A stretch of DNA of 63,550 nucleotides, counting the filler, from Neolecta irregularis DAH-3 (lineage: Eukaryota): NCBI GenBank assembly GCA_001929475.1. It is 11 parts of 11 records of this genome, joined end to end, with 100 filler letters (N's around TTAATTAATTAA, not from the genome) between each part and the next. Parts side by side here need not be neighbours in the genome. Positions count along the whole stretch, not along the records: positions 60,401 to 63,550 come from LXFE01000549.1; 10 more parts are not named here. One strand, written 5' to 3'. Position 1 is the first letter of the stretch. Every line of letters begins with the position of its first letter. The position numbers were made by a program, and so were the translations under genes. Below the pieces are notes generated by a model. The model did not search any database. It worked only from the letters and a program-made list of their open reading frames with translations, and was not told the origin of the DNA. Positions 1 to 63,550 of this stretch are shown here, in pieces.

Positions 1-199
1 CAAGGAATTGTTCTTGTGTTGGTCTTAATTTATGTTTATTTTCGTGGCTTGTGTGGTGATTTGTCAAACATTGGATGCAACCAACAAAAGTGGAACAAGT
101 TTCCATTTTTAATAGGTGGTGTGGGAGTAATTTTGGTTTGGAAATTTACGTTTGTTTTTGGGCGAGGTGTCGCGTTTAGGGGGGTGTCGCTTAAATCGG

Positions 200-278
200 T
201 GTTGAGCTTATCCAACCCGCCCAATTACCCAACAGCCCGCCGGAGCACTCTTCAGTGGGCGGGCGGTTGGCCACACTG
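200..278. mobile_element. Probable terminus of a CAG-ended DNA transposon/MITE (hAT-like TIR with CCCGCC subterminal motifs)
   Basis: Ends TTGGCCACACTG at 278. This is a one-mismatch copy of the TIR TGGACACACTG at 24508-24518, and several CCCGCC/GGCGGG motifs precede it. Confidence 0.4.
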
Positions 279-339
279 GCTGTTGCTTAGACTAGGTCTA
301 TTTTCAGAGGAAATATGCCATATGATGTTTGCTTTCTCG

Positions 340-655
340 CAAGTTCTTTTCCAAATTCCACTAAACCTTTATGAAAGGAAAATCCGTCACCTTGCCAGAT
401 TGCAGGTCGATGTGCATACTGTTACATGTCTATCATATGATTCACCTACCATCTAGGGAAGGTTTTAGATCTCCGTAAATAGTATCTTCTCCGGAGATCT
501 TTCTTATTGGAGCATGTAGGTGAAGATAATATATCCCTATCGCTATCGTTCGAAAGCTTCCTTATAATTAGGATTGAGATAGATCCGACCCGGCATGATT
601 TGAATAGACTTCACGTAGTCAATTTTTCAAAGGCAGTTCAAATTCATATTTACTG
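340..655 (-). pseudogene. Possible degraded protein kinase remnant
   Basis: The minus strand reads ...FRTIAIGIYYLH...IYGDLKP with in-frame stops nearby, and KVTDF lies further downstream. These resemble kinase subdomains VIa-VII. Confidence 0.3.
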
Positions 656-723
656 AAATTCTAGAGAAAACATGTAATACAAAGACATCTATGAATGTAT
701 CCCCCTTAGTCGCTTGCCAAATA

Positions 724-1494
724 TCAAAAAGATTCATCATCCAAACTTTGCCGTCGATCAGTCAGTTTTAAATGGTGCAGTAATCTGGGCCTTCTATTCT
801 TTTCTCTATAATCCTGGTCTGCTCGATCTGCAGCAACAACAGCCGAATCAAAATCAGAATACAAAGTTTCACAAAAGCCTTCCAGATGTGTGACACCTTG
901 CAGAAATCTTTCCAAGAGATCATCTTCCGTAACAGCATTCGCAGGACTGAATAGGTTTATTGTATTTCTTAGGTTCCGTAAATCATTTGCAAAGTTTCTG
1001 ACTGTAGAAGTCACTACAATTTTCTTCCACTGGTGCCACAACTCGAATTTGTAATTCCAAGGTTTCCAATAGAGTACGAACTCAGCTTTGAACTGTTCCC
1101 ATGTAGGATCTTCCGATAGATCTCGATAGGTGTGATCGAACCATATCCGTGCGTCTCCATCAAAATAGGTCGAGGCGAAGAGAAGTTTCTCAGATGGAGG
1201 TATTTTCGTCAGATTCAAATAATCGTTCATATTATGCACCCATTCATAAACACAGTTGATATCTCGCTTTCCTGTGTATACACTGGGTTGGCGATAATGG
1301 AAAGTTGGCGGTAGTTTAGGCTCCTCCTCTTGACATGGATTCGCTTTGAAATTCTCTCGAAATTCCTTGAGCTCCATGTTTGTCTTGGCTTGTTCTATCT
1401 TCAAACTCTTGAGTTCATTTAACAACAATATTATAGGCGAGGGTACAGCTGGAAGTCCATGTTGGGGTGGAGGCATGTGTGATGCCTTGGTCAT
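724..1494 (-). CDS. Ty3/Gypsy-type Gag (capsid) protein, stand-alone, 256 aa
   Basis: PSVYTGKRD..VYEWVHNMNDYL...KLLFASTYFDGDARIWF...TWEQFKAEF...V..FANDLRNL...LLERFLQG is typical of the retrotransposon Gag capsid. The ORF is intronless, and no CCHC knuckle or pol follows. Confidence 0.85.
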   Translation of the reverse strand: MTKASHMPPPQHGLPAVPSPIILLLNELKSLKIEQAKTNMELKEFRENFKANPCQEEEPKLPPTFHYRQPSVYTGKRDINCVYEWVHNMNDYLNLTKIPPSEKLLFASTYFDGDARIWFDHTYRDLSEDPTWEQFKAEFVLYWKPWNYKFELWHQWKKIVVTSTVRNFANDLRNLRNTINLFSPANAVTEDDLLERFLQGVTHLEGFCETLYSDFDSAVVAADRADQDYREKNRRPRLLHHLKLTDRRQSLDDESF

Positions 1495-2447
1495 CTTTGG
1501 AACTATGTGTAAAATGGATGGTGACTAGGTTGTTTGGTTCAGGAACATTTTGGGAAACGGGAGCGGAAAGCAGAGCTTTTACACTAGATTGTAGGAGTTT
1601 ACCTAGGCCGGAAAATTCCAAAAAGATAGTGGTGGAACTCACAAGGAACTAAGACATTTGTATTCTTCGCAGCCTCATGGTGATATAGCTGGACCATAGG
1701 GGAATCTGCGACAATGAAGGAACAAGAACTGTCCTCGCGGAAGTTCTCTTCCGGAAACCTCGTTGTGGCGCATCCGCATGAGGAAGCGTAGGCGCATCCA
1801 ATCGCAGAATCCGACCGCAGAGCCTAATGTAGTCTGAAGATTAATTTACTCTTAAAACACGTCTCATTTGCATGCTTTAGGTAAGCATGGCGGAGATGAA
1901 TACCTAATGGCTTCATTTTATGATCCCAATATCCCGAGAACTGTATGATATTTTTGCACGAAACACCACAGGTAATGATTGCAGCAGTAGCTCCCTGAGT
2001 CTGATCGAGATTTAGAACTATGATTGTTGGTAAAGCGTTAATACCGAAAAGGGAGTTCGTCCTTTTAGGTTTTACGAGATTCTCAGACCATTTTGAAGGC
2101 GCGAAACAAGAGAACCGGGATTCCTCATTTTCAAAGGTTGTTCCGCTCGCTACTTTGTCACAAAAAAGTAGTGAGACAATGCGCGCCTTCCTCTCCTTGT
2201 GCCCGCCATTGATGCCCAACCTTCTGTTGTCCTCTATCATGCCAATCTTCCAATCATCCCTTTATAATTCCTCCATTTCTCTATTCTATCCCACGCTCAA
2301 ATATATTCATATGGAGCCGGGATTTCCCTTGGAAAGACAGAGATAGAAAAATCTTGTAAATACTGAAGATGACATATTCCAAGAAATTCGGGAGTCCCAG
2401 AGGTACCTGGCGTAAATTCGAAGAGTATATATCAAGATATTGTTTAC

Positions 2448-4467
2448 TTATACCGTTACTTCCCAGATCTTAATGGCATCACCACCAGAGGTGACAATTC
2501 TTGTATTGTCTATCCATCTGACTCCAGTCGCACCACCCTTGTGCGCATTCTTAATCGAAATGTTTTGACTCGGTCTCTCAATTGAATAAACAAAAATGTT
2601 AGTATCTAGACTTGAGGTTGCGGCATGAGATCCAGAACCATTCCATGCAATTCCCGTAATTCTACCGGTATGGTAAACCCATTTTGAAGTATGAACTTTG
2701 TAATCGGGCAACGAATATACTGTGATTCGGCCGCTTGATTCCCCTGCCGCTAAATGTGTCCCAGTTGGTGAATATGATATATATGTGACAGCAGAGCGAT
2801 GGATGGTGAAGGCGAGGTCTTCGGAGGGCATTGTTCCGTTCAAGGTGTATACATGTATCGAATTGTCCTGAGAATAAAAAAGAGAATACGGTGAGTACCT
2901 ATACCGTAGCTCCGACAGCAAACTCCGCCTTCAAAGGATGCGCAGCGACGCTTGATGGTTCAAAGGTAGTTGCAAGATCATGAACGGACTTTCCGCTTTG
3001 TAGAATATGTATTTTTGAATTAGTAATGATAATTGTTATGCCCCCAGCAATTGCTAGACCCCTTGGTTGATCTCCTAAGGGCTGTATTGAAACGCTAAAT
3101 AATGAAAAATAACATTACTCATCATGGATGTACCTTGAACTCTTCGAACTGTAATCCATACTTCGGAAGGTATCATCCATAGCCACGCTATACACAACGG
3201 TTTCATTGCCTTCTACCTGAATAACCTGATTCGTGTGAGCGTTAGAAGCCCTAGCCGAACCAAAGGCAGTATCCCAAAGACAGATTCGACCATCATATGA
3301 CCCCGAGAATATCGTATTAGAATCCTGGGATATTCCGAGAGCAGTTATGGATTTCTGATGACCAGATATATTCCTCGTAGGCTTTGCAGAGCTACGATCA
3401 AGGTAATTGATTGTCCCGTCGTATGAAAGAGATATCATCTGTGATCCTGCAAAGACGTTTCCGACTTGTTGATGAGTCGGAGAAGGAGTCGCTGAGAATG
3501 ACCAAGTTCTAGTATGTTAACCAAAGCAAACATAGGGAGCATGCGTAACAATTCTGTTCGCCGCGATGTCCCACAGTTTTGTAGTATGATCCGCACTCGA
3601 AGTCGCCACAAATTTAGAGGAAGGATCCCAAGAGACAGAAAAAATTGATCCTCTATGACCTTCAGCGCTTCTTAGTTCAGTGATTGTTTCTCCAGTATTT
3701 CCATTGTGCAAAAATACTTTTGCATCGGCACCGACAGTGATGAATGTTTCTCCATCAGGCGAAAATCGGACGTCGTGGACGAAATTACTATGAACAGATA
3801 TAGTAGTATTATACCTGTACGGTACACCATGATAGAACACAATGTTGCGGTCATCAGAGACAGTAGCGGCTCGAAAGGGCCGCTGACGTCGAATAGAGAC
3901 AGCATTGATTACCGCAGAATGACCTTGTATTTCGCCAACTGAATTCCCAGAATCAAATAAGAATGCATGGCCAAGCCTTGCAATTAGAAAAAGCCCAATC
4001 TAGAGGTTGAGAATGCCTCTCTTTCCCATTCCCAACCGCAATCACTCGTTTTGAGTCTTCATCCCAAGAAAGATCGTTTACGCGACCTGAAATAACTTTG
4101 ATTTCATTCTTCAAGATTGATTCTTCCCTTGTGGCATCCCAAATTCTGACAATTCCATTATCATCTGGTTGATTACCAAGTGTTCGAAAGTGGTATAAGT
4201 ACCAGCTGAAGCAACATAATAACCGCTTGGAGAGAACTTTGCAACCGTAGTTGCAGCAACATGTTGTGTATACTGCTTCGAGAATGCGGGATTGTCGATA
4301 TTTCGAAGGAATATCGAACGATTTGAAGCATATGCCAATTGCTCTTGTTTGGGATCGACTGATAAATGAACTGGTTGACCGCGGTGCGTAGTTGGTTGAT
4401 TTGCAAAAATTGACACTGATCGCATTAGATAGAGCAATTCTGTGCTGATACAATTTTTTATAGACAT
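2448..4467 (-). CDS. AIP1: WD40-repeat actin-interacting protein 1 (Aip1/WDR1), multi-exon
   Basis: PTTHRGQPVHLS, YTQH..TTVAKFSPSGYYVAS, ISGRVNDLSWDEDSKRVIAVG, HSNFVHDVRFSPDG, GHQKSITAL and WVYHTGRITGIAW...AATSSLDTNIFVYS are spread across consecutive exons. Confidence 0.92.
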
Positions 4468-4710
4468 GGCTTATAATTTAAAATCTGAAGAGAAGTTATA
4501 GGGTTGGTGTTTTGTTATCAGGCATTCACTGCCGTTGTTCAGAGCCATATTAGTCATTCGTAAAAGAATGAATACAGAGTACAAAAACAGGTCAGGATTG
4601 TAGACCCCAACCGCTAAGTTGGCCCTGGTCCTAAAACTTGAATACAAAAATGAAGGAAATAAAATAAAAAACAAAAAATTAGAGAAGTCTGACCCAAAAT
4701 ACGAGTGTCT

Positions 4711-6428
4711 TTATCCACCTCTAAAATCGGCTTGAGGAGCATCAAAAACACGAATCCGTTTTCTTGGTCGAGCGGACTCGTCGGTTTGGTGAGAATAAAG
4801 GGCATGGCTAACAGTACCCTGAGCTTGGGATCGGAAGGACATGAATGTGGGGTTTGAAGCACCTATCGATACAGATTGGCTTTGAATAGCTTGTTTTTTA
4901 GCCTGAGGTGATAAATTTCTGATACAGTTAGAAGTTCCGTTGACTCCTCTGAAAGGGATTGCTCCACGATCATTTTCCATTTCTTCTATAAATGTCCAAA
5001 CATAGTTCCAAATAGTAGTGTTACTTCGCAGATCTGCTGCTTGTCCTCGAATGTAGTGTCGCATAGCTTTGATGTCACTTGCGAGTTCAGAGATTCGTCG
5101 ATTTCGATAAGTATAGAGCATCATCGCAACAGCCATGAATTCAATAGGTGAAAACTTCTTCGATTTGGCGGATACCCATTTATGTGTGAAAACATCAGGG
5201 TAGTCTTTGACAAGCTTGTCATATTTATCAAAAAGCTCCGTGACCATAAGGCGATAAGAGGGTGGGATAGTGCGCTCTTTAGACATCATATCCCGAACTT
5301 TCGTTCCGGTAGTTAGCCATTTAATGGGCTTTGCAAGATCATCTTCCTCGTCCCGACGTCTCATCATCAACAACGCTACTGCAATAAATTGGAAGTCCTT
5401 CTGACGATGAGTATCAAGAACTTTTGAATAGGATCAGTAAATGAATTGAAGAAAACCTACGACTGATGACATGCTTGCAATTCTTCTTGATCTCGTGGAT
5501 TAATTTATGATACGGGGAAGTTGAAGCACTTAGCTTTTCAGCAGGTGTTAAAGGAATACCCATTTGAACCCGTCCGAATAAATCTTCTTCCTGCGACCTA
5601 GATAATCTACGATATTCAACTTCATATTGTAAGTATCTTGTAATGTGAAAAGACATACTGCACAATATATGGTATTGGTCGAACTCTTTACGTATCTTTT
5701 CATCAAGCACATGGCACGCTTTACTGCCAGAAGTATTGACGTAGTACCACTTGCGCTTTCTATGGTCGGTATATGGAATCTATGTTCAAACGTAAGACAA
5801 AAGCGTCAATAAAGAACGCCGGAATGCGTACATCTCCATCCATGAATCTCTAGTGTTAGTCAGAAGCCAAAGGGATTTCGAGCTTTCATACCTTCGCAAC
5901 GTAGTAAGACGTTGTTTACCGTCAACACACACCCGAAATATTTCCGCTTGAGTGAGATCATTGTCACGTACTAGAGCTGAAGTGCTGAAAATCAACGGTG
6001 GGATATCTAAAACGTTACTCCTATTAGCACCGGCAGAATACAGAAATTATTGAATAAAGAGTTAATAAGACCGGCCATTCTTTTTGCTACATTTTTAGCA
6101 TACAAGTATTTGTGGATTTGTCTTACGATCCCAAACAACATCTGCTCATTAGATCAAGCTAAATCTGTCGATATTACCTCGTTGATATTCCGGGTCCAAC
6201 TCAATCTTACTGTCGATCATAAGGTCTTTAAGAACATAAATCACTGCGGTGATAATAGCTCATACCATACAAATGCCGAATTGTCTGATTTGTCGTGAGA
6301 GGTTCAGGAAGAGTTTCCGGAAATTGCAACCCCTCTTCCTCACCAGAATCCCCTTCAGACTCTCTATCTCCATCTCCATCTTGATCTTCTTCTTCATCAT
6401 ATTCTTCCTGTGCTTTTGCAGGCGGCAT
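4711..6428 (-). CDS. DUF262 / GmrSD N-terminal (ParB-Srx-like) domain protein, multi-exon
   Basis: All three DUF262 motifs occur in order after an acidic N-terminus: IELDPEYQR (about 6180-6207), VCVDGKQRLT and LFGRVQMGIPLTPAEKL. Confidence 0.8.
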
Positions 6429-7331
6429 GTGGCGACTTTTAAATGGTCGTTGGGGTGAAGCTCATTTTGAAGCTAACCACCCCAAACAGAGGTATGTTGC
6501 AAGAGGATTATTCAAACATCAAATCCAAGTTGGAAAAACTTACTCGTACTCATTCAGAAAATTTTGAACAAAATCTCTATAAGAAATGGACATGAACCTT
6601 CCTCCTTCATAATACTTGAAAGGGCCACAACCAATCTCTTATCCACTTATCCAGTCCATTAAAATTAATCTCAAAATAAATCTCAAAATAAAGGCTACTC
6701 ACTGCAAAGACCTCTAATGTTGGGGCTGCATGACAGGCCAAATAAGAACAGAAAAAAAGCCTCCTGTTTCTCTAACTAAAAATGTTTGTCTGGCCAGTGT
6801 ATGATTGACATATAACTGGCGAAAAGAACTCGGAATATTCCGAAGGCTACGTATACGAGGGCAGTCTTATCATAAGAAGAGGCAGTTCTATAACCGGCTT
6901 TTTCGAATCAGTAACATCATTCCTGCGGTTCTTCTGTCTCTACATCTGATGTTTGGTGAGCCTTCAGATTTTCCCCTTATCCCTTGAAATTTATGAAGCT
7001 GATAGCATCAGCCGACCAAGGTTCACGTGTTGAGGAAAGGGTGAATGAGGCGTTATTGTTTTCATGCGATGTCTCAACATTCCAATTAATTAAACTTTGT
7101 TTTCAGTATCACTCAGCCCCCTCTATTGACTCCCGACCAAAACAATTCATTCCTTTTCACTCTCACCGTTAGTCCTTCGCTTTGTTGTCTCATACAGTCT
7201 CGTCATTCTTTTGTCTCACCCTCCTTTCAAATGGGTAATTGTCTTGAGACATCGAATTATAATTTTTTACTTATGGTCTAGTTTCCGCACTAGCACGGTC
7301 GCTAATTATCGGAGGAAGTTTAACTGGGAAA

Positions 7332-9086
7332 ATGTTTCTTGGAGCTTCCAATATCCATCAACGTGAAATAGCTTCAGGAATCGCAGCGGCCCATCAATCC
7401 TCTCTAGTTTCTGGAAGTCTTACTACGGCAGCACAGGCTACAGCCTCAACCCAGATTATTCCCGCCCAAATCACGGATACTCAACATTCGGGTTTGAATT
7501 TAGCAGCGGTAATTGGACTTTGTGTGGGTGTATCGCTTGTTGGTCTTGCCTTGATAGGTCTCTTCTGTTACAGGAAACAGCAGCAATCCAGGTTTCGACA
7601 ATTGGTCGGAGCGAGCCCAAACATTGAGAAGAGGCCGCTTAATAAAAGAAGTGACGCAACCTTGTCCCATCGTCGCGAGATATCCACTGATGGGTTTGAT
7701 TTCGGTGGATTAGTTCCGACGGTTCAAGCACCTTCTCGCTTTTCTACCGACGGCAACGAGAAATCCAGTCCATCTCATAATCATATTCCCTTTCCAGAAA
7801 TGCAATATACCAATATGCCCAGAGGACCTTCACCGATACCTAATGTTTCACGAACCGCCACACTAACTCATGATTTCACAGGCCCAGAGAAATCTTCAAC
7901 TCCTCCTTGGCAAAAATCTATCTCCCAAATGGAACCCCCTCAGAATAATGGAAATTCTGTAAGGGGATTACGACAATCGTTTCGCAACTACCCTGCGCCT
8001 ATACACCATCATACATGGAACGATACAGATCCACAACCTTCGCCTACTGACACTTATCCAACCCGTGAAATATATCCTATGAACCACTTTCCACGCGGAG
8101 ATCTTGGACAATATTCACAGCAATTTCACTCAAGCAGCGACTTGCCAAGATCCCAGAGCGCAATGGCAATGAGATCCAATGGACCCCATCAGATACCTGT
8201 TCTTCGATCAGAAAGCGCGCTGGACATTAGATATCATCGACATCAGAAAATCCAACCGAACTTTCCGTTCAGCAATTCATCCCGCCAGCAGCTCGTTGTC
8301 AACCGACAAAGGCCTCTTACACCAGTTGATCGGCGCCCTCTGAATCCAGTAATGTTCAATCGCAATGTAACATCGGTAAGTAAACCACTGTCTCCACCAC
8401 CCAGTCTTCAACCATCACCAGCTCGATCACCGGTCGTTCAATCTCCACACCGTCTTAATACACCACCTTCTCGGGTACTGAAACAAGGAAGAAGAGCAAG
8501 TCCTCCTAGCCCTCTCAGTTTACCACCTGTTCTTCCTTCACACAAGGATGATGATGTGCTCTCTCTACGATATGAAGATTTCGCTTCGCCAGCATCAGAA
8601 ACTTTTGCACTACCTCAAATTTCGCCTACGACATCACCTCCTAAGGTGCCGACTCCAGCCCTTCCACCTTCTGTTTCACTGACGAGATCACCGAGCGTCC
8701 AAAGTGTTGTTAGTACGAGCAGTAGTATTCTTGATCAACCATTGACGACCCAGCAACAATGGCAAAAGCAATCCCATATCCTGAAAGATAAATCGAGATT
8801 AGATATTCCTTCGACACCCGGTCGTACACCAAGTCTTGCTGCCAAAACAGCGTGGGCTGAGAAACGTATGTTGCTCAAAGGTCTACTCGATACGAAGGAC
8901 CAAAAGCCGCCAGTTCCTGCTGTTTCTAAATATGTGCTGTCAGCTTCTTCAACGGGTCGCGCGTCTTACAACAGTCCTACAGAAAGCATGTTTGATATTT
9001 ACGAAAGCGTCGTTTCTACACACAAACAGAATGGTCACGAACCAGCGATCCCCGACAATGAGAAAGAGAATGTTCTTACCCTTTAA
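7332..9086 (+). CDS. Single-pass membrane protein with long Pro/Ser-rich disordered tail, function unknown
   Basis: 584-aa ORF with hydrophobic helix LAAVIGLCVGVSLVGLALIGLFCY followed by RK. The remainder is low complexity. Confidence 0.7.
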   Translation: MFLGASNIHQREIASGIAAAHQSSLVSGSLTTAAQATASTQIIPAQITDTQHSGLNLAAVIGLCVGVSLVGLALIGLFCYRKQQQSRFRQLVGASPNIEKRPLNKRSDATLSHRREISTDGFDFGGLVPTVQAPSRFSTDGNEKSSPSHNHIPFPEMQYTNMPRGPSPIPNVSRTATLTHDFTGPEKSSTPPWQKSISQMEPPQNNGNSVRGLRQSFRNYPAPIHHHTWNDTDPQPSPTDTYPTREIYPMNHFPRGDLGQYSQQFHSSSDLPRSQSAMAMRSNGPHQIPVLRSESALDIRYHRHQKIQPNFPFSNSSRQQLVVNRQRPLTPVDRRPLNPVMFNRNVTSVSKPLSPPPSLQPSPARSPVVQSPHRLNTPPSRVLKQGRRASPPSPLSLPPVLPSHKDDDVLSLRYEDFASPASETFALPQISPTTSPPKVPTPALPPSVSLTRSPSVQSVVSTSSSILDQPLTTQQQWQKQSHILKDKSRLDIPSTPGRTPSLAAKTAWAEKRMLLKGLLDTKDQKPPVPAVSKYVLSASSTGRASYNSPTESMFDIYESVVSTHKQNGHEPAIPDNEKENVLTL

Positions 9087-9397
9087 ATTTTTAAATATCA
9101 GTTTGATACCTCGGTCTGTAAATATTTCTCACGCTGTAAATTTGTCTATTTTTTCCAAAGTATTGAAAGCTTCTGCTCTGCAAGAATGGTAGACGTCAAT
9201 CGGTGTACTGCTCATGTTACGACTAAAATAGTATAATCTCAAGTACATCCTTTACGCGCGGAGTCTGATTCATTGAACGCGGCAATTTGGTGGAGAGTTT
9301 GTTTACATGTTTTGCTTTAAGTTGTCATCCCAACCTCCGTCCTTCTGCCGGCTTAATCACGGTTAATTGCTTCATTGCCGTCCTGTTACTTCGAAAG

Positions 9398-12300
9398 ATG
9401 GCCGCTTCCTTACTTCCCAGATGTTTTCCATGTATTGTTCAAGCGTTATACTCCTGGGGTGGAGAGAATAAAGGTTCGCCTGAGAAAGCTAGCGTTGCAC
9501 CACTGAGTCGTAGGTGACTTGGGGTTCATTGAGGGGGATACAATCGAAGCATTAAATGCAGGAGATGGGCAATGGTGGTTTGGAAGATTACGGCGGAATC
9601 GAACAACTGGGGTTTTCCCGTCAAATTTCGTTAAAGTGCTGTATGGAGGATTCTCTTCATAACAAAACTAATCACCAAGTGATGACTCTTCAATTGTCCC
9701 GCGACCAGCAGGTTCGGCTTCGAGATGTCGGTCTACAACTCCTAGTCGAGAGCTGTCAAAGTCAAGACCTACCACTCCGTATGAGAATCAATACTTGACT
9801 AGAGCAACAACTCCCCACGCTTTCCCTGGTCATCCTCAGTCCTCTATGCAATGCATACCTCCCACTTCGCGATCACCTTCTCCCGAATTACACAACAATA
9901 GATCGCCTTTTGCCCAAAATCGTTACCCACGAAGTTCTTCCCCACCACTGTATGTTGCGAGAAGCCCCTCTCCCAAGCCTATTTCCAGAGCTTCTTCGGC
10001 CCAGCCGCACTATTCGAGAGCATCATCTCCGCAGCTATGTTATGATAGGCCGACTTCTCCTCAATCATACCAAGGAAGAACTACAAATCCTTTAGATCCA
10101 CCTGTTCCTCCACCACATCAACAGCCACGTGTTCGCAGTCCGTCTCCTCGGCTTAACAGAACTCCTTCTCCTTTAAGGTTCGCAATGCAAGATGTCTTGG
10201 AATCTCTGGAGGGTTTGAGAAATCCAAGTCCAGATGTTTCGGCTTCGATACCGTATCATCCCGATGACAAGGAAGATACCGAAGATGAACAGTATGATGA
10301 TATAGTACCCCGTCGCCCGAACACTTCGTTGGGTCACAGTACAAAGTCTGCATGGCGTGATTCAAATGGAATAAATCAATATCCCGAAGATATGAAGCCA
10401 CCTGTTCCCCTCACGTATGCCGAACGGATGGAAAACAAGATTTTGAGGATAGAAGAAGGAATATCCCGTTCTGGAGATCCAGTTAGGTTTCCAACACCAG
10501 CTCCTCCTCCGCATCGTTCGGGAACCTTCCGATCTAACCATTCTTACCAGCAATCGGTCTTTTCTGGACATTCTCATTCGACAAACGCGACAAGTATTTC
10601 TGGTTGCAGTGCGGCTTCAGGTGCCTCACATGGTCGTTGTAAACGAACCATGGATTTCGGAAGTGTCCCTTCTGAGCAGCCCGTAACTAGGAGTACCACT
10701 AATTTTGATCGACCTCATACGTCCATGTCAGTCATGGGTCCTCCTCCTATTTTGAAGACAAAGAAAAGTGGTTTGATGAAGGGAAAAATGATATTTACCA
10801 AGATTCTTGGCGTGGGAAATTCGAATATCAAAAATGTTCATTCGATTCAACCAACCGGAGCAGGGTGGCAGGAAGCTCGGCGAGATGTCAATCGGTCGAA
10901 CAGTCCATCATTGAAGGAGCGAGAGGAAAAATGGAGGAATATCGAACTTGAAGGATATAAAGTTCTTGAACCAATCGTGATTTTGGAACAAGAAGTTGAT
11001 GGTGATGAGAATGCGAACGGTGGGGTTGTCGAGAGCAATTCCCGCCTAAACATAGACAGTATGCTTTCGGTCAGATAAAAACTAATTCTAGAACTCAATT
11101 TCTCGTTAGTGGATAAAACTACAAGATATATAACAACATTACCTCCCCATTCAACGCCGGCAAACCTGGCTACTGGCCTGATTTGTCGTCCATATCGAAA
11201 TGACATCCAAAGACTTCGAGCTATTTTCGTCTTTCTAGCTGAAAAGATATCCTGGGAGAATGGAATGCTTGATCGCGAAGACGATGACTCTATATGTCGA
11301 CGAGTCCTCAAAACCCGTAGGGCAAGTTCAGACGAGCTTGTCGTTGTTATGCGGGCAATGTGCGAAGGTATTGAAATCCCTTGTGAGATCATTCGTGGCT
11401 ATATCAAAAGTAAGTTTGGAATACATATTGCGACTGACAGAACAGCGCCAGGAGAAGTGATTGATATTGACTCAAGGCTTAAATCAAACCATGTATGGAA
11501 CGCAGTACTCGTTGAAGGAGAGTGGAGAATTATTGATGCGTCACTCGCGAGTCCAACTCATCCTCGTCAGAGGCAATTTTCTAATACGGCTGCTGCTGAG
11601 TCATTTTTTTTCCTTACACCACCCTCGAATGCGTTGTATACTCATTTACCCATAGATTCTCGACATCAGCATATTATTCCTCCTCTGAGTCGCGAGATTC
11701 TCCTTTCACTTCCATACGCTTGTCCAGCTTTCTTTCGATATAATCTTCGACTAGTTAACTTTTATACGTCGCTGCTTCGCCTGAAAGATCTGGAGTGTGT
11801 ACAGATCGATATTCAGGTCCCTGATGATGTCGAATGTGTGGTTGAAACAGAGGCTAGGGCTTTTACTACGGATCTCGAAGGAGATATCTTTGATGGTGGT
11901 GATCTCGAAAGGAAACCAGGACTTAGTCAAGCTATGTGGGTCAACAACCTGAAAATTTTCAGAGTCAAAGGTATACTTCCAGGAGATCAGGCGCGGGGAG
12001 TCTTGAATGTTTATGCCGGAAAGAAAGGGTTGATGGTGCGTTGCCAGTTTCCCAAGTTAATAATCTAGCATTCTATAAAAGACAACCCTCACTCCATAGC
12101 TCTCGCCATTCCTATATCGCATACTGGTGAAAATGCACCATATTCATTCGTTCCAAGACATCCAACCCCACATGCTATGCGTCATGATCTCTATATTCGC
12201 CAACCCCAATGCGAATTTCTCCACCTTAACAACACCTACGTTTTCTCAATCCGCCAATTCCCCTCCTCCAAATTATGCATCACTAAACCCGCAAAGCTTG

Positions 12301-12476
12301 CTCTCCAGCTGCCAAGCGGAAAATTGGTGAAGCTTCAACAAAATAAATACGACGTTGAAAAGAATACATGGGAAGTCCAACTTAAAATTGTTGAACCAGG
12401 TGTCTATCGAGGTCTTGTTCTTAGTGAACGGCTCAGCAGTTACTGCGTTTTTGCGGAGTGGAAGTGTATTGCCTGA
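9398..12476 (+). CDS. CYK3: Cytokinesis protein Cyk3 (SH3 + transglutaminase-like domain), multi-exon
   Basis: Spliced SH3 domain ALYSWGGE..GDLGFIEGD..GDGQWWFG..GVFPSNFV, a Pro/Ser-rich linker, and a transglutaminase-like region IRGYIK..PGE..NHVWNAVLVEGEWRIIDASLA. Confidence 0.9.
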
Positions 12477-13374
12477 GAATTGTTATTGTTAATATTTCTG
12501 TCTGACTTTAGTTCTGTACATCTTTTTGTTATTTTTTGGGAATGTAATTGTATGTCTTAGATACAACATTTGAAATAGATTTAGTTTTCCTGCATCGGTC
12601 TATGTAGAGATCTGTGTTCTCTTATGCTCTCATTATTTATTTGCACAAGCTTCACAGCGGTATGATTGAACCAATCTCCAGATGAAGAGTCCATCCGACC
12701 GATCCATCAAACATACACAAAGGATGCGGGCTATCAAATCAAAATCATTCCTGGGGGTACCTGATATTAATCACTGCTTCTATTGGGAATATCTCAGTCT
12801 TTTTTACATAGTGTGCGTTTTGTGCGCGCTAAATTTCATAAAATGTGGTTTTAAAAAATTCGAACTCCACAGTTAAATTCCGATTTTAAGCCTGCTGCCC
12901 GCATTGTACTACGGCCCGCCCGTCTCACACCTCGCCCGCCCGCCCGTCCCGTCCGTCCCGCCTGCCCGTCCGCCTATCTCGCTCTCCTACCAGCCTCTCC
13001 CGTCTGAAATTCCAATTTTTTAAAAAGCCTGTCGTAAAGAAATGCTAAGCCGAAGATTTTCGCCTAATACGACGCCATCGGGACCCCTCATTCAAGCTCC
13101 CTCCTCCCCTCTTCCCCCACGATTTTTACTATCACCAATCTCATTCGCGATTCACTATTCTATTTGTTTTGGCACCGTTCTGCTTCCGACGTCGGTCCTC
13201 TGTCTTCTTAAGAGTATCTGCGTACCGGGAATATGGGGCGTGCTGACGAGTCACCGTATGTAAACGGGGCTTAGCCTAGCTTTTCCTTTTTTACCTACAG
13301 CGTGTACCGGAAGGAAGTATGTTGTGTTCTGCAAGTATATAGTTAGTCCCCTGCCCCTCTTTCTTCTCATCAAA

Positions 13375-13715
13375 ATGCCCATCTTTCATAAACATTTGAA
13401 ATCAGACAGGCTTGCAGCTAAAGCATTTCATGAACGGGTGAGATTCCATCGCGTTTGAATACCAATGGTAAGACAGATGTGGGGACACGACTTTACCCCA
13501 ACGTTGCAACCCCCACCAGCTTGCCACCGCCACCGCCAAAGTATCGGATCAAGCACAAGGAGCAGCAAGGGTCGCTGATCATCCCAGGCGGGCCAGTCAT
13601 AGGCATCGCCACCCAGCAAATCAACGGAAAGGCGGGCACGCAGATTATGGCAGCAGCACATGTGTCAAATCTGTATATAAGTAGCGCCCAGCCAGATTAG
13701 CTGGCTAGGCTTTGA
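13375..13715 (+). CDS. Small putative spliced hypothetical protein near contig end
   Basis: ATG exon MPIFHKHLKSDRLAAKAFHER, a GT..AG intron, then an in-frame Pro-rich exon. No family recognised. Confidence 0.25.
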
Positions 13716-13735
13716 CCTGATATTCAATATACGTA

Positions 13736-13835
13736 NNNNNNNNNNNNNNNNNNNNNNNNNNNNNNNNNNNNNNNNNNNNTTAATTAATTAANNNNNNNNN
13801 NNNNNNNNNNNNNNNNNNNNNNNNNNNNNNNNNNN
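13736..13835. other. Artificial contig linker (N-run, TTAATTAATTAA, N-run)
   Basis: The same 100-nt linker, with stops in all six frames, recurs at about 21480, 23863, 25393, 26546, 43315, 51938, 53330, 58922 and 60301. Confidence 0.98.
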
Positions 13836-14074
13836 TTCTCTTCCCCACCGTATCACTCACCTCTGCTTTTGCACAACCAGTGAAAAAGATACACAATGAA
13901 CTAGATGTTTTACCAGACCAAAGGTTTAGTCGGTCTAGATGGTCTAGATGGTGTAATAATTTATACCTTTGTGAGATTCCTTTGTATAAATAAACCCAGA
14001 TATTAAGAAGAGTATACTAGAACAAAAAAGGCTATTAACAAATTGTGGGAGCTTGTGGTACGCAATGCGTTATT

Positions 14075-17000
14075 TTACCTCCACAGTTGATACCACCGTT
14101 GTTCGGCTTCTTCTTCCTCTTCTTCTGCAACCTTCCAGTCCTGAAGAACATTCAAGAAGATATCTTCAAGTCCTATGGGCTTCATTGAATAATATTTTAT
14201 ATTGAGAGCTGCTTTCCATTCCTCCAACATTTTGATTAGCTTTACGATATGGGAAGAGTTTCCAGTTTGGGTAATTTGTAGCTTTATATTTCGATTCAGT
14301 GATTCATCGATGACAATGGACCCTGGATATCTTGATGCAAAAAGGGAACGGGTAGGTCCTGTCGAAGATGTTGTCACTTCAACTTGAATGCTTTGTCCGA
14401 ATCGAGAACGGAGAGTGTCAATAGTTCCAATAGCAAGAACACGTTTGGCAAGAATAGAAACTCGGGTTGAGAGCTTGACAGCTTCGGTCATATCGTGGGT
14501 CGTCAGCAGTACAGCCCGTCCAGCAGAAAGCGAGGGGAATACATCCCAAATAATACGCTTGGCCAATGGATCAAGACCGCAGCTCGGCTCATCAAGAAGT
14601 AGAATCGAAGGATTTCCTGAATGGTAAGCGTTGAAATTACGACCATCTCTTCATACCCAATAAGGCAATTGCTAGACTCAACTTTCTGGCATTTCCGCCT
14701 GATAACTTGGCGCAGCTTTTCTCGGAAAATTGTGCAAGCCCAATGACTCGGATCACAGTCTCAATGTCTTGATGTCGCTGACTTTTAGGAATTCCCTTGA
14801 TATCCGCATAGAATCCTAACTGCTGGCGGACTGTCAAATTATCCTACCATATAAATGACGTGAAAATATCAAACCAAACCTGTGCATCGAATTGCGGACA
14901 AACACCAAGATGCCGTCTAGCTTGACCTCGATTCTTTGTGATAGAATCACCTTGGACAAAAATGTCCCCCTGATCGGCTTTGAGAACGCCTCTAATGTGG
15001 TGAAATATTGTAGTTTTTCCCGCTGAATTCGGCCCACAAATGACCATGCATTCGCCTTTTCGAACGCTAAAAGTAACATTATCGACAGCCTTTAACTTTC
15101 CAAAAGACTTTGAAAGTTGGATGACTTGAAGAGCATCATCTGAGCCATCAAGCAGTCTAATTTCTTCGGCAGTAACATCGGAATTCTTGCTTAAGATTGA
15201 TTTCTCGTAATCCTGATTCTGTTGTCTTCTACGAGAAAAGAGAAAAGAACTGGCATCGTTGCATACTAGAAATATCAAGTAAGCAGCAGATTGAACAACC
15301 AAATAAAAGAAGCAACTTCCATATAAGCGCCAATCTCCCGCAAGCAACTTTTCGTCACCGAGACAGCGTGCTTCAAGTCCGTTTACACCAACAAGGAAAG
15401 CACGGATGAGCGGAATTACAGGATGAAGCCAACCGAGAGTGTAGAATAACAAATTGAGGTTCCTTTTCAGCATTAAAGGATTGGAATATACAAAAATTCC
15501 CACGTTTCCGCCGATGAATATCACAAAGAAGAACAACAACATTGTAGCACTTAACGCAAATGCAGAAAACTGACTCTTTGACTTCAACGAGAGAACATAG
15601 CCTAGTAACGTTGCTGCAATACTGAAGAAGACGAGAACGAACGAAAAGATTCCAAGGCCAAAAAAGGAAGCATTTACTGTTGCTTGTATCTGACCGTTAA
15701 GTACGACGCCGATTAAAATGCTTAGGATAATCATAAGGGGCATTTCATATAACAGATGGCCTGTCCAAACAGCCAAAGGTCTCATTTGATTAGAGTACTG
15801 CAGCGATCGAACGTGTAGAATCTTTTCGTACGTCGGATACATTACCGGAAACGACACCCAAAGTGCGCTCGTGAGCATCAGAAGTCCCAGAAACTGGACC
15901 CATAGGAGGCCACTATCAGCGTTCTTGAGGGTGACATCTCGATATGGTAGGACTCCATACCCTGACTCAAGCTGCAGGCCATCGGACCCTACAAGTTGAT
16001 TGAATCGAATATTATTGACGAGATTCAATAAACCACACCCCTGGATGACATTTCCCTGCAATGGCCATGCAACTATATCTCTTTCTGGGGAAAAGAAAAT
16101 TCCACCAGACATCCTGTATTGAACGTGGTCTTTTTCGGCATTTCGATTTTGCATTTGAAGAAATTCTTCTCGCATATTCTCAGTCGTAGAAACAACAGTC
16201 AGATTTCGTAAGTTTAGTCGTAAGTTTAGAATTGAGGAGGAAGGCATATTCTCGTCAGGACCAAAACATAGCGGACCATATTGATCAATCTCTAAAGGAT
16301 TGAAATGAAGGTCGTGCCCTAGTTCTACATTTTTGTGTATTTCGGAACACGAAGCTTGAACGACCCACTGGGAAGAAACCCATATAACGACACCCACGAT
16401 TAAAACCGTCAAAATGGGGACAAGAAAGTAACCACGTCGAGCAATGAGAAATCGCTTTTTGGCCTGGGCGAGAGCCTGGAAAAAGCTTCCGATTTGACGT
16501 CCGCTTGATAAGTTTATTTTCTCTTCAGTTTCGTGGTCTTCTATGTTTATTGCAGCCATTTCCTCTTTGGCAAGTTTCAGGAATACTTCTTCTAAAGTGG
16601 GCCCTTGAATGGAAACAATCTCCTCCGTGTCCAAGCCATCGAGTATCTTTGTAACGGCAATGGGATCTTTAGCAAAGTATTGTTCATCTTTAGCGCAGAC
16701 GGTATACCCGTTTCCGAGTGTGTTCCTCAATTCTAAAGGTTCGCCGAAACATTTTATGACTCCATTCGACATAATCGCAATCCAATCGCTAAGTAGATCT
16801 GCTTCTTCGAGGTAATGAGTCGTTTGAATGAATGTGCGTTTCCCTCGATTTGCGAGGAGGATGTTCCAAATTTTTCGACGGGATAAAGGATCGAGACCGC
16901 TCGAAACTTCATCGAGGCAACAGACTATTAACCATTAAACATGAACGACGTAATAAATACCTCTAGACCCCCCGACAAGGGATATAAGAAGCTGTAGCCG

Positions 17001-18834
17001 TCGTTTCATTCCACCAGACAAATATTTAGATTGAGAATTTTGTTTAAGAGTCAGATCGCATTCATTCAGTAAGGCCGACAAATCCTCGTTGTTAGGACTC
17101 TTGATTCGACGCCATATATCCGCGTGTTCTCGAGGTGTTAACTCGTCCCATAAAATGTTCTTCTGAGGACATAACGAAAGGGTTCCGGGTGGCAGTTCCC
17201 AACGGTTTCGACCAAAGATCTTCATCGTACCTCTCTGAGCGGTTGTGAGACCCGTAAGACAATTGAGTGTCGTTGATTTTCCAGAACCGTTGGATCCGAT
17301 GAGACAGACTATTGAACCGAGGGGAACGGATAGGGAAATATTGTCGACAGCGGTAACTTTCTTTCGATTGAAAAATATTGACGAAGAATAAGTCTTTGTA
17401 AGATTCTCAATTGATACCGCAGGAGCAGATGTATCAGGTGATTTCGACCGACGAAATAATGGCGAAGTTGAATGTAATTTGTATTCGACAAGGATTCCCA
17501 GTAATGGGTAGATAAATATTAATAAAACCATTAGACTGAATAAGACAGTCAGTGTCAAAGGTCGAAGGGGCTGTGAAATAAAATCCCCGTAGGGAAGTTC
17601 ATTCATCACTGCTCCAAGACCTCGTTCCTCAAAGGTTGCAATGCTCAACAATCCGTAGATGTATGCCGATGGAGGAACGAATAAGATCATAATCGCCCAT
17701 CCATAACCCGGAGGAGCGAGTTTACTCTCGAGATACTTTGCCAGAAACCCAACACAAGCGACCATGATTACTGCCAAGATCCCCGAGGTCATCCCCTTTG
17801 TGAAGAACGATGAGAGGAAAAGACTGTAGGAGACCAAAACGAATAATGTGAGGACAAGTAGACCGACCAGGATAACGGTTGGCGTATAAGTGAACACCTT
17901 TTTTGCAAGGAGGAGACCCATTGCTATAAACGCCGGGAGATACGCTAGGGAGATATAAAGCCACCAACTTGCGAATCTCGCGGATCTTCGACAGCCCATT
18001 ACGTCCATTAGATATGTCAGACCGGCTTCGCGCTCTTGGCTGACAGAGCAAACAAGATGATAGACTGGTCCTAAGATTCCCAGAAAAAATGCAACGATGA
18101 GGAGCGTTTGAAGAGTAGACATGTAGCTTCGTTTATTGCCATCGATTCGTATTTTATCCAGTTCTTCGGAATAAGAGTATTCCTCAGGGGCAGAAAGTTT
18201 CTTCCCTGTAACTGCTTCTGCAATGGCTGATTCTACTGCATGTTGTAGTGACAGGGAAAAGGAAATTGGGCCATTATGGTCGTTTACTCCAGAATTTCGA
18301 AATATGTGAGTAAGTTTGGTTTCTGTTCCAGAGCCAAGGATTGTATAACTGTAGATGTTGTGATTGCGGTTCAACTTTCTGAATTTCACTGCGGCTACAC
18401 AATTTGATTCGTTTTCATTCTTTCCTAGGCAGTCGGAATGTAAAGTTGAGGCGTCTTGACGACGAAGAACTTCAATCTTTGAAGGGAAATTGTACGTTAT
18501 GATATCGCCGATTTCATTTGCAAGGCTAGGATTGTTCGACGTGTCGATTAATAAAAACTTGCCAGAATAGCGATTAATCGCTTTGTGAAGTGGTTCTATC
18601 GCCTGGGGGTTTCCAATTCCTTGCTCGGACCGGTTAGCAAAAAACTCAGATGTGAGTGTGAGGAAGTAGAAAAATCCTATATCAATGTCAATCCAGCAGC
18701 AAATCAACTTTTAGATTACCAATGGGTATTAACAGACAGCGAACAATATTAATAATCCAGTGATTTTTGAATACGAGAGCATTCTTTTTGGTCAATGCCC
18801 TAGTTTGTCGAAGAACATCATTGAGATAACTCAT
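14075..18834 (-). CDS. Full-size ABCA-subfamily ABC transporter (TMD-NBD)x2, multi-exon
   Basis: NBD1 has GSNGSGKST, CPQKNILWDELT, LSGGMKRRL and DEVSSGLDP. NBD2 has GPNSAGKTT, GVCPQFDA, LSGGNARKLS, DEPSCGLDP and LLTTHDM. The N-terminal RQTRALTKKN and large extracellular loops are typical of ABCA. Confidence 0.93.
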
Positions 18835-18865
18835 CGCAATTCCCCGGAGACTTGGTTGATGGTTG

Positions 18866-19680
18866 CAAGAGGAAATTCTGAACCATTTAAGTAAAACTAA
18901 TGGTGGCGTAAGTACATCTGGTGGATAGACTTGGCAAGACATTATCGTTACGATGACAGTAACTAAGAGATAACCGGAATAGAAAATACAGAGCTAGAAC
19001 CCCGGGAGCGGCAGAAGGCTGCACAGAAATTTACCAGCCTCCCCGGAAGTAGAGATAAATAGTGAACTGAAAATAAGAACAGGAAATATCCACAATCATC
19101 ATCCTGGATCCTGTCAAGAAGGATAAAGGCGGGCCATCCTGGATCCGGTCAAGGAGGATAAAGGCGGGTGAGTGAAAGAGGAAATTCTGAACCATCGAAG
19201 CAAACCTTTTGGAATCTGGTTCAAACTAATGGTGGCGTGAGTAGATGGATAGACTTGGCAAGACATTATCGTCACGATAACAGTAACTTGGTACCTTCAC
19301 CCCTTTTTGCGAGCAGGTTCAATCTAACCTTGGCGTAATTATGTGGTAGACTTGGCAAAAGTCATTGTTATCACATGATTAACATGAGACATTTCACTTT
19401 GGAGAAGAAGGAAGGTCTTTTTACTTTTTGCTAGTAGGCTTGTGGCACCGCTGACGAGATATTGACTGCGACACCAAATTTCAACTCAAAGTCCGTCAAC
19501 CCACTCACCTGTCAGTTTTCCTCTTGGACCGGATCCAGGATGATGATGGCGGGTATTTTCTTTTCTTATCTCAGTTAACTATTTTAACTCTACTTCTGGG
19601 GAGGCTGGTACACTGCTGTGCAGCCATTTGACCGCTCCCTTGTTTTCTACCTCTCTAATTTCCTGTTTTCGCGTTATCTT
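18866..19680. repeat. Composite direct and inverted repeat region upstream of the ABCA gene
   Basis: About 18966-19173 is a diverged inverted copy of about 19502-19680 (e.g. GGCTGCACAG..TACCAGCCTCCCC.GAAGTAGAG, ATCATCATCCTGGATCC). A unit containing AACTAATGGTGGCGT..TAGACTTGGCAAGACATTATCGT recurs at about 18868, 19178 and partially at 19325. Confidence 0.8.
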
Positions 19681-19888
19681 GCTTTGTCGCTCTGCTCTTT
19701 CCGTTTGTTACCAGCCTGCTGCTGGCAGCTATAAATATAGGCAGTCTTTCTTCTCTATAGTTTAGCCAATTGTATTACGTTATTTCCGTTTCTAAGTCTT
19801 GACGGCCCAAGAGACTGAAAATCCAATACCACCGCGCTCACCAATCAACAACCTATAATCCTATAAACGCCTACAACATCTAGCTACA
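19510..19888 (+). mobile_element. Solo-LTR-like dispersed repeat
   Basis: Starts TGTCAG, ends TACA and contains GCTATAAA. It is colinear with the minus strand of about 24713-24910, including an exact 23-mer CCAATACCACCGCGCTCACCAAT. Confidence 0.5.
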
Positions 19889-20288
19889 CCCTGCGTGCTT
19901 CAAACACACTTACATGATATCTCAGTCACTAGTGCCTCAAATCATTCAGCAAAGGCCTCTTCGAGACCAGAACGCCAAGAACTGGATTATGCCAAGGAGT
20001 ATTTTGTCACAGTCTCAGATGATGTCTTGTGGAAGAAGGAAGGCCTTTACTTTTTGCTATAAATAGTAGGCTTGTACCCGACTTGTGGAGAAACGACAAT
20101 CCGAATAGACGCAGGCACATACTAGGTGACTAACCCTATCTGGAAAAAGTGACCTCAAGTCTGGTATCAGAGTTCTAACACGCAATCCTAAAGAGTTCCC
20201 ACATCAATCCAGTATTTGACTCAAATCTCTCCGTGATTTGAGTATTTAACTGCGTTCGCTTCTATAGGTTTTTTGCAAACACAAGGAG

Positions 20289-21210
20289 ATGAATTGGGTG
20301 ACATTACTCGCAGCAACTGCTCCCGTCTATATACTATGGATGGTTGACGACATTCTTACCTATTATCGAAGTGACTATCGTCAATTCACAATTGGAACTG
20401 CTAAACTTGTCTGCGATCACTCTGGAATACAAGAATTTGCAGACCTTTCTCCATCAAGGATATTAGAAAATAAAAATAACTGGTATCTGCTATGCCAATG
20501 AGATGTGCTAATCAATAAGGATTCCTTTCTCGGATAAAGCGATAAGGCATGAATTGGAAGAACTAGCGAAATCAGACCTGCCTTTAGAATCGGTTGAACT
20601 CTTTGGTGCTGCGATCTTTCGCTCGTGGGCGACATCACATTTACGAAAGGGCATCTTCACAGATTTCCAAGGGATTTATCAAACTTCATTATATCCACAA
20701 GGATTACTGGACAGCATCAAACGCAACCCTAATTTCTTTTGTTTCACTCAACCTTTGACGAAAATTCTGCAGCCTGTACTGGTGACAGACACAACAGAAT
20801 CTTTTGAAAAGCTGTCGTTTTGGGCGGTCATTGATATATCTCTGCCAAAGATTCTACCACAAAAACCGACAATCAACATCTATATCACAACGGAGTTCAC
20901 GGCGGGATCGATGAAATTAGCACAAGAGTCGTCTTTCCTTGAGAAAATACGAAAAGTATTGCAAAATCGTGAGTTTGAGGAATATACGCACTTTAAGATA
21001 TTGTCGATACCGACACAGAAAGACAGTATGGCCGTGGCATGGGATATCTATAATCGACTGGTCAATTATCAGCCTATCCCAGATATGCAGGATTTTGTAG
21101 TTTCAGACTCGAGGAAGCAGATGAAAGCCATGTTGAGGCGGATGTATCCAAATCCTTTGATTGAGCCTATGGTGGAATTTGAAGATATAACATTCTTTCA
21201 GCCCCTTTAA
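20289..21210 (+). CDS. Hypothetical protein (two exons, hydrophobic N-terminus)
   Basis: A GT..CTAAT..AG intron at 20483-20519 joins the 20289 ORF in frame to the 20554 ORF (…NNW/IPFSDKAIRHELEE…). Confidence 0.65.
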
Positions 21211-21275
21211 CTAAGTGATGTACATACATGATGATCTAACGGAAGCGCTTTTTATCGTGCATGCCAAATCCATAA

Positions 21276-21414
21276 ATGGGCAAAAGCAGTAAAGATAAAC
21301 GAGACATTTATTATCGACTTGCTAAAGAACAAAAATATCGGGCCAGAAGCGCTTTCAAGCTATTGCAGCTAGACGAACAATTTGGTCTTTTTCGAAATGT
21401 GCAGCGAGTTGTTG
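21276..21414 (+). pseudogene. TRM7: 5' fragment of tRNA (C32/G34) 2'-O-methyltransferase Trm7/FTSJ1
   Basis: [38 protein letters not shown] is the Trm7 N-terminus. The expected DLCAAPGSW does not follow before the contig end. Confidence 0.75.
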
Positions 21415-21579
21415 TTTTAATCCTGTTTGTGAGGTCGTTCCACTCATGCCCGCCATTCTCTTCCCCACCGTATCACTCANNNNNNNNNNNNNNNNNNNNN
21501 NNNNNNNNNNNNNNNNNNNNNNNTTAATTAATTAANNNNNNNNNNNNNNNNNNNNNNNNNNNNNNNNNNNNNNNNNNNN

Positions 21580-22428
21580 AACCCTTCTATGGTCCCACCT
21601 TCGAGCACCGCAACCATTCCAGAATTCAACGATCGAGATCGACCTACAAGTTATCTGGATCGAGACAAGATTCCTTGCCAAGGAATACCACTCTGTAATA
21701 GCAGGGATTGGCAAGATATCATAGACATTTATGGGCCTTGCTACCGAATCATTTCCATTATACTTGATGGTTGTGAGACTCTCCAGAAAAGAAGTCCCGC
21801 TTTGACACGCTCTGGTTATTTGAACCGTCAAAATCACCTAAAAACCTCTGTCAAGTTATTATTTTCCCCGAAAACCCCTTCAAAATACGAACAGTACGAA
21901 CAGGACACAATCAATAAAATCACCGAATTTGCACGAAACGCGGGATATACTTCACCTCAGATATGGGCTGAACATATCCTTCCAAGAAAAGTGCGAAACT
22001 TTCCCGAAGACGAAAATGAATTATTACCACCCGGAGAAGTAGATTGGCATAACACCAGCAAAGCAATGCAACGCCGCGAAAACGCCGATATCGGATTCGC
22101 AGGGGTGAGAAATAAGGACTCCCCTTCTAAGAAAAGAAAACCAGGGTCCTCTTCTGTCCTCCATAGCAAGCTTTCTTCGAAAATAAGAAAACCAAGTTCC
22201 TCTTCTGTACCCCGGCCCAGCACGATTAAATTTATACCTTTCAGTGATAAGGACTACCATCGTAGCAAGCTTTCTTCGAAAATAAGAAAACCAAGATCCT
22301 CTTCTGTACTCCCGCCCAACACGATTCAATTTATACCTTTCAGTTATGAGGAGTCCCGTCTTGGCAAGCCTTCTTCGAAAACGATGTCGAGATTACCAAA
22401 CAGATTGTCTTCTAATGTGGTTTCGTAA
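21580..22428 (+). CDS. Orphan multicopy-domain protein (5'-truncated by contig edge) with C-terminal 33-aa tandem repeats
   Basis: 279-aa open frame. It shares GIxLC...YGPC..I..I.L.GC with 23690-23862 and 59250-59900. Confidence 0.6.
   Translation, partial: NPSMVPPSSTATIPEFNDRDRPTSYLDRDKIPCQGIPLCNSRDWQDIIDIYGPCYRIISIILDGCETLQKRSPALTRSGYLNRQNHLKTSVKLLFSPKTPSKYEQYEQDTINKITEFARNAGYTSPQIWAEHILPRKVRNFPEDENELLPPGEVDWHNTSKAMQRRENADIGFAGVRNKDSPSKKRKPGSSSVLHSKLSSKIRKPSSSSVPRPSTIKFIPFSDKDYHRSKLSSKIRKPRSSSVLPPNTIQFIPFSYEESRLGKPSSKTMSRLPNRLSSNVVS
22132..22381 (+). repeat. In-frame 99-bp tandem repeat (about 2.5 copies; SKLSSKIRKP..SSV....I.FIPFS)
   Basis: (A/G)GCAAGC.TTCTTCGAAAA recurs at 22165, 22264 and 22363. 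Confidence 0.9.
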
Positions 22429-23515
22429 ATCATATCTAATGTAGATAAATTCCAAAGTGTCTCTCGGTTTAGATCTTGAAATAGATTTGAAATTACAAAG
22501 AATGTATATGAAATGAAATAATCCTGAATTTGTTAATGATGTTGCAATGCTTGGAAGAATGATAGGATTCCTGTTGGAGTGCGACAAACAGAGGTTTTGA
22601 CAACCCTCCGATAGGAAAACACCCGCGGATACGTTTCTTTACCTTAAACCAAACCAGACTTGAAGTTCTCCCATCTACTTTAAAAAGCGCAAATCTCACC
22701 ACATCGCGAAAGAATTTGTCCTGCCTAAAAGAAAGGTACCTGTGAATAGTGGAAACTTGCAGGGATCATGAAGGAAAAATACCACTTTGGGTAAACTATT
22801 TATCGCTCGAGTTTTGGGTTCTTCCTCAAACACTCTGTAACAATATGCTCGGAGTATATGTTACCATGCAGCTGGTGGCATAGAACGATCTAAGGGCAAT
22901 TAGATTAGAAGTATACAAAGACAGAAAGAGGACATATCTAACCTAAGCTCCAAGGTCCACCTCTTAGATTAGGTATGTCGAAGCTCAAAGGTCCACTTAT
23001 CTTAGATTAGGAATATAACCTATTCTTATTTGTAACCAAGCTTCAACACTTACACACTTGATAATAGGTTGACAAACTTCTCTCGTGACACTATAAGGAG
23101 CCAGCGCTTCAAATATCAAGATAACAGGTATCTAGGTGGGTACCCATAAGCAAAGCTTTGAGTTGGTGTGGTGGCGGTGGTTATTTCCCTTTATGTTTCG
23201 CGTATTTTACATTTCATATGTTCCACATGGCAGGGTGTGGGGACCACCAAGCCCCACAGCCCCCACACGGCAGAACAGGCTGGATTCAGCAGCAAAGGAC
23301 GGGTAGCACTCACCCAATCCGGGAGAGCGGAGTAGGAGGGGAAAGCAACCCAGATCCGGAGGAGACAGAGCTCACACCGGAAGAGGCGCGCTTGGACGGG
23401 TATTTAATTAGGGCCTGGCGCGACCTGCGCATCTGGCTTAATTCTGTATATCATAATACGAGTTGTTGTTACCACGTATAGACTTACATGTTGTTTCTAA
23501 CGTTCTCCCTTTTTA

Positions 23516-23862
23516 TTGGATATTACTTATGCTCGTAGAATCTTTTGCTTTGGTGCCCTTGATGTCATCTCGGCCGTTGCAATGTTGCCTCGCACTCACA
23601 CTTCCGCCATCTCTGACGGTTCCACCACGACCATTTTGGATTCAGGTGAGATTGTAGCGAAGTTTAATCCATTTGAGTGGACAAATCCTCCTAAGGTCCT
23701 ACCTTCAAGCACGGCAACCATTCCAGAATTCAACGATCAGGATCAACCTACAAGTTATCTGGATCTAAACAAGATTCCTCTACAAGGAATACCAACCTGT
23801 AGCACCAAGGATTATCCAACTATCCAGGGTATGTATGGGCCTTGCTTCAAAATCATTGCCGT
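23516..23862 (+). CDS. Second copy of the orphan domain family (3'-truncated by contig edge)
   Basis: PSSTATIPEFNDQDQPTSYLDLNKIPLQGIPTCS..YGPCFKII closely matches 21589-21760 at DNA and protein level. Confidence 0.6.
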
Positions 23863-24132
23863 NNNNNNNNNNNNNNNNNNNNNNNNNNNNNNNNNNNNNN
23901 NNNNNNTTAATTAATTAANNNNNNNNNNNNNNNNNNNNNNNNNNNNNNNNNNNNNNNNNNNNGGCCGCAATATGATTCCACGCCTCTTGCCGTATTGGTA
24001 AGGTGTACCTGAAGGGTACATTCTTACATGGGACGATTCCACAGGTGGGACAGAACACATGTCTTACGGAAGGTGCAATTTTTCTTTCTCTTATCTTTCC
24101 GACTTTCTCTCTGTACCAAATTTCCTGCAAAG

Positions 24133-24518
24133 CAGTGTGTCCAGCGGGCGGGCGGCTATATATTTCTCTGGCGGGCGACCGGGCAGCTAAACGCCGCCGT
24201 CTGATGCAGGAATTGCCCATTTACAGTCGGACAACATTTTTTGGTTCAGACTTGAACGTTTGCAATCCGGCATTCACTAAATAACAAAAGTTGCTAATAA
24301 AAATTGATTCTATCTGGCCATTCTTCAGTTGCTATTATTCTCCTCCTGGAAGGCCTTTAATTAACCCAATGTTTAGAGTAGAGTAACATAATAGAATAAT
24401 AGAATTAGAAATGTAGTAAGCATATATGCTTATACTTGACACCAGTTTGAAACAGCATACTATACTTATTCCTATGTTCCTTCTATCCGACCCGCCCATG
24501 CCCGCGTTGGACACACTG
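24133..24518. mobile_element. Non-autonomous TIR element (MITE, hAT-like)
   Basis: Perfect 11-bp TIRs CAGTGTGTCCA (24133-24143) and TGGACACACTG (24508-24518), extended by imperfect GCGGGC motifs. The interior is AT-rich and non-coding. No clear TSD. Confidence 0.6.
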
Positions 24519-24712
24519 TTAGAAATACGTTGTTGCCGAGCTGAGATTGGTATTTTATAACACAAATAAAGCGCGCATAAATAGAGACCACATCGATTTC
24601 GATATTACTAGACCCCTCCTCAAGCTGAAAAGATTTACAAATTAGAAATTAGAAACAAGAGTATGCAATAGAGATGTGACAGCGAGAGGAGTAGAGAGTA
24701 GAGGCTGAAACA

Positions 24713-24910
24713 TGTAGATTGTAGCTCAAGCTTTATAGGGGTTTTATAGTTGTAGTTGCTGTAATAGATTGGGAGTATATTGGTGAGCGCGGTGGTATTG
24801 GGATTCCGGATCCTTGGGGATCTGACTACAGGAGAGAGTAATACGATTGGCTGTCTAACAAGAGGGGGAATGGGCCTCCTTTTATAGCCATTGCTGGCAA
24901 GACGGCCCTA
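24713..24910 (-). mobile_element. Second copy of the solo-LTR-like repeat
   Basis: The reverse complement shows GCTATAAA, AGCCAAT.GTATTAC, the 23-mer (24779-24801) and CTATAAA..AGCTACA in the same order as 19728-19888. Confidence 0.5.
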
Positions 24911-25635
24911 CAGCCTGCGTGTCCATCAATCAATCGGATTGTCAATCGGGGATTGATTGATTGATTATGTGTTAATTTTGCCGCCTTGCACACCTCTACC
25001 GCCCTACATGCCCGCCCCATGCTCCAGTCTAGCGCGCCTCTTTGGCCCACCTGCCTTGCCCACCCACCTGTCAGTTCCCTTCTTGCCAATATTATAGATA
25101 GAAAGAATTATATACATAATATAGCAATTTATTCTAGCTTTTTAACATATTCCTGCCTTGCCCATCTCTGCTCTGCAAGCCACCACCCAAATTGTTTGTC
25201 ACATGTTATCCCGACCTGGCCCAGGGCCAGTCCATGAAAAAGCCCATGATATTTCATTGTATATATACCTAAAAGATTTCAAGTTTCCCGTATCATCCGA
25301 TCTTGTAAAATCTCGTCTACATTTCATTCTTGTTTCTTGTCTTCAACCTGCTATTTGACAAGAGGGTGAGTGGATCGAGTGAGGGTGAGTGGNNNNNNNN
25401 NNNNNNNNNNNNNNNNNNNNNNNNNNNNNNNNNNNNTTAATTAATTAANNNNNNNNNNNNNNNNNNNNNNNNNNNNNNNNNNNNNNNNNNNNCCTAAGTG
25501 ACTGAACTTGGCTAGGTAATGAACGCCTATCTACGTTATATAATACAAATTAAATTGCCGCAATATTATTGCAAGCCTTCTTTGCGTAATGGTAAGCTCT
25601 ACCCGAGGGTATATGCTTACAAACTATCTGAATAG

Positions 25636-25864
25636 AACCAGTTATTTATACCGGTCGTCGGTAATTTCTATTGGGTACTATCCTCTAGCACGATTCGGCA
25701 GAATGGCAGCATTGATGGGTTCATTTCTCGTCAGTGCTCTTTTCCATGGCCATGCATTTTTTCCCTTTTTCGGATGGGCCGGTATCTGGAAATATATCGT
25801 TTTCTTCGAAATCCATGCATTATATATATGTTTCGCACAGGTAGGAGTAAATCGGCTCTCCTAA
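25636..25864 (+). CDS. C-terminal fragment of MBOAT-family (wax synthase-like) acyltransferase
   Basis: GSFLVSALFH resembles the MBOAT catalytic-His motif F..S.L.H in a hydrophobic context. The gene is partial at the contig start. Confidence 0.55.
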
Positions 25865-26349
25865 CTTCATTGATCAATCATTAACCCCTGTATGTTTGTA
25901 TATCAGAGTTTCAAAAAATGCAATAGAAATGAATGATTTACTATGAAAAAACCTTCGATATTGTGATATTAGAACTCCAGGAGTAACTTTTTTGGGTGAG
26001 TCAATAGATCTTACGTTTGGCAAAGAGGATATTCCTCGTCCTGGATAAATGATAACCTGAATAGGCGTAATAAATACAAACATAGGCACACGAGACTTAA
26101 CAATAATCATTTTGAGCTAAAATAAAACATGTTTTATGTATAACATAGTGGCTGTAATTTCCGCCCATGATTTATCTGATGAAAAAAAGATGGAGTTGGG
26201 CTATCTAAGCTAAGATTGTTGGTAGTGTTCAAAACAGAGAATATATCAAAACCTCTTGGATAGTCAACAATATCATTGACCAGAGCAGAAATATTTCTGT
26301 GAGCTTGCTAAGTTCTTTTAATCGAAATATATTCAAGAGTACTAGATTA

Positions 26350-26545
26350 TAGACATCATCACAGGAAAGGAAACTTCAATTAGATACCTACCAGTAACAT
26401 CCCATTCAGCAAAGTGAACAAAGACATAATTAAATTGAATTATCAAAACCGTTTGAACGTGCTTACGATTGTCAGTTATTCTAGACATCATCACAGGAAA
26501 GGAAACTTCAATTACATCAAGCTAGATACCTACCAGTAACATCCC
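26350..26545 (+). repeat. Imperfect direct duplication (about 75 bp unit, 132-bp spacing) at contig end
   Basis: TAGACATCATCACAGGAAAGGAAACTTCAATT..TAGATACCTACCAGTAACATCCCATTCAGC at 26350 and 26482. Confidence 0.85.
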
Positions 26546-26645
26546 ATTCAGCAGTGAACAAAGACNNNNNNNNNNNNNNNNNNNNNNNNNNNNNNNNNNN
26601 NNNNNNNNNTTAATTAATTAANNNNNNNNNNNNNNNNNNNNNNNN

Positions 26646-26826
26646 NNNNNNNNNNNNNNNNNNNNGATATAGATGGTAGAATCAAGTTATTTTTCTCTCT
26701 GATTCATTTGGTTTGGATTTGCTTGGATCTTTATTTTCTATTTGGCTATCTCCATACAACGAATCCTCGTTATAACGAACTGAAAACGCTGCCAAGCCAC
26801 ATTCGTTATATCCAGGTTTGACTGTA
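26646..26826. mobile_element. End of a Tc1/mariner (pogo/Tigger-like) element
   Basis: TCGTTATATCCAGGTTTGACTG followed by TA (reverse complement TA-CAGTCAAACCTGGATATAACGA). A subterminal CTCGTTATAACGA lies at 26766. Confidence 0.55.
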
Positions 26827-27145
26827 CCCTTTTCTTGAAATCTTTTTTGGTGGAATCTCCCCTATCCACCCCCACCCCCCCAAAAAAAAGAAAAATTTAA
26901 ATAATACCAGGTGTTCAAATTTGACGAATTGGTCAATTCCATGAAATTTGGTGCCTGCCCAAGGCGACCTAGAATTCTTTTTTCGCCATTGGACAATGAA
27001 GACAAGATGCATTTGAAATCCCGAAATTAAAATTTTACAGCACACTAAAAATGTACAGATAAAAATGCATTGTCAATCAAAAATCCCATTTACAAGGTGT
27101 GTGATAGTGAGAAGAGAAGATCCGTTTTTAATGTTTATCCACAAG

Positions 27146-28726
27146 TCAATTTTCTTTAGTAGATTGGGAAGTGTTAGCAGGCTTGGAGAAACCTAAAACT
27201 AGTAAGAACTCGAATAAAGAAGTTTTATTACCTCCACTCACCATTCCAATGATGGAAGTCGACATCTGAGAAAGTTGTTCCTGTTCCCGTCTTTTCTCTT
27301 CAGCAAGAATTTCTTCACCATGTTCCTCAATCTGCTTTTGAAATTCGACATAGGCTCGCTGCCATTGCTCCCGCGCACGATCTGTGGCAAGTTTAGGAAC
27401 CTCTTTCTGATAAATCAGACGCGAGAACGTATTTTAAGCAAATACCCTTTTCCCAATAAGAGCGCCACTCCATCTGCCGTGTTTCTGACGGTCATTGAGT
27501 AATTGTTCCTTGAGACGAGCTTCACGAATTGCATATTCAGTAGCAATATCTTTTCCCTCGTAGCTCTTGAGCAGAGGTCTGACATCCGGAACACTTGTCG
27601 CAGCGATATCTACATGTCAGTCTCAAGGAAGGTAGAGCTCCCTACATTCGAAGAAAGGTATCATTCTGACAAGTTCCCGGTCATTTGGATCACCATTCCA
27701 TGTTTTTATTGGAGCTGCGTTCTCGGGCTGAAGAGACCATGAAACGGGATTAACGTCAACCAGGATGACTTTGCTGAGATCACGGTTGAGATGGGATAAA
27801 TCCTGCTCATAAGATTTCTATGAATCGCTACCGAAAATACTTTTATCACGTTCCCATCTTCAAATCGAGAATGTTCGCGGAAAAGTGAAGCGGACACACA
27901 ACTTCGGTAGGGATCGAGCTTTGTGACAATAGGAGCAGCAGTCTATCAATAAGATATGGCTGTTCGAAAAGATCTATACTGTGGAGTACTGTCTTGTAAA
28001 GATAACAATTTCGTATGCTTGTGCAAGGTAATTGAGGAAATAGTCGAGACCAGGCCGTTTAGCCGTTCGCCATCCATACTCTCGTGACCATTCTGAATGG
28101 ATAAGAGTATCATCTAATTCGAGCACGAGGGTATATGGACGTTGATATGGTTCCGGTAGCGGATCGTGTAAAAGTTTTTCAAACACTGGCTTTTTGTATT
28201 CCTGGAGGTTACACTCCAAGTTGAAATATGAATAGATACGTCGAAATTATCGTCTAGCCGAGCCTTTGCCCGTTCCCAATATCCCAAGATCGAATTACCA
28301 TTGGGCGCCTAAAAATTCAAGTTTGACCAATTTGAAATTAAAAAATACCCTCTCGGCCCGCCCCTCATTCAAGGGATTGTTCCATTCCCGTCCGAGGTAG
28401 AGAAATGTAGATAGAGCAGCAAATGCACTCCCTCCAATGATCCACCGACCTGCAGAGTTGCGTTTCTTGTCTGCAGAAGTCTCAAAAGCATGTCTAAACT
28501 CGGTATTTGCAGCACGCCCAGGGGTCTTATGGGGTTGTGAATGTTCAGGAGACTCTGGAGGGGATTTGATAGGATCTCTTGCAAGTGCATTGTCCAGCAG
28601 CGAAGACGTTACGGACCTCTGGTCATGTTGTTTTGGAGGCTCAGAGGAGTAGTAACGAGTAGAGAAAAAATAATTTGGAGATTTCCTGATAGCAGCAATA
28701 CATCTCCGGGATAAAAAGGCGGCCAT
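27146..28726 (-). CDS. TIM50: Mitochondrial inner-membrane translocase subunit Tim50, multi-exon
   Basis: Presequence-like N-terminus, a TM segment (LYLGREW), and an FCP1-like domain [45 protein letters not shown]. The 3' end is approximate. Confidence 0.92.
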
Positions 28727-29149
28727 TATGGAGGAGGGGAATTTTTTGTCTACTCGGTTTTGAAGTTGATTCACGTGCGTTTGGATTGACCTTATCACGT
28801 GGTTGATTGTATATAAACACTATTTTCACTTTGCTCCAACTTCAAAGTTGATACTCCACCCCAATTATGCGGCCAAACGAAAGTCTTTAGATTTTTTTAT
28901 GGATGGCTACTTAAATACGGTGGGTAGAACATCGCCATTTCCCCAAGATCGACGGCAGTTTCAGTCTGCTGAAGCGGCCCGTAGGAATGCAACATCCTGT
29001 CCTAGTCATGCAATGTTTGCCAATAATTTGTCTGTACTGCTTCTTGCCTGTTTTGTTCTCCCAGTTGTAACTAAGCATTTTTTACACTGTTCTGTTATAT
29101 TTCACCATGCCTGTGTCTATTCAGCCAGCAAAAAGTGTCTGAGAAGTTA

Positions 29150-30083
29150 GATTCATGTCCAGAACAGAAAAGTTTTTCTCAACCACACTAACAGCACTGT
29201 CGAAATCCTACTGTATGGTGCTACTATAATATCGCGGAAAGTCCAGGGCAAAGAACTGCTCTTAACGAGTATATATCTATTAAACCTCCAGTCTGACATT
29301 CGAGAAAAGCCCACCTAGATGGTTCGAAAGCTGTCCGTGGAGGAATCCCACTTGTGTTTCCGGTTGCTATCTTTATCCAACAATTCACTACCTTCGGATC
29401 TTTGGAAAAGATAATGTCGGTCCCGCAAAGGATCTTCCACAGCATGGTTCTCTTATTTCAAACTGGAAACTTGAATCCTAGTCCAGACAAGATGACGGAG
29501 ATCACTTGACAGTCAAATTCGGACTTTGCTAAGACGATATTTCCGATATATACAAAACAATGTTCCCAGCAAAGTTTCGAATGGTGTATAATTAGGACAA
29601 GTCAATGACAGTTAGGATATTTCAAGAGTGTCTATTGAAGGACTAAAGTGCACCAGTTATTTTGACAAAGTTCAGAACGGACAAGTATTATCTACCTCAG
29701 AGTCCCATCCAGCTAATCCCTACAGGTGTGTACTGAACTCAGCGACGACATGGCTATCTCTGGTGAATCTGACAGACTCTATGCCCAGATTGACCTATCG
29801 AAACATACAATCGCAAAGTGCAATAACAAGTTACAATTCGTTGTCACCCACAATCATATGCGAGATATCGGTATATAATGAAGCTTTCATACTTCTGACT
29901 AATTTCGTCGTTTGGAATCCTTGGCATGACGTTAGCTCCAATATATCTGACTTTGGTCCATCTTGTGGATATAAGAACATGATATGCATAGAGGCGGGTA
30001 TCGTCTCTGCAACAATTCCTCTTCTCCTTGGAACCCTGGAACTGCGTGGGCCGGTAGTCAGACACTCTAAAATCTATAAATAA
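29150..30083 (+). pseudogene. Glucose-6-phosphate 1-epimerase (YMR099C-like aldose epimerase family) pseudogene
   Basis: Motifs VEILLYGATII, LDGSKAVRGGIPLVFP, LPQHG, VVWNPW and DFG..GYKNMICIEAG are present. There are in-frame TAG/TAA after WKLES, the acceptor before IFGK is GG instead of AG, and QHGFAR has become QHGSLI. Confidence 0.75.
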
Positions 30084-30132
30084 AATAAGGTTATTGAAAT
30101 CCCTCATCACTGTATGTTATACATTTTATTAT

Positions 30133-33100
30133 TCAAAGAACCGACTGCATTTGGTCCAACAACGCCGAATCGATTTTACTATAATATTTATGCCGGAAGA
30201 TCTCGCTTCCTCCGTTTTCCTGCTCGCATCGCGAGAGATTTTCTCGAATAAACTGGAGAAGATGGGTACTATGGACGGGATCACTTCTAAACAACTCTCT
30301 TCTCCTCTTCGCTTCAGGACTCTCTTCTTCAACAAAGGCTGTATCATCTGGATCTTGCCAGTATATCAATGCACTAAAGTTCAGAAAAGTCTACTGGAAA
30401 GAGGAGTTACTCCCCACCGTTGTTCTCTTTCACTTCGCTCAATGCATCATACCATACATTCATGAATGACCCAAGAGAGTTAAGGACGTCTTCCCGATTC
30501 GTTCTCAAAATCATTGCAAGTCCCATTGCGTTTAGCTTCCGATGTTTTGGGTGGCCAATATTATCGTACTGTCAGAGTGAGCCGTTGAAACTGTACTGTT
30601 CGTACTCTATGTGTCCACCTATCAATTACAGCAGGAACGACATCTTGTCCTCCGAGTTCCTGTCCAACCAATCCGAAATAACGGATAAGAATGTTTGGAT
30701 CGGCCATAGCAATTCTCGAAAACAACGAAAGATAATTCGTGATAACAATTGCTATTTCCTGCGTATGAGTATTATAGGACTAAAACAGAATACCTGGTCC
30801 ACAAGGACGGATTTGACGATTTTTATTATAAGACCGGAAGATGCTAAACCTTCGGCCCAGGAGGAAGATGGGCAAGTTTGAAGAATTATGTCGACTAGAC
30901 GCAGTACAAGTTGAGCTGCTGATGGTTTTAGCTCGCCGACAAGTTCGAACAGACTCCGAAACAATAAATGAGAGTAGTTCTGTATGTTAGATATGATAAT
31001 TAACCTCCATACATCCAGCATTTCTTCCGGAACGAGCATGAAGTAACTTTCAACAATGTCAAGGTACTTCTTCAGTGTGTCTGAACCATACTGAAGGCCA
31101 TGGATTGCCGCCGATACTAATGAGAATAGATCCGGTGTCATAGCACTAAGATTTGTTATCGTTGCTTGCCAAAGTTCAAGGGCATCTTCGAGAAGATAAA
31201 CGTGCTCTGGCTGTCAAGATCAGCAACATATCGATTGGCAAAAGTTATGCCTGATTGTGATCGACACTATGCTGAACAAGAGGGAAGATAATGGGGTGTA
31301 ATAACACTGATTCCTCCTTTAGGGCCTACACTTTTAGCTTGAGCAAATGCAATAAATGAATACCCAGACAAGTTTTGTAAGCATCACCAAAATTGCAGAT
31401 TTGATCAAATGTTGTTCAAAACTTTGCTGCCACAAGGGGGGCAGCAAATCAACGATCCGTTGCGAGAATGGTTTAATATTTAATTCCATCCGCTCAACAA
31501 CTACACCCAATACATTTAGTATTTTGAGGCGAATTTCGATATGCTCAACTTCATCCATCATCATAATCAAAGAATCCAAAAAGTATTCCATGAATGGTAA
31601 GAATTTGTCCGCTTCGAAATCCCATTCGTCAACCGATGCCCGAAGACAATCAACAGCTGTCAAGCGAACAACGATATCATTCACAGGATCTTGCTTGTTC
31701 ATGAGATGTTGAATAGTGGTATAAATCATGGGCCTCATTTCCTTTGAACATTTCACGCAAACCCACGAACCGATTATTCTTGCGATTTGACGACGAAGGA
31801 CCTTATAACTGAAAATCAGCCGAAATTTATAATGATCGCCACCTTGGATTTGCTACTTGGACCTCGTTCATCAAACGTTGTGTTAGCCAATGGTCGAAAT
31901 CAATAGCTTCGTAAAGGCTACTTGAAGCCAAAGCAAAGGCGTTGTAAATTGCGTCTTTCATTAATAGCGTTCTCGAATCTTGAGGTGCTGGATAGTGAGA
32001 AGAGTAGGTAGTACCATTCTTACTTGCTGTGGCTTCGAGTACTGCGAGTAAGGGTGTTATCAGTGTTTCCTTGAAGTTACACATCAAGTCTGAAAATAGT
32101 TTTTCAGAGCATGGCTTTCTGTCAGTGGATAAACCAAATACAATATTTACGCGCAGCTGATGTTCCCAAGATGCTTGCTCCTCATCGAGAATGAAGGCTT
32201 CTGGATCTTCTTCCCAAGCTTCAAAGTCTGCTTTTCTCATAATGAAATATTTCGTAACCAGCGTTTCAACTATTCTATGAAGCATCTCAGTCGTGAATAA
32301 TTCATCCTTCAAGAGCTGAGAGGCTTGGCGGATCTCTGCTTTCTCGTCTTTCTCCCGAACTGTAAAGGTCAGTCGAGAGGAACAGTATATTACGTACAAT
32401 TAAGACTAGAAGACGATGGATTGGACAGGGTTTTGAGAGCAAGCTTCACTAGAAGCATTCCTTGAACTATGACCTTTTCCAAAAAGCGTTGGTCATCCTT
32501 ATCTTTTATGGCATCAAAAGAGTCTGACTGTAGTTCGACAAAATGCCAGTAGCTCTTGATTAGTGGTATTGCATCCGGCATTAAAACAAAAGCAGCAGAG
32601 TGGTTTTGGAAAAAGTCTGTGAAGAGCTTTCCAATCACAACTATGTGTTTTCGGATAGCTGGTTTCACTTCTTGGTGGGGTGATTGATAGTCTATTTTTT
32701 AGTAAAGTAGTACTCATAGAACGTACATAGTGGCAGCAATGTAGATAAATGCAGACACAGCAATTGAAAAAAGTCTCTAACTTCCTGGTTTCGATTGGCG
32801 CATTCAAAACCGTGGACGAGAACTCTACGACATGATTTTAATGCTAATAAACTATTGTCCATCGCAAAAGCTTTGTAGCTCTGCGGGATATTTGACATCC
32901 ATTGTTGTGTCCGCAGAGTATATAAGTCTCGTAGAAAATGGAATAATTCGGGAGCGATCTGTTGGAGATTTTGACGAGCTTTAATCAATCTGCTTGAACA
33001 AAGAGCTTTTATAGTTTGGTGCAATGCTAATAAACCATTTCTGAGCCGAGACTGAGATATTTGATCTTGCGATTTCGATGCGTTTCGAATGAAGTCGAGA

Positions 33101-33608
33101 AGTTGTGGAAATACCGTAGGCCTTGAATTTATTAGAAGGGAAGAAATAATAACACACCAATCCAAAGGATAGTCCAGTCGAACTGCTCTGGCCATAACCA
33201 TCGCATTCTGAGCAGCTAGTTGACGAGATGGTTCCTCAAGTGCAGTGAACATTCGACTTCGAATACGTTCTTTCTCTGTTGCCGGGATTCCGCTGTTCAT
33301 CAGGGCCATGTTCCATGATAAAGCATACTTTCTTGCGGTTCTTCTCCAATACTTGTCGATCCCATTTTTGAGCAAGATTATACTCAACCATTTCATTTCA
33401 TATGGCAACGACGGGTCCAAGAAAACGAGCTATATTTCCGATTACACCATTTTTTGAACACCGGAAAACACACCTGTAAGGACTCAAAAAAACCATGCTG
33501 TATCTCCCATTCTTTCAAAGACCCTTCAGCAGACTTCACGAGCGTTGGATCTTGGGAAGAAGCATTTGTTAGGGCTTGGATAAGTTCTTGTGGTACTGCG
33601 GCAGCCAT
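30133..33608 (-). CDS. KAP120: Importin-beta family karyopherin Kap120/importin-11, multi-exon
   Basis: IBN_N region AEGSLKEWE..IILLKNGIDKYWRR, ARAVRLDYPLDW, EAWEEDPEAF, KDAIYNAFAL and LRRQIARIIGSWV. Confidence 0.88.
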
Positions 33609-33722
33609 TTCGAAGATTTGTTTTCGAAGGCGAGAAACAGCAACGATTTGTGTATATGACTGTGTTTTATAAAATGGTTGAAGTTTTGGATAATTGTAAT
33701 AATAAGATCTGAGCTCCGCCAA

Positions 33723-34906
33723 ATGACTTCACCCTCCCCGGTATCATTAAGGACGTGGCTTCAAAGCGCTCAGATTCCAAAATTTGCAGATAAAGGAACA
33801 CTTCAGGACATTATTGGACAAAAAAGAAAATCTTCAATATATCCTCTTAAAGTGGGGCAATTGGACGCCGAACTTCTCGACGAAGAATTATTACAATTAT
33901 TAAAGGGACAGCTGTGGGATGCATTGAAATTCTTCCGGGCATCTTTTTCCTCCGAGATTATTGTTGACAAAAGAGGCTTCAACTGTGGGACGCTACGAGA
34001 CGGAGTTGGCTATCTTACTCCGGATTCTGTTATTTAAATTCTCTATATGGGATCGGGGAACAACATATGGAGCAATGCTACAAAATCTGCGGTTTCAAAG
34101 CGAGAGAGACAATGGCAAGAATTCCCTTTTGGTGCTACAGCTTATTCATTAGGTCTACTGGATCGAAAACCAAGCATACGACAAAAATTGCTATATGGCC
34201 TAGCAACAATTGGTATCCGTTATGTTTGGACAAAAGTCGGATATTATGTGACTGAGAATTCATGGGGAGAACGCACTGTACAAAATTACTCTTGTTGAAT
34301 TCTTGACTTATCGTCGAGTCTGGTACTAAGAAGAAACTTTGGATTCTTTTACAATACGTTGATACAGCACACGAAACATTCTCGTTGGTCAACTTTCTCC
34401 TTTTCCTCTACAATGGACATTACCGAACTATTATCGACCGTTTGTTAGGCTTACGTTTAGTCCCTCTTGCCGGAAATTCGAATCGGCAAGTATCTTTTGA
34501 ATTCCTGAATCGTCAATTAGTGTGGCACACCCTGACCGAATTTCTACTTTTCATTCTTCCATTGTTAAAATTGCCTCGTCTTAAACGACAACTTGAAAAG
34601 CGGTTCATTCCCACGGCAAACGAAAAGGGCCTATTGGCCTTTCTACCGCAACGGACTTGTGCGATTTGTTTTCAAGAGCAAAGTGCTGGAGGTATATCTA
34701 CGACAATAGTCAACGCATATCAAGCAGATGATTGCGGCCATCTTTACTGCTATGGGTGCATCGTGGCGAGATTAAAGCTTGCAGAAGGTGATGGATGGCC
34801 TTGTCTTCGTTGTGGAATCACTATCAAAGAAGCGCATAGGTGGATTGAGATTGTTGAAACTCCACCTTCCGATCAGGAATCAGATAGCGAGAAATCCACA
34901 GGGTGA
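33723..34906 (+). CDS. PEX2: Peroxisomal RING peroxin Pex2, multi-exon
   Basis: KVGQLDAELLDEEL, TYGAMLQNL, RQVSFEFLNRQLVWHTLTEFLLF and RING CAIC..CGHLYCYGC..CLRC. Confidence 0.92.
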
Positions 34907-34933
34907 TATGTTATACGCTTAAAAAAGTATACG

Positions 34934-37295
34934 CTAATGACTTGCTTTCATACCAAGTTCACCTTTCTCTGCCTTCCCGGCTATTTCAGGGTTTATTTTT
35001 TTCAATTCTCGATATTCCGGTTTGAATTGTTGAGCATGGACCCATTCAAGTAATTTGTTCTCATTTGGGACTTTTGCTGTCGCACATCCTTCCTCAACAG
35101 CTTTACTAATCACAGCAACCGCAATATAAGTAGAGACATGTCTGATATCTTTTATATCAGGAAGAAGTGCTTGATCAGGATCGTTGAGCGCTGGTGAAAG
35201 CTGTGCTAGTGCCTTTGCTGCAGCATCGATCAAGGATTGCGGTAATCGTGATGTTCTGCTGAGGACCTGATAGTCAGTATTATATTTGATATCCTTTCAG
35301 TCATATACCGCACCAAGACCAATACCCTAATAATCAGTGAATTAATCCTTGGGAACTCACGGGGAAAACTAAAGCATTATTTGCCTGTGAAATGTCGTAT
35401 GTCTTGCCGTTGTACTCGGCTGGCGGGAATGGTGAACCTTGTCGATGAGCATTATCGAGAGGTTTAGAACAAACCGGCAGCTATTAGAGCCTTTCCTTTT
35501 GACCATGTTTTTAAATCCTGCGGTTGCGCTTCGTGAAGGCTAGTAGGGTTTGATAAAGGGAAGATAATCCTGAAGATAAGTATATGATAGTACCGACTAC
35601 CTCACGGTCTTTCAACATTCCTGGCCATTTCTTCTACAATCTACAAAGTTAATGTGACAACAATGAGAATTAAACACCTCTTTCGTGAATGCCCCTGGCT
35701 TAGTACTGCACCCGATAAGAATTGTTGGTTTGACCTTTTTGACCACATCAAGCAGTGATATTTCTCCTTTCATCTCTTTCCATTCTTCATCTGGTCGAGC
35801 ATATGGTTTTTGCCCCTCCGTCAACTTGTCCCTACGAGATTTAAGAAGAAGCCCTGGCTTATCGATAAGCCTGGCGAATTAGGCCTAAATCGCGAAAAGG
35901 CAAGCGAACCAAAATAAACTTCTTGCATCTTCTTCTGATTTTCCATCTTCAGTCATTGAATAATGGAGATGGTCAGCGATTCCAGTTCCTGCGGTACCTG
36001 GATGTAAGTCGAGCCCAGTTTTATTCGATACCTGCTCCAAAGATAACGATCCTCTGGTCCGTCAATTTGCTTTTCGTAACCCACACTGCAGCAGTGATCG
36101 CTGCTTGGGTGACAGCACCAGTTCCTGTTATCAGCCCAAAGGTTGACCCCCAAAACACCTTGAAGATCATCTATTGAGATTGGTACAATTTACTCCAATG
36201 GGGGTATACCATTAAAGCATGGAAGTTTTGTTCGATAATTTGCTAGTAACCGTCTTCCATTGTTTAACCCGAAATCTTCAAAGTGAAGCACAGCTCGCGG
36301 AAATAACTTTTTGACAGCATTAACAAAAGTGTCTATGAACAAGTCATATCTCTCCCCTTCAACTCGGGTTCGGCGGAGACCAAGATATAGATCATCTTTG
36401 AGTAGATCCTCATTCTAAAAAAGTAAGCAAATATACTCAAGCGTAATCTACATTTGTTCCGACGTCTAGTACAACAGGGATTGTTCGATTTGGATGCAAG
36501 CCAGCACATAATGTCTTGAACAATCAAACGGGTTTCAGGATATCTTACCATCAGGACAAGCTTTGCAATGCTTATGCCAATTCCTCCTACACCCTGATCT
36601 CCGATTCCCAGGATCATTTAATTCAGTGAACGAATCGAATGCTGATACCTCTTCGCTATCTGTCACAATTATGTAATCGATGTCGTCTCTATCTCCCCAT
36701 GCTCTCAATTCATCTTCAACCTTTTCAGGCTCATCAATGTTGAGGAAACAGCCTTATGGTGAGAAGAACAGTAGATGTTTAATCCTACCTTCCGGTCTTC
36801 GAAATTGTCGACTGTAGTGTTGTATTGCTTCGCCTTCTGTTGGTGTATATATTATAGGCATCATTTCCTTGAGATGATCATATAACAAACGGTAAAACAG
36901 AACCTGTGATATCAATGAGACACTTATACGAAACACAACTTCATTCTGATCATGCATGCTCAGCAGAAAACTGTTCTTCAACAACGGGGTCGGTATAGAC
37001 TGAAACTGCTCATACGCGCGTTTGGATTGCGTATCCAAGGTAGAAACGCCGGCTGGGAGAAGACCTTCAAGTTTGAATATTCTGCGTTCATCATGACTAA
37101 AGGCCGTGCCTTTGTTGAAGAATGGAGAATTGAGCAGAGCTTTGCCCTTGTCTATTTAGAACTTTGATGAATATTGAATGAAACCTCCAATGCGCATAGT
37201 AGCGGTCCTCTGCTATAAAGGATAGAAGCTGCAATTGCTTCCATTCGTAGACCTCTCTAAACTGGTCTACGCAGCGTAGTAGTCAATGACACCAT
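34934..37295 (-). CDS. MAE1: Malic enzyme (NAD(P)-dependent malate dehydrogenase, decarboxylating), many exons
   Basis: [54 protein letters not shown] and IFPLSNPT. The start codon is uncertain. Confidence 0.9.
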
Positions 37296-37381
37296 ACACG
37301 TGATATAGTTTCTCTTAGAGTAGTTATCAAAGAAAATTCAATCATTGTAGAGGAATAAAACAGTGTATGAGACTGAATAAT

Positions 37382-38984
37382 TCAAAACTTTGTTGCTGGT
37401 AGAATGACACCTCGACATTCACCAAACCCTACTCGGGCGCTGTCTTTTCCTGCCCAAGCAGTCATGATAATTTCATCTCCATCTTCAAGCCAGGTCCGAG
37501 CTGCACTACCAGTAATCTTGACTGACTGCTTCCCATTCCGGCTCAACTCGAGGAAACATCCGAGCTTGTCATTTGACTATATGGTCAAAATACAGTTGCT
37601 TCTAATCGAGTTACATCTCCAGAGATGGTTCCAGTTCCGAGCAGATCCCCTGTTCGAAGGTTACATCCACCGACAGTATGGTGAGTAAGCATTTGGGCTG
37701 CCGACCAGTATAAATGTTTCAAGTTTGTTTGACCAATCGTGGCAGTATCTTCACTTCCAGACACTTTGTGTGAGGTTTTCCAAGTTTGGGGACGATCAAG
37801 TACCCCTGAGATCTATCTGAATGTTCACATTATACCCAGCTTTCCGGCTCATACAAAGATATTCGGGGTCGGCATAGTCCTGCGTTCCAGTGTGGACAAG
37901 TAGAGAAACTTACGTGTTCAGGTAAGGCGCATTTGAAAGGCTCAAGAGCATCTAAAGTTACGATCCAAGGACTAATTGAAGTCGCAAAATTCTTTCCGTT
38001 GAACGGACCGAGAGGGAAGTATTCAAAACTTTGAATATCGCGTGCTTGAAATGAGTGATGGCGGGATTCTGGCGTTTTACCACTCCAATCGTTCAACAGA
38101 ACTGCGCCAAAGATGTGATCTTCAGCTTCATTTATGGCAACCCTTTCCCCCAATGTATTCGGTTTGCAAACGAAGAAACCCTGGTCCATTAAATTAGCAA
38201 TACCACTTGTATATACCATTTCTGCTTCGTAATCCATCTTTGTACACGGACCAAATGACGGCTCTCCGCCAGTACTCGTTTGCCCCAAAGGTCTTCTAAT
38301 AGACGTGCCAGAGCTTACAATTGAAGAAGCTCGACCGTGATAAGCAATTGGAAGGCGTAAACTATAAAGGTTAAAAGCTCTGGTCATCGACTAACGCACA
38401 AGGCAGGCGGCAGAGAAGCGTTTTCGCCACGCATAGCTTTCGAAGCATTGAAAGCATGCTAGTAATATGAATATGTAGCCAATGAGATTCAAATACATTG
38501 CGACAAGTGTAAAAGTCTGTATAATCTCCGATGCTCATTGGAAGATGGCATGTGACATCTTTGTCAGAGATTAATGCACATTTGCGGAGATAATCATTAT
38601 TCTTGAGGGTTTCGCAACTTTCTGAAAGCAGTTCCTGAAGTCGTTCTCTTGTTCGGGAGATAGTGAACCGACCAAGAGCGGCAAAGCAATTTAAGTCCGA
38701 CTATTGATTCCATTGATATGGTTCTAATTCGAGGGTAATCACCTTTGAAAAGACAATCTCGGGATTTTCCAGTCCTTGCACATTTTTTAAAAGGCCTGCT
38801 GAGGCTAATTGTGCCAAGTCGATTACCCAATTACCGAGAATAGTCGCGGCGCGCTTATGAGGCTCCTTGTCAGCTATTACACAGCCGTAGGTACATTAGA
38901 AGAAGACGATACGATCCCAAATGGGATGTTTGCGAGCGAAAAAGGAGACTTCGGGTCTACATGTAAAAATGACCGTAAACTCAT
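37382..38984 (-). CDS. FAH: Fumarylacetoacetase, multi-exon
   Basis: SPFSLANIPFG, LPIAYHGRASSIV.SGT.IRRP.GQ, DYEAEM, LNDWS/ARDIQ.FEYFPLGPFNGKNFATSISPWIVT and GFGECRGVILPA. Confidence 0.9.
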
Positions 38985-39038
38985 TTGGATCATTTGCGGG
39001 GTCGGAATAATTATGGAATAGAAATTGTTTCGCCGAGG

Positions 39039-39790
39039 TTATTTCTTTTGCTGCAATACTTTTCTCAGAACCATTCTGAAAACGTTTCTGTCTTGAACAC
39101 TCCATTTTAACATTCTATCATTCATGTTTTTTGGAGTTTTAGGGCCAATGTTCCCCTCCTCTAGCTTAGCCGGAAGATACCAGCATCCTTCCGCAGACTT
39201 TCCACACTTTGTTCTTAAGCCCAACACCATGACGTCATCACCATCCTTGAACGCCCGTCGTGCAAAGAACATTTGTTTATCCGGTCCGAGCACAATATTC
39301 GCCAGCCCTCTTTTTTTTAAAAAGAAAAGCCAGAAATACATTCGAATTAGTAATCCACGCGATCTCAGGCAGAAATATCCGATTGGGCTAAATGTTGGGT
39401 CGTCGTATTTCAGAGATATTCTCAAACATCTGGTGAGATCCTACGACACCTTGGACACAACCGCAAATCAAAAGAAAAATGACTGCCCGTAACGAAGACT
39501 TTATGGATATCGACGATGCAGCTGAGCTTGCTCAAATCTCGAACCAGCTGGCATATGCCCGTCAGCAGAATCCATTTCAAATGCAAAAATCGGCTGAATT
39601 CTATCGACAAGTGTGCTAATTCATACCATCAATAAAATGACAGAGAACTAACACGACTCCAGGGCAAAGCGTTTGAACCCCTTCCATCCAATACGACTGC
39701 TATTTTCGTCCTAGATACCAACTTTCTCATCTCTCATCTTTCTACAATTTCCCTTCTACGACAATTGTCTCATGACTGGGGGCACCTCAT
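39039..39790 (-). CDS. Hypothetical protein (3' exons; 5' end undetermined)
   Basis: A 128-aa terminal ORF and upstream same-strand ORF pieces. No family recognised. Confidence 0.3.
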
Positions 39791-40267
39791 GATAATACCG
39801 TACCGGTATCCCCGATTTCTTGTCTAACTGTATGAAGGTGGGCGGTCATTCAGGAACTGGATGGGCTGAATGGTCTTCACTCTGGTTCGACATATGCAAA
39901 TTCAAAAGGTGCCGATTTACAGACCCTTGCGCGTTCAGCTATAAACGTACTTTATCCTCTTTGCAAGTATTCCGACTGACGGATATGGTGGATTGCAAAT
40001 TCGCTTTCCCAGCAAGACAACTCTATAAGGGGCCAAAGAATGACAGACGTCATCGATACAAACTTGAGCTCGAACGACGACGCTATTCTGGATTGCTGTC
40101 GGTACATAGACACCGAGTAGCTATATCTGACGTTCCAGATATTGGGCGGAAAGAACAGACATACCCATCTGGCTATTGACTTCAGATACAAACCTGCGAG
40201 TGAAAGCAATGGTCCACTGTAAGTATACCCACCCCTGAAATATCTACTTATTGAAGCAATTGGTGCA

Positions 40268-41044
40268 GTGAACCCACTCAACCTATCAGCCATAGAAATT
40301 CTCGCTCAAGCTTTCCGCACCATTTCTCGCTCATCCTCTGTATCTTCAATTATGCAAGTGGACACACGAACAGAGATAGATACCCATCAGACCAAACGTG
40401 TCAAAGATATAACCATGTCATATCCATCGCCCAGATCGGATCCTCCTGAAAAAGGGATATACTCTTCGAAATGGGCACCCTTGTCGCCTCGAGTGCGGAT
40501 TCAACAAAATAAGTATTCACCGTCCGCTTCTTTGGCCTATAGTTCTTTGAGCATGCTTCAATCCCCTTTCGATCCTCGAACCGCAAGAGACCCGATTCTT
40601 TCCTCGCTCTTTCGAGATATTAATCAAACCATTACTACTGTATCTACACCCTATCTCCGTCATCAGGCAACCAAGTCTTTTGGTGGTGAGCTTGGAGCTT
40701 CCTGGATTTTCAGTTCAACTCCAAATCCCAAGAACTTTGATGACGTAGTTCGAATTCTCACAAAGTCGTATTTTACAACGTTTTCGGATCTATTTCCACG
40801 ACGAAAGGGTGATCGGGGCGGTCGGTGGATTTTAACATTGAGTGAATGTCTTAATAAATGGCTCATATGGGCCGAATGTGGAGTGGGTGAAAAACCCCAG
40901 AAGACAGAAATGATTGTTTGGCTTAACGATGTCTTTTATTTGTGGCAGGGCTTGGCAAGCGGCATAGAGAATCGGGAACAGAAAAGGGGTCGCGAGGAAA
41001 CGGTAATTGGCTGGCAGCAAAGCCTGGATAGGTTGTGGGCTTGA
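40268..41044 (+). CDS. Hypothetical protein
   Basis: 258-aa open frame with a structured-looking Trp-rich C-terminal half. The true start is probably a downstream ATG. Confidence 0.45.
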   Translation: MNPLNLSAIEILAQAFRTISRSSSVSSIMQVDTRTEIDTHQTKRVKDITMSYPSPRSDPPEKGIYSSKWAPLSPRVRIQQNKYSPSASLAYSSLSMLQSPFDPRTARDPILSSLFRDINQTITTVSTPYLRHQATKSFGGELGASWIFSSTPNPKNFDDVVRILTKSYFTTFSDLFPRRKGDRGGRWILTLSECLNKWLIWAECGVGEKPQKTEMIVWLNDVFYLWQGLASGIENREQKRGREETVIGWQQSLDRLWA

Positions 41045-41474
41045 CTCTGAAATGTAAAAGTTTACGAATATTTCTTTAGTTATGATGCTTACTGAAACTA
41101 AATGATATAATTAAAATAACATTGCTATCGCTTAGCTGGGGGTGTGTATACCTCGGTGTTGTCATATTATTATCTAAAATTTTGCATTATTAATAGTTTT
41201 GTTCGTACATATACTAGAATATATCAAGACAGATTACAACTCAGAGATGAGATGTTACTAATGATATTTACTATAAATGCCCTTTCAGCGAAAATTCGGA
41301 TCCACCCCGGACAGGACATGCTTAATACCGCAATTGTCAGTAGTTTCATGCGCCCATCAACAGAGAAACAAAAGTGTAGCCAATCTAACACACGCAAGGG
41401 AATCAGAAAACCCTTATAAAATACCGCCAAAAATAAAATAATAAAGGAAAATAGAGAACAATAAAAGTCGTAAA

Positions 41475-43314
41475 CTATTCGTTGCCGCCAGCAGCAACAC
41501 CTTTTCTCCGTCCGAGTAATGTAGCCTTCTCGAGCGATAGTTCGAATTCACCCGGTCGTCGACTACGGTCTTTGAGTCGTCTTTTATCAGAAATAGCAAC
41601 ATTTCCCGTTTTTTGTTCCAAGTGTTTGATCGAGTTTGGTGAATCTGCTACTTCTTCCTCTACTTCCTCGTCTTCTTCTTCAGGTGGATTAAGAGCGAGA
41701 TTTCCTCGATAAACTCCACGCTTGGAATTTATGCGACGGGCCCCTTCTTCTTCCATGCGGTGTACTGCATAAGACACGTCAAATACTTCTCTTAATGAGA
41801 CGAGGCCTGGTGAACGAAAGTCTCGGCCGGGGTTTTCGATGGCCATTGGAGTGCCTCGCGTTGGAACACCGGCGATGACTGGAGTGAATAGAGGTGGGGC
41901 GTCATGAGCAGCCGTAGTTGTTTCCTGGGAATCAGTACGACGGGGATCGGATAAATTACCTTTGTCTGCCGGATCCATGGATGTGCGAGGAACTGATCAA
42001 TGGTATATCGCTTTTCTGGATCGACCGTTAAGAGATGCGAAATCAAATCTTTAGCGCTTTTGCTGATGTCATCCCACCAAGGAGAAAGGAATGTGTATTG
42101 TCCGCGAGCTACCTTTTGTGTAAGAGTCTCTATGCTTTCATCATAAAATGGCGGAAATCCACAAAGGAGCGTATATAAAACACAGCCTAAAGCCCACATA
42201 TCAACAGATTTTGAGTACCGTTCATCTTTGACGATTTCGGGTGCAGTGTATCCGACAGTTCCACATGGCGTCATAGTCTGAGAATCCCAAACAATCTTTG
42301 ATAAGCCGAAATCAGCAATCTTGATTAGGCCAATGCCACCTGCGCCAAGACCTTGTATGAATTCTCCCTCGTCTTCCTTTTCTTCGTCACCTGGCTGTTT
42401 TGGTCGTGGAAGTTTGCTTGGTGTCATGGGAATCGGATCAAATAGAAGATTCTCAGGCTTGATGTCTCTACGTCATAATTAGAGATAACGCAACACGCAA
42501 AATACCGATGAACAACGCCTTTTTCTTCATGAAGATAGAGAATTGCATGAGCAACTTGACCAATGATGTGTCTTGATAGGTCTTCGGATAAATAGGTAAA
42601 TCGAATGATCTGATGAAACAATTCGCCCCCGTCCATTAACTCCAGTACAAGATAATAATAATCGCGTGATTCCTGAAACTCCAACAACGAAACGACGTTT
42701 GGGTGACTGAGATTGCGCATGATTTGAACTTCCTTGAGGATATTTGCGCGCTGAACAGATGGTCAGTATGAGGCAGACTAGTAAAAAAACAAAAAAGGTA
42801 GACACCTCTATCCCTGTTGCTGCCTTTTTTATGGTATCGTGAAGATGATGGGTCTACAAGAAGAAAAACAGATGTCAGAACAATGAGTGGGTATAATGAC
42901 AAACAGAATGGGCAGGAGGATCACCTGTAGAGAGCAGCGATAGGGCGCTTGCGGGTTCACTCTGAAGGCAGAACAGACGCTTTGTCTAGAGAAAAAAGAA
43001 ATTACCAACCTGAGAGGCCGTCAACTCGTATTTCCGTACAACTTTGATAGCAACCATCTGTCCCGTCTCGCGGTTCTGGGCCTTGTAGACGTTGCTGAAG
43101 GCGCCGCTTGCTGTCAGCCAGCCCCAAAGACGCGCCGCACTCTCCCATCTTTTCGATCAGCCTGTACTTTTCCAGGCCAGGATAGCGCTGCAGACGGCCA
43201 TTTGCCTCTTTTTCCTCCGCGACAATTTTATGCAGTGCTTCATGGACACCAGGCTGTTTCTTGCTCCAAGTACTAGCTGCGGCCTTGGCGGCAGTCGTAG
43301 ATGCAGGTGCAGCG
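41475..43314 (-). CDS. MAPK-activated CaMK-family kinase Srk1/Rck2-like (5' end cut by contig edge)
   Basis: HPNVVSLLEF..ELMDGGELFHQI, GVVHR/DIKPENLL, EDEGEFI.G.G.GGIG.IKIADFGLSK..TMTPCGTVGYTAPE, and C-terminal LREVFDVSYAVHRMEEE. Confidence 0.9.
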
Positions 43315-43414
43315 NNNNNNNNNNNNNNNNNNNNNNNNNNNNNNNNNNNNNNNNNNNNTTAATTAATTAANNNNNNNNNNNNNNNNNNNNNNNNNNNNNN
43401 NNNNNNNNNNNNNN

Positions 43415-43600
43415 ATATAAAATTAAAATATCAAAATGTGGTTGAGTGCCGGTCTACCGATTTTCAGAACCCGGCGCATGAGGGATACTGCTTTGCCTAC
43501 AGACATTCCTATGACCTTGACAAGATAATAGACGCACGAGGGGAAATAGTTGCCAGTTCACTTTGATATTCGCACTCGAACGTGAACTTGGATGACAGAA
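43415..43600 (+). repeat. Variant duplicate of 49032-49209, placed before a 10-N scaffold gap
   Basis: Near-identical except AGGGATACTGCTTTGCC vs GGTAAGGGG and one SNP. Confidence 0.9.
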
Positions 43601-43655
43601 NNNNNNNNNNCGCCGCTGAGCTTAGCAGTTTGTGTTTGGCCTCACGTCATCCCTG

Positions 43656-45603
43656 ATGAATGTCCTCCTTGCTGTTCAGGGCTATTTCTCGAAAATGATA
43701 TCAGCATCGGCTGGTATCAAGGTTCTTCTACTAGACCAGGAAACGGTAAACCGCTCTTTTCTCGTCACTCGAGACCTTGCTAACCACAAAGAGACCCCCA
43801 TCATTTCCATTGCAACCACCCAGTCCATGCTCCTGGACCACGAGATCTACCTCACCGAGTATGTTTCTCTTCGGGATCGCTAATACTACCCATCCAAGTC
43901 ATTTAGATAATAGCAACCGCGAGAAAATGCGTCATCTCAAATGTATATGCTTTATTCGGCCGACTTCAGACAGTGTGCTGCGTATGATTGAAGAATTAAG
44001 GAATCCAAAGTATGGAGAGTATTCCATTTGTAAGCTCATGATGATGACCAATCTTATTCTTCTCATATTTTAGCAATATAATCAAAAAGAGTGCGTTGGA
44101 ACGATTGGCGGAATCAGACGATCATGAAGTTGTCAAAGCTGTACATGTATTATGAAATTATGCATTTGAAGAGACTGATCCTCAGGAATATTTCGCCGAT
44201 TATCTTGCAATCAATCCGGATCTCTTCACGTCAGTTAATATCTCTCCAAACTTTTCGATATGCTCTGATAGATTTGATGCATGGAACTCAGATGCCCTCA
44301 GCAGAGCAAATGATACGCTTTTAGCTGTTCTTCTTTCCCTCAAGCATAAACCATTGATACGGTACGAAAAGAACAGTACCATGGCCAGGAAACTTGCATC
44401 CGAACTACAGGTGAAAAGATTTCCCCCACGTATTACTTATAGATTAGTACAGCATTCAACAGGAAAGTCAACTCTTCGATTTCCGCAAACCTGATACCCC
44501 ACCAATTTTACTCATCGTAGATCGAAAGAACGATCCAGTTACTCCATTATTGTCTCAATGGACTTATCAAGCTATGGTACATGAACTTCTTGGTATAAAC
44601 AATGGCAGAGTCGATTTATCCGATGTTCCAGATGTCAGAAAAGAGTTGAAGGTATTTCGAAGTAAACTTTTCATGGCTAAAGTATCAAGGAAGTTGTATT
44701 ATCAATCGACCAAGATCCATTCTTCCAAAAGAATATGTTTCTGAATTTTGGTGATCTTGGAGCAAATATACGAGAATATGTCGAACACTACCAGAGCAAA
44801 ACAAAGTCGAGCATGAATATAGAGAGTATCTCGGACATGAAACGATTCGTGGAAGAATATCCTGAATTCCGCAAGTTGTCAGGAAATGTTAGCAAACATG
44901 TAGCGCTTATTGGAGAGCTGAGTCGGCGTGTGGAAAATGAAAACCTGCTGGAAGTCAGTGAATTGGAACAGAGTTTGGCGTGTATTGATGCTCACAATAC
45001 AGACTTGAAGGTATGTGTTTGAGGACTATATCAAAAGACTTATTGAAGACCTTACGACGACATCTTCAAAGCTCTATACCTAGTGATTCAAAGGTTCGCT
45101 TGGTAGCATTATATGCGATTCGATATGAACGTCATCCGAATAACTCACTTCCTGCTTTGTTGGAGCTCCTTTCCCAGTTCGGGGTTCCTTATGAGCGAGT
45201 GGCCAAAATCAAGGCCCTTATGTCTTACGCTGGTCTCAGTAATCGCCAAAAAGATCTATTTGCTTCTGAGGGAATCTTTTCTCGAGCAACAAGTGGGTTC
45301 AAAGGCCTCAAAGGCGTTGATAATGTTTATACTCAACATATTCCTCAAATTGCCCATACGATATCGGCACTTGCCAAAGGGAGGCTTAAGGATGCTCTAT
45401 TCCCGTTCATTGAGGACAGCAACAGGGATAAACCTCAGGACATTGTGGTGTACATGATTGGAGGAACGACTTACGAAGAGGCTAAAATGGTCTCACAGAT
45501 CAATGCGACAACCCCTGGTGTGAGAGTTGTTCTTGGTGGCACTTCAATTTTAAATAGCCGTAGCTTTTTGGACATGCTGAAGGTTACTAGAACAGAGGGC
45601 TAA
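43656..45603 (+). CDS. VPS45: Sec1/Munc18-family protein Vps45, multi-exon
   Basis: [70 protein letters not shown] and IGGTTYEEA. Confidence 0.95.
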
Positions 45604-45929
45604 TCTCATAAGCTGTACTTTGGAGTTTGTAAATTGGAATGCATCATTTTGCGCAAGAGTAACATAGCTTTGGATTTCTCTTGTCAAATATGAGACCTGG
45701 AGGAAAGTGGCTCGGGAACAAGATCGCACCCTAACCACCTGAAAAGTCATTGCAGGTCTCTACAAGAACGTTCACCTCCAAACCCGGAGCTGCTGTCCGT
45801 AAGTAGAAATGAATAGATGAATTTATCATTTAGTTCCAATTCTTCGGGGGCGCGTGTCTGAGCACCTTTCTTTCTACTGGCGCAAATTTTTGACATCGAC
45901 CAAAAATCATAATTTTCGATATCTTAAAT

Positions 45930-46891
45930 ATGTCGATCGGGAGAATCCGGATAATACTTCCTTTTGCTGAACGCGCTTGCAAATCTCTCATTGCTTCTAA
46001 TGTAATTATCATTGGAGAGCTTGTGAAATTGATATAGCAGAAGCGCTTGCTGATACAACGTCGATCTCTCCAGTCCATTTCCAAGGATCCCATTGAAACG
46101 CTTTCCAAACTGGAAAAATCTGCTCCCCATGAAATCAACGACACGCATGAGACTCTACCAAACCCTGAAAAAGTACCTCGAGAAGAATCGGAACTATTAG
46201 AAAACCCAAATGAAGAGCAGAGGTATTACTACATACTTTGCTTTAGTTTTAAAGCATCAGAAATACCGCGCCTTTTCACAGTGCGAATGAAGGGACTGAA
46301 GGCGATGCAGATGTCCACCCATTTGCTCATGTTCCAGCATCTGTCACACTGGCGTATCTTGAGCCTTGGAAACACGAAGCGCCTCATGGACTTCGGGTAT
46401 GCAATGTTCATATGCGATCATATAATCTTCACTATCTTACATTCTACGCTGATTTCGTCCTCAGAACTGCCTGGTACCTAAACCTTCCAGCAACAGGACC
46501 AATACCTCTTCCTAAACGACGCGAAAGGTGGACTGTACCGAAATCGCCTTTCATTCATAAAAAGATTCAAGAAAATTTCGAACGGATCACTTATAAACGC
46601 CTGGTTTCAATAAAAGACGGACATCCTGATACTGTCGCATTGTTCCTTTCTTATCTCAACCAGAACGGGTTTCCAGGCGTGGGAATCAAGGCTACTACAT
46701 GGGAATGGGATGATTTGGATTTTGCAAAACGGCTGTCGCAGGAAACAGACCAGTTAATAGAGAATATTGCTAACAAAGCATTTTCCATTGAAGAAGCCGC
46801 GCAGCAAGTGCTAAGTAGTGACCTCTTTCAAAATCTGGATGATGAGGTTGCAAATACGGAAAATGCCAGTGGCAGAGATTCTACGAATTGA
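45930..46891 (+). CDS. RSM10: Mitochondrial ribosomal protein uS10m, multi-exon
   Basis: RSYNL..L.FYADFVLRTAWYLNLPATGPIPLPKRRERWTVPKSPFIHKKIQENFERITYKRL. Confidence 0.88.
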
Positions 46892-47153
46892 TGCAGTTGG
46901 TGTTCTTAGGGCTGTAAAGGGTGAAAAGTACAACGTTCTCGGATTGTGCTATTCTTGGACGATGTCAAGATTCTCAAATACTACATGATGCATGTAGAGT
47001 TGTGTATATATTGAGTAATGGGTGGAGGTTCAACCTTGCATTATATCTAACATCCACGTTCGTTTCATTGCCGTCGCTCCTTCCCAGCCATTTGCTGCTG
47101 CTATTATGATATCAATTCGTTGCTGTTTCTACTCATGCGCTTGCTGAATGCCT

Positions 47154-48977
47154 TCAGATTTGTCTCAAATTGGACAAAAGCAACAGCGCGTCTAGTATCG
47201 TGTATAAATTTCCCCGGTAGTCTACATGAATTCTCCAGACGAAAAAAATACCACCGCTTTAAGCGTCGTTCAGCTCGACGGAGCCGTTCATCGCCTTTCT
47301 TTCCTTGCAATTCCAGATATTCTACAAGACGGAGACATTACCGCCTACTAAAAGTGCGTACTTTTGCAAATCGTCAAAAGTCAAATGTAATCGACATTGG
47401 GCAAGACTTCCGAAGAGGGAACTTGGATCGTTCAAGTCAATCTTCACATTCTTGGGATGCGTCAAAAGCCGAGATATACGAGAAAGCATTTACAGTTTCC
47501 ACTAGGTCATATAGCAGACATGTATTCCGTCCTGCGTTTCCTGATCCTGGAGATATCTGCATCCAAACTCTGGTTTGTGGCAAGCCCATCGCTGCCTATT
47601 TTACAAAGGATGTGCCTTCAATTGCATTCTTTCGCAATACTATATCGCTGCAACCAACTACCCAGTCTGCTTCAGAGTCATTGCTCATAACGCACATTAC
47701 ACGAAATGCAGATCTGTATGCAATCCGAAGCCGCTCAAAGATTATTAACTTTTCTCATCAAAAGCTGAAAAATCTCATGTCGGTTAGCCTTCGGCTTAGC
47801 CATCTCGCACTTGGTTTATATACAATAGCATCACCACGAACATTTGTAATGCATCATTCGATCCTTCAGCTCACTGGCCGATTTGATGTCAGATGGCTGT
47901 CAAAACTCGTGGATCAGACATTTGACGCAGAAAGTCTACAAAGTAGGATTGATCGTCTACTGGTTACTGCTCTACCGCAAGATCTTCGCGTAACAAAATA
48001 TGAAGGGTATGTTCTTAGTGTGTCTGTCTGTCCCCCTGAGGTATACCACAATCTCGCTAGTTCTTTTGTTCAGCTTATAGCGAGGGCAGATATTGTCTCC
48101 TGTTTTGCAGCTCGAGATTCCTGAAAAAAAGACCAAGTGTTCAGTACCTCTTCAAAGTTTCACTACTGTCACAAAACGAATCTCTTTTGATGGAAAGAAC
48201 GATATCTTACCGCCTATCATCACTTCACATCATATCCTGCACGAGGAAATTTACAAAAGGGCTTCACCCGAAATAGTATCTCCCGGGTTGTCTGAGAATA
48301 TAGCCCAATTGGAAGATTCGACACTTGTTAACGATTGGGAATACACGACCTTGCAATCTACATGCGCTCAAGCTGACAATATCAAAATTTTGCAAAAGCC
48401 GGATAGATGTTTGAGCTTAATAGAACCTTGTACATCTCCAAGTTCAAAGGAAATTTTACTACGAGAAATTGGATCTTGCGAAATCAAACTGAAGAAAGCA
48501 AGGCGTCGACCTTTTATATTCCAGCTCGACGAAACACTTACTAGAAAAACCCCGAATGAAATTCTTCCGAATCCGAATGTGGAGTCTGACGTTGAGCACA
48601 AGACCTCTGCCTTGGTAGCCGAGTTGAAAGCGAAATTTGAGTCTGAAAGGAGATGGGCAAGTCAGCGTAAAAGTCTTTGTGCCAATTTAAAAAAGGAGCG
48701 AGAAAACAGTTTACAAACGGAATCTGCGACGTCGTCTCTTAAAGTAGCACGAGTACGTTTTTCCGACAAGACTAGCGAACGTGTACCTTGTCGTGGTCTT
48801 TACTTGATGAAACCGAGCGACGGACTTCATCTCTTGACGACCTCTTGTAAACACAGAATGACCGGGAGAAAGTCTGTTAAAAGTCTCATCTCGCAATTCG
48901 AATTGGTTGGTGGGAATATTCCAATAGTTGAAGGTGAACCAAAGATCTTCTACTTTGATACAATTTTGTTTGGGTAA
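47154..48977 (+). CDS. Hypothetical protein (two exons)
   Basis: The 334-aa and 294-aa ORFs are joined in phase by a 40-nt GT..AG intron at 48041-48080. No family recognised. Confidence 0.55.
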
Positions 48978-49363
48978 GTCTTGACGGCTGTTATTGCTAG
49001 TCATATAACTTGATCGCTACATTTTTGCTGAATATAAAATTAAAATATCAAAATGTGGTTGAGTGCCGGTCTACCGATTTTCAGAACCCGGCGCATGGGT
49101 AAGGGGTACAGACATTCCTATGACCTTGACAAGATAATAGACACACGAGGGGAAATAGTTGCCAGTTCACTTTGATATTCGCACTCGAACGTGAACTTGG
49201 ATGACAGAAAACAGACTTGAAAAATGGCACGCTCAGGTATCGAGTGACCTGTTATGTCGGAATTGAAGTTCAGATAGGCTATTCGTATCAATGAATTCCG
49301 AGTCAATGGGGTATGGAGCTAGAGATTCGTGATTATCGTCGATCACTATTCGTATTCTCAAGA

Positions 49364-50907
49364 CTATCCATGTCTAACAATATTTTCTTTACAAGTAATC
49401 CCCTCTTTTTCGAGTTCACGCAACAAAGGCTCGACAGTCAGACTAGTTGTTGGCGCCCAGACTCCGTGTATATTTAAAATCCCGTCAAGGATTAAAGAGG
49501 TTGCAATTGCGCAGGGCGTGCCGACTAGTTTGGCCATTGCTGTATATCCGTCCACTTTGCCAAACTCTAGAAGCGTGCAGTTTTGCGTTTCCTGGGGTTA
49601 GCAGAGATATATAGGTGGCGTACGAGTGTGCCGTCTTGTAGTTCGACTTGGAAGCGGTGTTGGAGCATTACCATGTCCCGTTCGCCTTTTTCATAGTGCA
49701 TTAGGGATTCTAATGTTGCACAGAGAGTGTCGAGAGGGTTGTTGCGCGGGGTAATGGGCGTGCTTGAAAATAAACCGAGCCAACGCAATCCATCTACGAT
49801 GCGAGCTTTTTCAGCGGCAGAGTTGAAACTAGTTTTAGAAGAAATAGCCTGAATCAAATCTCTTGCAAGTTAGAGGATTATATTGAGGTGGATACTTTTC
49901 AGAGGGGGAAGCGGAACCTAGGGTTTTTGAGAGGGCGTGGTTCCAGGGTATGTTTGTCTTCCAAATATCGCATTCTGTGTCGTCTAGTAAACCGATGTCA
50001 ACGAGAACTTTGATAAACTCGGGGAACCCCTGGTACCGCAACGTTCCACGAATAATAGTCTCTGCCTCGGGAATCTGATAGCGTTCTTTGTAAAAGGATG
50101 AATCTCGGTTCGGATAAGCGACGAATGCAAAGCCGGGGAAAATAAAATAGGGTTGAGCAAATTTCATTAATTGGTCTCCTGGAATTTGCACGATTGTGTT
50201 ATTTTCCCAGAATTTAGCTGGGTTGAGGAGAGCTTGGAGAACTCCTCTTGATGACCAGGAGAATTTATAGCCGAGCGGGTTGTCTGAGTTTTCCGGGGCG
50301 GGCAGACCACCGCAGTATGAAAGAAAGCTTTTTATTTTGCCTCCTTGTTGGTGGACTTTGTCGATTGTTTTTATTGCAAAGAGGTGGTCGAGGCCTGGGT
50401 CTAGGCCGATTTCATTCAAAACGACGATACCAGCGTCTTTTGCCCTGTAATTTAAAAAGATAACAAGGGTGGGTACGCTTGGTCTAGGTGTTGCATTGCA
50501 GGGGAGATATAACTTGTCGTGACGACGTTTGTTTTCATCTTGATTGCAGATTTAATAACGTCCACATGGAATATATACGGAATCAAACTTGTGTTAGTCT
50601 TGCATTTTGGGCGAATACCTGACTACGATATCGTTTTTAGCGACCAGTATATCTAGATCTTGAGAATTTGTGACGTCGAGAGAGATGGGATGGGCGGATG
50701 GTATGTCCTTGCAGAGGATTTGTGCTTTTTCAAGAGTTCGACAAGCTAATTTTAATTCTGGCGGTACAGGATATTACCGACTGTTATTTTATTCTCGGGT
50801 CTGCGAGCGAGGTAGTCTAGACAGGGTTTTGCAACGAAGCCGGAGCCGAGCAAAAGGATGTGCCTGATGTTAGTTTTGAAGAGAAATAAAGACTTTGTGC
50901 GAGGCAT
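49364..50907 (-). CDS. LYS9: Saccharopine dehydrogenase (NADP+, L-glutamate-forming), multi-exon
   Basis: ILLLGSGFVAKP, NEIGLDPGLDHL, SYCGGLPAPENSDNPLGYKFSWS, RGTLRYQGF, ERDMVMLQH and AMAKLVGTPC. Confidence 0.95.
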
Positions 50908-50908
50908 T

Positions 50909-51228
50909 GATGTGGATGGTGATGGATGTGGGTGGATGGATGGTGATGGATGTGGATGGATGTGGGTGGTGATGGATGTGGATGGATGAGGGTGGATGTC
51001 GGTGGATGTGGATGGATGTGGGTGGTGATGGATGTGGATGTGGATGGTGATGGATGTGGATGGATGAGGGTGGATGTGGATGGATGTGGATGGATGTGTA
51101 TGGATGTGGATGGATGTGGATGGATGTGGATGCGGAAAGTGATGGATGTGGATGGAGGGATGAGGGTGGAGGATGAGGGTGGAGGATGAGGGTGGAGGAT
51201 GAGGGTGGAGGATGAGGGTGGATGGATA
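50909..51228. repeat. Degenerate GGAT / GGATGT / GGATGAGGGTGGA simple-repeat array
   Basis: About 320 bp of G-rich short tandem repeats filling the LYS9-HAP5 divergent intergenic space. Confidence 0.92.
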
Positions 51229-51261
51229 GACGGGATGAACAGGAACAGAATCAGGGGCGGG

Positions 51262-51937
51262 ATGTTCGGCAATCAGGTTTACCACCACCACGTTGCCGTT
51301 GGACAGAGCTCAAGCATCTGTCTCCTTTTACGCAAATCTGAATTCTCTGCAGCCACCCAGCACGGCACCTCTGGAGAAATCAAGCCTGTCTGTACAGGAA
51401 AAGGTCGAGCTGGCACGGATTTGGCAGGATATCCTGAACGATATCAACTACGGGACGCATGGGTTCAAGACACACAACCTCCCTTTAGCGCGCATAAAAG
51501 TAGGGTTCTATCTCAATGCGTGCTGAATGGAGCAGAAAGTGATGAAAGCGGACGACGACGTCAAGGTATGAGATTGATTATGGGGGTTAAGGAGCAGTCT
51601 CAGATGATATCTGCGGAGGCGCCGGTTATATTTGCCAAGGCGTGCGACATGTTTATCATCGAGCTGACGACGCGGGCGTGGCTGCATGCGTCTGAGAGCA
51701 AGCGGCGGACGCTGCAGCGGTCAGACATTGCTGCGGCGCTGCAGAAGAGCGACATGTACGATTTTCTGATCGACGTTGTGCCTATTGAGGACTCGCACTA
51801 CAAGCACCACCGGAAGCCGTCTATTTCGAAGATGCAGACGCGGGGGTCGAGTCCGAAGGAGGCAGTGGGAGCGGGCGGGGAGCTGGAGGGGCCGGCGATG
51901 GAGGGGGGCGGGTTTGGGCTTGCGGGGGGGTACCTGG
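51262..51937 (+). CDS. HAP5: CCAAT-binding factor subunit Hap5/NF-YC (3' end cut by contig edge)
   Basis: FKTHNLPLARIK/KVMKADDDVK/MISAEAPVIFAKACDMFIIELTTRAWLHA..KRRTLQRSDIAAAL.KSDMYDFLIDVVP. The start is uncertain. Confidence 0.88.
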
Positions 51938-52037
51938 NNNNNNNNNNNNNNNNNNNNNNNNNNNNNNNNNNNNNNNNNNNNTTAATTAATTAANNNNNNN
52001 NNNNNNNNNNNNNNNNNNNNNNNNNNNNNNNNNNNNN

Positions 52038-53329
52038 TAGGGGGACGGAAATAACCCTAATTAAGGTAAGGATCCCCATAAAGAAATGAAAATATACAAA
52101 AAACTTAAAATCCATAATTTAATTATGGTAAGGACTTTTTCTTAATCCATTTACACCCCTAAGAATATACCGGGGCAGGATTTCCGTGTAAAGTCTCTGA
52201 GGGAAGGTAATAACACCCTGCTCATAATCTGAATTTTTATTATTATTATCACCAAAATTTTGGGTGCCCCGAATCCAAATATACCGGGGAAAAACACCGA
52301 AGCAAACGAGCCAAGATATATTTTAGGGTAATCTAAATGTTCAGATCATATAGCATATTTCGGATTATAATAAATTTCTTTTCAGAAATAAGGGCTTTAA
52401 GTAACCCATACCCCACAGGACATTTTGTAAAAGGCTTTGGGTATGCTCTTTTTTAAAATCTTTAGTGGGTTTTTAATTGGAATAACAAATTATCTGGTAA
52501 CTTATTTGGAACTTAATAACGTAAACATAACAATTTTCCCAAAAGTAAACATCAGGTAGATGATATAAGAAATAATTTAACTTAAACGTTTCGAATTCAT
52601 TCTATCTTTAATTTTTTTTATTTCTTCAAATCCTTCCTGAGTCTGATCTAAATTTTTGTGGATTCATTCGGCAATCATACAAAAATCTAAAAAGTTTAAT
52701 TGGTTTACACCATAAATTGGATATTGCTTAAAGAAAGGTATAAGCTTACTATAAATACCATTAAATTCATTAACTCTAAATACTACTAACAGATTGCTAC
52801 TAGATTTCTCAATCTGACCTGTACCTAGACATTTACAGAAACTTTTCAATAATTCTATTTCACGAAGATCTATAGAAAGAGAAAAATCTAATGATACATT
52901 AAACCCTCAAATTGATTTGATACACTTGGTAATCTTACACTTAAATACTCCTTTAGCCGAAGCTGCGCCAGCTAGAAAATTCAGATTGTCAATTTCTTTT
53001 TTTACAATTGGAGGTATATTTTCTAATTGAATATTTGGGAATGCTATTTTGAATTTCTCCGGAATAAAGGAATGAAGAGTACATTTAAGATTTAAGATCT
53101 TTTGAAAACCCTCAGAAGTATATCGTTCTTGCTGCGCAGCTAGATTTAAAATATCTTTAAATATAATTAAATCGTCTTGTTTATGCGTTAATAATGGGAA
53201 CTTTTCAAAAAAGTTCGGCGGGGGAGGGGCTTCGCACCTCCCCTGTTGAACCTACGAAATTTTCAAGAAATGTAAATGCAAGCAAAGCTCTCGGGGGAGG
53301 GGTTAGGTAGGGCGGGAGGTTCTCTGAGC
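52038..53329. other. Mitochondrial DNA contig or NUMT (AT-rich with GC clusters)
   Basis: Abrupt AT-rich composition, short G/C runs, and an ORF that is open only if TGA=Trp. Confidence 0.75.
52577..53213 (-). CDS. Two-motif LAGLIDADG homing endonuclease/maturase, C-terminal about 210 aa (genetic code 4)
   Basis: FFEKFPLLTHK..EGFQKILNLK..NFLAGAASAKGVF..IPFFKQYPIYGVNQLNFLDFC.IAE(W)..TQEGFEEIKKIKDRMNSKR. The frame is continuous across two TGA codons. Confidence 0.85.
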
Positions 53330-53429
53330 NNNNNNNNNNNNNNNNNNNNNNNNNNNNNNNNNNNNNNNNNNNNTTAATTAATTAANNNNNNNNNNNNNNN
53401 NNNNNNNNNNNNNNNNNNNNNNNNNNNNN

Positions 53430-53623
53430 TGGAATTGCACTTCCTTGCGTGTCGTTGGATCTGATATCGATGTTCATCCGTCCTAGGATCAGCAATTGTA
53501 CCGAGCAAAGAAATATACGATCCAAAATAATAAGCTCCCCCATGGACGTACATTAAAAGGTTCTTTGTCCCCACAACTTCCTTTGGCTCGACGATCTGAA
53601 TTTGAAGTTTCTTTCTCCTATAC
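53430..53623 (+). repeat. Variant duplicate of 54979-55172, placed before a 10-N scaffold gap
   Basis: 194 bp identical apart from two substitutions (one intronic, one synonymous Leu). Confidence 0.9.
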
Positions 53624-53633
53624 NNNNNNNNNN

Positions 53634-55550
53634 TTTCTTGATGTTCTCACTTCCTTTCATGATACTTCGGATTTCTTCCGGATCCTGTAGCGCGGCGATT
53701 GAACTAAGCGGAGGACGCTCATCTCCAAACATTCCACCCAAGAATCCATTCTTCTTCGCCTGGGCGTAGCTTTTCGCTCGAAGAGTTTGAACTTGGCTTT
53801 TAACAGAATGGTATTTCTTATCCCATTTAGATTTTCCGTCGAGCCAGAGCCTTATAGGACCTGGTTTAACTACGCCAATTATGTTTTTGTCAATGTTTAG
53901 ACACGGAATCTCGGAAGTACACTCCATAGCCCTAATATTCCCGTTGATATCAACGCGCTCTCGAATAATGCTTTTCGTGAAATCGGATATTATCCCTTTC
54001 GGATTCTTGGAAATATGCTTGATACTGGATGACGAAGTAAACCTTGACTCGTTCAATGCCCAGATATGGAAATTTGCAACGGCGCGGTACATGTATTTCG
54101 CAGGCTTTGTGAAACTTAAGGCAGGTGTAACATGACCTAGAGCATCAGCAAAGACTTTACAAGGAGTTTACAGCAAGAATCGTAGACTTGCAAGTAAACT
54201 TGTGTAGGAGGATATCGTTCCAGCTCCCTTCGTTTGAGTGGTGAAAGGCAATCATCCCTTGGAGGGTAAGACTTTGGATCCGAAGCTTTATGAGCTACGA
54301 ATATGATTTCGTCGCGAATCCTTTCCGCCCCACCTGCAATCCATTTAGTCAGCATGAATTAAATGCATGAAGAGTACGATAAATAAGGGACAAAGACCGC
54401 CTAGGCTTGCTTGAAGGACAGGACTGACTAGAGGAAAATCAAGCAATTCGTTCGATGCATAAAGCTGAATCTGTTCTTTTATTTCGACCATAGTCCCATC
54501 CAATTCAATTCGAATTCTTTCGACGGGTTTAACTTGACCTGATTTTGCTTCTTGGACGCTTGTTTCCTCGGCTTTAAGCGATTCATTCTGCACAGCTTCT
54601 AGATCTTCAATTGTGGGAGGTGGCCATGTGATGCTTGGTTTGTGGATGAATCCATGAGCAGGTATATAATCATCTGTATCTTTATCGAGAATGCTTGGAA
54701 AAGAATGAGTGAGATCGACCCAAGGAGATATGAGGCTTGCTCCGGATGGTAGAGGGATTGAAGAATCGCGGAGGATGCACAGAGTGGCTAGGATCAAACT
54801 CCCGCCTGCCGAATCTCCAGATAAAAGAATACGAGACGGCGAAGAGATTGTTAAAAGGTGCAAGTAGCATGCAAGAATGTCAAGAAGGCCGCATGGGAAT
54901 GGATATTGGGGAGCAAGACGATACCGCGGGGCTTGAATATAAGCAAACTGAGTTATGAAGCAAGAATACCGTATGCTCTGGAATTGCACTTCCTTGCGTG
55001 TCGTTGGATCTGATATCGATGTTCATCCGTCCTAGGATCAGCAACTGTACCGAGCAAAGAAATATACGATCCAAAATAATAAGCTCCCCCATGGACGTAC
55101 ATTAATAGGTTCTTTGTCCCCACAACTTCCTTTGGCTCGACGATCTGAATTTGAAGTTTCTTTCTCCTATACATCCACCATCTTCGTCCTCCAACCCTTT
55201 CCAACCCCTCTGGTCCGAGATTTGTGGCCAAAATATCACCTGCGTTCTCTATTATTTCTTCAGGTACATCGACATTCTGCACGAGGACACGCGGGGAAGC
55301 TGGGACGTGCATCGACGTAAACGATTGAATTTCCTCCACCGTATGATGAGAGGCATACTCAAGGAACTTGGAAATAAGTGCGAAGCCCTCATGGTAAGAC
55401 AACTGTTTGGAAGGTTTGTCTTTCAAGGCATTTTGGTTTAGATAGTGAACAAAAAAGGTCTTGAACACAGTACCGGTCCTGATTATTCAGACTTTTGGAC
55501 CAGTCTAGATAATACGTATGAGCAGCAATCGTTGCGGTATTAAAACCCAT
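53634..55550 (-). CDS. Alpha/beta-hydrolase (HSL-like lipase/esterase), multi-exon, 3' end in gap
   Basis: YVHGGAYYFGS, APRYRLAPQYPFPCGL.D, LSGDSAGG, LISPWVDLTHSFPS and GGAERIRDE. Confidence 0.9.
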
Positions 55551-55669
55551 CTTGAGATCCCAGTAGCCGGGGGATTCGGAGATAAGACACTGTCTTGCAG
55601 GATGTCGTCTCCCAAAATGGGAAATCACGTACTTTAATTTCGATCGGCTTTACGAATCAGTCTTGAAGT

Positions 55670-58600
55670 ATGACTGGCCTTCCGTCTGAACTCCAGACAC
55701 TAGCCTCGAATTTCGCACAACGGAGATCAGAAGCTTTCCAAAAAGTACGCATGCGATGTATCTAGACTAATGGAGCAGCTTCGGCCAATCTGCGTTGAGC
55801 TTTCCAACCTTACTCTCTCAGCTTCTCCAATTCAAAATCACAAAGAACTCGTACTAGTGCTCTCAAATCTACTCCAAACGCTTCAATCCATAGATAAATC
55901 AGTATTCGATCAAAAATTGGGCGACTATGTATTTTTCCCCTTCTCCAATCTACTTCGTCAACGGAATGATCTGGGAGATAGAGAGCTGGAACTTCTTCTC
56001 AGATGTCTCGATTATTTGATCGGATCGGCTTGGTCTAGGGGCACTCCTGAAGAGTTATATCGTCAGTTATTCCTGCTGGTCACTTTCATCCTTGGCGGGT
56101 CGCCGGGTAAGAATAACAGCGTGTTGAAGTCGGAAGATTCCAAGCTGGCAGTCGTAAAATGTCTCCAAACTTTGTTTCGTGCAGTCAAGGCATCTTCTAT
56201 TCATCAAAATACAAGAAATCTGTTCGTTGAAGATATTAAAATCTGGCCAGCGTTGGGCCATTGCGTGGTTTCGCTCCTGGATTTGTTAGTCCAAGAAAGT
56301 TTCCCGGTTTTGAAACAGGAGATCTGCCATACAATCTCTTTCCTTTATATCGAGACCATTAGCGATGGCGATATTCTAGCTGCGTTTCTACCTGGGACGG
56401 TCTCGGCCATCTGCAAAGTCCTTCAAGCAGAGAACTTCACTCGACATTCAGATCTTATCTGCGCAGCCATTCGGCTACTCTACAAAACAACTGCGGTTTG
56501 CCTATCTGACAAACACTATGCAGATATTAAAAATGGGCAATCACCTGTCGTTAATAGCCCTGATACCGTGGGAATCGTAAATCGGACAGAACAATGGTTT
56601 GAAGCATCAAAAGGCCAAATTAAAATTGCCCTTGGAACAATATATACCTTACGTTCACATATTCATTCCGCTGTTCGCCTTGCATATTTCGAGATGTCGA
56701 GAACCCTTCTTGAAGATTGTCATCAAACGCTAAAACATTGTTCTGATATGTTTCTTCAGACAATCATGCAATACACACTAGACCCTGATGTTAATCTTCA
56801 AAAGGAAAGCAAGAAGTTTCTCTCATCATTACATGTTGAAAGTGGGTTTGGGGCATTAGTCAAGTCTTCAGTTCAACAGAGTTGTTATAACTGGGTGATG
56901 TCAATGCCTCGAATCTTATCTGGACAAGACGAAAATTCTAAACAGTCTGTTTTAACTAATGTCATTACGGCTGTCGACTTTCTCGGGAACTCAGCATCAA
57001 TGAATTTAATATCAGTTGAATTATTAGCCCAGAATTTGCGAAGCTCTTTAAAATTTGACAAGATTCGTTCGATTCAGACATCAAACCAATTGATTATTAC
57101 AGATGGCAACGAAAAAGTAGATCTTTCTTATCAAAGATTTGAGCTAGAGTATATCAACGACAAAGACACGTTAAACATTCTTGGACAACTCATTTCACAA
57201 CTAGGCGCATCCTCGATCGGGCTCGGATTATCGAGAATTTATCTTTCTGACATTGGACACGAGTCGCAACAATCAGTTTCCTCTTTGTGGCTGTTAATCC
57301 ACCTCCTCGAGGGTGGATTAAAAGCTGATCCAAGCGATCCCGAATTCAGATTATTAATACTAGATCTCTACAATCAGTCATCAATATTCCTCTCTGAGAA
57401 TTCAAGTCCAGATAACTCGGAATTAACGATATGTCTGCACCTACAATCTATATCCCTAGCCTCCAAGCTCCTAGGATCAGACTTTGAAACTGAACTTGTT
57501 CAAGTGCTCTACCTGGTAACGCAATACCTTCCCAACTCTGTAATTCGTTCATTTTCACATACTACGCTACACCATTTGTCGGTAAACCTTGGATACCCTT
57601 CAATTCAATCTCTCCTCATCAAAAACGCGGATTACCTTGTTAACGCCGTATCCCTCCGTTTAAACTGTTTCGATATAACCCCAAACGTTCCAATGGTCTT
57701 TCTAGGCGTCATTAGAATAGCCGGACCAGCTATCATTCCATACCTTGAAGACGTCGTTGACTCGATATTCGGGGTGTTGGACGGATACCATGGATATTTC
57801 AAATTAGTGGAAAGTTTCTTTGTGGTATTGGAAGGCATTGTTAATGAAGTTGCAAAGAATGTCGATGCCCCAAGAATCGAGACTCGAGAATCGTTACTTC
57901 ATGATGGAGTCTGTAAAGAGATTAGAGCGTTTGCACGGTTACTCGAAAGAATGAGAAACGAACAACATGTTGATCCAGAGTCCTTATCGAATGATATGGA
58001 AGCTATTGAAGAAACAGAGGTAGAATCTATGGATATATCCACACCACCCTGTACTTTACATTCTACATCAATAGATATCGTTCGGAAAATAGTTGATAAA
58101 TCGCAATATTTCCTGACTCATCAATCGTCGACTCTTCGATACCGGTTGCTACATCTGATTTCTTCGGCGTTGCCGTTATTAACTACTGCAGAAAAACAAT
58201 TGCTTCCTTTGATCAATGCGATTTGGCCGCCGGTAGTCTCTAGGTTGAAAGACGATGAGTCGCATGTGGTCGTTGAAGCGCTTTTGACTTTGGGGAAATT
58301 GTGTCTCGTTTCAAAGGACTTTATGAGTGTGCGATTCGAAGAATCTGCTTGGCCTGTCATTAAGAATTATCTAAAAGAGTTGCGTGGGAATGTTGTACGA
58401 GATAAGAGTAATCCATACGCGCGACAGTCAAGATTACTTTTTGCGATCTTTGAAACCTTGGAGATGGCCTTAAAGAACATTCGGGTTCTAGATAAGTTGT
58501 TTGATGAAATTCTCGATGCTGTTTGCCAGTTCGGGGAAATTACGTTAGTCAATCAAGTTCAACAAAAATTGGATAGACTGATCGAGGCTTTGAGGATTAT

Positions 58601-58697
58601 CAACGCGGATGCAGTTTGGCTTGAAAAGAGTATACGGTCAAGATCAATCTGTGCTACGCCTTGTAAAGATATATGCGATAATATTATCTTTGCATAG
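55670..58697 (+). CDS. TTI1: TEL2-interacting protein 1 (TTT complex HEAT-repeat subunit)
   Basis: AFQK/LRPICVELS, LGDYVFFPFSNLL, AAFLPGTVSAI, NADYLVNAVSLRL and LLPLINAIWP. It has a short first exon plus a 975-aa exon. Confidence 0.88.
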
Positions 58698-58735
58698 AAA
58701 GAGAGGGGGTTAAACTGGCTATAAGATAACTGCCT

Positions 58736-58921
58736 CTACTCGGAATCCTCATCAGCTTCATCCAACCACTTGAGGAAGGGTTGAGCGGATTTTCGGACTT
58801 TTTTGCTTATTTCCTTCTCAACATAACGCTTACTGGCTTTGGCTCCCCACTTTGAGACAACATCCTCAGAGATAAGGTCATACTCATAATATGCCATGAG
58901 TATTTTGGGAACAGCTGGAAT
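58736..58921 (-). CDS. TIF5: Translation initiation factor eIF5, C-terminal W2 end (partial)
   Basis: VPKILMAYYEYDLISEDVVSKWGAKASKRYVEKEISKKVRKSAQPFLKWLDEADEDSE*. Confidence 0.88.
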   Translation of the reverse strand: MPAVPKILMAYYEYDLISEDVVSKWGAKASKRYVEKEISKKVRKSAQPFLKWLDEADEDSE

Positions 58922-59129
58922 NNNNNNNNNNNNNNNNNNNNNNNNNNNNNNNNNNNNNNNNNNNNTTAATTAATTAANNNNNNNNNNNNNNNNNNNNNNN
59001 NNNNNNNNNNNNNNNNNNNNNGTATGGAATAGACCTTTTGGTATAGGACTCATCATCCATAGACTCTTCGCCCGGTACTAAGCTAAGTCCCTTGTTGGTA
59101 GTAGCATAGCGTAAGGACAGAGAACCATC

Positions 59130-60240
59130 CTTACATCATCCACACTAATGCAACACTATCTGATTTTCGAAATGCACTATCACACAACATTCCAACAGTT
59201 TTTCTGTGCCCAACAGAGTCTCCGAGTTGGCAGATCTATTGAACAATGAGTGAGAGTGGCATTGGTCTTTGTGAAACAGACGAATTTAAGGCTCTGAATT
59301 CGAAATATGGACCTGCCTTTCAGATTTTGGCAGTTGTGTTAAATAACTAAAGTATGGAGATTTTGAGCAAAGCCGAAAACGCTTGAGAGACTCATTGAAG
59401 ATTTTGGTAAAGCTTTATATCCATGGCCCTTCTGATATCCTAGTTATCCACTGAACCTATTAATGATCACCAACAAATAGCGAAAGATGTTATTAAAGGT
59501 CTTTTCAAGATATTCAGTGATAAGCCGGAAAACTTAAAATACAACAAGATAGACGATTGGGAACATAAAATCTGCCTGCTTTGTGACCAATCACTATACC
59601 AAAGCCAAAGAGGTATTGCCTTGTCGTTCTTGGATATTGCTTATTGTTGCAGGAAACCACGCTCGGTGTTGTCTATTGTAGATGCAACTGTGCAACTAGA
59701 TAAATCTGTGGAAAATATACAGGATCCCACACTGGATCCCATAACGCCACCAGTATATGAAATAGACGAGTTGATGGATCTTCTGGACAATAAGCCAGCG
59801 AATGGCATTGCTCTTTGCGATAGAGCCTTATATAATACTCTGAGAGCGAATTATGGATGCGCCTGCCATATTGTGGCAGTCGTTTTGAAGGGTTGCCAAC
59901 CAACTATCGACCACTTCACAAGTTATCACAATTTTGAGCAAAGTTGAAGACTTTTGAGAGACTCATTGCAGTTTTTGGAAAATTTTATGACTATGACCCT
60001 TCTGATATTCTAGTTTTCTGCATTAGAGCCCACCAATGACTTCAAACAAAAAGCAAAGGAAGTTATTGAAGGTCTTTTCATGGAAGCCAGTCAAGATCAG
60101 CCGACAAACTAGGAATACAGCAACAAGCAAAAGAATGGGCATGCAAGGTCCTTGCGCCTACTTTGCGACCAATCACTTTGTCAACGCCAAAGAGGTATTG
60201 CCTTTTACTTCCTAGATGCTGTTTATTGTTGCATGAGTCA
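59130..60240 (+). pseudogene. Two diverged tandem (about 575 bp) copies of the orphan domain family, interrupted by stops
   Basis: GIGLCETDEFKALNSKYGPAFQILAVVL (about 59257-59343) and GIALCDRALYNTLRANYGCACHIVAVVLKGC (about 59803-59896). LLCDQSL.Q.QRGIA..FLD..YCC occurs twice. Confidence 0.6.
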
Positions 60241-60400
60241 TACTTCAACTTCTCAGCTGCCTAGAAAGCGAGCAAAAACAGATGATGTCAAAACTGCTGA
60301 NNNNNNNNNNNNNNNNNNNNNNNNNNNNNNNNNNNNNNNNNNNNTTAATTAATTAANNNNNNNNNNNNNNNNNNNNNNNNNNNNNNNNNNNNNNNNNNNN

Positions 60401-63349
60401 AGGGCAGCTGGTATTGATGGAATACCTTATGAGATATACAAAAACTCAGACCTCAAAGATCTGATAAGAAGACCACTCAGATTAGCACTAAACCAAATGC
60501 TAATGGAAGGGCAAGTGCCAGAGACATTTAGTAAAGGAATAATAACCTTACTACACAAAAAGGGAGACAAAGCATTAATTAAGAATTACAGACCAATAAC
60601 CCTATTAAACACAGACTATAAGATCCTTACAGGAATCATAGCAAATAGAATGGCCAAAATAGTTACAGAAGAAGATATTCTTGGCAACCACCAAGCAGCA
60701 TTCCTACCAGGTAGAACTATATCTGATAATATAAAAATGGTACAAGCAGAAATTGACTTCTGTGAACTTGATAAACACCCAGGAATAGCGGTATTCCTTG
60801 ACCAAGAGAAAGCATATGATAGAATTGACCATGACTTCCTATGGAAAGTAATGAGAAGAATGGGACTCCCAGAACAAATCATAAAACTAATTGAAAATAT
60901 TTATGAAAAAGCAGAATCAACAATTAACCTAAATGGACACATGTCCAACTGGTTCAAGTTAAAAAGTGGAGTTCGACAAGGAGACCCACTGTCATGCATC
61001 CTCTTTAACCTAGTTATTGAAACATTAGCACTGGCAATAAAAGAAAATGAATGTGTAAAACCAATACACAACATACAAGGAAACGAAGACTTAAAAGTTC
61101 TAATGTTTGCAGATGATACTGCAGTATTCATAAAGGACATACCATCATGGGTAAAATGCAAAGAATTAATTGACTGGTACTGCCAAGCATCAAATGCAAA
61201 AATCAATTATGACAAAAGTGAAGCCATACCACTGGGAGGTATTGCAACAGGTCTGGAAGAACTACCAGGAGGGATTAAGCTCAAACAGCCAGGATCCTCA
61301 ATAAAATATCTAGGAATATGGTGTGGAAGTAAAGTAAACCACAAGGAACACCATGAAAAGATACTTGAAAATATGCAAAAAGAGGCCATGAAATGGTCAA
61401 TGATACATATATCACTAAAGGCAAGAGTAATGATAACAAAAAGTATCATACTATCAAGACTATGGTATGCGGCAAGGCACACTCCAATGAAACTGAACAT
61501 AATTGAAAAAGCGGAGAAAATTGTGTGGGACTACCTTTGGCAAAAGGAACCATATGGGAACAAAAAGAAAGCAATTATAAATAAAGAAATAGCAATGCTG
61601 CCCCAGAATCAAGGAGGGCTAGGAGTGATGAACATAAAAGCACAGATCACTGCACATAGAATATTCTGGATCCAAAGAGCATCCAAAGAAGTAAAACCAT
61701 ACTGGTATCATCTAGTAGGACAAATGCTAAAAAGTAGGACACTACTAAAACCACAACTATGGAAATCAGTAACACACTGGCCACAACAAATATCCTGGCA
61801 CTCAAGAAGTAAGGCAGATACAGACTGTAACTCGTCAGTAAAATACTGGTGGGATGAATGCTGGTTAAAACAAAACCACCATTGGAAAGCTCCAAAAACT
61901 AAAGAAGACTTGTTGAAGACAATATTCATGTTTGACCCAGAAATGCAAAGTAAAAAAAAGAACATAGTATGGTCAAAACCATGCTGGATAAATGCAGTAA
62001 GATTACAGGAGAATAACACTCCATTTACAATCCAGAAAATAAGTAACGGAAAAAGAATGGTACTAGATGAAAGCTTTCAAAGCCTCAACAGAATAAAAAG
62101 AAGAGCTATGGAAAAAGCAGCAGAAAATGTAATAACAAAACACATTCCCGATAATTGGGTAAACATCATAAAAAGGGATGACAATGAAGAGAGAATATTC
62201 AATATAAATAATATTGAAATAGCAAAAGACCCAAGAGAGATATTTGATAGAATACAAATATCAAACAGAAACAATAGTGAAAAGGTTTTACACCTATATA
62301 CAATAAAACCCAATATCAATAACAACAACATAGAGATTGATATGGAAGTAAACCTAGGAATTGTAACAAAAACCACACACCAAGAAATAACAAAATTCTA
62401 TACAGAAGAACAATCAGAGACATACTTTATGAAGAATCCAACACACCATCCAAACAAGAATATTGAAAATATCCTTGAGAGAATAAATGAACAAAGGCAA
62501 CTCAGGGAAGAAGACCAAGTAAAAAGTCACCACTACTGGAATGCCCTCAAGAATGATGGTATCATACCTGGTGCCCAAGACCTAATGTGGAAAATAGCAC
62601 TCAAAAGAATAACCCTGGGAGAGCAGTTTAACAGGTTAAACCTGCCAGAACTAGTCAACTGTCCAACATGTGGTACAGAACAAACCAGAGCACATCTCTG
62701 GGTATACTGCCCAATAGCACAAAGCCTATGGCAAATGGTATACACCCTATGGGGTGATAGAAGTGGAGAAATTGAGGTAAACTCAAAGATAGAAACATGG
62801 GCAGACCTTGAAGAAACAATAGTAAACCCATACCACAGATCAGAAATCTGGAAAGAACCAAATGAGGTAAAGGCAAACAAACTAGCAATGTGGAACATGT
62901 TAGTAACAGAAGTAGTCTGGACAATATGGAAGGCCAGACAAGAATGGGCATATAACAAAGAACCATATGACTTAAAAACAATAAAAATATGGTATCTAAA
63001 CAGATTAAGATTCAGATACCAACTAGATGAGCAACAAGCAATCTGGTCAAGAAACACAAAATTCACAGAAACAGACCTTACCTCAAGATGGGGGGACATA
63101 AAAAGAAAAATTGGAGCAGGAAGAAAGGCCAAATCCTTCCCAGAACTAAATGAAGACAACGAAAATGATACAGAAAGTAATACAGAAGATAGCTATCTAG
63201 GAGAAAATACTAGCCTATATGAAGGTAATAACAATGACCAAAGAGAAAGTCCTAGTTCTTCTAGGCCCACCCAGATAATGGGGGATAAAGAGAGCCTATG
63301 GTGGCCGTCTCTGGGTAATGAACAATTAATAATGGAGGTCCAAATGTGA
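60401..63349 (+). CDS. LINE ORF2 protein: reverse transcriptase + C-terminal CCHC zinc finger (partial; open from contig edge)
   Basis: RAAGIDGIPYE, KKGD...KNYRPITLLNTDYKIL, HQAAFLPGR, LDQEKAYDRIDH, GVRQGDPLSC.LF, MFADD, KYLG, GGLG and CPTCGTEQTRAHLWVYCP..W.IWKAR. Confidence 0.95.
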   Translation, partial: RAAGIDGIPYEIYKNSDLKDLIRRPLRLALNQMLMEGQVPETFSKGIITLLHKKGDKALIKNYRPITLLNTDYKILTGIIANRMAKIVTEEDILGNHQAAFLPGRTISDNIKMVQAEIDFCELDKHPGIAVFLDQEKAYDRIDHDFLWKVMRRMGLPEQIIKLIENIYEKAESTINLNGHMSNWFKLKSGVRQGDPLSCILFNLVIETLALAIKENECVKPIHNIQGNEDLKVLMFADDTAVFIKDIPSWVKCKELIDWYCQASNAKINYDKSEAIPLGGIATGLEELPGGIKLKQPGSSIKYLGIWCGSKVNHKEHHEKILENMQKEAMKWSMIHISLKARVMITKSIILSRLWYAARHTPMKLNIIEKAEKIVWDYLWQKEPYGNKKKAIINKEIAMLPQNQGGLGVMNIKAQITAHRIFWIQRASKEVKPYWYHLVGQMLKSRTLLKPQLWKSVTHWPQQISWHSRSKADTDCNSSVKYWWDECWLKQNHHWKAPKTKEDLLKTIFMFDPEMQSKKKNIVWSKPCWINAVRLQENNTPFTIQKISNGKRMVLDESFQSLNRIKRRAMEKAAENVITKHIPDNWVNIIKRDDNEERIFNINNIEIAKDPREIFDRIQISNRNNSEKVLHLYTIKPNINNNNIEIDMEVNLGIVTKTTHQEITKFYTEEQSETYFMKNPTHHPNKNIENILERINEQRQLREEDQVKSHHYWNALKNDGIIPGAQDLMWKIALKRITLGEQFNRLNLPELVNCPTCGTEQTRAHLWVYCPIAQSLWQMVYTLWGDRSGEIEVNSKIETWADLEETIVNPYHRSEIWKEPNEVKANKLAMWNMLVTEVVWTIWKARQEWAYNKEPYDLKTIKIWYLNRLRFRYQLDEQQAIWSRNTKFTETDLTSRWGDIKRKIGAGRKAKSFPELNEDNENDTESNTEDSYLGENTSLYEGNNNDQRESPSSSRPTQIMGDKESLWWPSLGNEQLIMEVQM

Positions 63350-63484
63350 AAAAATGGAGGACCAAGAAGGGCCCACCGTGTATGCTGCTTATAATTGGCT
63401 CTATGAAAATAGAGAAAGCTGTGTCTTCTTAATTGTCTGATTTAGGCAGGTACCGCTGGGACCTCTAAAATTAATATGTTTGCC
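60401..63484 (+). mobile_element. Non-LTR retrotransposon, L1/Tx1-like (5' part missing at contig edge)
   Basis: A-rich sense strand with an uninterrupted RT ORF, followed by a 135-nt 3' UTR that abuts 18S rRNA sequence. Confidence 0.9.
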
Positions 63485-63550
63485 AAGACGATCAGATACC
63501 GTCGTAGTCTTAACCATAAACGATGCCGACTAGGGATCGGGCGTGCTCTT
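63485..63550 (+). rRNA. 18S (SSU) rRNA internal fragment, beginning mid-gene
   Basis: AAGACGATCAGATACCGTCGTAGTCTTAACCATAAACGATGCCGACTAGGGATCGGGCG is the conserved eukaryotic SSU helix-24 (790-loop) region. It runs to the window end. Confidence 0.93.

Follow-up and report, generated by a model that had tools for sequence, protein, structure and literature searches.

A candidate 18S rDNA-specific LINE of the L1 group in a Neolecta-like fungus

We describe the 3' two-thirds of a LINE of the L1 group which, in our reading (probability about 0.6), is present in many copies, has recently been active, and is inserted in sense orientation at one site in the 18S ribosomal RNA gene of a Neolecta-like ascomycete. 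The element occupies a 3150-bp contig of its own (60401..63550), the last of the 11 separate contigs that make up the window, i.e. the whole stretch of 63,550 nucleotides that was analysed (features are listed in Table 1). Neighbouring contigs are separated by ten identical linkers, and the stretch directly before the element, which might be taken for a sequencing gap within a scaffold, is one of these. Because the 5' end of the element is cut by the contig end, the term 'intact' used in the first-pass annotation holds for the 3' 3.1 kb only, the 5' third being cut off.

Table 1. Positions of the element, its parts and the adjoining sequence, counted along the window
Feature	Position	Strand	Remarks
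Artificial linker, not element	60301..60400	.	44 N + TTAATTAATTAA + 44 N
ORF2-like large ORF, 3' part	60401..63349	+	982 codons, stop-free from the contig start onwards
Reverse-transcriptase domain, aa 52-306	60554..61318	+	Pfam RVT_1, 1e-33
39-nt GT..AG stretch absent from X2 contig	61997..62035	+	in frame, removes aa 533-545
zf-RVT, aa 709-777	62525..62731	+	PF13966, 3.2e-6, slightly above curated cut-off
39-nt GT..AG stretch absent from X2 contig	62559..62597	+	in frame, removes aa 720-733
40-nt GT..AG stretch absent from X2 contig	62992..63031	+	frameshift, stop 23 codons on
3' untranslated region, 135 nt	63350..63484	+	ends ...TATGTTTGCC, no poly(A) or simple-repeat tail
18S rDNA fragment, 66 nt, sense	63485..63550	+	starts AAGACGATCAGATACC; Rfam RF01960, E 3.5e-9

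The coding part agrees with what had been noticed at first sight, namely a stop-free ORF of about 980 aa with a LINE reverse transcriptase (RT) and a CCHC finger. The ORF ends with TGA at 63347-63349 and comprises 950 aa if counted from the first ATG. Judged by base composition, a run of 982 codons free of stops has a probability of 2.8e-32, and among 300 shuffles no open frame exceeded 163 codons. A motif search of the ORF located DQEKAYD at aa 134 and the catalytic FADD at aa 236, while the CX2CX7HX4C finger (CPTCGTEQTRAHLWVYC) is found at aa 754-770 (nt 62660-62710), within the zf-RVT match and C-terminal to the RT. A Pfam search with the 982 aa yielded RVT_1 and zf-RVT only, and no C-terminal restriction-like endonuclease (RLE). 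The region following the RT is about 550 aa long. At the other side, approximately 505 N-terminal residues fall off the contig, given that the first residue of the ORF pairs with about residue 500 in relatives carrying both APE and RT. Any ORF1, the 5' junction and any target-site duplication likewise fall beyond this contig end.

Among solved structures, which are the only labelled references in this comparison, the best match is human L1 ORF2p (9.5e-50; query 3-426 to ORF2p 471-892, the RT), whereas the similarity to R2 proteins is restricted to the RT (query 26-369), with values of 1.1e-23 at best and down to 5e-16. These comparisons support the earlier view that the non-LTR RT of the element falls in the L1 group rather than with R2. 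The RLE-type R2 clade was considered as a placement and rejected: the Pfam scan contains no RLE, and the similarity to R2, confined to the RT, is far below that to L1. The closest full-length relatives possess an N-terminal APE domain; Exo_endo_phos was detected at about 10-230 in three of the four relatives scanned (P0001, P0246 and P0003, absent in P0009), followed by RVT_1 at about 555-805. By comparison with these proteins, an N-terminal APE-type endonuclease is predicted for the element as well. The nearest relative shows 38% identity.

Downstream of the ORF, the 135-nt tail passes into 18S sequence on the same strand, as the first-pass annotation had read it. The fold of the tail does not stand out (z -1.26, equalled by 22 of 200 shuffles). 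A defined 3' end without poly(A) is typical of stringent or site-specific LINEs. The 18S piece corresponds to positions 1001-1066 of SSU_rRNA_eukarya, at which point the contig ends, and the reported Rfam match starts at 989 with a gap spanning the end of the element. This match was scored only with a 151-nt query and its 37.2 bits are under the gathering score of 50; Rfam searches of the whole window (at the gathering threshold) and of 55000..63550 returned no match. The insertion junction is thus placed between positions 1000 and 1001 of the Rfam eukaryotic SSU model, in an internal loop immediately 5' of the GAUCAGAUACC hairpin loop. The target stretch, ...GGGGATCR before the junction and AAGACGATCAGATACC after it, agrees with the Rfam eukaryote-wide consensus except at one position.

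Copies of the element were sought in the public run X1, examined as k-mer-assembled contigs; X1 and a second run, X2, come from one study, and X1 is possibly the same sample as the window's assembly and hence not independent of it. The X1 contigs cover the whole visible element with 0-1 mismatches at even mean word depths of 3458-4631, and one contig reaches 1617 nt upstream of the visible part. The 63484/63485 junction is recovered without mismatches on a contig of 829 nt (record 8, depth 4444), which spans 62685..63513 and extends 29 nt into 18S, below the 31-letter threshold for bridging; past 63513 the X1 graph joins the general 18S path. Uninterrupted 18S (...ACGAAAGTTAGGGGATCA) is present on two other X1 contigs, which join exactly at 63485 and carry ...GGGGATCA directly before that position, so the empty site is found alongside the occupied one. 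Given that the depth of the 18S bin runs up to 72151, against 4444 for the junction contig, most rDNA units are empty.

None of the six loose ends listed for X1 has the 3' end of the element followed by sequence other than 18S, so unrelated 3' flanks, which would point to a random insertion, are not seen among these contigs. Neither is there, over 60401..63484, any loose end joining upstream 18S to an internal position of the element, and depth is flat throughout. Independent insertion events were not seen in these contigs. It might be argued from this that there are no 5'-truncated copies, although the argument is weak since k-mer contigs drop rare variants. Overall, the copies are numerous and near-identical and the element is apparently active or recently so, in line with the young element proposed at the outset.

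To see what else occupies this position, metagenome loci with non-18S sequence before AAGACGATCAGATACCGTC were collected, using a pattern that demanded non-18S letters before the site and that passes only about one third of random upstream sequences. An RT was found in none of the six loci. All six hold short intervening sequences, with the last letters of the insert, ...CG, standing immediately ahead of AAGACG, so that the 3' exon would start 2 nt upstream of the LINE junction. In one (L004) an Rfam group I hit lies some 70 nt 5' of the junction, and the insert of about 500 nt in another (L003) matched no Rfam family at E<=0.1. The conserved stretch that holds the LINE is also occupied by group I introns of 18S. 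The metagenome inserts are short, non-coding or RNA-catalytic, and would be spliced from the rRNA, whereas the LINE measures about 3.1 kb or more, codes for protein and presumably inactivates its unit.

We regard specificity of the element for its 18S site as likely. Mechanistically, the N-terminal APE-type endonuclease encoded off the contig would nick the antisense strand of 18S rDNA at 5'-...CGTCTT^TGATCC-3', and the freed 3'-OH would prime reverse transcription directly at the defined 3' end of the element RNA, which has no tail (target-primed reverse transcription). The element would pick its 18S site autonomously. Each insertion would disable one rDNA unit, a loss that the many others would buffer, by analogy with R1 and R2 in animal 28S. 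The original claim of an 18S-specific element stands in so far as X1 offers one junction, an empty site and no other 3' flank; its further part, autonomous choice of the site, gains nothing from a 5' junction, from truncated copies or from a second species or a relative at the same site, as none was found.

These last observations are also what one would expect from a chance insertion of a non-specific LINE in one rDNA unit that was multiplied by unequal crossing-over and concerted evolution. Such a history would give near-identical copies with a single common 3' junction, and it fits the lack of 5'-truncated copies or alternative junctions in the X1 contigs, the failure to find a same-site relative elsewhere (6 metagenome loci) and the isolation of a lineage whose nearest relative is at 38%. 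Nonetheless we consider it unlikely. A non-specific LINE needs source copies, whereas the X1 contigs have no other 3' flank and a second copy was not found elsewhere in the window (60 kb; blastn, tblastn). Moreover, the ORF is fully open with its catalytic motifs intact, and the 3' end is without a poly(A) tail. The sense orientation in conserved rRNA is the pattern of the known R-elements, which lie in this orientation in highly conserved rRNA stretches.

The host itself is supported, from sequence comparison, to be a Neolecta-like fungus (Ascomycota): an exon product from the window is 98% identical to the saccharopine dehydrogenase of Neolecta irregularis, which upholds the fungal origin assumed at first. 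A homologue search with TTI1 gave 4 matches, of which the best named one was Apodospora (28%), too distant to be of use in placing the host. The element contig, too, presumably belongs to this host. Here run X2 is informative, as three short GT..AG stretches of the ORF are absent from its contigs. The first deletion (GTAAGA..CCAG) is seen on 1 contig at depth 11.9; the second falls inside the zf-RVT match, and both the second and the third have depth 54 (cut +1). The spliced reading ends after 860 aa. All three (39-40 nt) belong to the same size class as the intron candidates in the genes of the host, which measure 32-40 nt and have GTA donors. It appears that the host spliceosome cuts the element RNA at three mini-introns, and these may restrain the element. 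X2 cover is absent over 63341..63550, hence this run carries no information on the junction.

Alternatively, the element and its 18S might derive from a different organism present in the same sample as the Neolecta-like fungus. X1 contains at least two further 18S variants, revealed by loose ends at 63540 and 63543, indicating that the sample is mixed or the rDNA heterogeneous; the GC content of the element contig is 0.369, against 0.42-0.44 in the gene-bearing contigs; and no rDNA or other element copy was found that ties this contig to the others of the window. We judge a foreign source to be rather improbable all the same, as the three X2 deletions share the unusual intron size class of the host, and an A-rich, low-GC composition is usual for the sense strands of LINEs.

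The junction might also be a chimeric artefact of assembly or library that links an abundant LINE to abundant rDNA, but this seems very improbable. In its favour, LINE and rDNA alike are repeats of high depth, the short contig breaks off 66 nt inside the 18S, record 8 is 2 letters short of the bridging threshold, and X1 may share reads with the window's assembly. Yet the same junction emerges from two different assemblers with 0 mismatches, and a k-mer contig reaching 29 nt past it requires junction words in the reads. Furthermore, a rare chimera beside the true continuation would branch at 63484, where no other continuation is listed, and the break coincides with the joining point of the uninterrupted 18S contigs (loose end 63485). 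Least probable of all is a 3' transduction, in which a read-through transcript with a short 18S tag gave copies dispersed outside the rDNA: the visible 18S is only 66 nt and the X1 graph merges into the general 18S path after 63513, but this, too, requires a source copy in 18S, and the listed X1 loose ends include no poly(A) or non-18S continuation.

Among known systems, the proposed 18S-specific LINE may be compared with the Tx1-clade LINEs of animals, with which it shares the L1-group RT, the C-terminal CCHC and a multicopy RNA gene as target, its APE being predicted. Sequence-specific families of this clade include Keno, which targets U2 snRNA genes, and further Tx1L and Dewa, the latter in tRNA arrays. 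The clade is one of three groups to which most target-specific families belong (Kojima and Jurka 2015, PMC4640811), and Mutsu is listed in 5S rDNA (PMC10946416). The element differs in its fungal host and in its 18S target, which is unreported for Tx1 in the accessible parts of the literature covered. The name 'Transposon tx1' on plant matches is an automatic label that gives the element no placement.

R7 (18S) and R1/R6 (28S) are likewise LINEs specific for one rDNA site, as proposed for the element, but they live in insects and belong to a different clade, whereas the best structure match of the element is L1 ORF2p. Kojima and Fujiwara are said to have assigned R7 in 2003 to the APE-type R1 clade. 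R7 of Anopheles targets 18S rDNA, and a 2026 review, in its accessible text, puts R7 among the RLE elements (PMC13708176). R8 of Hydra inserts in 18S as well (Kojima et al. 2016, PMC5035012). Together with R2 (28S), R8 shows the same niche as the element, inserting in sense orientation and without poly(A) at a single conserved site of the rDNA and leaving many units empty. In contrast, R2 and R8 combine an N-terminal zinc-finger/Myb with a C-terminal RLE, while the element resembles R2 in the RT only and has relatives with an N-terminal APE. Human LINE-1 ORF2p offers the same APE-RT-CCHC layout, which for the element is extrapolated from its relatives. L1 accepts T-rich sites nearly everywhere and relies on a poly(A) tail; the element differs from it in having no A-tail, only one flank seen and a longer post-RT region.

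In the accessible parts of the literature covered, animals are the hosts for which rDNA-specific LINEs (R1, R2, R7, R8 and others) have been described. In agreement with the remark that no described fungal example was known, our search of openly accessible articles found no fungal 18S-specific LINE. The table of rDNA transposable elements in a 2024 review, as far as accessible, names no non-LTR element within an rRNA gene of a fungus (PMC10946416), and a term search of the accessible text of the Neolecta genome paper (PMC5309816) gave no mention of intron, transpos- or rDNA. We would put at roughly even odds that this is a strictly 18S-site-specific lineage of APE-type, L1-group elements in an early-diverging ascomycete, i.e. 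the first fungal R-element and the first of L1/Tx1 type to target 18S.

If site specificity is confirmed, this would be the first ribosomal-gene-specific element reported from fungi. A fungal 18S-specific element of the L1 group would extend the range of the rDNA lifestyle in terms of hosts and of clades alike, and would imply that sequence-specific targeting by an APE-type endonuclease evolved independently, in a compact genome. Its endonuclease/RT pair could then be a compact, naturally sequence-specific system for RNA-templated insertion. Because the visible 18S flank differs from the Rfam eukaryote-wide consensus at scattered positions only, the enzyme would be of practical interest beside R2 for RNA-templated insertion at a multicopy safe site. 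Finally, the splice-like deletions provide a test case for how transposon RNA is handled in a host with 32-40-nt introns.

The element lies on the last contig of the window (60401..63550, 3150 bp, GC 0.369), the plus strand of which is strongly A-rich (43% A, AT skew +0.30 to +0.44). From the first base of this contig 982 codons are free of stops, up to a TGA at 63347-63349; based on composition the chance of such an open frame is 2.8e-32, and the longest frame in 300 shuffles counted 163 codons. The first-pass annotation had described an intact element with a reverse transcriptase (RT) and a finger, followed by a 135-nt tail and 18S rDNA on the same strand. The open frame, both domains, all motifs it quoted, the tail and the same-strand 18S are present (see table). 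The word 'intact' has to be dropped, as the 5' end is cut off by the contig end, and the supposed gap upstream is, in line with a correction to that annotation, actually a contig boundary marked by a linker. The 3' tail lacks any A-run, and folding prediction gave nothing unusual for it (z -1.26). At 61753 the window has A, but C stands in the sole covering contigs of two public sequencing runs, X1 (depth 4631) and X2 (depth 11.9); the A may be a minority variant of the repeat that was fixed by the assembly.

Coordinates of window features, element features (aa, residues of the open frame), stretches absent in run X2 and examples of candidate host introns
Feature	Position	Size	Basis or remark
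Linkers	13736-13835, 21480-21579, ... 60301-60400 (ten places)		artificial
10-N gaps, two more	43601-43610, 53624-53633	10 N	
RVT_1	aa 52-306		Pfam 1e-33
DQEKAYD	aa 134		motif
FADD	aa 236		motif
zf-RVT	aa 709-777		Pfam 3.2e-6
CX2CX7HX4C	aa 754		motif
3' untranslated tail	63350..63484	135 nt	ends ...TATGTTTGCC
Stretch 1 absent in X2	61997-62035	39 nt	GT..AG
Stretch 2 absent in X2	62559-62597	39 nt	GT..AG
Stretch 3 absent in X2	62992-63031	40 nt	GT..AG
Candidate mini-intron	~16925-16960 (- strand)		
Candidate mini-intron	48041-48080		
Candidate mini-intron	11059-11091		

Of the solved structures, those of human LINE-1 ORF2p match best (9.5e-50, query 3-426 against ORF2p 471-892), whereas R2 proteins match in the RT core only (1e-23 to 5e-16). 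Sequence comparison thus supports an L1-group LINE, with the L1 and Tx1 clades taken together, in agreement with the earlier assignment to L1/Tx1 rather than R2; 'Transposon tx1' names on plant matches are automatic labels. Relatives were sought with a word-based search of 5.8 billion proteins and an exhaustive HMMER search of 1.84 billion representatives. Both put P0001 (37-38% identity) first among the relatives; P0245 (371 aa, 100% identical), the one match that lies closer, is annotated as a product of the element's own contig. The lineage is isolated, since none of the best 150 HMMER matches exceeds 42% identity. A Pfam scan of four of the closest relatives found Exo_endo_phos (APE, ~10-230) and RVT_1 (~555-805) in three (P0001, P0246 and P0003), and RVT_1 plus zf-RVT only in the fourth (P0009). 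Query residue 1 aligns at about residue 500 of the relatives, and the contig therefore lacks some 505 residues, in which the APE endonuclease is expected.

The last 66 bases of the contig match the Rfam eukaryotic SSU model (E 3.5e-9). The break falls between model positions 1000 and 1001, in a small internal loop (G|AA) immediately 5' to the stem bearing the GAUCAGAUACC loop. Runs X1 and X2, which belong to one study, were both mapped on the element contig. X1, with contigs up to 42.6 kb and guessed to be DNA, is possibly the same sample as the window's assembly. Its contigs span the whole element with 0-1 mismatches at a mean word depth of 3458-4631 (depth being the mean along an entire contig, with rare variants dropped from contigs). 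One of them (829 nt, depth 4444, no mismatch) covers 62685..63513 and thus crosses 63484/63485 into 29 nt of 18S, two letters below the bridging threshold of the mapping tool. Of six loose ends in X1, two are sequencing adaptors, two represent the empty site, in which uninterrupted 18S (...ACGAAAGTTAGGGGATCA) meets exactly at 63485, and two are 18S variants. The 18S bin reaches a depth of 72151 (all contigs summed, other organisms included), and inserted units are therefore a minority.

Overall, an 18S-site-specific L1-group LINE is the explanation we favour, with a probability of roughly 0.6, and autonomous site specificity is the likeliest reading. This explanation fits a 3' end that is defined and tail-less, insertion in sense orientation, an open frame whose motifs are intact, numerous near-identical copies, the lack of other flanks, and a host with very short introns and a compact genome. 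The antisense strand would be nicked at CGTCTT^TGATCC, a position that follows from the 3' junction if no target bases were lost, and the nick would then prime target-primed reverse transcription. A single chance insertion, multiplied by homogenisation of the rDNA, would agree with the finding that neither truncated copies nor relatives at the same site were seen; no source copy was found elsewhere, however, and we consider this history unlikely, though it deserves some weight.

Less probable is that the element comes from a different host in a mixed sample, which would change the host and not the nature of the element. X1 contains at least two 18S variants whose sequences depart from the 18S of the window at 63540 and 63543, which indicates either a mixed sample (several fungi) or heterogeneous rDNA. 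The fungal host proposed earlier is borne out on another contig by a saccharopine dehydrogenase exon (49835-50551, - strand), 98% identical to a Neolecta irregularis protein (next at most 76%); the assembly therefore derives from a Neolecta-like fungus (Taphrinomycotina, Ascomycota), and the element contig likely comes from the same organism. The eleven contigs are separated by ten identical linkers (44 N + TTAATTAATTAA + 44 N), and adjacency across a linker is meaningless. The low-GC (0.325) contig 52038-53329 carries an ORF (52664-53251, - strand) matching LAGLIDADG_1 homing endonucleases (3.7e-19, TGA read as W, code 4) and is probably a mitochondrial intron piece. On the first contig, ORF 724-1524 (- strand) has a Retrotrans_gag/Ty3 capsid-like match (8.6e-7), which indicates an LTR-retrotransposon remnant. 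Contig 25493-26565 (1073 bp, GC 0.36) has stops in every frame tried.

A chimeric junction is very improbable: a k-mer contig passes the junction only via words present in reads, and if there were a genuine rival continuation, the contig would have stopped at 63484. We are accordingly highly confident that the junction is real. None of the six X1 loose ends links upstream 18S to the interior of the element or shows an alternative sequence after the element's 3' end, so that the unrelated 3' flanks named earlier as a counter-test did not turn up; 18S is taken as the sole abundant flank, and dispersed copies with a 3'-transduced 18S tag are the least credible alternative.

Use of the same region elsewhere was addressed by one scan of metagenome contigs for AAGACGATCAGATACCGTC preceded by letters excluding normal 18S, a pattern that the window's own junction fits. 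It gave six loci, in all of which the insert ends ...CG directly before AAGACG, so that the 3' exon would begin 2 nt before the LINE junction. Rfam group I introns match ~70 nt (L004) and ~760 nt (L006) upstream of the junction; the L003 insert (~500 nt) has no Rfam match, L002 retains just 40 nt of insert, and a 3' motif is conserved among L001, L003 and L005. RT was detected by tblastn in 0/6, and no second retroelement was found at the element's site, a weak blank, as only about one in three random upstream sequences would fit the pattern and the DNA of the closest relatives lies outside the scan. The six loci show that short intervening sequences occupy a neighbouring position, and mobile elements seem to land repeatedly in the conserved 18S stretch.

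R7 is an APE-type element of the R1 clade. It inserts into 18S in Anopheles (PMC13708176), as does R8 of the R2 clade in hydra (PMC5035012), and APE-type target-specific families are described in the Tx1 and R1 clades (PMC4640811). Among the entries read from a 2024 review's table of transposable elements in rDNA, those for fungi are the LTR element Hideaway, Ty1 and one from Nosema, and none is recognisable as a non-LTR element inside a fungal rRNA gene (PMC10946416). Full-text literature searches found no fungal 18S-specific LINE; subscription journals, Repbase Reports or supplements may hold one. We rate the element as a known R-element lifestyle in a new combination of clade, target and host.

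Introns of the host genes appear to be extremely short: candidates whose removal rejoins neighbouring open frames (a heuristic prediction) measure 32-40 nt with GTA donors, including one of 36 nt in an ABCA-type transporter gene. A term search of the N. irregularis genome paper (PMC5309816) gave no mention of introns, transposons or rDNA. In X2, a small run labelled as another organism, contigs at least 99% identical to the element lack three stretches of the same size class as these mini-introns. Loss of the second deletes aa 720-733, within the zf-RVT match, and loss of the third causes a frameshift that ends the protein early; the stretches are therefore coding sequence that was spliced out, not true introns of the functional gene. 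Should X2 consist of RNA, transcripts of the element exist and the host spliceosome cuts them; should it consist of DNA, reverse transcription has returned spliced copies to the genome. Whichever kind X2 is, an RNA stage of the element is implied.
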